A stretch of 64,000 nt of DNA, from assembly GCA_002269645.1 (NCBI GenBank), contig NIVC01001277.1, positions 62,001 to 126,000 on the forward strand. The letters are read 5' to 3'. Shown here in pieces: positions 1 to 64,000 of the stretch; the stretch's first letter is position 1; each line of letters begins with the position of its first letter. This stretch comes from Macrostomum lignano (Eukaryota). Position numbers and translations under genes: made by a program. The notes below the pieces were generated by a model that was given only the letters and a program-made list of their open reading frames with translations, ran no database searches and was not told where the DNA came from.

Positions 1-444
1 GTTTTCTTGAAGACACGTAACAAACTCATTAATCCCATTCGGTGGCTGAAGGTACTTAGAGTACGTATCTTTAACTATGAAATGCAGCAGGTCCACGATA
101 TTTGAGTTGTACAACGGTTTACCATTGACAGAAACTTCATACGTATCATCTATGCTAATCGACTTGCACTTTACGGTTATGAAGCTAATCAATGCCTGCA
201 GACGATGATGCCATTTCTGATTCACCGTCAGATATAAAACCTCCTTCCACTGCGGTTCTTTGTGAATTACTGGAGGCTGTTCTTGGGTCGCACTTGCCTG
301 CAGCTGCTGCACGCAACGCTCGTCCCTAATCTTGCGCAACTGTTTTTCCGCCTCTAGCTCGGGTTCACAGACTGTCTCCATGCCCCTCTGATTCACAAGT
401 GCCTCATACTGCAACCGGGGTACCAGTATCATTTCCTTGTACAT
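1..444 (-). CDS. Polinton/Maverick (adintovirus)-like uncharacterised ORF, 3' end runs off the window
   Basis: Hand translation from ATG at 444: 148 open codons to base 1 (absent from the ORF track because there is no stop). MYKEMILVPRLQYEAL...NGKPLYNSNIVDLLHFIVK...QPPNGINEFVTCL resembles the 'M..M.LVP' start and 'SNIVDL...P.G..EF' motif of a protein I recognise from invertebrate Polintons. No introns; AT-richer than host exons. Confidence 0.55.
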   Translation of the reverse strand, partial: MYKEMILVPRLQYEALVNQRGMETVCEPELEAEKQLRKIRDERCVQQLQASATQEQPPVIHKEPQWKEVLYLTVNQKWHHRLQALISFITVKCKSISIDDTYEVSVNGKPLYNSNIVDLLHFIVKDTYSKYLQPPNGINEFVTCLQEN

Positions 445-736
445 GTCTTTTTATACAGGTGAGAATCAGAGGAAGACAACGAAGGATATGCGGGTGTGAG
501 AGATTGCGCCGAGCCTCTTTCACACTTTTGCTTTGTGCAACAAGCCGGAGAGTATTTCGATATCGCCTGAGTCTCCGCTTCAAGCTATCTTCACAACAAA
601 CTTTTCCTGCTAGTAGATTTATAATACACTCAACCAAAAAGCAAATGGTGCTTTTATTTGCATAGGTAAGTATGCAGCGACGCAAGGATATAGTGCCCTC
701 ACAAAAGACAGTTATTAGTGCAATGTGTTTATCCAT
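404..736 (-). CDS. Small basic Polinton/adintovirus-like protein (putative virion core type)
   Basis: 110-aa ORF, ANKSTICFLVECIINLLAGKV...LKRRLRRYRNTLRLVA...ARRNL...LPLIL. Resembles the 'ICEC..N.L.G.V...KK.L.RYK..LR.L...LPLLL' pattern of small Polinton ORFs. Overlaps the next ORF by 41 nt, as in compact viral gene clusters. Confidence 0.5.
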   Translation of the reverse strand: MDKHIALITVFCEGTISLRRCILTYANKSTICFLVECIINLLAGKVCCEDSLKRRLRRYRNTLRLVAQSKSVKEARRNLSHPHILRCLPLILTCIKRHVQGNDTGTPVAV

Positions 737-986
737 GTTTAACTCAGTGCAGATACTGAGCCATTCTTATACATGTAGGTCTAACGACCTCACGCTGTAC
801 CCGCCACAGCAAGATACAGTACAACCAAAGCATGGAATGAGGGTTTTGCCTTGGCTAGCTTTAAAGGCGGTAAGTGAGACAGGTAATAAGACTTGGGTTT
901 AGGAATTAGGAGGGGGGAATTGGTTTTGGTTAGGGTACAGGATAGAAGGACCTTGCTACATGGGATGGGGCAAGGCGTAGGATAGG

Positions 987-1258
987 AGGGGGCCTTGGTA
1001 TGGGATGCATGGGGTGCAGGACAGGAGGGGGTCTTGGTATGGGATGCACGGGGTGCAGGACAGGAGGGGTGTAGGACAGGAGGGGGTCTTGGTATGGGAT
1101 GCATGGGGTGCAGGACAGGAGGGGGTCTTGGTATGGGATGCACGGGGTGCAGGACAGGAGGGGGTCTTGGTATGGGATGCACGGGGTGCAGGACAGGAGG
1201 GGGTCTTGGTATGGGATGCACGGGGTGCAGGACAGGAGGGGTGTAGGACAGGAGGGGG
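987..1258. repeat. 40-bp minisatellite (ggggtcttggtatgggatgcacggggtgcaggacaggagg)
   Basis: Near-identical tandem units seen directly. Confidence 0.9.
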
Positions 1259-1462
1259 CCTGGTTTGGGGTCGGGGGTGGGTGCGTGGGTTTGGGGTCGG
1301 GATTGGGTGCGTGGCGGTGGTGGGTTTGGGGTCGGGGTGGGTTTGGGGGTCGGGGTGGGTTTGGCGTCGGGGTGGGCGTCTTCGGGGCGCCCTCTCCCCT
1401 CATTGGCCGGGTGCCCCGGCCAATCCCGTGCGATGGCGGTAGAGGGTACCACTTTCCTACTA

Positions 1463-1464
<2 letters not shown>

Positions 1465-1533
<69 letters not shown>
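1465..1533. repeat. (TCTG)n microsatellite
   Basis: Perfect tetranucleotide run. Confidence 0.95.
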
Positions 1534-1574
1534 TTCTGACGACAGGAAAATGAAATCCCAGTCTCCGTTCTCAC

Positions 1575-1932
1575 CTAGAAAGTCGACGGTGTACCGCCGA
1601 CCTTTCTCCGCCTCCTCAGTCTCGTCTTCGTTCTCGCCGAGTTCATTCTCCAGCGGCCTCTGGCTGCCGTCCTTGGCCAGCAGTAGGTGGCGGTACTGCC
1701 TGGCCACGTGACTCCCCGGTAGCGTCCGGCGCAGCTCCCTGGCGCCGCGCAGGTCGAAAATGCAGCGAATTCCATACCGGTTTCTCAGCTCGTCGACTCC
1801 CTCGGCGGACAGGCGCTCAACGTAGCCGGAGCGGTACAGCAGGGCCCGGCCCGACGGCAGGCTGACCTGACGAAAGTTGGGCAGTCGGCTCAGACTGCGG
1901 GTGCCCACCTCCAGGGCGAATGTCGGCTCCAT
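1575..1932 (-). CDS. First coding exon of a tyrosine-phosphatase-family protein (Y_phosphatase3/IphP-like); remainder beyond left edge
   Basis: LPNFRQV...LLYRSG...LRNRYGIRCIFDLRGARE matches the N-terminal NFRD/LYRSG/IDLR motifs of PF13350. Donor CTAG|GTGAG at 1574; acceptor CAG 2 nt before the ATG. The catalytic HCxxGKDR motif is not in the window. Confidence 0.7.
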
Positions 1933-1971
1933 AACTGTCGAATGTCGGGAACCGGGGGGGGGGGCGCTGGG

Positions 1972-2180
1972 CTCATGAACTCACCCATGAACTCACTCAT
2001 GAACTCACTCATGAACTCACTCATGAACTCACTCATGAACTCACTCATGAACTCACTCATGAACTCACTCATGAATTCACTCACAAACTCACTCATGAAC
2101 TCATGGACTCGCTCATGAACTCACTCATGAATTCATGAACTCACTTATGAACTCACTCATGAGCTCATGAACTCACTCAC
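1972..2180. repeat. 12-bp minisatellite (actcatgaactc)
   Basis: Tandem units seen directly. Confidence 0.9.
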
Positions 2181-2715
2181 CCATTCGCTCGCTCCATCAA
2201 CCCAAACAGTCAGTCATTAAAATCGAGCCAGACATCAATAAGAGATTAACAAATCCGAGTATCTCACCTGCAAACTGCTGCAGCAAATTCAATGCATGCG
2301 TCAACGAACGTTTGTGGATCATAAAACCGCCTTTAGCACCGTCTTATAACGCTTACATAAAAGCCCTACCTCAGCTTTAAACTTGGCACTGGGTCCCGCT
2401 CTATCTATAGATAATTAAGATAGCGCTATCTGAGTGCATGGTCTGGATTCTCATGCACCCCGCAGGTATGGCACCATTTCTCTGCATGTTCGATGCACTT
2501 TAATTAAAATTCATTGACGGCGTTCGCTAGCCAATTGTTTTGAATTGCCTAATTTCAAGCCGTTTGTCAATAAAATTGGACTTACAATTATCTCTAGATG
2601 AAATTTACTTTCTCTTTCCTACTGACTAGTAGGCATGCAGTGCATTTTTCGACATGTTTGTTGGTTGTTCCCGACAGCGATTTATTAAGATCTGCTTTCG
2701 CCTCTCCATCCATCC

Positions 2716-3480
2716 TACCTGTCCAGCTCTGCCGGATTCACCTGTCCGCTCTGTCCCGTTTACCTGTCCGGCTCTTTCCGATTCGCCTGTCCGCTCTTCC
2801 GGATGTACCTGTCTGCTGTTCCTGAATTACCTGTCTGCTGTTCCTGAATTACCTGTCTGCTGTTCCTGAATTACCTGTCTGCTGTTTCCTGAATTACCTT
2901 CCGCTCTTCCCGATTACCTGTCTGCTCTGTCCCGATTGACCTGTTCGCTCTGTCCCGATTGACCTGTCCACTCTTCCCGATTTACCTGTCCGCTCTGTCC
3001 CGATTGACCTGTCCACTCTTCCCGATTTACCTGTCCGCTCTGTCCCGATTGACCTGTCCACTCTTCCCGATTTACCTGTCCGCTCTGTCCCGTTTACCTG
3101 TCCGCTCTGTCCCGATTGACCTGTCCACTATGTCCCGATTTACCTGTCCGCTATGTCCCGTTTACCTGTCCACTCTTCCCGATTTACCTGTCCATTCTTC
3201 CGATTTACCTGTCCACTCTTCCCGATTTACCTGTCCACTCTTCCCGATTTACCTGTCCATTCTTCCGATTTACCTGTCCACTCTTCCCGATTTACCTGTC
3301 CGCTCTTCCCGATTTACCTGTCCGCTCTTCCCGATTTACCTGTCCGCTCTTCCCGATTTACCTGTCCACTCTTCCTGATTTACCTGTCCGCTCTTCCTGA
3401 TGTACCTGTCTGCTCATCCTGAATTACCTGTCTGCTCTTCCTGAATTATCTGTCTACTCTTCCCGGTTTACCTGTCCACT
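2716..3480. repeat. 22-bp minisatellite (acctgtccactcttcccgattt)
   Basis: Tandem units with degenerate edges. Confidence 0.9.
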
Positions 3481-4308
3481 CTTACCCGTCTGCTCTACCC
3501 GCCCCAGATCCAGATTTCCTCTCCCTAGCCTTAGAATTGTAATCTCGGGAAACTTACATCGGGCTTACAGCAAAAAAGCTGTTACACAAACAGCCCAGAG
3601 AAATGCATTAGCATTTGTTTATAATAAACTGACTTCCTCAATTTGAACTCCCCTCACAGCAAATTACTCGTATTTATAGGAATTCGTGAGACGCCGGTGA
3701 AGGGAGCAGCCTCGAATAAACAAGAGAACTAACGGTTACGATCCCGCTAGACATGATGGGGATCGAGGCGGGGGAGGCTGTGGGGCGCCCGTTTCTGGGT
3801 CACAAGCGAAGCCTCGAGTGGAGGCTGCGCGGTAAACACACTCGGACTCTCCCCTGTTCCCCTTTCCCTGGGCTTTCACTTCTCTGGAACTCCCCCGCAG
3901 TCTACACTCGAACTGTGCTAATGGAATTTCTATACTTCAACCAAGACTCGATTTCCATTCCCACAGAAGTAACGGAGTTTACAATATAGATGGAGATTGG
4001 GTCTTTGTTCTTTGTTCACTCTGTCTCTGGTCTCGTATCGATCGATCGTTCTTTCTCACTTAGGCTGCCGCGCAGGTCTGACACCGCAGACTCTGCTTCG
4101 CAGCGGGGGCCTGTGGGTGATGGCTGAGCTTTTGTCCCGAATAGACTGGGAGTTGAGGCACTGCGGGGAGGAGGGGGCAGCCAAGAATCCGCCTCTAAAT
4201 TAAGCATTTTTTCGTCTGTGGGTTCAGAGCTGTGTAAACAATCAGAGTTGTACAGCCGCGCAGGACTGCCCAGATCCGTGTTGCGTCACCCCAGTGCCGA
4301 GTTGTAGC

Positions 4309-4583
<275 letters not shown>

Positions 4584-5243
4584 ATTCTACACGGGATAAA
4601 AATCATAAATCATCACTCCAGTTTTGCTAGCCTTACCGCTCCCCCCTAGCAACAAGTCGAGCTGTGATAGAGGGCAGAAGCGTTAGACCGAATCTTCACA
4701 TTTTTTACGATTCGACATTCGCTCTTAAGTTGGTTCCAAACCCCAATTTCGGCAAGCGATTGATAGAGTGGACCAACACAGCTGGATCCAAATCGACCCT
4801 CACCTCCAACAGGTCATCAATGCTTGGCCTTTTAAATGCAAAGGTGTCCCCTGTCCACACCCGATGCATTCCAGCCCAACCGCACCCCCGCTGCGCAGCC
4901 GGTCACGTCAGCTCAGGTCTCAGTAAAATGGATGCTCGGTATTCTCGCCAGTAAAACTTCAAATTCAAAGTGGCTCCCCGCTGAGTCCAAGTGTTAATTT
5001 GAGACTTGATTTTGGCTCAATATGCTTGCAGGCTTGTCTGTTTGCTCATTTGCATATTATCTGCGACTTTGTTTGCTATTGGGTGCCTTAGCTGCGGGGA
5101 TGCAGCGACATGTATTAACTATTCCTTTTTTAGAGACTTTTGGACCTGCTGACTGTCTCTGCTTGTTTGCAAGCGCAGTTTTAAGCTTAGCTTTATTTGT
5201 CTTTGAGGAGTAATAATTGATGATAGTCCCAATATTCCTAATG

Positions 5244-6347
5244 GATCTCACCCATCTCCATCCATTCTCATATTATTAGTTCTCTAATAATCTTAATGAA
5301 TCTCACTTATTCTTCTCCATCTATTCTCATGTTAGATCTCTAATATTCTTAATAAATCTCACCCCTCTTCATCAATTCTCATGTTAGATCTCTAATATTC
5401 TTAATAAATTTCACCCATCTCCATCTATTCTCATGCTAGATCTCTAATATTCTTAATAAATCTCACCCCTCTTCATCTATTCTCATGCTAGATCGCCAAT
5501 ATTCTTAATCAATCTCACCCCTCTCCATCTATTCTCCTATTAGATCTCTACTATTACTAATGGATCTCACCCATCTCCATCTATTCTTATGTTAGATCTG
5601 TACTATTATTAATGGATCTCACCCATCTCCATCTATTCTCATGCTAGATCTCCAATATTATTAATGGATCTCACCCATCTCCATCTATTTTCATGCTAGA
5701 TCTCTAATATTCTTAATAAATCTCACCCCTCTTCATCTATTCTCATGCTAGATCTCTAATATTCGTAATCAATCTCACCCATCTCCATCTATTCTCATGT
5801 TAGATCGCTACTATTCTTAATGGATCTCACTCATCTCCATCTATTCTCCTATTAGATCTCTACTATTATTAATGGATCTCACCCATCTCCATCTATTTTC
5901 ATGCTAGATCTCTAATATTCTTAATAAATCTCACCCCTCTTCATCTATTCTCATGCTAGATCTCTAATATTCGTAATCAATCTCACCCATCTCCATCTAT
6001 TCTTATGTTAGATCTCTACTATTATTAATGGATCTCACCCATCTCCATCTATTCTCATGCTAGATCTCCAATATTATTAATGGATCTCACCCATCTCCAT
6101 CTATTCTCATGCTAGATCTCTAATATTCGTAATCAATCTCACCCATCTCCATCTATTCTCATGTTAGATCGCTACTATTCTTAATGGATCTCACTCATCT
6201 CCATCTATTCTCCTATTAGATCTCTACTATTATTAATGGATCTCACCCATCTCCATCTATTCTTAAGTTAGATCTCTACTGTTATTAATGGATCTCACCC
6301 ATCTCCATCTATTCTCATGCTAGATCTCCAATATTCCTAATCCATCT
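5244..6347. repeat. 52-bp minisatellite (aatggatctcacccatctccatctattctcatgctagatctccaatattatt)
   Basis: Unit spacing checked (5611 to 5663); several variant units recur. Confidence 0.9.
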
Positions 6348-7030
6348 CACCGATTATCATCCAATCCCTTTATCTTTCTATAATTTGTCTTGCGCATAAT
6401 TTCAGATATAATTTGACATTTTTCCAGCACAGTACAGCGGAGTCTGGAGAGGCCCATGGGAGAGACTGATGGAGGAGCATTTGACAGGCCAAGCTGATAG
6501 AACGCACCGAAGTCTGATGGGGGGGGGTCAGAGGAAGCAAGGCGCATCAAGTTGGCTGCGGCGGCCTTTCTCTCATCTCTGCAGCCGGTCCATAGCTCAC
6601 CAGCGCAGCGCACGCAGGCAGTGAGAGGGGTACAGAGGAGAAGGCGCAGCTGCCTTCAGCCATCGCTGCTTTGGCCTCTCCCTGCAGACTCTCTGTGTGC
6701 TGCATCTCCAAGCCAGCCGTTTGCCGCGGGTGGCATTTTTCAGCGCGCGTGCAGCAGAAGACAGCGCCCCCCCCCCCTCAGCTAAAACTCGGCACTGCAG
6801 AGCGGATTTCTGATCGGGGGGCCTCTGCCTTCTCCTACCTTCCTCAATCCCAGGCATCTGATCCCCGAGCTTCCAAAATGGCAATTTTGTGCCACAGTCT
6901 GCAGGGGCAAGAGAGGAGAGGAGAGGCAGGGGAGACTTATAATGTGTGTGCAGCTCGCTACAGCCTTCTTACCTTTAACTATCTCCGTGCCTCGCTATGC
7001 AATCTCTGGGCAGTAGAACACATGTAGTGC

Positions 7031-7742
7031 CTACCCCAGTGTATCTCACTCTCTCTACCCTAGTGTATCTCACTCTCTCTACCCCAGTGTATTTCACTCT
7101 CTCTACCCCACTGTATCTCACTCTCTCTACCCTATCTCACTCTCTCTCTATCCCAGTGAATCTCACTCTCTCTACTCCAGTGTATCTCACTCTCTCTACC
7201 CCACTGTATCTCACTCTCTCTACCCCATCTCACTCTCTCTCTACCCCAGTGTATCTCACTCTCTCTACCCCACTGTATCTCACTCTCTCTACCCCACTGT
7301 ATCTCACTCTCTCTACCCCAGTGTATCTCACTCTCTCTACCCCACTGTATCTCACTCTCTCTACCCCAGTGTATCTCACTCTCTCTACCCCACTGTATCT
7401 CACTCTCTCTACCCCAGTGTATCTCACTCTCTCTACCCCACTGTATCTCACTCTCTCTACCCCACTGTATCTCACTCTCTCTACCCCACTGTATCTCACT
7501 CTCTCTACCCCACTGTATCTCACTCTCTCTACCCCAATGTATCTCACTCTCTCTACCCCACTGTATCTCACTCTCTCTACCCCACTGTATCTCACTCTCT
7601 CTACCCCACTGTATCTCACTCTCTCTACCCCAGTGTATCTCACTCTCTCTACCCCAGTGTATCTCACTCTCTCTATCTCACTCTCTCTACCCCAGTGTAT
7701 CTCACTCTCTCTACCCCAGTGTATCTCACTCTCTCTACCCTA
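7031..7742. repeat. 24-bp minisatellite (ctctctaccccactgtatctcact)
   Basis: Tandem units; produces spurious 8-aa-periodic ORFs. Confidence 0.92.
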
Positions 7743-8502
7743 CTGTATTGATCCTCTTCAATAAAGTCTTTCTCCTCTTGTATTTTCTCATATTCCCTCC
7801 CATCTATTCCCATCTCCCCAATGCTCGCCAAGCGCTGCTGAAGGCAGTTTCAGAGTAATTAATAGCACGAAGACAGGAGCTTCGTGAACTGCAAACCACG
7901 CGGGGAGGCTGGATAGCGGAGGAAAACTCGTGATGGAGGAGGATTCGGGAAGAGGAGGATGAGGCTGAGGATAGACAGAGAGAGGCTGCAGGAGCCATTT
8001 TATCGATCCAATAACCTGTGGAGGCCTCAGCGGGCGAGCCTCAGCCCTCTGCCCTCCTTTCCCCTGCAGCTTGCCTCCTCCCAACAGCGACCGGACCCAA
8101 AGCTCCGCGTGTGTCACCAGCATTGGATCCTCAGGCCCGCCTGATCTCCGCCGCTGCCTCTGACCAGCCATTCTCTAACTGGGTCCGAGGATCGGGGAAG
8201 GGAGTCCAACCCCCTCAGCTTCCCCCCGCTCTCCAGCCTCACCTGGTGGATCCAAACGCCTCCAGGATCCAACCCCAAACGCCGCCCGAGCCCCCAACCC
8301 CACTTTTCCCATTCTCCGCTCGGCTCCCCGCGGCGCTTCTCCCGATCTCCCAGAGCGAGTGCCGGAGCCCCACCCCCGGCCTCGGAGCCTCGGTGAGAGC
8401 GGCGCCACCCATAAAAAATGGCCTTCCTTCCCTCCAACACGGGGCAGACAATCAGTGAAGAATCAGTGAATCTGGAGAAAATTTTCTGTCTAGAAGAAAA
8501 TC

Positions 8503-8775
8503 ATGAGCCTCATCAGTCCTCAAGCGGCGAGTGTTCACGTCCTGTGCTGCCCCCACTGCTCCTACATGACCCTGCAGCAGGGCAATCTGGTTTCCCACCT
8601 GTCCTCTGAGCACTGCACTGCTGCTCCTGAAAGCAAGGAACTGGAAGAGCCGCAGCAACAGGCCGAGCCAAAGGTGCAGCTGCACAAGTGCACCCTGTGC
8701 AAGACCATATCAACCCAGTGGGCTCTGATGCTGGACCACATGGCTCTGTACCATGACATCTCCGACACTGAGAAG
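8503..8775 (+). CDS. Exon encoding two C2H2-type zinc fingers; probable first coding exon of the downstream TALE homeobox gene
   Basis: CPHCSYMTLQQGNLVSHLSSEH and CTLCKTISTQWALMLDHMALYH (C-x2-C-x12-H-x4-H). Acceptor TCTAG 9 nt before the ATG; phase-0 donor AAG|GTAATT at 8776. Confidence 0.7.
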
Positions 8776-9439
8776 GTAATTTTGCCTGCTTTGAAAATTT
8801 TCGTATTAGAACTCAAACCCCGTGCTCAAATCTCATTGGACGCGGCTGATCTGTCCAGCTTCTCATTCGCGAGCTTCTCCCAGCCTCATCTCGTATGAAA
8901 ATAAAGCCAATGAGAGCTCAGCTGCTGCTCTCCATCATCTCGGGATCTGGGAGAAACGGATTATTCCAACTTTCAGTCATTTGAGATGTTTAAATCTGAT
9001 TTTCTGCGAGTGTTTTGCTCAACCGGGACCCTTCGAATTTGAGAAATTTTCTGTGTAAAATGGTTCGAAGAAGTTTGCACCATTGTGCCCAACGAACTGT
9101 TCCTGATGCAGCATAGAGTCTGGATAATGGACAGATTGAGAAATCTAAATGGAAAGACAATAAAAAAACTGAAAAATAGCAAGAAAAAAAACATTTTACT
9201 TAGGGAAATAGATCCGGATAGTAAGAGGGGTAGAGTAGAAAGGGGAGGAGGAGTAGAAGAGAGATAGAGGAAGAAAGGAGAGAGTAGACCGGATAAAAAA
9301 AGAGAAGGAAGAGTAAAGAGGGGAGAGTGGACAAGAGAAGAGAGTAGATAGAAGAGTAGAGACTGAACAGGGGAGAGTAAATAGGAGAGTAGAGTGTATT
9401 GACAGAGTAGAGTATAGAGTAGACAGTAGACAGGGTAAA

Positions 9440-9740
9440 GTAAAGAGATGAGAGCAGAGATGGGAGAGTAGACAGGGTAGAGCAGAGATGGGAGAGTAGA
9501 CAGGGTAGAGCAGAGATGGGAGAGTAGACAGGGTAGAGCAGAGAGGGGAGAGTAGACAGGGTAGAACAGAGATGGGAGAGTAGACAGGGTAGAGCAGAGA
9601 GGGGAGAGTAGACAGGGTAGAGCAGAGAGGGGAGAGTAGACAGGGTAGAGCAGAGAAGGGAGAGTAGACAGGGTAGAGCAGAGATGGGAGAGTAGACAGG
9701 GTAGAGCAGAGATGGGAGAGTAGACAGGGTAGAGCAGAGA
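9440..9740. repeat. 28-bp purine-rich minisatellite (gggagagtagacagggtagagcagagaN), copy 1
   Basis: Tandem units; degenerate purine-rich lead-in from about 9220. Confidence 0.9.
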
Positions 9741-10734
9741 AGGAACAGAGGCGGCAGTGAAACGGAAATGCGGCTCCCTTAGCCAGGCCAGCAGACTGCA
9801 GACCATGCAGTTTTACAGCCAGCCGGGTGTCTGTCTTCATCACCCCTTTCTCCCTCACTGCCTCAGCTCTGCTTTCCTCTACTTGAATTGTCGAGTTGGG
9901 ACAAAGATATGCTGCAACCTCAGAGGCTGGGTTCGCTGTGATGCTGCTCTCCATCTCTGCCGCTGAATCCATCATCATCAATAGATTTCTCGGTGCAGCC
10001 AGAGGCCAAGCAGAGCTGAGTCATCAGAGCCGCTCCCCTCGCAGCCTCTCTGCTTGGCCGAACTGCAATGGCTTTACCGAATGCGTTTAGTCTGTTTTGC
10101 TTTGAAAATTTTCGTATCCGAACTCAAACCCCGTGCTCAAATCTCATTGGTCGCGCCTGTGATATCCAGCTTCTCAATTGCGAATTTCTCTCAGCCTCAA
10201 TCTATGAAAATAAAACCAATGAGAGCTCAGCTGCTGCTCTCCATCATCTCGGGATCTGGGAATAGCGGATTATTCTGCTTCTGAATCTTGGGAATTCCAG
10301 TCGGAATTTCTGCGAGTGTTTTTCCCCCAAGTCTGTCGCTAAGCTGGGACTCGCCTAGATGCACCAAATTTCATGGCGCAAGGCCTTCAGCAGAGCTGAA
10401 CTTTCACAACATGGATGCTTTGAAACTTTTAGGCGATGTAAAATTTTCATGTAGGTCTTGTAAAAGCGACCCGTGTCAGGAGACAAGTTGAAAATGGAAA
10501 TCTAAGGCAGAAGACAGCAAATGTCTTTTGTTTTTTAGCGATAAAAAGGGAATGCTATTTGGGAAGACTGGTTGAGTAGAGAGAGATAAGGAGAGAAAGT
10601 GGAGGAGGGTAGAGATAGGGGAGAAGAGAGGAGAGAAGGCGAGTAGTGAGTAGATAGAGCAGAGTAGAGAGGGGAGAGTTGAGTAGAAAGGAAAGAGTAG
10701 AGAGTAGAGAGTAGAGTAGAGACGGAGATTTAAG

Positions 10735-11490
10735 AGTAGACAGTAGACAGGGTAGAGCAGAGAAGGGAGAGTAGACAGGGTAGAGCAGAGAAGGGAGAGT
10801 AGACAGGGTAGAGCAGAGAAGGGAGAGTAGACAGGGTAGAGCAGAGAAGGGAGAGTAGACAGGGTAGAGCAGAGATGGGAGAGTAGACAGGGTAGAGCAG
10901 AGATGGGAGAGTAGACAGGGTATAGCAGAGAGGGGAGAGTAGACAGGGTAGAGCAGAGAAGGGAGAGTAGACAGGGTAGAGCAGAGAAGGGAGAGTAGAC
11001 AGGGTAGAGCAGAGAAGGGAGAGTAGACAGGGTAGAGCAGAGAGGGGAGAGTAGACAGGGTAGAGCAGAGATGGGAGAGTAGACAGGGTAGAGCAGAGAT
11101 GGGAGAGTAGACAGGGTATAGCAGAGAGGGGAGAGTAGACAGGGTAGAGCAGAGAAGGGAGAGTAGACAGGGTAGAGCAGAGAAGGGAGAGTAGACAGGG
11201 TAGAGCAGAGATGGGAGAGTAAACAGGGTAGAGCAGAGATGGGAGAGTAGACAGGGTAGAGCAGAGATGGGAGAGTAGACAGGGTAGAGCAGAGAGGGGA
11301 GAGTAGACAGGGTAGAGCAGAGAAGGGAGAGTAGACAGGGTAGAGCAGAGAAGGGAGAGTAGACAGGGTAGAGCAGAGAGGGGAGAGTAGACAGGGTAGA
11401 GCAGAGAAGGGAGAGTAGACAGGGTAGAGCAGAGATGGGAGAGTAGACAGGGTAGAGCAGAGATGGGAGAGTAGACAGGGTAGAGCAGAG
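10735..11490. repeat. 28-bp purine-rich minisatellite, copy 2 (longer)
   Basis: Same unit as 9440-9740, followed by the same unique block. Confidence 0.9.
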
Positions 11491-11498
11491 AAGGAACA

Positions 11499-11846
11499 GA
11501 GGCGGCAGTGAAACGGAAATGCGGCTCCCTTAGCCAGGCCAGCAGACTGCAGACCATGCAGTTTTACAGCCAGCCGGGTGTCTGTCTTCATCACCCCTTT
11601 CTCCCTCACTGCCTCAGCTCTGCTTTCCTCTACTTGAATTGTCGAGTTGGGACAAAGATATGCTGCAACCTCAGAGGCTGGGTTCGCTGTGATGCTGCTC
11701 TCCATCTCTGCCGCTGAATCCATCATCATCAATAGATTTCTCGGTGCAGCCAGAGGCCAAGCAGAGCTGAGTCATCAGAGCCGCTCCCCTCGCAGCCTCT
11801 CTGCTTGGCCGAACTGCAATGGCTTTACCGAATGCGTTTAGTCTGT
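11499..11846. repeat. About 350-bp block duplicating 9748-10095
   Basis: gaggcggcagtgaaacgg...gaatgcgtttagtctgtt reads identical in both places. Confidence 0.9.
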
Positions 11847-12953
11847 TAGTCAGTCAGCTCGTAGATTGCGAGCAATTTCTCTCTCTGCTTCCCTCGCCCC
11901 TTGCCGCTCGCGATCCCCACGCAATTCTCCGGGCATTATCTCTATCTCCACCAGCCCTCGCTCGGTCTGTGCCGCTGCGCCGCCGCTTCTAGGAGAAACT
12001 GGGGTGGGGGGGGGCGGGTTGGGGTTCGAGGACAGGAAAATTTGCAGCGGCAGGAGAAGAAGAGGAGAAAGCAGAAGAGAGATAGCCTTTTTCCCCGGGG
12101 CGCTGCATAGGAGAAGCCTCGGGCTTATCCATGCAACGGGGAGTTCCTGCGCACCATCTTGTTTATCTTCAGTCTCCGTCTCTACCTGCCCCCCCCTCAC
12201 TCTCTCTTCGCTCATTTTCTCCGATTCCTCAGCCAGAGAGGCTGAGGCTGTATAACTGGGGCGGCAATCAGAGAGGGGGTCGCCGCTGCTGCGCCGCTTA
12301 TGGAATTTATGGAGCAGTCCGCCCCCAGCCGTATATTTCTGAATGCGGGCTCGCTATGCGCCCTCTCCTCCGCCAGCCTCCTCTGCGCTGGGTCGGAGAG
12401 CGGGTGAAGGTCAAAGGGGTATAAAGGGAAATCTCCCCTTCTGAGGCTGGACAATCCAGCCGGATTACCGGAGACGATGCAGCTCCCAGTCTGTCGCCTG
12501 GGAAAGTCAAGGCCCCATACTACATGAAAACAAACAATGCGGAGCTGCAGTCGGAAGAGGATCTCTCCGATTTCGGTCGGCGTCGGAGAGGAAGCTTTCG
12601 AAAGTCTCTCTCGGAGGGCTCCCCAATTATGAAAGCAACTGGGGAAGACTGAGAGAGAAGAGGCGATGCGCAGCGGGGGGTCCGGCCGCCCCCGCGGAGA
12701 AAGGCTCTGTGGAGGAGGAATTCTCTCAGGCCGCTGGGATCCCAGAGCTGGCCTTCCATGAGCGTCAATCACTGCGGCCCCGAAGCTGCTCTCTGGGACC
12801 GCTGGCTGCCCCGTCTCTTTGCTGGCAAATCCCCTCGCTCTTCCATCTACTTTCTCCCGGCCGCCCGCCCCAAGGGCGCCACGGCAGCACACACGGGAGC
12901 CAATGCTGCAGCTCTCCCGTATTCCTTCTCTCTCCCCCCTTTGCGCTTTGCAG

Positions 12954-12999
12954 CAGATCGGTCTCTTGGCTTCCGAAGACCTCCGCCTGCAGCCCGGCA

Positions 13000-13037
<38 letters not shown>

Positions 13038-14219
13038 ACTTCTCCCAGCCAGCAGCAGCCAATCGGTTCGAGGAAGAGAAAGTCAACCGTGCCGGTGAGT
13101 GAAGCCTCGAGGCTGCCCTGCCGCCGCCTCCCCCATCCGAGGCGGACGCGCAGCTATGCATGCGCAGAAGCCTCTTTACTGCCACTCAGTTTCTCCTCCC
13201 TGATCTGCCCTGCATGCCTGCTGGTCTCTGGCGCTCTGTCTCTGGAATAGCATCCCCTCAGCCTCTCGGAGCCCGCCCGGCAACCAGTGATGAATGGCCC
13301 CCCCCCGCCCCCTACCACTCTCTGTTCCCCCACTCTTCTCCATCTCTCTCTCTCTCTTGATTTCGGCTAGTCATTTTTTTACCTTGCCGCCTTCATCCCA
13401 GCCGCAGCTGCCGGCCTCATCCTCACTCACCACCATGTTGCTGAAATCTCCCATCTCCCCAACCCCGCGACCCCCAAGCCCTCTCCACATCCCTCCCGCT
13501 CCATCTCCATCCCCAAGTTTCCCTAAATATCCCGCGCTGCTGCCGGAGGGGCCTCGGGTCCACTTTGCTAGACCTCGAGTGAGCGAGAGAGACAGCGAGA
13601 TGGAGAGCTGCGGGCAGCTAATTGGGGGGCTCGGGATGGGGAGAGATAAGACAGAAGCGGGAGAATCCAGTGATGGGCAGAGCCCCTTATCTATAAGCTT
13701 GGCGCTCCTTATCTATAAGCTTGGCGCTCCTTATCTATAAGCTTGGCGCTCCTTATCTATAAGCTTAGCGCTCCTTATCTATAAGCTTGGCGCCCCTCAT
13801 CTATAAGCTTGGCGCTCCTTATCTATAAGCTTGGCGCTCCTTATCTATAAGCTTGGCGCCCCTTATCTATAAGCTTGGCGCCCCTTATCTATCCACAAAT
13901 TTGTCAATCAATCTCAGGAGAAGCTCTGCTCGGATTCCGATGACTCCGCAACGCCACTCGCTGTTTCCAACAGCAACGGAAAGCAGAAGCAGTCGCAGCC
14001 GCAGCAGCAGCTGCAGCAGCAGCAGCAAACTCCGACTCGAGTTGAGAAGCATTCGAACTCTGCAGCCAGGAATCGGAACAAGGAGGCTTTGCAGCAGCAG
14101 TTGCTCCAGCAGCAGCTTCAGCAGCAGCAGCAACAACAACAGCAACGGCAGCAGCAGCAATACTATCAAAGCCAGCAACAGCAACAGCTCCAGCTTCAAC
14201 TCAAGCTGCATCATCACAC

Positions 14220-14266
<47 letters not shown>

Positions 14267-16357
14267 CGAGCCTCCCCGCTGGCTTCTTCTTGTTCGGACC
14301 GACCAAGCTCGCCGCCTCGGGCCTGCAGCCGCAACTGCCGCAGCCGCAGCCGCAGCAAAACTTTCTTGGGCCAGCGCCGCCTCAGCTGCAGAGTTTTAAT
14401 TTCGGCCGGTCTTTTCAACTGACACCGTCGCTGTCTGTGAGTTGCCGCGTTCTCTGCTCGAATATTTAAATTTGCGTTACTTGCCTACTATGAGTAGGAT
14501 AATTATGCTTGTTTTGATGTGTTGAAATATTTAGTCCGACGCGACACTGATAGAGTAATTGATAGTGACAGTTCATAACGAGTGAGGGACAGATGTACAT
14601 TTAGTGTGACTGACAGTCTCGGAGTGACAGTCTCGGAGTGACAGTCTCGGAGTGACAGTCTCGGAGTGACAGTCTCGGAGTGACAGTCTCGGAGTGACAG
14701 TCTCGGAGTGACAGTCTCGGAGTGACAGTCTCGGAGTGACAGTCTCGGAGTGACAGTCTCGGAGTGACAGTCTCGGAGTGACAGTCTCGGAGTGACAGTC
14801 TCGGAGTGACAGTCTCGGAGTGACAGTCTCGGAGTGACAGTCTCGGAGTGACAGTCTCGGAGTGACAGTCTCGGAGTGACAGTCTCGGAGTGACAGTCTC
14901 GGAGTGACAGTCTCGGAGTGACAGTCTCGGAGTGACAGTCTCGGAGTGACAGTCTCGGAGTGACAGTCTCGGAGTGACAGTCTCGGAGTGACAGACTCCT
15001 CAACCAATCAAATCAAATTTGAATATTTCAGGTCACGGAGCAGCCCCAGCCCGAGGAGGTCCCGGCCGCGCTGGACCTCAGCGTCAAGGACGTCAAGACG
15101 CCGCAGCCGCCACAGCTGATTCCGGGTGTCAAGTCCCTGTCGCCGCCAATGCTGCAGCAGCACCAGCAGCAGCCGCCGCCGCCGCCGCCGCCGCTGCACA
15201 CACCGGGCCAGTCATTGGGCGCTCGGCAGCGGCGCTCCGGCCAGCAGCGGCACCGCGCCTCAGCAGCCAGACGGGCCGCCAAGCTCAGCTCGCCCCCGAT
15301 GAAGTTTTCCGAGGTGAACTCGCCGGTCGCGGCGCCGGCGGCCTCCGAGGAGGATGGCTCTCTCCTGCTGTCAGGCGGCAGCGGCGGCGGCGGCGGCGGC
15401 CGGAGCAAGGCGCAGCGGCAGAACTTCAGCCCGGCGCAGAACCGCCTGCTGTTGAAGTGGTTCAACGAGCACAGCGACAAGCCCTACCCCTCTGGCGACG
15501 ACACCAAGGAGCTGTCGGAGATCACCGGGCTGAACTACGCGCAGGTGAAGAAATGGTTTGCCAACAAGAGGATGCGATCGAAGGTCACGGGCCAGGGCCT
15601 CGACACGCAGCCGCTGTCGTCTGCAAACAGCCCGCAGCAGTGGGGCGATGAGGCGGAGGTGAGGCTGGAGAAGCTCAAAGCTGCTTGGCGTCCTGGAGCC
15701 TAGAAACAGCTGGAGAGTAGATAGTTGAAAGGGGAGTAGAGAGTAGAATGGGGAGCAGAGAGTAGAATTGGGAGAGCAGAGTAGAATTGGGAGAGCAGAG
15801 AGTAGAATTGGGAGAGCAGAGTAGAATTGGGAGAGCAGAGAGTAGAATTGGGAGAGCAGAGTAGAATTGGGAGAGCAGAGTAGAATTGGGAGAGCAGAGT
15901 AGAATTGGGAGAGCAGAGTAGAATTGGGAGAGTAGAGAGTAGAATGGGAGAGCAGGGAGTAGGAAGGGGAGAGTAGAGAGTAGGAAGGGGAGAGCAGGGA
16001 GTAGGAAGGGGAGAGCAGGGAGTAGGAAGGGAGAGCAGGGAGTAGGAAGGGGAGAGCAGGGAGTAGGAAGGGGAGAGCAGGGAGTAGGAAGGGGAGAGCA
16101 GGGAGTAGGTAGAAAGGGTAGAGTAGAGAGAAGTAATAGCCGTTGACTTGCTTTAGTAAATGCACAGTAACAAGATGGTAAAATTTTCAATAATAATTCT
16201 CTACAGTTTCCTAGCCTCACCCTTACTTACCCTTACATCCTTGCAGCTGTGCAGCATCAACAGAATGGATCAGGAGAACCTGGAGAAGGACAGCCTGAGT
16301 CTCAATCTCAACGATCATCCAATGAACAGCGACAGCGGCGAGGCGACTGAGTGTTGA
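12954..16357 (+). CDS. TALE-class homeobox transcription factor (divergent; polyQ, CtBP-type motif)
   Basis: Exons 12954-13094, 13918-14436, 15032-15658 and 16247-16357 (stop), all phase 0 with canonical AG/GT. Homeodomain at about 15401-15583: KAQRQNFSPAQNRLLLKWFNEHSDKPYPSGDDTKELSEITGLNYAQVKKWFANKRMRSK (TALE loop plus PYP). ALDLSVK at 15068-15088. The 5' end is uncertain, probably exon 8503-8775. Confidence 0.85.
13684..13892. repeat. 22-bp intronic minisatellite (cgctccttatctataagcttgg)
   Basis: Tandem units just before the 13918 acceptor. Confidence 0.9.
14610..14995. repeat. 14-bp intronic minisatellite (ggagtgacagtctc), about 27 copies
   Basis: Perfect tandem array. Confidence 0.95.
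15745..16110. repeat. 19-bp and 21-bp purine-rich intronic minisatellites
   Basis: gggagagcagagtagaatt units followed by ggagagcagggagtaggaagg units. Confidence 0.85.
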
Positions 16358-16816
16358 ACGTCCAATCCCTCCATTGAAAATCCCAATTCATACATGGACA
16401 TGGAACTCATTTTGTGAAGTTTTCCCCACTCGCTCGGCCCCTGTCCAGCTTCTTGTAACATAGTTCGCACAAAACATGTAAAACGCTACGTTAATCGCGC
16501 TTTTGTTTTTGCTTTCTAAGATTACTACTGCTCATTAGTAGTGAGCAGCGTCCAGTCGAGGTTGACGAAACGTTCTTGTACATTTTTAGCTCGTAAGCAA
16601 GTCATCACCATTGGTCGCGAGAAACAGCTTAAATTTATTGTTTAGATAAAATCTGCTTTGCTCGTGGTCAAATCTTTAGTTTAAAAAAACAAACAAAAAT
16701 AAACGAAAACTTATTAAATCACTGCTGCAAATCGAAATAACTCATTTTGGTTCGAGACTTTTGATTTCTTACTGACTACGGTCACGAATTCAAACGGATG
16801 CAACAAGACTGCACGG

Positions 16817-17305
16817 AGTCCCGCTGTCTCACCAAGGAGTCCCGCTGTCTCACCAATGAGTCCCGCTGTCTCACCAATGAGTCCCGCTGTCTCACCAAGG
16901 AGTCCCGCTGTCTCACCAAGGAGTCCCGCTGTCTCACCAAGGAGTCCCGCTGTCTCACCAAGGAGTCCCGCTGTCTCACCAAGGAGTCCTGCAGTCTCAC
17001 CAAGGAGTCCTGCAGTCTCACCAAGGAGTCCCGCTGTCTCACCAATGAGTCCCGCTGTCTCACCAAGGAGTCCCGCTGTCTCACCAATGAGTCCCGCTGT
17101 CTCACCAAGGAGTCCCGCTGTCTCACCAAGGAGTCCCGCAGTCTCACCAAGGAGTCCCGCTGTCTCGCCAAAGAGTCCCACTGTCTCATCAAGGAGTCCC
17201 GCTGTCTCACCAAGGAGTCCCGCTGTCTCACCATGGAGTCCCGCTGTCTCACCAAGGAGTCCCGCCGTCTCATCAAGGAGTCCCGCTGTATCACCAAAGA
17301 GTCCC
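16817..17305. repeat. 21-bp minisatellite (gagtcccgctgtctcaccaag)
   Basis: Tandem units; source of 7-aa-periodic spurious ORFs. Confidence 0.92.
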
Positions 17306-18392
17306 GCTCCCATTCCCTACCCACCAGGCGGTTTCCATAAAAGAGAAACTGACTGAGCCAAGGCAAGAATGTTTAGCCGAATAAAAGTCTTAGGCAGCCA
17401 AGCAGATCTTTGCAATGAGAGGCCAGGCAAGCTACCTGCATACTACTCATTGCGACCCTGGCTGCACAGTAGTATATAGCAGTATATTTAATTAGCTATC
17501 AGAATAGAACTCACACGCAAATTGCATGCGGCTGGGGGGGGGCTCAGCAACATAAATAATAAAAAGTCTGACAGAAATTCACAGCACAATAAGTCCAATA
17601 AAATTGAAATACAGATTCTTAGAAAGCAAAATTGAAAACATATTACGGAATGATAATAAAGAACCTTTGTTGTAATGTGCGGCATTCGTTAGTTACTTAT
17701 TCAACAAGGTAAAGAGCATATAAAAGTGGAAATAACAGAGCCTGTTTGCAGAGAACTTTGTATCAGTAATAATAACAAATAATAATAATAATAATATAAG
17801 GACGCAAACTCGATGGCGTACGCCAGACAGTGTAGTGGAGGCTGTGATGTGGAGCATATATATGACGGATATATCATACAAAATGATAGTAGCTATAAAA
17901 AAACAAAAAACGCTAGCGGTAAACAGAGATTACTTGGCGAACAGGCCTGTTTCAATAGTGAAGAAAAATATTTATAAATAAAAAAGCAGGATAAAATGTT
18001 GAGGGCTACTGCTGTCAGTAGCAATATTTGGACATGCGCAGAGGAATGAATGGAAGTGGAGAGGAATGGTGGAGAAGATTTTAGGAATCAGTTGCATTTG
18101 AAGAGTTTCAGCCAAGCCTTTGCACTCCGGAGATTTAGTCAAGTGTCATAACAAAAAAACCGTTATTACAATGATAACTGAAAAAACATTACATAATTTA
18201 ACAGAAAATTATAACATACAAGCGTATTATTATTAATTAAATATTCAATTATATGTTGGACCGAACTTAAATGCAGCAATTTGCAAAGCACTCACTCACT
18301 CAGGTGAATTCTGAAAAATCAATAATGGCATAACCAGTTCTCCCCGCAGATACTACTCGTAGAATAACTACTAGGGCCACTCTGGCATATAT

Positions 18393-18640
18393 ACTTTCAG
18401 TAGCAAAGAAGAATACATAAGCTATTTTATAAAAATAAAGCCAGCTAAAATGACTTTGATAAGTTTAGAAGCCCAAGCTTGCAGGCGTAAACAACTTGCT
18501 AATTGGTTCAGCCGTAATGTACATTAGCCAGTCCACTGAAATGTACATGGCAGCTTTAAGGCTGGAATTCCGAGAAAGGCAATAAAAATTGGGGTGGGGC
18601 GGGGAGGGGGTAGTGTGGAAAGGCGCGGTTGGAGGGTTTG
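18393..18640. repeat. Dispersed repeat, copy 1 (copy 2 at 36799-37035)
   Basis: cagtagcaaagaagaatacataagct...aggcgcggttggagggtt shared with few substitutions. Confidence 0.85.
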
Positions 18641-18903
18641 GGCTGGGGGGGGGTAAGAGCCAATAAAACGATCCTTGGCTTTAAAAATACATTAAAATAC
18701 CTTCAGTTTAATTTGCTACTGAACTGAAAGTAGCTTACATGCAAATGTGCTGAGTGGCCCATCTAGCTATTCTAGTATCTGCGGTTCTCCCCAAGTGAGG
18801 TTTATTAGAAAAAATAATCAGTAATTAGTCACGGGAAGTCGGCCGTCGCATCGTATTGAAAAAGAATTTTTCACTAATAAAATTCAATTATTTAAACAGA
18901 AGT

Positions 18904-21900
18904 TCAGCCGGTTAGAAAGGACAAACGGGTCAGCTTCCCGTATCCTGCGGCCAGCGCCATCACCAGGCAGCTGGTTAGTAGTGCGGCGGAGACTGTGAGA
19001 GCAGAGGCGGTGTTGTAGTCGATGCAGTATGGGCACTGGAAGCTGCCGCACACCTTGCAGATGTCGCTGCTATGCAGCGAGCGGGCGCTGTAGAACGAGA
19101 AGTTCCTGTTGTCTGCGGGTGGCGGGTTGTTAGGGAATGGGCTCGATTTTCAGTAAGGAGTACATAAATTTCTGGTTGATTAAGTTTTCTACGCAACATA
19201 TCGGTGACAATACAAACCTTTATTTAGCATCATTTATCTCATTTGATTCGATACAAATGTTCCATACCTAGTTTCCCCTCAAAATTCCCCTCTGATTCTC
19301 TTGAAATTATCCTCGATTCTCTTGAAATTATCCTCTGATTCTTTTGCTATACCCCTCTGATTCTCTTGCAATTCCCCTTTGGTTCTCTTGCAATTCCCCT
19401 CTGATTCTCTTGAAATACCCCTCTGATTCTCTTGCAATTCCCCTTTGATTCTCTTGCAATTACCCTCTGATTTTCTTTCAATACCTCTCTGATTCTCTTG
19501 CAATACTCCTCTGATTCTCTTGGAATTAGAATCTGATTCTCTTAAGATTCCCTTCCGATTCTCTTGGGAATTCCCCTCTGATTATCTTGTAAATCCTCCC
19601 TGATTCTCTTGCAATTCCCCTTTGATTCTCTTGAAATTATCCTCTGATTCTCTTGTAATTCCCCTCTGATTTCCTGCAATCCCTATCTGATTCTCATGGA
19701 AACTCCCCTCTGACAATCCTCCCACAATTCCCACAATCACTCCGGACCCTCACCAAATTCAAAGTACTCATAGACGTTGCATGGCTGCTCAACAGTGGTG
19801 TTGGCGACTGGGTACCACCTCGGTATGGGGATGGTGACGCAGGTTGGCTGCACGGAAGTGAACTGGAATGAAAATCAGAACAATAATTGCAATGTACTTT
19901 AGTCATGTACAGAGCAAAGGGCAGACCGTTGTCGTGCGGTTCACAGCCCACAGAGTGCACATGCCTGATGATTAGACAATCAGGGCACACCCTGGCGCCA
20001 TTGTGTCCACAGCCCTACAGCAGCCCGCAACTGCGCACTCACGTTGGTGAAGAAGACATTGAGGTACTGCCCGACCATCCAGATGTGCCGCAGGCCGCGA
20101 ACATTGCTAGTTTGCACAAAATTGCGCATATCATAATTAGTAACCAGGTAGCCGGATGGCACGGTGAACTGCAGCAGCGCCATGCCGCTGGTCTCCGATC
20201 TGGCCGTCCAAGTCCATCTGGAATGGAGAAATTCGTTAAACATTATTTAATTATAATAGATGAATAATGTCATGTGAGAAATCTTAGATTGACAGGCAAT
20301 GGTGTGTCAGCGAGTGGGGTCCTGCTCAGCGGTTTCTAAGAACACTAGTTAAACATACTCTAGAATGTGCACTAGTTAAATACGGGTATCTATGTGCATT
20401 AATTAAACATGCATTACAATGAGCATCAGGTAAACTAAACATACATTACAATGTACATTAGTTAAACATACATTGCAGTGTACACTAGTTAAGCATAAAT
20501 TACAGTGTACACTAGTTAAACATACACTACAGTGTACATTGGTTAACATACACTACAATGTAAATTAGTTAAATATACATTACAATGTACACTAGTTAAA
20601 CATACTCTAAAATGTACATAGGGTAAACATAAACTACAATGTACATTACTTCAACATACATTACAGTGTACATTACTTCAACATACATTATTACAGAGTA
20701 CATAGGGTAAACATACACTACAGTGTACATTGGTTAAACATACACTACAGTGTACACAGGCCAGAGTACACCGTCTCGGCTCACCTGGCGCACGCAGTCA
20801 TGTGCATCATACTGCTATTCCGGCCGCTGAATGTCGGCACGCAGCTGAGCTCGAAGGTCTGGAACGGCGTGTTCGGCTTGTTGGGATCGATGGCATTCTT
20901 CACTAGGAACTCCTGCTCGACGCTTTTCGTGGTGAACATGTGCAGCACGGCGCGGCCGCTGCCTGTAGCTCGGATCATCACCTCGCCCCAGGTGTTGTCG
21001 TTGTCCAAGTAGAAAGTTCGCGGAATGCTCAGATTGTTGCCGTCCAGCCTGAGACTGCTGGATTTGCTCGTGTCGGAGGTCGGGTTGATGTCCACCTGCA
21101 GGGAGTAGATGACTCGGTTGAAGTCCAACTGGGCGACCTCGCGAAGTGCCCTGACAGCGAACAGCGTGTCCTGCGTGGAGATCCAGCCCTGGGGAGCGTT
21201 CTTCGTCTCCGTGATGAAGTTGATGACCTTGGTGATGTTGCTCTTCAGCTCTGGCTTGGAGCTCACGGATTTGAACATGGCGAGCATGGCGAACGAGGAA
21301 GCCTGCAGGGAAGGCATTGATAAACTCACCGTGTTAAACTCACCGTATTGATTGCTTTTAACTAACTGGGAATTCCGAAATCTCACGGGAAATCCAAAAA
21401 TCTCAAGGGGAATCACAAGATCTCACAGGAAGCCTCAAAATCTTATAGGGATTCTCAAAATCTCAGGAATCCCAAAATCAATGCAACATCTATAGAAATG
21501 AAATATTTTAATATTTTAACAGAAACTCGAACACGAAATTAAACAACCTAAACAATCTCAAAGAAACCTTAACCGAGAAGCCTCACCGGTAACCCCCACC
21601 CGGGGAAGCCTCACCGGTACCCCACCCAGGGGAAGCCTCACTGGTACCCCAACCGGGGAAGCCTCACCCTCACCGGTACCCCAACCGGGGAAGCCTCACC
21701 GTTAGCCCCCACCCAGGGGAAGCCTCACCGGTACCCCAACCGGGGAAGCATCACCGGTACCACAACCGGGGAAGCCTCACCGGTACTCCAACCGGGGAAG
21801 CCTCACCGGAACCCCAACCGGGGAAGCCTCACCGGTACCCCAACCGGGGAAGCCTCACCCTCATCGGCAACCCCAACCGGGGAAGCCTCACCCTCATCGG

Positions 21901-24900
21901 CAACCCCAACCGGGGAAGCCTCACCGGAAACCCTACCCCAGGAAGCGAACCCCAGCCGCCTAATTGAAGCCCGCTCACCTGCACAGCATAAGCATCGTTG
22001 GGCCACTCAATCCTGGCCTTGATGATCACTTTTCCAGCTGAATCTGGCTCCCGGATCAGCGGCTTGACCCGTCTGTTGGCCCAATAGAGATAGTTGTCAT
22101 CCCTGGCAATGCTCATCAGCAGGTTCATAGCCGTGCTCTTATCCGAGGAGGAGGAGTCGAAGGTGAGCGCGTAGGCGGTCATGGCCAGACTGAGGGCGTC
22201 CTCCGTCATTTTGCTCAGGTGCCGCTTCAGGTACTGAATGGCCGCGGTGGATACCCGGCTGGCATGCGAGCCCAGACTCATGGGGATGCTCGGGTGCCTG
22301 GTTGCGATCACCGCCAGAGCTGTGATGGGGACGCGGCGCAGGTAGACATTGTTAGCCGGGTTCACCGACTTGTCCTTGATGTAGACATTAAAGTACTTCA
22401 TGTCCCATTGGATATCGTCTGTGAAAGAGCCGGCCAGGCTGGGGTCCACGGCTCCAGTGTCCTGGGTGGCATTCAAGTACAGGATGAACTTCTGGAACAG
22501 GTCAGCGTTGATGGCGGTGACTCGGTCCCACTGCGAGAAGGAGGTCTCCGCCAGGGTGAACAGGCCGAACGCCGTCAGGAAAGTGCTTGTCTCCGTGTTG
22601 AACCGTTCGGGAAAGTTGGCCATGCCGCCAGTGACGGGGTTGATGTAGAATGAGAGTCTGGACAGCTGCGAGTTCACGTACTCGAGAGCGGAGTTGAGAG
22701 TTGCCGCCTCCAGCTGCTTGGTCATGCGCAGGTAGTGCAGCATCTGCACGTTCCAGTTGATGTTGAACAGGACGCTCTCGCCGGACCCGATGGGCCGCCA
22801 GACGGTGCTGGCCGCGTCTCCGTAGGGCATCTCGTTGCCGAGGGACGGGCCGACAATGTCTCCGACCACGCTGATCTTGGTGTACTTGGAGCCGGGCACG
22901 AAACGGCGCCAACGGCGCTCCGGCTCTACGAAGGCCTGCTCAGGCGTGATGAAGAAGTTCTGGGCGAGCAGCTCGGAGTTGGAGACCAGGTCGAGCAGGA
23001 TGGGAGTGCTGTAGTTGTTGGGGGCGCCGTTGATCTGCGGGGGACATTGGAGGGCACCGTTTACTGAATTGGTTGACTACTATTGATAGAAGGTACAGAT
23101 ACTGTAGCTGTGTACGCTCGTACACAGACTACTCATGATTTTACAGATACAGGTAATGTACCCGCGTACACAGACCACTGTTGATTGTACAGATACAGAC
23201 ACTGTACCTGCGTACAGACTACTCATGATTGTACCTACAGATAGTGTACCAGTGTACAAAAAGTTCACTTTGATGCAGAGACAACAAGCCAGACTCACAA
23301 TGACGGGCACATTAACGGTGGAACACTCTCCGCCATTGAACGAGTAGGCGCAGAAGGTGATGGTGGTATTTCCGGTGTTCCTGGGCAGCACAGGGAAGTA
23401 CAGCATCCGGTGACCACCAGCGGGCAGGAAGACCACCGTGTGCACGTTCTCGTTGCTGGCCAACTCTGGGGCATAACTGTTCACCTGGCCTCGGTAGCCC
23501 ACCTTGATGAAGTCGTACTCGGTACTTTTCTTCAGCTCGATAATCACCTGGAGTTCGATTGTTTGGCGGAAGCTAAGCCTTAAGGTACGGTGACTATGGA
23601 GCTTTTCTTTCTATCTTTCAGATCCCCTATGCACCCAAGGATCCCTAACAGCACGGATCCCATGTTTCCCCAAGGATCCCTAACAACCCGGATCACAAAT
23701 ATCCCCAAGGATCCCTACCAACCCGGATCACAAATATCCCCAAGGATCCCTAACAACCCGGATCACAAATATCCCCAAGGATCCCTAACAACCCGGATCG
23801 TATATATCCCCAAGGATCCCTAACAACCTAGATTTCTAACAACCCGGATCCCATATTTCTCCAAGGATCCCTAACAACCCGGATCACAAATATCCCTAAG
23901 GATCCCTGACAGCATGGATCCCATATTTCCCCAAGGATCCCTGACAGCATGGATCCCATATTTCCCCAAGGATCCCTAACAACCCGGATCCCATATTTCT
24001 CCAAGGATCCCTAACAACCCGGATCCCATATTTCTCCAAGGATCCCTAACAACCCGGATCGCATATTTCTCCAAGGATCCCTAACAACCCGGATCCCAAA
24101 TATCCCCAAGGATCCCTAACAACCCGGATCCCAAATATCCCCAAGAATCCCTAACAACCCGGATCGCATATTTCCCCAAGAATCCCTAACAACCCGGATC
24201 CTATATATCCCCAAGGATCCCTAACAACCCCGATCCCAAATATCCCCAAGGATCCCTAACAACCCGGATCCCATACTTCTCCAAGGATCCCTAACAACCC
24301 GGATCCCAAATATCCCCAAGGATCCCTAACAACCCGGATCCCAAATCCCCAGACCCAGCACCAGCCCAGGGCAGCTTACCTCAGTCCAGTAGTCGAACCT
24401 GTTGAACACGGCCACCCGAACTCCAATCTGCTCTCCCCAATAGGCGTACGGCGGCGCTTCCAGCACCATGTAGAACCGTCGGGTGGAAGTGAACCTGGTC
24501 GGCACGCTCTGCACCTGAACGCCGCGCTCGCCATCGATGGCGATGGCGCCGACCACCCAGGAGGTCTCCAGCTTCGGCGTCACCGCCGGATTGAACGGAA
24601 CTCGGCCGTTCATGTTGGCTCTGGAACGGGTGCAGCAAGGCGGAGCCGTGTCTACTGGGACTGTCTACCGTGTCTATTGGGACTGTCTACCGTGTCTACT
24701 GGGACTGTCTACCGTGTGTACTGGGACTGTCTACCGTGTGTACCGGGACTGTCTACCAGTGTCTACTGGGACTGTCTACCGTGTGTGTCTACTGGGACTG
24801 TGTCTCTCTACAAATAGGTCTACTCTATCTACAGACAATGTCCTGGCTCTCACTTCATATAGACATCCTGCCAAAGCCACAGATCATCATATATAAAGTG

Positions 24901-27900
24901 CCGATATTCGAATTTGAATTTCGGCTCAACGTAGCCGGGCGCGCTAGTCAAGTTGACCCGATCGCAGTTCATCTCGTCCACCCCGGTGTTGCAGTCCAAC
25001 TTGCCGTCGCATATGTGCCGATAGCCGTAGCACTCGTCCGGTGAGCCCGCGTAGCACGGGAAAGCTCGGTCTGGGTTCAGCGTCTCGTTGCAGGTGTCTG
25101 TACAGGTGATAATGATTAGATGAAGTATACCATGTACTTTTCAATGGTTAAAAGTACACCAATTACTAAAGTACACCAAGTACTTTTCAATGGTAAAAAG
25201 TACACCAAGTACTTTTAATGGTTAAAAGTACACTAACTACTTTTTAATGGTTAAAGGTACACCAAGTACTTTTCAATATTTAAAAGTACTTTTAAAAGTC
25301 TACAAGTGTACCATGTACTTTTCAATGTTTAAAAGTACACAATGTACTTTTAATCTGGGGTTATTAAAAAACTTACGCCAGAAGGTGACCTTAGTGTAGT
25401 TGGAGTCCGTGAACATGATCATGCCGGAGTAGTTCATAGTCTTGTTCGCATCAGGGCCGTAGGTGGGGCTGGGGAAGTACTGCAACTGCGGCATGTCTGA
25501 GGTGTCATCAAACCAAGCGAACTGCAGGGGCTGCTCCGCGTGGGCCTCGTAGGACATCTGCTCCTGCAGCAGCTGTGGGATGGTACAGCAGGGGCATTGG
25601 GATCAGGATTTGACAGGGTTGAGCTTTGAGATTGGGATTTGGGATTTGAGATTGGGAATTTGGGATTTCTCGGGGACGGGATTTGGGATTCGGATTTGTG
25701 ATTAGGTTTGAGACTGGAATTTCGGATTTGAGATTTCGATTAGGGATTCGACAGTGTTGGGATTTGGAAATTTCAAAAGATTCGATGGGATGATAAAAAA
25801 TGTAGACAGGGATCTCGGGATTTGGATTTAATAATGGGATCAAAGATTGGGATCTGAGAATTGGAATAATGATTTAAAGGCACAGGTATTATCGATTCTC
25901 GGGATTCCATACTCACCGTGTAGGGCTCCAGGATGACCTTGTTGCCATACCGCAGGTACAGGTCGTACGGGATGGCCGACAGCAGGACAAACGAGCCAAC
26001 ATTGGCGCCGGTGATCCAGCCCGTGACAGATTTACCTGTGAGATCCGAGCCCTGAGTCACCTGCAGATCCACTGAGTTGATGCTGAGCACGTCGACAAAG
26101 AAGGACATGGAGTCCGTGACCAGCTCGCCGTCCTGCTTCATGAAGTAGGCCACGATCCGCGCGATGGGCGCTATCTCTCGGGACAGGGCGATGGAGAAGG
26201 TGCGAGACTGGACGCCAGCCGGCATGAACAGGATGTCGCTGTGCAGAATGTTGCCGCCGCCAAGGATTATGTAATAGATTCTGTCCGAGTAGTAGTTAGT
26301 CTTGATGTTGAACACCATGTACCGGTCCACCGTGGGTTTCACTGTTGAGGTTGTCACCTGCATGTAGGCACCGGATGGAGAGTAGTGCCTGAACAGGAAT
26401 TGCTCAGCTGTGCGGACATCCTTTGAAGTTGTGGACGAGAGCAGCACCGCGTACAGGCGGTAGCTCAGGCAGTTCATGGATGTCTCGATGGGGTAGCGGA
26501 CGACGGAGTCGTCGGGAATGGGGATCGACGCGTCTGTCTTTACCCGCTTGCTGCGGTCGCAGTAGACCTCCAGGGTGAGCTTCCGGTAGCGGAAGTCCGG
26601 CTTCCGGCCGTCTGGTTGAAAAACCCACAGCTGGGAAATTGTTTTGGGGGTGGATTTGGGATATTTTGATGCATTGTGAGATCGGGATTCGGGATCACCT
26701 ACAGTCTGGGATTCGGGATCATCTACAGTTTGGGTTTCGGAATCATCTACAGTTTGGGATTCGGGATCATCTACAGTTTGGGATTCGGGATCATCTACAG
26801 TTTGGGATTCGGGATCATCTACAGTTTGGGATTCGGGATCATCTACAGTTTGGGATTCGGGATCATCTACAGTTTGGGATTCGGGATCATCTACAGTTTG
26901 GGATTCGGGATCATCTACAGTTTGGGTTTCGGGATCATCTACAGTTTGGGATTCGGGATCATCTACAGTTTGGGATTCGGGATCATCTACAGTTTGGGAT
27001 TCGGGATCATCTACAGTTTGGGATTCGGGATCATCTACAGTTTGGGATTCGGGGTCATCTACAGTTTGGGATTCGGGATCATCTACAGTTTGGGATTCGG
27101 GGTCATCTACAGTTTGGGATTCGGGATCATCTACAGTTGGGGATTCGGGATCGCACTCTCACCAGGGCGGTGAAGGGGAATCCCGGCTTGAACTGGCGCA
27201 CGTATCCGCCAAGAAACTTGACCTCCGGGATCTCGCGGAAGATCACTGTGTAGGCATAGCTGGTCTGGTTCACCAGAAAGTACCAATCGTACACGAAGGC
27301 GTCTGCGCGGACCTCCAGATTGGAGGGCCGGTCGGACAGCTTGAGGCTGCTCGAGATCTCCGACATGGTGAATAGAAAGTCGGAGCGCCCGTAGAACTGC
27401 GTGCGATTGGGAATTTTTTATTGATTTTTGCCAAATGGCGGCTCACTTCCGGGTGTCACCCGGAAACTGAGTCTTACGCTATTAGTATTTGTGACTTACC
27501 TTTCGAGCAATCTGTTTTACAAAAATTAATTGAAAATCTACCATAAGAATCTCCAAAATAATTACCCTAGATATCTCACCAGAGATTCTCATAAAAAATC
27601 TCACAAATGATATCCTAACCGAAGCATCCAATTCTAGAGATCCGACCAGAAGAATCTCAAGCATGAGATCACACCGGAAGAATTTCACCCATGAGATCCC
27701 ATCGGAAGAATCTCACTAATGAAATGATGAGATCACTGATGAGATCCCACCGGAAGAATTTCACCCATGAGATCCCACCGGAAGAATCTCACTAATGAAA
27801 TGATGAGATCACTGATGAGATCCCACCGGAAGAATTTCACCCATGAGATCCCATCGGAAGAATCTCACTAATGAAATGATGAGATCACTGATGAGATCCC

Positions 27901-30401
27901 ACCGGAAGAATTTCACCCATGAGATCCCACCGGAAGAATCTCACTAATGAAATGATGAGATCACTGATGAGATCCCACCGGAAGAATCTCACCAATGAGA
28001 TCCCACCGGAAGAATCTCATGAGATCCCACCGGAAGAATCTCATGAGATCCCACCTAAGAATCTCACCCATGAGATCCCACCAAAAGAATCTCACCCATG
28101 AGATCCCACCGGAGACTGGCAACTCACATAGGGAATATCCTTCCACATCACCCCGATAGGCGGCGAGTTCTCGGCGGCGCCCCGCTGCCGGAACTCTAGC
28201 CGGATGGAGGCGTTGCCAAACACTGGCGCATTGGTGGTGTGGTTGGCCTCCAGGATGCCGTAGACACCGAAGGCGAACTCCGACAGCCGCTGCGGCATGG
28301 TGATGTTCACCGAGATCATGCTGGTGATGGTGTTGAAGAACACCAAGAAGCTCCGCTCGGTGACGAAGGCCTCCCTGGTGCAGCGAACCTTCCAGCTGCC
28401 GTGGTTGCTGGTGTCCGCCAGCTGGTAGCTCAACTCGATGAAGCCTTTGGCATTGTTCCTGGGTGATAGCCAGCGCCTAACGGAGACGTTCTTCGAGTCG
28501 ACCACCTCGATGGAGGTGAAGACGCGATTCTTCACCATCAGGTTGGACTCGTAGGGGAAGACGCGGAAACGGACAATGTCTCCCATAGCGTAGATGGGCT
28601 TGGAGAACTGGATGAAGGCTGAGAATAGTCTGGGCTCGTAGATGATCTCCGTTCGGTTGTAGAATACCAGGCCGCCCAGAGTCTTCACTGAGCCTTCCAC
28701 GTGGATGTTGTAGGTTCCAGTTGGCGTGTTCTCCGGGATCTGGCGGTTTGCAACGGCAGCGGGTACTGTTTGGTTGGTTGATTGTTGCTTTCGGAAGCAG
28801 AAAGTATTGCGGGTCAATGGTAACTAGGGTAGCGGCTGCCCACTGAAGGACCCGTGGATGGCGGCGGCCCACCGAAAGACCCGTGGATGGCGGCAGCCCA
28901 CTGAAGGACCCGTGGGTGGTAGCGGCCCATTGAAGGACCCGAGGCTGGCAGCGGCCCATTGAAGGACCCGAGGATGGCAGCGGCCCATTGAAGGACCCGT
29001 GGGTGGCGACGGCCCATTGAAGGACCCGCGATTGCAGCGGACCATTGAAGGACCCGTGGGTGGTAGCGGCCCACTGAAGGACCCGTGGGTGGCGACGGCC
29101 CATTGAAGGACCCGAGGATGGCAGCGGCCCATTGAAGGACCCGTGGGTGGCGACGGCCCATTGAAGGACCCGCGATTGCAGCGGACCATTGAAGGACCCG
29201 TGGGTGGTAGCGGCCCACTGAAGGACCCGTGGGTGGCGACGGCCCATTGAAGGACCCGAGGATGGCAGCGGCCCATTGAAGGACCCGTGGGTGGCGACGG
29301 CCCATTGAAGGACCCGCGATTGCAGCGGACCATTGAAGGACCCGTGGGTGGTAGCGGCCCACTGAAGGACCCGTGGGTGGCGACGGCCCATTGAAGGACC
29401 CGTGGGTGGCGACGGCCCATTGAAGGACCCGTGATTGCAGCGGCCCACTGAAGGACCCGTGGGTGGCGACGGCCCATTGAAGGACCGTGATTGCAGCGGC
29501 CCATTGAAGGACCCGTGGGTGGCGACGGCCCATTGAAGGACCCGTGATTGCAGCGGCCCACTGAAGGACCCGTGGGTGGCGACGGCCCATTGAAGGACCG
29601 TGATTGCAGCGGCCCACTGAAGGACCCGTGGGTGGCGACGGCCCATTGAAGGACCGTGATTGCAGCGGCCCACTGAAGGACCCGTGGGTGGCGGCGCCGC
29701 AGCCGAAAAACAGCTGTCACTTTTTCTAACTTTTTTCCATCACTCCGAATCCGGAAAAGGTGGCTGAGCGGTAAGAGTACACTCGGCTGATAGCTGGGAC
29801 ACGTGCCAACAAGAATCGGGGCCATTGGATTCAGTCGGGGTCAACGGCTCGGCTAGGAGGGGTCACTTCCGGGTTCTTCCGGGTCGAAGTATCACAGTGC
29901 CAGAAAAGGTCAAACAGCTGGGGCTTTAAAGGTCATACCCTGACGCGAATCAGGCGCGAAGCAGCTCGAGTGAATGTCTCTTCAGCGAAGGCGTACTCGG
30001 TCTCGGCTACGCCGGAGCCGGGCTCGTTCAGTCGACGCACCGACACGCGAAACGTGAGACTGTCGTAGAGCATTCGGAACACGGTGGCGCTGACCCGAAA
30101 CTCCTGCTCAGGTCGGATCTTTCTAGGCACCAGCACTAAATAGGTCCTGCCGAGTTGATAATATAGTAAATTAGTGAACAGGTATGGTCGATAAACAATT
30201 AGTTAAAGTTATAACTGATAAGATAAGAGCCGCCCACCCAACTGCACACGAGCCCTTATCTCCCTTAATAATTTCTTACGGAGTCGGCGGCAATTCCATA
30301 CTGGTAGCCGGGACCGCCTGCTGTCCCCCGGCGCCGGCCAGGAGGCAGCAGAATATTGTCGATAACAGCAGCAGCGGAACGTCGAAGGATGCCGCGGCCA
30401 T
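18904..30401 (-). CDS. Mcr: Macroglobulin complement-related protein (Mcr/TEP6-type, alpha-2-macroglobulin family, thioester-less), 14 exons, 1628 aa
   Basis: Exons (-): 30401-30280, 30146-29939, 28739-28128, 27396-27163, 26630-25917, 25572-25377, 25097-24854, 24620-24380, 23547-23299, 23034-21979, 21302-20785, 20217-20043, 19862-19754, 19112-18904; 4887 nt with all phases compatible. Signal peptide; MG domains (YLVLVPRKIRP, FIQFSKPIY); LDLa module (CYAG...CDGKLDCNTGVDEMNC); GSGES in place of GCGEQ; WISTQDT; RWYPVAN; ICKVCGSFQCPYC; hydrophobic C-terminus. Confidence 0.9.
19280..19700. repeat. Degenerate pyrimidine-rich intronic minisatellite (ctctgattctcttgcaattccc-like)
   Basis: Imperfect tandem units in Mcr intron 13. 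Confidence 0.8.
20340..20760. repeat. Degenerate AT-rich intronic minisatellite (gtacactagttaaacatacattaca-like)
   Basis: Imperfect tandem units in Mcr intron 11. Confidence 0.75.
21585..21935. repeat. 26-bp intronic minisatellite (ccccaaccggggaagcctcaccggta)
   Basis: Tandem units in Mcr intron 10. Confidence 0.88.
23625..24345. repeat. About 35-bp intronic minisatellite (ccaaggatccctaacaacccggatcccatatttct)
   Basis: Tandem units in Mcr intron 8. Confidence 0.9.
24648..24800. repeat. 22-bp intronic minisatellite (gtctactgggactgtctaccgt)
   Basis: Tandem units in Mcr intron 7. Confidence 0.85.
26683..27152. repeat. 24-bp intronic minisatellite (gggattcgggatcatctacagttt)
   Basis: Fills almost all of Mcr intron 4. 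Confidence 0.93.
27680..28112. repeat. Compound intronic minisatellite (catgagatcccaccggaagaatctcac / actaatgaaatgatgagatcactg)
   Basis: Higher-order tandem units in Mcr intron 3. Confidence 0.85.
28835..29695. repeat. 29-bp intronic minisatellite (ggcccattgaaggacccgtgggtggcgac) with higher-order variant pattern
   Basis: Tandem units in Mcr intron 2; variant halves recur in cycles. Confidence 0.92.
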
Positions 30402-31499
30402 GGCTTGGAACAGGCAAGAGGGGAGGGAGGGAGTCGCAGTGGAGAAAGCCCTATTCTTTGCGCTGGAACTGTTGGCGGGGCCTTGTAAACTGGAGGGGAG
30501 GAAGGCACGGAGGGGTGGGGGTTCGTTTGGGGGGTTAGAAATTTTACGGGTTTCTTTCTCGCTCGTGCGCGCGCGTGGAACGGGTGAAAAACCCCCAAAC
30601 CCCACCCCACAGCCCCGCCACCGGGCCGTTGAGCGTGCGGTCCACGCGAGTGGAGGGGGTTGGGGTGGCTCACTAATATATTGAGTATAGAGCCAGCCAC
30701 TCCCTGAAAAAGGACAGGACTCTCTCTCAGGAGGCCGGGTGAGTCAGCCCTGGAAAGAGAGTACAGATAGGTAGTTCTACCTCAGATCAACAAACAGCAC
30801 CGTGAGCCTTGGGGGGAGGTTGGGGTAAGAAGACCGCACCGGATCAGGTCGTCTTAGTTCTTACCTTTTGTTCGCTTTCTCGCTTTCCCGTCCTCCGCGT
30901 GCGGATAGAGGCAGAACTGGAACCGGCCAGAGCTGACAGAGAGAGCGCGGACGAAGGCAGACAGCAACCCCGCCTGTACCTACCTCCCAAACTCAATCCA
31001 AATTGGGAGGTGAAAGACGAATATGCATTAGAATAGAATGAGCTCACTCTTCAGGACCAATAGCAAGACGAACGAGTCTTTTCCGCGTTTGGAAATTTGC
31101 GCATACAGGCAAGGGGTTATATAGCTAATATTAGACAACTCTGAATGCCAGAATAACATATATTTCTGTAGACTACGCGATATATGAGATACGAAGGACG
31201 ACCCACACTTTCTTACAGGCTTAAGCTCGTTTTGTTCACTGTGCAGTTTCTATTGAGCGCTGTTTATTCATTTGAGTCGGGTGTATGTAATGACAAGCGC
31301 AGATGAGCTGCGACTACAGATAAACAACTAGTGAGCAAAATAGTCGGTACAATTGTGAGTTTAAACTGAACTCTCAGTAGGAATAGAATTCGAATCACGC
31401 TTAGATTCGATTTGTTTTTCCTTTCCAATGGATTTCCGAATTGCTGTGCGAACGTATTTGTCTTAATAGACACCCAATAAAGATGAACTGAACTGTGGG

Positions 31500-33270
31500 T
31501 CTGGGATGCTGGAGGAGTGAACTGGGATCTGCGCTGCCGGAGCGAACTGGGATCTGGGATGCCGGAGGAGTGAACTGGGATCTGGGATGACGGAGCGAAC
31601 TTGGATCTGGGATGCTGGAGGAGTGAACTGGGATCTGGGATGATGCAGGAGTGAACTGGGATCTGGTATGCTGGAGGAGTGAACTGGGATCTGGGATCAT
31701 GCAGGAGTGAACTGGGATCTGGGATCATGCAGGAGTGAACTGGGATCTGGGATGCTGGAGGAGTGAACTGGGATCTGGGATCATGCAGGAGTGAACTGGG
31801 ATCTGGGATCATGCAGGAGTGAACTGGGATCTGGTATGCTGGAGGAGTGAACTGGGATCTGGGATCATGCAGGAGTGAACTGGGATCTGGGATCATGCAG
31901 GAGTGAACTGGGATCTGGGATGCTGGAGGAGTGAACTGGGATCTGGGATCATGCAGGAGTGAACTGGGATCTGGGATCATGCAGGAGTGAACTGGGATCT
32001 GGTATGCTGGAGGAGTGAACTGGGATCTGGGATGCTGAAGAAGTGAACTGGGATGCTGGAGGAGTGAACTGGGATCTGGGATGCTGGAGGAGTGAACTGG
32101 GATCTGGGATCATGCAGGAGTGAACTGGGATCTGGGATCATGCAGGAGTGAACTGGGATCTGGGATCATGCAGGAGTGAACTGGGATCTGGTATGCTGGA
32201 GGAGTGAACTGGGATCTGGGATGCTGAAGAAGTGAACTGGGATGCTGGAGGAGTGAACTGGGATCTGGGATGCTGAAGAAGTGAACTGGGATGCTGGAGG
32301 AGTGAACTGGGATCTGGGATGCTGAAGAAGTGAACTGGGATGCTGGAGGAGTGAACTGGGATGCTGGAGGAGTGAACTGGGATGCTGGAGGAGTGAACTG
32401 GGATCTGGGATGCTGAAGAAGTGAACTGGGATGCTGGAGGAGTGAACTGGGATCTGGGATGCTGGAGGAGTGAACTGGGATCTGGGATGCTGGAGGAGTG
32501 AACTGGGATCTGGGATCATGCAGGAGTGAACTGGGATCTGGGATCATGCAGGAGTGAACTGGGATCTGGGATCATGCAGGAGTGAACTGGGATCTGGGAT
32601 GCTGGAGGAGTGAACTGGGATCTGGGATCATGCAGGAGTGAACTGGGATCTGGGATCATGCAGGAGTGAACTGGGATCTGGGATCATGCAGGAGTGAACT
32701 GGGATCTGGTATGCTGGAGGAGTGAACTGGGATCTGGGATGCTGAAGAAGTGAACTGGGATGCTGGAGGAGTGAACTGGGATCTGGGATGCTGAAGAAGT
32801 GAACTGGGATGCTGGAGGAGTGAACTGGGATCTGGGATGCTGAAGAAGTGAACTGGGATGCTGGAGGAGTGAACTGGGATGCTGAAGAAGTGAACTGGGA
32901 TGCTGGAGGAGTGAACTGGGATCTGGGATGCTGAAGAAGTGAACTGGGATGCTGGAGGAGTGAACTGGGATCTGGGATGCTGAAGAAGTGAACTGGGATG
33001 CTGGAGGAGTGAACTGGGATCTGGGATGCTGGAGGAGTGAACTGGGATCTGGGATGCTGGAGGAGTGAACTGGGATCTGGGATGCTGGAGGAGTGAACTG
33101 GGATCTGGGATGCTGAAGAAGTGAACTGGGATGCTGGAGGAGTGAACTGGGATCTGGGATGCTGGAGGAGTGAACTGGGATCTGGGATGATGCAGGAGTG
33201 AACTGGGATCTGGGATGATGCAGGAGTGAACTGGGATCTGGGATGCTGGAGGAGTGAACTTGGATCTGGA
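31500..33270. repeat. About 1.8-kb intergenic satellite, 28-bp unit (agtgaactgggatctgggatgctggagg) with 21-bp variants
   Basis: Long tandem array between Mcr and eIF5. Confidence 0.93.
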
Positions 33271-33713
33271 AACTTTGTTGCAGCAAAAAATAAACATTTG
33301 AAAAACCAAAGGTAAATTTTTGCAGAAGTTTGCTAAAATATCTGCATTTTTTTCAAAGAAAATGTTTTATTTTTTATCGAATGAGGTGAAAAAAATTGAC
33401 GTCGGCTTTGTTGTATTTTAATTCTTAAAAGAAAATTTGCGCGCGAATTTAAAATTGATTCCTTTAAGATTTAACTAGCAATGCTAATAAACAAAATAAG
33501 TATTTAGTGAGTTTTGTTGTGTTTAGTAAAGGAAAACCTGAATAAATAATAGAAATGATTGATAGCTTCTAAATATACGAGTCGGTTAAATAACAAGAGA
33601 CCAAAGCCGTTCTAAATTCAAAAAGACGCGATAGACTAAGATAAATATAAATATGGCTTGTATTGTTTAGCAGATGTTTGTTTTAATTTATCAATCCAAT
33701 CAGTGCATCAGTG

Positions 33714-36700
33714 TCAGATGTTATCAATATCCACGTCCGAGTCCGGCTGCTCTTCTTCAACTCGGCCTCCGTTGGATGGCCGAACCTGCCGCGAACTCTT
33801 AGTGGAGCCGTTGCCGTTAATCTTCTCTTTCAAGTGTCCAGCCTCCTTATTGTTCTCCTCATCTTCCCCATCATCCTCGCTGGATGACTCTTCGTCCGCA
33901 GTTTGCAACCAGTTGATGAAGGGCTGCGACAGCTCGTGGATGCTGCGGCTAAGCTTCCGGTCACCGGAGTAGCGCTTGCTCGGCTGCGGGTTTGGGAATG
34001 AAAATGGATGGGAGGATAAACTGATTGAGACTTTGATATTAATTGCGACAGTTCACCCTGTTATTGATTAATTGCAGTACTTATCAGGACTCATTGGTGT
34101 TTCAAGATCACATGCCCCCAGTAATGACTGGGGTCATAGGCCTGGACACTTGTAAATAGTTTTTCATCATTATTTGTTTCTGTTGAACATGTGACAAAAA
34201 TGGAAGATTACTGAAGTTGCCAGTCAGGACTCACAGGTGTTTAATATCATGACCAAATTAGATTCATAGGCCTGGACACTTGTAGAGATTTCATCATGTG
34301 TGCAACTCTTCTGCTCAATAGTCAGGATTGATAATTGCCGGGGCGATTCAGAGATGATTTTACAGAGTGATTCAGAGATGATTGAATAAAGTGATTCAGA
34401 GATGATTTTACAGAGTGATTCAGAGATGATTTTACAGAGTGATTCAGAGATGATTTTACAGAGTGATTCAGAGATGATTGAATAGAGTGATTCAGAGATG
34501 ATTTTACAGAGTGATTCAGAGATGATTTTACAGAGTGATTCAGAGATGATTGAATAAAGTGATTCAGAGATGATTTTACAGAGTGATTCAGAGATGATTT
34601 TACAGAGTGATTCAGAGATGATTTTACAGAGTGATTCAGAGATGATTGAATAAAGTGATTCAGAGATGATTTTACAGAGTGATTCAGAGATGATTTTACA
34701 GAGTGATTCAGAGATGATTTTACAGAGTGATTCAGAGATGATTTTACAGAGTGATTCAGAGATGATTTTACAGAGTGATTCAGAGATGATTTTACAGAGT
34801 GATTCAGAGGTGATTTTACAGAGTGATTCAGAGATGATTTTACAGAGTGATTCAGAGGTGATTTTACAGAGTGATTCAGAGATGATTTTACAGAGTGATT
34901 CAGAGATGATTGAATAGAGTGATTCAGAGATGATTGAATAGAGTGATTCAGAGATGATTGAATAGAGTGATTCAGAGGTGATTTTACAGAGTGATTCAGA
35001 GATGATTCAGAGACAATGCTACTATTTTAAACTCTCAGCAATGATCGGTCAGAGAGATTCCCGAATAGTTCTATTGTACAAAAGAAATTGAATGATTTGC
35101 AAAGCGAACAACAAAAAAACGCACCCCCTTGGCGGCCCACTCGATCAGGGTCTCCTCGGACAGCAGATCGGCCGAATAGAAGGCATTGAGCAAGTTAGGA
35201 ATCCGTTTAGCATCCAGCAGGCTGTCCCGGAACCTGGCAATCAAAGTCTCCACCGCGCCCATCAGATATTTCTGAGCCCGACGATTCTTGTCGCCGCCAA
35301 CAAAAGCCAGGAACACCGGACGGTAAGTCTTGGCGATGTCCGACACCAGAGTGGCCGGCGAATCGAGCAGCACTTCAACAACAACCAGCACGGCTTTGTC
35401 GCGAATGTCCAGACGCTCAGGCAGAGATTCAGAGCACCAGTTCAGCCAGAGTGATTCTGAGCTGATTGCCAGAGATGACAGAGGTGATTTTACAGAGTGA
35501 TTCAGAGATCAGAGACAATGCTACTATTTTAAACTCTCAGCAATGATCGGTCAGAGAGATTCCCGAATAGTTCTATTGTACAAAAGAAATTGAATGATTT
35601 GCAAAGCGAACAACAAAAAAACGTTGGCGGCCCACTCGATCAGGGTCTCCTCGGACAGCAGATCGGCCGAATAGAAGGCATTGAGCAAGTTAGGAATCCG
35701 TTTAGCATCCAGCAGGCTGTCCCGGAACCTGCAATCAAAGTCTCCACCGCGCCCATCAGATATTTCTGAGCCCGACGATTCTTGTCGCCGCCAACAAAAG
35801 CCAGGAACACCGGACGGTAAGTCTTGGCGATGTCCGACACCAGAGTGGCCGGCGAATCGAGCAGCACTTCAACAACAACCAGCACGGCTTTGTCGCGAAT
35901 GTCCAGACGCTCGGCTTCAAGCACCAGTTCGCCGCTGAGCTGGCCAGATGACAGGCACTCAGTAAGGAACTTGTGGAACCGGTCCGCCCGGTCTTGGGGC
36001 GTCAGCTCCAGCATCTCGTCCGTTACAATCAGTCGCTGGATGGAGGCCGGCAGCTCATCCGCAGCTGCCCGCTGCTGCTCTCTATCATTCTCATCGTCTC
36101 CGCCCTCCCATTCGCCATCACTATCGAAGTCGTCCCCGCCTACGCCGGCGCCGTTTAAGTCGTCAGCATCTCCGTCGTCAGGATGATGATTGCTCTCCTC
36201 TCCGCTGTTGCCGCCTTCCGGGCTGCGATCGGCGGTGGTGCCGCCGTTAGCGCCGCCGCGCCTCCTCCGAGTACCGGCGGCTCCCCGGCCGCCTTTGCCG
36301 CTAGAGGCGCCAGCGGCCAGAGCCAGGCCGGTCTCGTCCGGCGGATTCTTTAAAATGAACTGCGCAGTTCGGCCATTGTCCGGGACGGGGGCCAGGCAGC
36401 CGCAGGCTTTGCATTTGGCCAATAGTTCGCCGCCTTGTTTGCCGCGAGTGCGCACAATCAGATCGGTCTCGGGGTTCTCGCATTTCGAGCACAGAACGTA
36501 CCTGGGATGGCGATCGATTGTGCTTGTGCTGTTGTGATGTGAATCACTCGATTGTGCCTTCATTGTGACAAGTCGATTCAATTTAAGACCTCACTGCTAA
36601 ATCGTACCACTAAAAAAGGGTGTCTACTGAACCTAAAACCTAACCCAAAACTTTAATCCTAAGCTGAAACGTAACCCAAAACCTAACCTTGACGTAAAAT

Positions 36701-37811
36701 CGAAAACCCAACCTAAAACCTAGCCCTAAACCTCAGATACTAGAATAGCTAGATGGACCACTCTGGTCTGGCTAATTAGTAAAACAGCTTTCTACTTTCA
36801 GTTCAGTAGCAAAGAAGAATACATAAGCTGTTTTTAAGAATAAAGGCAGCTGAAATGACTTTGATAAGTTTAGAAGCCCAAGCTTGCAGGCGTAAACAAC
36901 TTGCTAATTGGTTCAGCAATAATGTACATTAGCCAGTCCAAAGAAAATGTACATGGCAGATTTGGACTGGAATTCTGAGAAAGGCAATAAAAATTGGGGC
37001 GGGCGGGGTAGTGTGGAAAGGCGCGGTTGGAGGGTTCAAGTTGGGGGGGGGGTTAGAGTAGGGGTGTTCGGGTCGGGTTTTGGTACCGGTTTCGGGGTTC
37101 GGGGTAAGGTGTTCGGGTCGGGTATCGGGTACGGGGTTAGGTGTTCGGGTTTTCGGGTTCAATGGAAAAATAAACTTTAGCTATTTTAAAAATACATTTC
37201 TCCTAATGTCGTTATGTACCGCTTTAAAGTATAAAAAGGTGAATATTTAAACTTCAAAAACCGAAAAAATGCTTGAATTTAGGTTTTCAATTACAAATGT
37301 AGGGTTCTACGGATGAAGTCTATGAATCTATGGATTCTGGCTGGCCGCTGGACTATGCTTGTGGATTTAAAAAATCACAACTTAAACCCAAGTTGGTAAA
37401 CATTTGGATAAGTGGATGTTAAAGTCAATGCTAAGATCTTAAGAATGAGGAGTCAAATTATAGAGAGGAGAGTAAAGACTTTGCTAGCTAATGACAAAGT
37501 TAGTGTAGAACAAATCAAGCAACTTACTTGCGTATGAAAGCATCCAAAATAGTCTGCAACTTGTCGCAATCGTGCGCCCCATTCACTATGAACCGTTCGT
37601 TCTTCTGGTCGAATTGAATCTGGGCGCCAAGTTCGGCGCCAAAAAATTTAGTTGGGTAGATTGGCGGCCGGCCAAGGGCTTTGGCAACCTCGGGCATGTT
37701 CACTATAACAGTTTTAATGCCGTTACCCTTGCCCTCGACTTTGGCAATCAGTCTGGGCATCTTGTAGCGATAGAAGTCGTCGCTAACCTCTCGATTCACG
37801 TTCAGAGCCAT
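33714..37811 (-). CDS. eIF5: Eukaryotic translation initiation factor 5
   Basis: Exon 1 37811-37528 ([21 protein letters not shown]...[15 protein letters not shown]...); exon 2 from 36501 ([13 protein letters not shown] zinc ribbon; W2 region) to donor AAGGGG|GTGCGT at 35124; terminal exon 33983-33714 ([13 protein letters not shown]...DVDIDNI*). About 478 aa if the internal duplication is collapsed; as assembled, exon 2 is frameshifted. Confidence 0.95.
34340..35008. repeat. 24-bp intronic minisatellite (gattcagagatgattttacagagt)
   Basis: Tandem units in the last eIF5 intron. Confidence 0.93.
36799..37035. repeat. Dispersed repeat, copy 2, in eIF5 intron 1
   Basis: Matches 18393-18640; flanked by degenerate cctaaccc-like and gggttag-like tracts. 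Confidence 0.85.
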
Positions 37812-40800
37812 TTCCTTAATTTCCTAAGACTTGCAATTCTAAAAACTAATTTATGCCCTGATGAAAGATTTGCTTCAATTAGTTAGTTAGTCTTTTTATA
37901 CTGATTATGGTGCCCTGTTCAACTTATTATTCTCTTCTCATAATCCAGAAGATACCGATGGCTTGGAGCAGCAATTTTTATTGCTTCTTTTCGATGCGTT
38001 CGAATTTTAGCAGTTCGATTTGCATTTAGCCACTTCCGTCTGCTTGATAGCGTACTGCCTGCTGCTGCGGCGGGACTCTGCATGCGATTGACTTAGACTG
38101 GGCGCGTGCGTGCCTTGGCTTTGAGAATAGCGCCTAGTGAAATCTGCTGAGCAATTCTCCTGTCAGTGTCAGCTGGAGCTTGGCTGCACCTGTAACAGAG
38201 TGCATTTGAGGATTTAAGTTGTTGCTGAAAATATTCAATAAGTTAATTGTCTATCCTGGACGTTAACTTTGATGATGTTTTAATTCTAAGTCCTTATTTT
38301 GTATATAATCAGGTGTTCCAAAAAAGGTCAAGTTTTAATTCAATGACCAATATTGTACAAAACTGTTTGCTCCTGTTTCCTAGCAACTTGTATGTGCTAA
38401 TAATCAACATTAATAAGGTTTGTTTCACTGGAGTTCTTATTCTGATTGGTGATTGTTCCTAGGGGTCAGACAATATCATATTTACAAGATTTTTGGGATT
38501 TGATCAAGATACAAGATTAAGCCTAATTAGCATCTAGTAGGCCTAGTCTATCTATTAATGCTAGTATTGTTACTTGTTAAATGTGTACAATGATGATAGT
38601 AAAAGGAAAAACTTTTATTACATAATATATTTAGCATGTTAATAACTAGATGTATACCAAATATAAATATGATAATATTGTAGTCACCAATATTTGCATA
38701 GTCAAATCTTGACTTTTTTGACATGTTGAAACTGATATGAATAAAAAACCAACAATCAACATTTGTAAGTTGACATGTTTTGTATTCCATGGTAAATTTT
38801 TAGGTTTTATTTTATTAGAATTTTAGAAAATTTTATTAGAATAAAAAGAATCAAGGCTAACAATAATAAACATTAGAGATGTTCCGAAATTTTGATTTTG
38901 ATTTTCCAAATTTTGGAGTTTTCAAGAGCAAATTTCAATTTTGAAAAAATTTCGTAGGTCAAAATTTTGAGAGTCTAGTTCTGAATTTTTTTTTTATTTT
39001 GATACTTTTTAAGAACTCTGTTAAACTGTCTAATGATATGATTAAGAATTGATTTTTCAAATGTATTCCAATTTGTTAAAACAATTTAATTACATGTAGT
39101 TAATGCTACTTAGCATTTTTTTAAACTAATTGATATAATTAGAATCATGCATGTAATAATGTGCTGTGGGCACATAGCACCTTGCACACAGCATCAACAC
39201 ATTGAAATTGAGATGTGAAAATGGTTGAACCTATAACAATTAAAGCATGTGAATTTGCAAAAACAGATCAAAGCTTTTGCTGATTCATATTTTGTACGTA
39301 TACATATACAATGTACAAGTATTATGTACACATTGCCTTTTGCTTTTCCCATTAATGCCCTTAAAGCATGGTATACATATTCACATGTAAAGTTTTACAC
39401 AATTTGATTGCTATTCAATCAGCGAATCAGTGATTTCTGTATATGTACACACAGTTACATGTACATCAGTACATGTACATATATGCATGCTCATGCTCAT
39501 TGCCTTTTGCCACTCGAAAAAAAGATTTAAGAAAGGCTGATTTAACCTACATGTACTTGTGAGCACGGCAAACTGCAGTTTGGGATGAACTATTTTAACT
39601 TAAGGCAGACATCTATATACATAGTTCAAAAGGGTTTGAAATTTGATCAAAAGCTTGTATTTTTCTGTTTCAAATGTATAGCTAGAAATTCTATCTATAT
39701 AGAAATCACTAGGGCAAATTTTGAGCTATAAATATTCTACTGTACTTCAAAACTCGACCAGAACTATAGATTCTAGCTAACTAGCTACCTGCCAATTCCA
39801 TAGGGTCCTTTGATTTTAAGCAATTAAGGCCAGAATTGCTTCTGTTAGAAATTACACAATCTCTTAGTGATTTACTAGGCGAACTTGACCCCACGTTTAC
39901 TTACCTATGCAGAATTGTTTTGCACATTTCTATTGTTTGCCCAGCCTAGTCACTAGCTTGGACTTGATCTATGTTGGACCCCCTACAAATTACTAGCTGT
40001 CCATGCATTGTGGACATGATTCCTTTTATTCCACCCAATTGTGTAGCTAGCTACATGTTTTGAAATAGGGAGAGGGATTGAACTGGGTATTGAGACTTAA
40101 TTGGTTTCCTTTGCCACATGCACAATTATGATTGTGACTAAGCAGTCTCATAGAACAGGCTTAATACAACAATAATAAGAGAGCTTTGAGTATTAATAAG
40201 AGCTTGACTCAGAAGACTTCATGAATTCTGCGCCTATAAGACAATCATGCCAAAATTAAGAGCCATTGTGCACAACTACTTTAAGCTTTCCTCTGACCTA
40301 CTTTCTGCAGAGTGCAAAGAATATAAAAAAGTTGTTTCCCAAGGCAAAGACCCTCATAAGCCATCGAACAGTAGCATGTTGCTGCATCTTAAAAACTATC
40401 ACCCTGAGCTGCAAGACACTCAGGAAGAGGCTGACCTAGACAGATCATCAAGAAAATGCGCTGCTAAGGAGACCTAGCAAGAGAATCGAGACTTTTTGCT
40501 GCCTGAAAAAAGAGAGGTTGGTTCAGCCTACTTTTGAGCAACTGCAATAGCAAACTGCAGTTTGGGATGAAGCGTATCCTAAAGCCACTCATCTGACTAA
40601 ATTAATTGGTAAGTGTTTTTTCTTGAGTTTTTTAATCTGGCAGCCCACACTCTGCAGCAAACCAATCCAATATACACATGCATGTAGTTGTACACCTGCA
40701 TGTGATATGTGTATGTACATGCATGTGCATGTATAAGCAGTAAACCATGTGTACATGCAGTCATTGTTCATGAGGCTAATTGGTGAAAAGTATAACCTGT

Positions 40801-41337
40801 TCTTATACAGTATGCTTATATAGTACCTAGTACACTCGTATGCACACAGAAAGATGATAGCTGTTGACCCCCCAGCCATTTAGCCTTGTTGAACAACAAG
40901 GGTTCCGAAAACTTCTACACTTCTTGGCTCCGAACTATTCAATCCCAACCCGTCAACATTTTTCGGAAGCTGTTGTACCATCTTTGTACAAAGATGTCCG
41001 CTCAAATGTGCGAAATCTTTTGGGCAATAGTGAAACTATTGCTTGCACAAGCGATGAGTGGACTTTGATAAAGGGAAAGTGGTCCATTGTTAGCCTAACC
41101 GCCTATCTGATCAATGATTAGTTTAAGCTTTGGAAGGCAGTTTTGTGTAGTAAGTCTATCTATGGAGCTTCCACTGGAGAAAACATTGCCAATGCACTGC
41201 AGACCGTCATGGAAGACTGGGAAGTGAAGGAACAAGTTGTGGCCGTTGTCACAGATAAAGGCTCTTTGATGCAAAGTGCAGTTTGTCAGTTTCAAGTGAG
41301 TCCCAATTTCTTCTACTGTATCTATTTCTAGTCACTC

Positions 41338-43154
41338 CAGTGGTATGATTGGAAAGTTTGCCAAATTTCACGCCAAATGAAAATTTTTGCGCCATGCCAA
41401 TAATATTCTACTGACAGCCAAATAAGTCAATTGATGACACTTTTGAAGATACATAATTTTGCAGAATAATCTGGACTTATACTTGTGATTTGTCCAAACT
41501 AGATAACGAACAAGCCACAAAGCCAGACAACAAACAAACCAGACAACACAGGCAAAAGAAAATTGCTGCAGAAAGAAAAGTGCTGAATATGCATGTTGGC
41601 AAATTCACAATTACAAGACACTGTATATGCAAAAAAATAAATCAGTTAAAAGAGTTTGTTGTATGAAGTGAACTTCACAGTCACACATGATGTGCAATTT
41701 GCAATTTGCAACAGTTGACATTAGCAGCATGCGTCTGGCTACCAATTAGCATGTCTCTCAAGTCCTAGCCATGTCCCGTCTGAACCTCTTGTTGGCAATG
41801 TCTGCAGGCAGAGGACTGCTTGTGCTGTTGATTGACAACATTGACAGTAGCTTAGCAGCCTTGCACTTCAAGATGAGCTCAGCTAGCTTCTCTGCCTCCT
41901 TCTGCTTCTTCTGCACATTCTGCTGCTGACGCCTCAGTTTTTCAATCTCGGCGTCCTTGCTCTTGGTGGCTGCCGACAACTTGTGAAGCAGCTTATGGGA
42001 GTCTTCCCTCTCCTTTTGCTTCTACTGGATGTCTAGCTTGACCTGCTCCAGCGACTTGTCCAGGTGCGTGTACACTTTGCTGGCTTTCTTCTCAGCCTGC
42101 AGCTCCATCATGACACTGGCTTCCAGTTGCTGTGTTCATTCCCACTTGGCAGCAATCTTCTTGTCTTGCAGGCGCTGACGATAAGAAGCACAAGCACTGG
42201 CACACATGTTCTACAGCTGTGGAACAATTGGAATAGTTGCTGCAGACCACTGCTTCACCTGCAGGCAGGAGCGGGCTACTAGAATCGCCTTCACTGTTTG
42301 TGGTGCAAGACTGCAGCGCTTCTTTGTGACAGCATCACTTAGACTGCTAAACACACGTTCCACTTCTGCATTGCCATGAGGCAGAACAAGCAACACTCGG
42401 ACCAGACGCAATAGGAGAGGACAACTTCTGTCTGTGTCAATGGCAATGTAACTCCAGAAGTCTGTCACAGTCATGTCCATGGCTGTGTCTGGTGTCTCCT
42501 TCAGGTGAAGTTGGTGAAGGTGCACCTCAGTCTCCAAGTTGCCAATCTCTGTGTCAAGCACAACCACTGGCAGATGTTTGGCCAAGGTGGAAGCCCATTG
42601 CACAAAATCTTTGCTGCCTTGTTTCTTGGGATCGAGGAGCTGGCAGGCGCAGAGAATACTGTTATTCAGTGGCAGATAGTCAAAAAGCTTGGCTGTGCCA
42701 GTCCTGAAGAATGCCTTCATAGACACAAGACACTCCTGCTTATTCTCTCTTGTCATGTCAACAAAATGATGCTTGGCGGGTTCACCCATGCTGATCTTGT
42801 ATGGCGGCAGCCAAATTGACTCGTCTGTGATGTCCAGCTTTGAAAACTTCTTTGGCAGCTTCTCTGGTTTTACAAAGTGTAGGAGCCAGCACTTGGTAAC
42901 ATCTACAAGCTGCAAATACAGATGATGAATCTGGCAACCTTGCTGTTGAAACAGCATCTTAAATTGCTGCAATGGCTGGAGAACTTCTGCTAGAAAAAGC
43001 AGAAAAAACTCAACCTTGGGGTCACACACCTCAGCCTTAATAGCGGCAAAGTTGGCGCCATTAGCCTTTGTCTTTGAGTCTTTGATTTTGCACCAGATCC
43101 CCAGGATTCGCGCATTCGCACCTGGCACAAATTCACGCCTAAATCACACCACTG
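41338..43154 (-). mobile_element. Nested, internally deleted hAT element of a second family (antisense, in an intron of the host transposase)
   Basis: TIRs CAGTGGTATGATT and AATCACACCACTG; flanks agtcactc/agtcagtt (6/8 TSD match); carries the C-terminal part of a transposase. Confidence 0.82.
42211..43128 (-). pseudogene. 5'-truncated hAT transposase (C-terminal dimerisation region)
   Basis: LLDP...DFWS...LLLRLVRVLLVLPHGNAEVERVFSSL...VTKKRCSL. The ORF begins directly after the TIR, and the downstream coiled-coil tail has in-frame stops. Confidence 0.85.
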
Positions 43155-45133
43155 AGTCAGTTATCACACATCAGTACAGTGTAGCTTGTATAGTGCATGC
43201 AATCTTATATAGTATTATCTACATGTATATATAAGTTCTGTGAGCCAAACAACAGACAATAGACTTCTGAGCAAAATGTCTCAAAGCTGCTCTACAATAA
43301 TAATAATACTAAGATAAAAATACCGTACATTTCAACATTTAATTCCCTACTATGAGTAATAATTTATAACACTAACTTTGATACCTATAATCATTTTTAA
43401 AAGGTGCCTCATATCCTGTGTCATTCACAAGCTGCAAAATTGCATTTGCGACAACATTCCTGACAATGCCAATAAGCCGGCAGCACAGTGAATGGTCAAT
43501 GATCTTTTATCCTGTTGCTACACAATTGTACAGCACTTCTCTAAGTTGCCTAAGGCACATGGTGAATGGAAGAAGTGTTGTGAAGACCTGAAGGCCAAAA
43601 CATCCAAAATGCTTATTTAGGATATACGAACAAGATGGTATTCACAACATGACATGCTGGTGTCTTTTTGGGACCAGGTAATTAGAGAGCTTTTTTATCT
43701 GTCTTTACATTTGTCTATATGTACTTTAAGTAATATTAAAGATATCTCAGTAACACTAGAAGTTAGCTTCAGATACAGAGGCAATTTATAATGACTGCAT
43801 GATTTAGTATCAATTTCAAAATCCATTCATTAGGCACAAGTTGTGCAACTATACAGTGCCTAGCATAAAGTGGCTGCTATGTTGACCCATTCTGTGGGAT
43901 CTTATCAATCCACTAATTTTTTTGCTGCAACCAATTCAAGATCTAGGACTTTGGCTCTCTAGAAGAGGACTAGTGAGCACTGTTCTGCCTAAGGTAAATA
44001 CAAATCAAACTGTTCTATTATATCATTGAACTACTATAGTAGGATGTCAATTCTGTATATGTTCACGCATTCATATTCTAAAAATACTTTAGATATACAA
44101 GTTACATGTAGAGATGTACATACAACAGTATGCACACTGTATAGTTACATATTATATGTATTATACATGTATATTTGCATGCATACATATATACATGTAT
44201 GAGTAGTGTACATCCAGGTACATGTATATATAGACTATAGAACATCATAGCATTTTCTCATTTTTCTGCTTTAAAAATTTGCAGATCCAGGGTCTCTGCA
44301 AGTTTCTAAAGGTGGCAGCTGACTTGCCAAAGGTCATTGGAGTCCAGACTCTTGCCAAGATGCTCTCTGAGTTCATCCAACATTGCTTTGCTAATGTTCT
44401 GGCAATGGAAAACGAGATTTTGTCATTTTGACTGTGTTAGATCCCCACAATTGCAATCTTGGATTTCAAGGTGATCCTAGCACCATTGCTCAGGCTCATG
44501 AAATGGTGCTCCAGGCGGCGACTGCCATCAGCAATGGCAAAACAGGCGATCTGGACGACAGTGGTGGGACTATTGCCGCTACTAGTGCTCCAAGCAGCTC
44601 CATGGTGCAGACTGCTATTGGCCCTAGAGAAGCACAGCGTGCATCATCTTGAAGATCTTGATGATTGGTCTTCTGGAGCAGTTGGTACACACAGCTTGCC
44701 TTGGCTGAATTTGATTTGGACACAACAGCTTTCTATGGCTGAGGAACTTGGTTGCTACATCCTAGAAGCTCCTTTGGTCCGACCCGGGGACGCCAAGACT
44801 CAGACAGCCAATACTCTGCGCTGGTAGTCAGTAAACCAATTTAAATACCTACAGCTGGCAAACATCGCACGCAAGTACCTGGTTGTTTCACTGTCAAGTG
44901 CAGATTCTGAGTGACTGTTTAGCTCTAAGGGCCTCATTGTCACGGAGAAATGAAATAGGCTGTCACCTAAGATGGCTCAAATGCTTCTCATGATAGATTG
45001 TAATTTAAATATTTAGCTATAGCATTGACTGTATTGACATTTGCCTGCACTTACATGTGACATAATTAAATTATTTTGTATTCACAAACATGTTATATTG
45101 TATGTATATTACACGTCACATGTATGTTGCTGT

Positions 45134-45947
45134 CAGTGTTGCCACAGACTTTCATAAAAAATTTAGCGCAGGCTTAAAAAAATAGTGCAGCACATATACT
45201 TCATTAAAATACACTGAAAAAAATGAAGCCGACAAATAATGTCAGAAGTAGTGCACTATATTTTCCAATTTACTAGTTTTGTTTATTTTCTTTGCTTAAA
45301 AATTGTTTAAAACTACAAGTACCTCACAACTCACAAAGTGCAAAAAGATGAAAGATATATATGATCGGTTTTATTTAAAGTAGTTTCAATGAATATTGAC
45401 TTGCATCATTCATCAATCAACACATGACACATCCTCAAAACTTTACAAGGCACAAAAAGATAAAAAAAATTGCCCCATTGAATCATTTATCAATAAAGAA
45501 TAATTAATAGTCAGTCACAAAAGTCAAAGCACTTTGCTAATTTACTTTCTAGTTCCTACGCTGCTTCTTCTAATTAACAGCATTACTAGAAATATGACTG
45601 GTGCTCTTCCTCAAAACGCCCTTTGGCTGGTCTGTTTGAGCAAGCATCTCCTGTGCCTGCTTCCACATTTCATTGATGTTTTGCTACTGCCGCACCATAT
45701 CTTCTTGCTCCAGCTGATCCCTTTTTGCCGCCTTCTCCTACTCTGCCACATCACGCCAGTGCTTATCTAGCTCTATATAATTTTGATAAGAAAATTGTCA
45801 GTTACAGTCACACAAAGCAAGAAAAAAATTTTTCACAGAAGAGACAGAAAAAGTGCAGAAATAGCGCAATAGCACAAGTACTGTAAAAAAGTGCAAATGC
45901 GCTAAAAAAGCGCAAATGCGCTAAAAAGTGCAGGTGTGACAACACTG
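45134..45947. mobile_element. Nested non-autonomous hAT element (814 bp), third family
   Basis: TIRs CAGTGTTGCCACA and TGTGACAACACTG; perfect 8-bp TSD GTTGCTGT (45126-33, 45948-55); subterminal gcgcaaatgcgctaaaaa repeats. Confidence 0.92.
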
Positions 45948-48900
45948 GTTGCTGTATCACAAAATTTTTGTTGCATGTCATTACTACTACAAATACTATG
46001 TTACTACATATATTTCACTATCTTGCTTATTCAATGTTACACCTCAAATGAACTTTTCAGGAAAACAATGTTTCTTTGGGTAAAACCAATAATCAATGCA
46101 GCATTATAGCTAAATATATATTAAGTGTAAACTTTGTTCAAGGTAAACTTTACAAACTTTGATTAATATGAATATATACTACATGTACATTTTTCTTTGC
46201 TTGAGCAATCAATTTTAGAGTAGCTTTATTGAGCTTTAAAAGTGAGTGTTGGTCATATAGATAATAGTAATTTAGGCCCCATAAAATTTTGATTTTGATA
46301 GAAAATGCACTTTTGGAACATCTCTAATAAACATTTATATGATGCAAAAAATTTTTGATGAGTAATTATTTATTCTATACAATAAATTTGTCCAAAGATC
46401 AATAGTCAAATTGGGAATGGAAATCTTTGGACAAATTTATTTAATAATTTGAATAGTTACAAATTTATACCAAAAACATTTTGAGTGTATACCTACACTC
46501 TTAAATCTAAGCTAATATTGCAAAAATGACTTTCTTTTAATAATAATTTGGTTAATTTTCTTTTTTGTCTATATTATTAATAGTAGAAAATCAATATATG
46601 CTAAAATTTGTTAGAATGCTCTATTATAAGCTTAAAAACTAGAAAGTTTAAAAAATGAACTTTAGTTTTTTACTTACCTTCTTTTCTAATACTTAACATT
46701 CTACATTATTTGATTATTTAAACTGCATGTCAGGTATGCATGTACACTATTTTCTTAGGAGTAGGCCTAATACATGCCAACACAACTGTGTATGCCTAGC
46801 TTTAAGGATACAAAGCCAATGTATACCCAAATTTTATGGCATATGTACTACTACTAGATCCAGAGTACAATCTATTGTACAAGTAAAGTAATAAATAATA
46901 TATAAAGTAAGTTAAGTTCTAAACAAAATAAATTATATGATCTTGACCCTTATATGGGCATGGTCCTGGTCTAAAGTCAAAGGCTTATTAATAGATTTAC
47001 AATTGCCATATGCCAGTCAAAAGTACCATAACTTAACTAACACTAACACTAACAGTATAGAAAAAAGATATAACAAATAAAATTTCGAAATTTATAATTA
47101 AATCAAGCTTAAGTTTGTTAGTTATTAGTTAGGTCCGAGTATTAAGTTTGGCAAGGCAATGTCCTAGTAGTAGTTTCCCAAATATTTTTTCTTGAAGGGC
47201 CAAAGTGTAATCTTATCAAAGCAAAAATAGGCACTCACCTGTAACTAAAATGACAGGATCTTGTTTTTTTGTTTTTACAGCGTCCTAAAATCGTCAACTT
47301 GGATTGTCAGAAATGTTGACAGATGAATGGATGCACTCGGGTCATTCGAGTCACCTGAACTAGTCTTTGTACTTTGAAGTAGTAGTAGTAGTAGTAAGAG
47401 AATTTGGCTCAGGCAATTAGCCTGTTTGGCCAATATATTATAGAGCTATGTATTTGGAATTTTCGAATATAGAAGTTTATAAAGACGATTTGACGACGAT
47501 TTGCTGAGTTATTGTAAAAGATAAAGTATTTGAAAGCGCGCCAGAATTTTTACGGTATTTTTAGACGAAAAGTGACGACTAACAACTAACAACGAGTATA
47601 AATATTAATACAAAAATGAGTACAAATTACGAGGTATAGCTTTAATTGCGAGATTACTTTGGTAAGCGAGTTTGTAAAAAAAAAAAAAGATGTAGTATTT
47701 TTGAAAGCGCGTGATATTTCAAAGCGTGAAAAACGAACATAAACAATACTTCGAAAGAATTTTACGTTTAACGAATAACGACGATTTAAATATAGGAAAT
47801 TAAAAAAGACAGTAAATGAATAAACAACTGAAAAGCGGATTTGTTACACTGCTGATGTATCTGATTCAGTTTGTTTAACTGTTTTAGCTATTCATGACTT
47901 CATATATTTTAGCTACACCAGTGAGCTCTTTTCTGACTCTTTTTTCATTTGTAGCATATCCTATCTTGTGTATTTGATTGCTATTTAAGAGGTATTGACA
48001 GAAGTATTTTTTCCTGATCTCTTCAGTTTGTGGACATTCGGTCAAGTAGTCATTACGATGCAATTTTTTGATTAAAACGAAAAACAACAAAAACAAACAA
48101 ATGTAAGCTAAAATATTATCTAAGTAATAAGCACGCAAATACACAGTCATTTAAATTTAAAATTTAAATTATTTTCTTTCAAATTAATTTTTTTAAGAAC
48201 GAAACTTAGATCCATTTTCTCTCCGGTCTAACATTCACGTCGATTTCGACTGTACATAGATCGTCCTTGAATCGATACTGAAATTTTGTTTGGGGTAGTC
48301 TGAACCATGGAGCGTATTGGACCCTAGGACTAGCTGAGCTGAGGGTAGTGGCTCCAATTTATCTTTTTAGTCGATCCCTAGATGCACTATGCAAAACTGC
48401 AGCTTTAAATGAGTGTCGGGGACGAAAGAGTAAAAAGCAATGTACCAAGACAGGCATTTGTGTATCAAGCAATGATTGCCAAATCGGTCAATTTAATTTT
48501 ACGCATTTAAGTTAGCCTAAAAACGTATTTGGCCTCTCTATTCACAAAAGAATTGGTCGCATTTCAAACGAGCGCACCAATCTGAGCATGCAATGTATAG
48601 AAAGCGTGGCCTAATCGGATCAAACTTGGCAATCGAAACGTAGGGGCATAGCCTGAATGCTCTTAGAGTTGCCCAAGTCATCTGGGCACTGCTCACCGTA
48701 AAAACCTGGCAAAGTAAATTCGATCTCGCTGGCCAATGTACATGTAAATGCATGTACATGTGTATTTAATTTGCGACTTCCGCTCGTAATTTTGGCAGCG
48801 CTGGCTTAAGCTATATCAGATAAATCTTCAAGGCATAAAATCGTTAGAAAAAAATTGATTTTCAAAGAGTCTATAATAAAAAATACAATTGTAAACATTA

Positions 48901-49738
48901 GGGACTCGTACACTATACTAGCTGAGGTTTGCCGATTTAGGAAGAACCGGAGGCAGCGATCTAGGAAGAACATTTAATGAACTCGTATATTTACATGCAC
49001 ACCAATTAGCGCTTATCTGCCCCGATCATCCGATGACTCCTAGAAAAGTGCAGCTGCGTGGGTGTTGCTACGCATATAGTTCACGTCACGAAGGCAAATA
49101 TTGACTAGCACAAACGTATACTGCTTGTTAATTAACTGAATGATTTTCTTTTGGATGAATCGCGGGCGCAGCAATGTGACGTAGTTTACTTCCATTGTGC
49201 TTTTTGATAGATCAATGATGTCGCAAGCCTGCTTTTATTACATTCCAGCTGTTTTCGCGTGCACGTTCGATTGAAGTAGTCATGAACATTTTGATTCAAA
49301 CCACCAATCTCTTAGATCCACCACCCTCTACCACGCATCCCACTGTACTTTTACATTCGATTATTTTTGCTTGATCCGTAAACTGAAAGAACGAGGCAAC
49401 GCGGCTAATTTTCAGGGTTTGGTTTCAAATATTTATGGCTTTAGTGATCCTAGAAAAACAGTTAAATTATAATAAATCAAAAAACTCTGCGCTAGATTTT
49501 ATTATTCCCTGCAGTCGTGCCCTGAAAGCACAAAGAGAGAAGCTTAAATTGAATTAAAATATGAAAATATAAGAAATTTGAGCGGGCGGAAACAGGTTCA
49601 TCGAGCATCAGGACAACAACGCCACTCCTGGAACTTGAAACTTCATCACATTAGAACAGCACTATTAAGTTATAATTGACGTCTTGGTATTCGCCAACAA
49701 AACAATTGGCTGCTGAAATGTACTTTTCAAAGTGCACC

Positions 49739-64000
<14,262 letters not shown>

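What the first reader, a model, noticed from the sequence alone, without database searches (positions are those of the whole stretch)
8494..16357. Candidate new architecture: C2H2 zinc fingers + polyQ + CtBP motif + TALE homeodomain in one protein
Seen: the two-finger exon ends in a phase-0 donor, and the next clear exon (12954) and all later exons are phase 0, giving an open chain of about 556 aa. Knowledge: animal ZF-homeodomain proteins (ZEB/Zfh, ZHX, Tshz) have non-TALE homeodomains, and animal TALE classes (PBX, MEIS, PREP, TGIF, IRX, MKX) lack C2H2 fingers. Inference: a lineage-specific ZF-TALE repressor may exist here.
Basis: partly seen in the sequence, partly recalled or inferred. Interest (0 to 1): 0.75.

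Follow-up and report, generated by a model that had tools for sequence, protein, structure and literature searches.

The report
Flatworm zinc-finger plus TALE homeobox gene
This stretch of the flatworm Macrostomum lignano genome most likely holds one five-exon gene for a transcription factor that joins two zinc fingers to a TALE-type homeodomain, an unusual but lineage-restricted domain pairing also seen in at least two sister genes of the same species.

Summary
Window 8503-16357 (+) contains five canonical GT-AG, phase-0 exons that read as an open 556-aa chain. It has two C-x2-C-x12-H-x4-H fingers, poly-Q tracts, a GSRKRK basic patch, an ALDLSVK motif and a 63-residue TALE homeodomain.

The window is Macrostomum lignano. 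The join of the finger exon to the homeobox exons has no RNA evidence here, but comparative evidence supports it:
- An older paralog locus (NIVC01000981.1) has a homologous finger exon upstream on the same strand. It has the same five-exon, all-phase-0 structure and reads as 553 aa.
- UniProt model A0A1I8H3Y9 joins that paralog's finger exon to exons 2 and 3 at exactly those junctions.
- A third paralog model, A0A1I8FDA7, carries finger region and TALE homeodomain in one protein.

Exon 2 of the window gene has no ATG, and conserved coding starts right at its acceptor.

Two points fall short. The "CtBP motif" lacks the defining Pro/Gly, so the repressor call is unsupported. The architecture already sits, unremarked, in unreviewed database models.

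No relative outside Macrostomum carries the fingers, and two rotifer TALE relatives lack them. Verdict: a real, lineage-specific new domain combination of known parts, of moderate interest.

The parts
8407..8416 (+). ACCCATAAAA, a TATA-like 10-mer about 90 nt upstream of the finger-exon ATG. Candidate core promoter element (inferred).
   Evidence: The identical 10-mer, preceded by a C-rich run, lies at a similar distance upstream of the paralog's finger-exon ATG. In both loci no ATG lies between the element's own ATG and the start codon.
8503..8775 (+). Exon 1, 91 codons: start codon and two atypical C2H2 fingers (ZF1 8548-8613, ZF2 8689-8754, both C-x2-C-x12-H-x4-H) separated by a 25-residue linker. 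Phase-0 donor AAG|GTAATT.
   Evidence: tblastn finds a homologous exon in paralog locus L001 (E 1e-15, 39% identity, all 8 zinc ligands kept). An exhaustive phmmer search hits C2H2 arrays down to E 1e-16 and the paralog model P0016 at E 3e-9. pN 0.42 is below pS 0.63.
8776..12953 (+). Intron 1 (4.2 kb). It contains a tandemly duplicated block of about 1.3-1.7 kb, each copy carrying a 28-bp minisatellite (9451-9740 and 10742-11494), followed by a unique GC-rich 1.1 kb (11840-12953).
   Evidence: There is no nucleotide conservation with the paralog's 569-bp intron 1. The in-frame ATG at 12903 gives a peptide unrelated to the paralog's equivalent extension.
12954..13094 (+). Exon 2, 47 codons: DLRLQPGN block, a Q12 run and the GSRKRKSTVP basic patch (probable nuclear localisation signal). 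It has no ATG in frame. NAGNAG acceptor at 12951-12956.
   Evidence: It is homologous to paralog exon 2 from its first codons to ...GSRKRKLTVP. GSRKRK is invariant in all paralogs.
13918..14436 (+). Exon 3, 173 codons: Q-rich low-complexity region, starting EKL as in the paralog.
   Evidence: UniRef A0A1I8GZ23 (P0001, 99% identical) reads across the E3|E4 junction ...TPSLS|VTEQ....
15032..15658 (+). Exon 4, 209 codons: conserved motif AALDLSVK (15068-15088), Pro/Gln/Arg-rich linker and the 63-residue TALE homeodomain (15404-15592; R5, PYP in loop 1, W48 F49 A50 N51 K52 R53 M54 R55).
   Evidence: Pfam Homeobox_KN E 4e-15. Ungapped alignment to Exd/PBX. 82% nucleotide identity over 179 nt with the paralog. 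pN 0.12 against pS 0.60.
16247..16357 (+). Exon 5, 36 codons plus the TGA stop (16355-16357).
   Evidence: The E4|E5 junction ...GDEAE|LCSINRM... is present in P0001 and P0002.

Best explanation
Window 8503-16357 (+) is one protein-coding gene of Macrostomum lignano with five phase-0 exons. It encodes a ~556-aa nuclear transcription factor. From N- to C-terminus it has a pair of atypical, widely spaced C2H2 fingers, Q-rich low-complexity regions with a GSRKRK basic patch, a conserved [A/V/I]-L-D-L-S/R-x-K linear motif, and a TALE homeodomain.

It belongs to a small Macrostomum family of at least three diverged paralogs, plus near-identical duplicates, that share this layout.

Inferred mechanism, not shown:
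- The homeodomain gives sequence-specific DNA binding. Its recognition helix WFANKRMR differs from PBX/Exd WFGNKRIR only at positions 50 and 54.
- The two fingers have a 25-residue non-TGEKP linker. They are more likely a protein-protein or auxiliary nucleic-acid contact module than a classical tandem DNA reader.
- The LDLSxK motif is a candidate co-regulator docking site.
For: Gene structure in this window:
- All exon boundaries are canonical GT-AG and phase 0, and the chain is open for 556 aa.
- Exon 2 has no ATG. The next in-frame Met lies in exon 4, downstream of the conserved E2, E3 and LDLS blocks, so translation must start upstream of exon 2.

Comparison with paralog locus L001 (NIVC01000981.1):
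- It carries a homologous finger exon on the same strand upstream of its TALE exons (E 1e-15).
- It has the same five-exon, all-phase-0 structure, giving 553 aa.
- Protein similarity begins exactly at the exon 2 acceptor and ends at the exon 1 donor. The read-through tails and the upstream extensions of exon 2 are unrelated.
- Nucleotide conservation between the two loci is confined to ZF1 and the homeodomain.

Independent public models:
- UniRef100_A0A1I8H3Y9 (P0016) reads ...GAESRQ|QEDDLL... and ...KLTVP|EKLPTD..., which is the paralog's E1|E2|E3 at the predicted junctions.
- A0A1I8FDA7 (P0086), a third paralog, has the finger region, GSRKRK, LDLS motifs and TALE homeodomain in one 419-aa model.
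- A0A1I8GZ23 (P0001, 99% identical) confirms the E3|E4|E5 junctions of this gene.

Other support:
- A conserved TATA-like 10-mer lies about 90 nt upstream of the finger ATG in both loci.
- The finger pair is far beyond chance, and pN is below pS.
Against: - No RNA read or cDNA joining 8775 to 12954 could be examined.
- No database protein contains this locus's own finger exon.
- The RNA-seq-derived NCBI model of the paralog (BOX15_Mlig026076g1, P0003) starts inside exon 2 and lacks the fingers. However, its 5' end uses an out-of-frame ATG and a non-GT-AG junction.
- How the UniProt models were built could not be checked, because the Wasik et al. paper is not held. They may be ab initio predictions.
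- In-frame ATGs exist upstream of the exon 2 acceptor in both loci: window 12903 and L001 9838.
- M. lignano trans-splices about 39% of its genes, and about 7% of transcription units are multi-gene precursors (PMC5730564).
- The fingers fall below the Pfam gathering scores, and a single-sequence AlphaFold model was uninformative (pLDDT 36).
Confidence: 0.7

Rival explanations
1. There are two adjacent genes or cistrons. One is a small stand-alone two-finger protein (ORF 8503-8898, 131 aa unspliced). The other is a separate TALE gene whose mRNA starts in 11.9-12.9 kb, using the ATG at 12903, or is SL trans-spliced at 12954. The pairing is conserved between paralogs only as neighbourhood, possibly within one precursor transcript.
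For: - The NCBI transcript-based paralog model lacks the fingers.
- In-frame ATGs lie upstream of the exon 2 acceptor in both loci.
- Trans-splicing and multi-gene precursors are frequent in this species.
- A TATAAA lies at about 12420 in the GC-rich unique part of intron 1.
- No junction evidence exists for this locus.
Against: - Window exon 2 has no ATG. A trans-spliced mRNA would start translation only in exon 4 and lose the conserved E2 block, the GSRKRK patch and the LDLS block.
- The peptides from the upstream ATGs are unrelated between loci (17 and 38 residues, 24% identity), and 12903 sits in the polypyrimidine tract of a strong acceptor.
- At least six other ATGs lie between the TATAAA and 12903.
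- Both loci keep a consensus donor in phase 0 just after ZF2 and an acceptor in phase 0. The read-through tails are not conserved.
- Two independent UniProt models fuse the parts.
- No separate finger gene is called in the NCBI annotation of L001, and the homeobox gene there is named g1.
Confidence: 0.17
2. Both forms exist. An upstream promoter gives the ZF-TALE protein, and an internal promoter or trans-splice site in intron 1 gives a finger-less TALE isoform.
For: - The window's intron 1 is long (4.2 kb) and has a unique GC-rich 1.1-kb segment before exon 2.
- The paralog's exon 2 has an in-frame ATG at L001 10030 that could start a finger-less protein.
- The NCBI model starts in exon 2.
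Against: - Intron 1 shows no conservation between the loci.
- Window exon 2 lacks an ATG, so a finger-less isoform here would need the unconserved 12903 start.
- This reading is compatible with the best explanation rather than exclusive of it.
Confidence: 0.1
3. The finger ORF is a chance ORF, a decayed pseudo-exon or a transposon fragment, not part of any functional product.
For: - It falls below the Pfam gathering scores.
- It is not annotated in any database protein for this locus.
- The region is repeat-rich.
Against: - Its two fingers are the only C2H2 pattern matches in the window, and shuffles never give an in-frame pair.
- A diverged paralog conserves it with all zinc ligands kept.
- pN is below pS.
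- It is single-copy in the window, and the exhaustive search found only one close relative, which argues against a transposon family.
Confidence: 0.03

Closest known systems
M. lignano paralogs: UniProt A0A1I8FDA7 (419 aa), and A0A1I8H3Y9 plus NCBI BOX15_Mlig026076g1 (two partial models of one locus, NIVC01000981.1)
   Same: Same layout: HVLCCP-type ZF1, ZF2 with an STQ..LM..H core, GSRKRK, xLDL[S/R]xK and a TALE homeodomain ending QVKKWFAN(K/R)RMR. The L001 locus has the same five phase-0 exons.
   Different: Identity is 38-41% in the finger exon and 77% in the homeodomain. The window gene has much longer poly-Q runs. In A0A1I8FDA7 the ZF1 ligand spacing is altered (C-x5-C ... H-x3-C). The database entries are fragments or mis-modelled and are named only 'C2H2-type' or 'Homeobox domain-containing protein'.
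PBC class TALE proteins (Extradenticle / PBX1)
   Same: Best solved-structure matches, E 1e-10. The 63-residue homeodomain aligns without gaps, the NPYPS/KPYPS loop is shared, and the recognition helices WFGNKRIR and WFANKRMR are close.
   Different: No PBC-A/B domain was detected. Position 50 is Ala, not Gly. N-terminal fingers are unknown in the PBC class.
ZF-class homeobox proteins (Zeb/zfh-1, Zfhx, Zhx, Tshz, Adnp)
   Same: C2H2 or C2H2-like fingers together with a homeodomain in one protein. Zeb proteins also combine fingers, a homeodomain and CtBP-type motifs (PMC4901127, for the class; the Zeb CtBP motifs are from my own knowledge).
   Different: Their homeodomains are not TALE. Neither the fingers nor the homeodomain (Pfam Homez 13 bits against a cut-off of 21; ZHX3 at E 0.005, far below the TALE hits) shows any specific similarity to them. 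This is a convergent domain combination, not membership.
TGIF (TALE repressor that binds CtBP through PLDLS)
   Same: A TALE homeodomain with an xLDLS-type motif N-terminal to it. TGIF1 and TGIF2LX are significant PDB hits (E 1e-7 to 3e-5). The TGIF-CtBP link is from my own knowledge.
   Different: Position 50 is Ala, not Ile. The motif lacks the Pro. TGIF has no fingers.
Non-canonical spiralian TALE clades (TALE I-XIX, SPILE) and rotifer TALE genes (Adineta steineri P0004, Brachionus plicatilis P0005)
   Same: Lineage-specific, fast-evolving TALE genes outside the five canonical classes (PMC6118893). The rotifer proteins share QVKKWFANKRVRS and a YPYP loop, and Adineta has ALDLT near its N-terminus.
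   Different: The rotifer loci have no C2H2 pattern or finger-exon match within 10 kb (Adineta) or 3.2 kb (Brachionus) upstream. The published text on the spiralian clades that I read mentions no zinc fingers among them. Orthology to any named clade was not tested.

Membership tests
TALE superclass homeodomain | 63-residue homeodomain with three extra residues in loop 1 (PMC4901127) | tested here: met
   Ungapped alignment to Exd/PBX1 across the whole domain. A 3-residue gap is needed against engrailed, at ...FNEHSDKPY....
TALE superclass homeodomain | Match to Pfam Homeobox_KN above the gathering score | tested here: met
   55.8 bits against a cut-off of 24, E 4e-15. This scores higher than the generic Homeodomain model at 49.5 bits.
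PBC class | PBC-A/B (MEINOX-related) domain N-terminal to the homeodomain; Gly at position 50 | tested here: not met
   A Pfam scan of the 556-aa chain at E<=1 returned only homeodomain and finger models. Position 50 is Ala (sequence; class table).
MEIS/PREP and TGIF classes | Ile at position 50; for MEIS, an HM/MEINOX domain upstream | tested here: not met
   Position 50 is Ala, and no Meis_PKNOX_N hit was found.
IRO class | Arg5 and Ala50 (table in PMC4901127); IRO box downstream of the homeodomain | tested here: inconclusive
   R5 and A50 are met by reading the sequence against the table. No IRO-box model or IRO reference sequences were available, so the box and any phylogenetic grouping were not tested.
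C2H2 zinc finger | C-x2-4-C-x12-H-x3-5-H ligand pattern with a conserved hydrophobic core | tested here: met
   Two matches, both C-x2-C-x12-H-x4-H. They are unique in the window and absent from shuffles as a pair. All ligands are conserved in the L001 paralog.
C2H2 zinc finger | Pfam zf-C2H2 family match above the gathering score | tested here: not met
   zf-C2H2 scores 19.0 bits against 25.2, and zf-C2H2_4 scores 17.7 against 27. The exhaustive phmmer search does give 80 hits at E<=1e-3. Every one whose sequence I read, apart from the paralog model P0016, is a multi-finger C2H2 protein.
C2H2 zinc finger | Beta-beta-alpha fold | tested here: inconclusive
   The single-sequence AlphaFold2 model had a mean pLDDT of 36.5 and is uninformative.
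ZF-class homeobox genes (Zeb, Zfhx, Zhx, Tshz, Adnp) | C2H2 fingers plus a homeodomain, with homeodomain or fingers related to one of the five families | tested here: not met
   The architecture is met only descriptively. The homeodomain is TALE. The nearest ZF-class solved homeodomains score E 9e-4 to 6e-3, against 1e-10 for PBC. No ZF-class finger appears among the PDB hits.
CtBP-binding PxDLS motif | P (or G) at position 1: P-[LVIPME]-[DENS]-[LM]-[VASTRG] (ELM-type pattern, written from memory) | tested here: not met
   The regex has no match in the window protein or in any paralog. The conserved motif is [A/V/I]-L-D-L-[S/R]-[V/L]-K. Actual binding cannot be tested with these tools.

The most novel reading that the evidence does not exclude
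The ZF-TALE proteins are truly expressed as single polypeptides. They would then be a new, Macrostomum-restricted (or macrostomorphan) homeobox family, the first animal TALE family with C2H2 fingers. It would have arisen by capture of a two-finger exon upstream of a non-canonical spiralian TALE gene whose finger-less relatives survive in rotifers. The finger pair would give a PBC-like homeodomain a partner or targeting mode independent of the usual MEINOX/PBC domains.
Probability: 0.55. Interest if true: 0.5.

Novelty: new variant of a known kind. Interest (0 to 1): 0.42.

Why it matters
Homeobox classification treats the TALE superclass and the zinc-finger class as separate lineages with characteristic accessory domains. 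A TALE homeodomain that has recruited C2H2 fingers would be a clean, datable example of exon shuffling creating a new transcription-factor architecture, in a regeneration model organism.

It also shows that both current M. lignano annotations split or mis-model these genes. Homeobox surveys of this species would therefore miss the combination.

The practical consequence is limited. It is a lineage-specific family of unknown function, built from two very common DNA-binding domains.

Tried and rejected
1. A word-indexed search with the finger exon found nothing. The exhaustive search was needed.
2. Single-sequence AlphaFold2 of exon 1 gave pLDDT 36, so no fold search was run.
3. Exact-sequence look-ups led nowhere. 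No contig for the third paralog and no transcript contig could be fetched.
4. Aligning all 80 exhaustive hits failed in the tool. It was replaced by a local phmmer and regex scan, which found no homeodomain except in P0086.
5. The sigma-70 promoter and terminator scan is irrelevant to a eukaryote and gave nothing.
6. Literature searches for Macrostomum TALE genes, for a C2H2 plus TALE architecture and for Mlig026076 found no description. The Wasik et al. 2015 genome paper is not held, so the basis of the UniProt models is unknown.
7. I rejected a relationship to ZHX/Zfhx, which I first suspected from the H-x4-H fingers and the 'KKWF' helix. Neither the fingers nor the homeodomain scores specifically with that class.
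8. I rejected the canonical CtBP motif.
9. I rejected the ATG at 12903 as the main start. It lies in the acceptor's pyrimidine tract and its peptide is not conserved.

Full report
**What is in the sequence.** Window 8503-16357 on the + strand contains five segments bounded by canonical splice signals. Each has a length that is a multiple of three.

| Exon | Coordinates | Boundary signals |
|---|---|---|
| E1 | 8503-8775 | ATG in context AAAATCATGA; in-frame TAG 12 nt upstream; donor AAG\|GTAATT |
| E2 | 12954-13094 | acceptor ...ctttgcgctttgcag\|CAG, a NAGNAG site so 12957 is an alternative; donor CCG\|GTGAGT |
| E3 | 13918-14436 | acceptor cag\|GAG; donor TCT\|GTGAGT |
| E4 | 15032-15658 | |
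| E5 | 16247-16357 | TGA stop |

**The fingers.**
- E1 encodes CPHCSYMTLQQGNLVSHLSSEH and CTLCKTISTQWALMLDHMALYH. Both are C-x2-C-x12-H-x4-H.
- They are the only such patterns in all six frames of the 64-kb window. One hundred shuffles gave 0.14 matches per window and never an in-frame pair.
- Pfam finger models match below their gathering scores: zf-C2H2 scores 19.0 bits against 25.2.
- An exhaustive phmmer search of 1.84 billion representatives gave 80 hits at E<=1e-3. Those whose sequences I read (18 of the 80) are multi-finger C2H2 proteins of the CPxCxY type, apart from one key exception described below.

**The homeodomain.**
- It matches Pfam Homeobox_KN at E 4e-15.
- It aligns without gaps to Exd/PBX1 and needs a 3-residue gap against engrailed.
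- It therefore meets the TALE definition of Burglin & Affolter (PMC4901127).

**Organism and existing models.** The E4-E5 protein is 99% identical to UniRef A0A1I8GZ23 of Macrostomum lignano. That entry is a fragment starting inside E3, and it confirms the E3|E4 and E4|E5 junctions. No database protein contains this locus's finger exon.

**The decisive comparison.** An older paralog, NCBI BOX15_Mlig026076g1 (P0003, 360 aa, annotated without fingers), was fetched with 10-kb flanks as L001.
- tblastn with the window's finger exon finds a homologous exon on the same strand at L001 9158-9367. This lies about 600 bp upstream of the next exon (E 1e-15, 39% identity, all eight zinc ligands kept).
- Reading that locus gives the same five-exon, all-phase-0 structure: 9092-9382, 9952-10107, 10450-10974, 11470-12090 and 12920-12988. 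The chain is 553 aa.
- Protein similarity between the two loci starts at the E2 acceptor (DLRLQPGN against DLKLPGN). It runs to GSRKRK(S/L)TVP|EKL across the E2/E3 junction.
- The sequences just outside the proposed exons are unrelated. This holds for the read-through tails after the E1 donors and for the in-frame extensions upstream of E2.
- At the nucleotide level, only ZF1 (77% over 48 nt) and the homeobox (82% over 179 nt) are conserved.
- The finger exon shows pN 0.42 below pS 0.63. The homeobox shows 0.12 against 0.60. Synonymous sites are near saturation, so this is only supportive.

**Independent public models.**
- The one non-generic hit of the exhaustive search, P0016, is UniRef100_A0A1I8H3Y9, 'C2H2-type domain-containing protein', from M. 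lignano. Its sequence is the paralog's E1, E2 and E3, joined exactly at the junctions I had derived (...GAESRQ|QEDDLL... and ...KLTVP|EKLPTD...). It stops at the end of E3.
- P0016 and P0003 overlap on E3, so together they span fingers to homeodomain for one locus.
- A search with the paralog chain also returned P0086, which is A0A1I8FDA7. This is a third, more diverged M. lignano paralog. Its single 419-aa model contains the HVLCCP finger region, an intact ZF2, GSRKRK, two xLDL[S/R]xK motifs and the TALE homeodomain.
- I could not establish whether these UniProt models rest on transcripts, because the source paper is not held.

**Why the NCBI model does not contradict this.** P0003 begins at an ATG inside E2 that is out of frame with the conserved reading. 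It reaches the E3 frame through a junction (L001 about 10019 to 10608) that is not GT-AG in any register and lies between CAGCAG repeats. A frame-shifting artefact of that kind would make an ORF caller pick the 360-aa ORF whether or not the transcript contained the finger exon. The NCBI annotation calls no other gene in the 23-kb locus.

**The rival.** M. lignano trans-splices about 39% of its genes, and about 7% of transcription units are multi-gene precursors (PMC5730564). A two-gene arrangement is therefore a fair alternative, and both loci have an in-frame ATG upstream of the E2 acceptor (window 12903, L001 9838). Four points count against it.
- Window E2 has no ATG, so a trans-spliced mRNA would lose all the conserved N-terminal blocks.
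- The two upstream peptides are unrelated.
- The ATG at 12903 lies inside the pyrimidine tract of a strong acceptor.
- Both loci keep a phase-0 donor immediately after ZF2.

A shared ACCCATAAAA element about 90 nt upstream of the finger ATG in both loci is a weak hint of a promoter there. I put the single-gene reading at about 0.7. Without RNA it is not proven.

**What kind of protein it is.**
- No PBC, MEINOX or other accessory domain is detected.
- The homeodomain has R5 and A50, the pair listed for the IRO class. Its best solved-structure matches are PBC (E 1e-10), then TGIF and MEIS.
- The recognition helix WFANKRMR is close to PBX WFGNKRIR. It is a non-canonical TALE, and class placement is unresolved.
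- The nearest non-Macrostomum relatives found are rotifer TALE proteins sharing QVKKWFANKRVRS, at E about 1e-3. Their loci contain no finger exon or C2H2 pattern upstream.
- None of the other 79 exhaustive finger hits has a homeodomain.
- The published spiralian TALE classification describes many lineage-specific clades. The text I read mentions no fingers, and it excluded flatworms and rotifers (PMC6118893).
- The review of homeodomain classes lists ZF-class families, none of them TALE, and notes C2H2-HD proteins in fungi.

**The 'CtBP motif'.** The conserved element is [A/V/I]-L-D-L-[S/R]-[V/L]-K. The canonical pattern requires Pro or Gly at the first position, and it is not matched in any paralog. 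The motif is clearly conserved and may be a degenerate CtBP site or another docking motif. 'Repressor' is not established.

**Verdict.** This is a real gene and very probably a ZF-TALE fusion shared by a small Macrostomum family. It is a new combination of well-known parts. It already sits unrecognised in unreviewed database entries, and no function is known. Interest is moderate.

Noticed in passing
window 9451-9740, 10742-11494, 13685-13892, 14611-14998, 15712-16108; L001 9538-9867, 10115-10365, 10982-11249, 12230-12729: Every one of the four introns carries its own minisatellite array (periods 14-30 bp), in both the window gene and its diverged paralog. The arrays are unrelated between introns and between loci. 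Further arrays flank the gene at 7031-7748 and 16815-17308.
   Followed up: partly
window 8790-10097 and 10100-11840: Intron 1 contains a tandem duplication of a block of about 1.3-1.7 kb that starts right after the exon 1 donor (GCTTTGAAAATTTTCGTAT...). Each copy includes the 28-bp satellite and a unique tail ending ...GAATGCGTTTAGTCTGTT. The finger exon itself is not duplicated.
   Followed up: partly
L001 10001-10608 (NIVC01000981.1, gene BOX15_Mlig026076g1): The NCBI protein starts at an ATG out of frame with the conserved exon 2 reading. It reaches exon 3 through a junction that is not GT-AG in any register and lies between CAGCAG repeats. The 5' end of the model looks like an assembly or mapping artefact.
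   Followed up: partly
P0016 (UniProt A0A1I8H3Y9) against L001 10450-10974: This model removes an extra GT-AG interval inside exon 3 (...SQGPE|TLAISS...). It could be an alternative intron inside the Q-rich coding exon or a prediction artefact.
   Followed up: no
P0002 (UniProt A0A1I8FEM0, 'Pecanex-like protein'): This chimeric model starts at this gene's exon 4, skips the homeodomain (...SSPPMK|SRGQGLDT...), and reads past the stop (GEATD-ISSR...) into unrelated Ala/Arg-rich sequence. It comes from another near-identical copy of the gene.
   Followed up: no
window 12951-12956: The exon 2 acceptor is a NAGNAG site (gCAGCAG). Two isoforms differing by one Gln are possible.
   Followed up: no
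window 20781-28817 (-): Several minus-strand exon-sized ORFs match alpha-2-macroglobulin/TEP domains: MG2, A2M bait region and TED (E 1e-14 to 1e-20). A large A2M/thioester-protein gene lies downstream of the homeobox gene.
   Followed up: partly
window 54584-55972 (-); 35640-36581 (-); 42211-43128 (-); 790-1932 (-): Other neighbours are a PI-PLC X-domain gene (E 1.5e-62), an eIF5/eIF2-beta-like ORF (below the Pfam cut-off), a hAT transposase dimerisation-domain remnant (E 1e-9) and a Y_phosphatase3-like ORF.
   Followed up: partly
window 58459-60643: A purine-rich (GA) satellite of about 2.2 kb shows extreme GC and AT skew. It creates spurious 500-720-aa ORFs on both strands.
   Followed up: no
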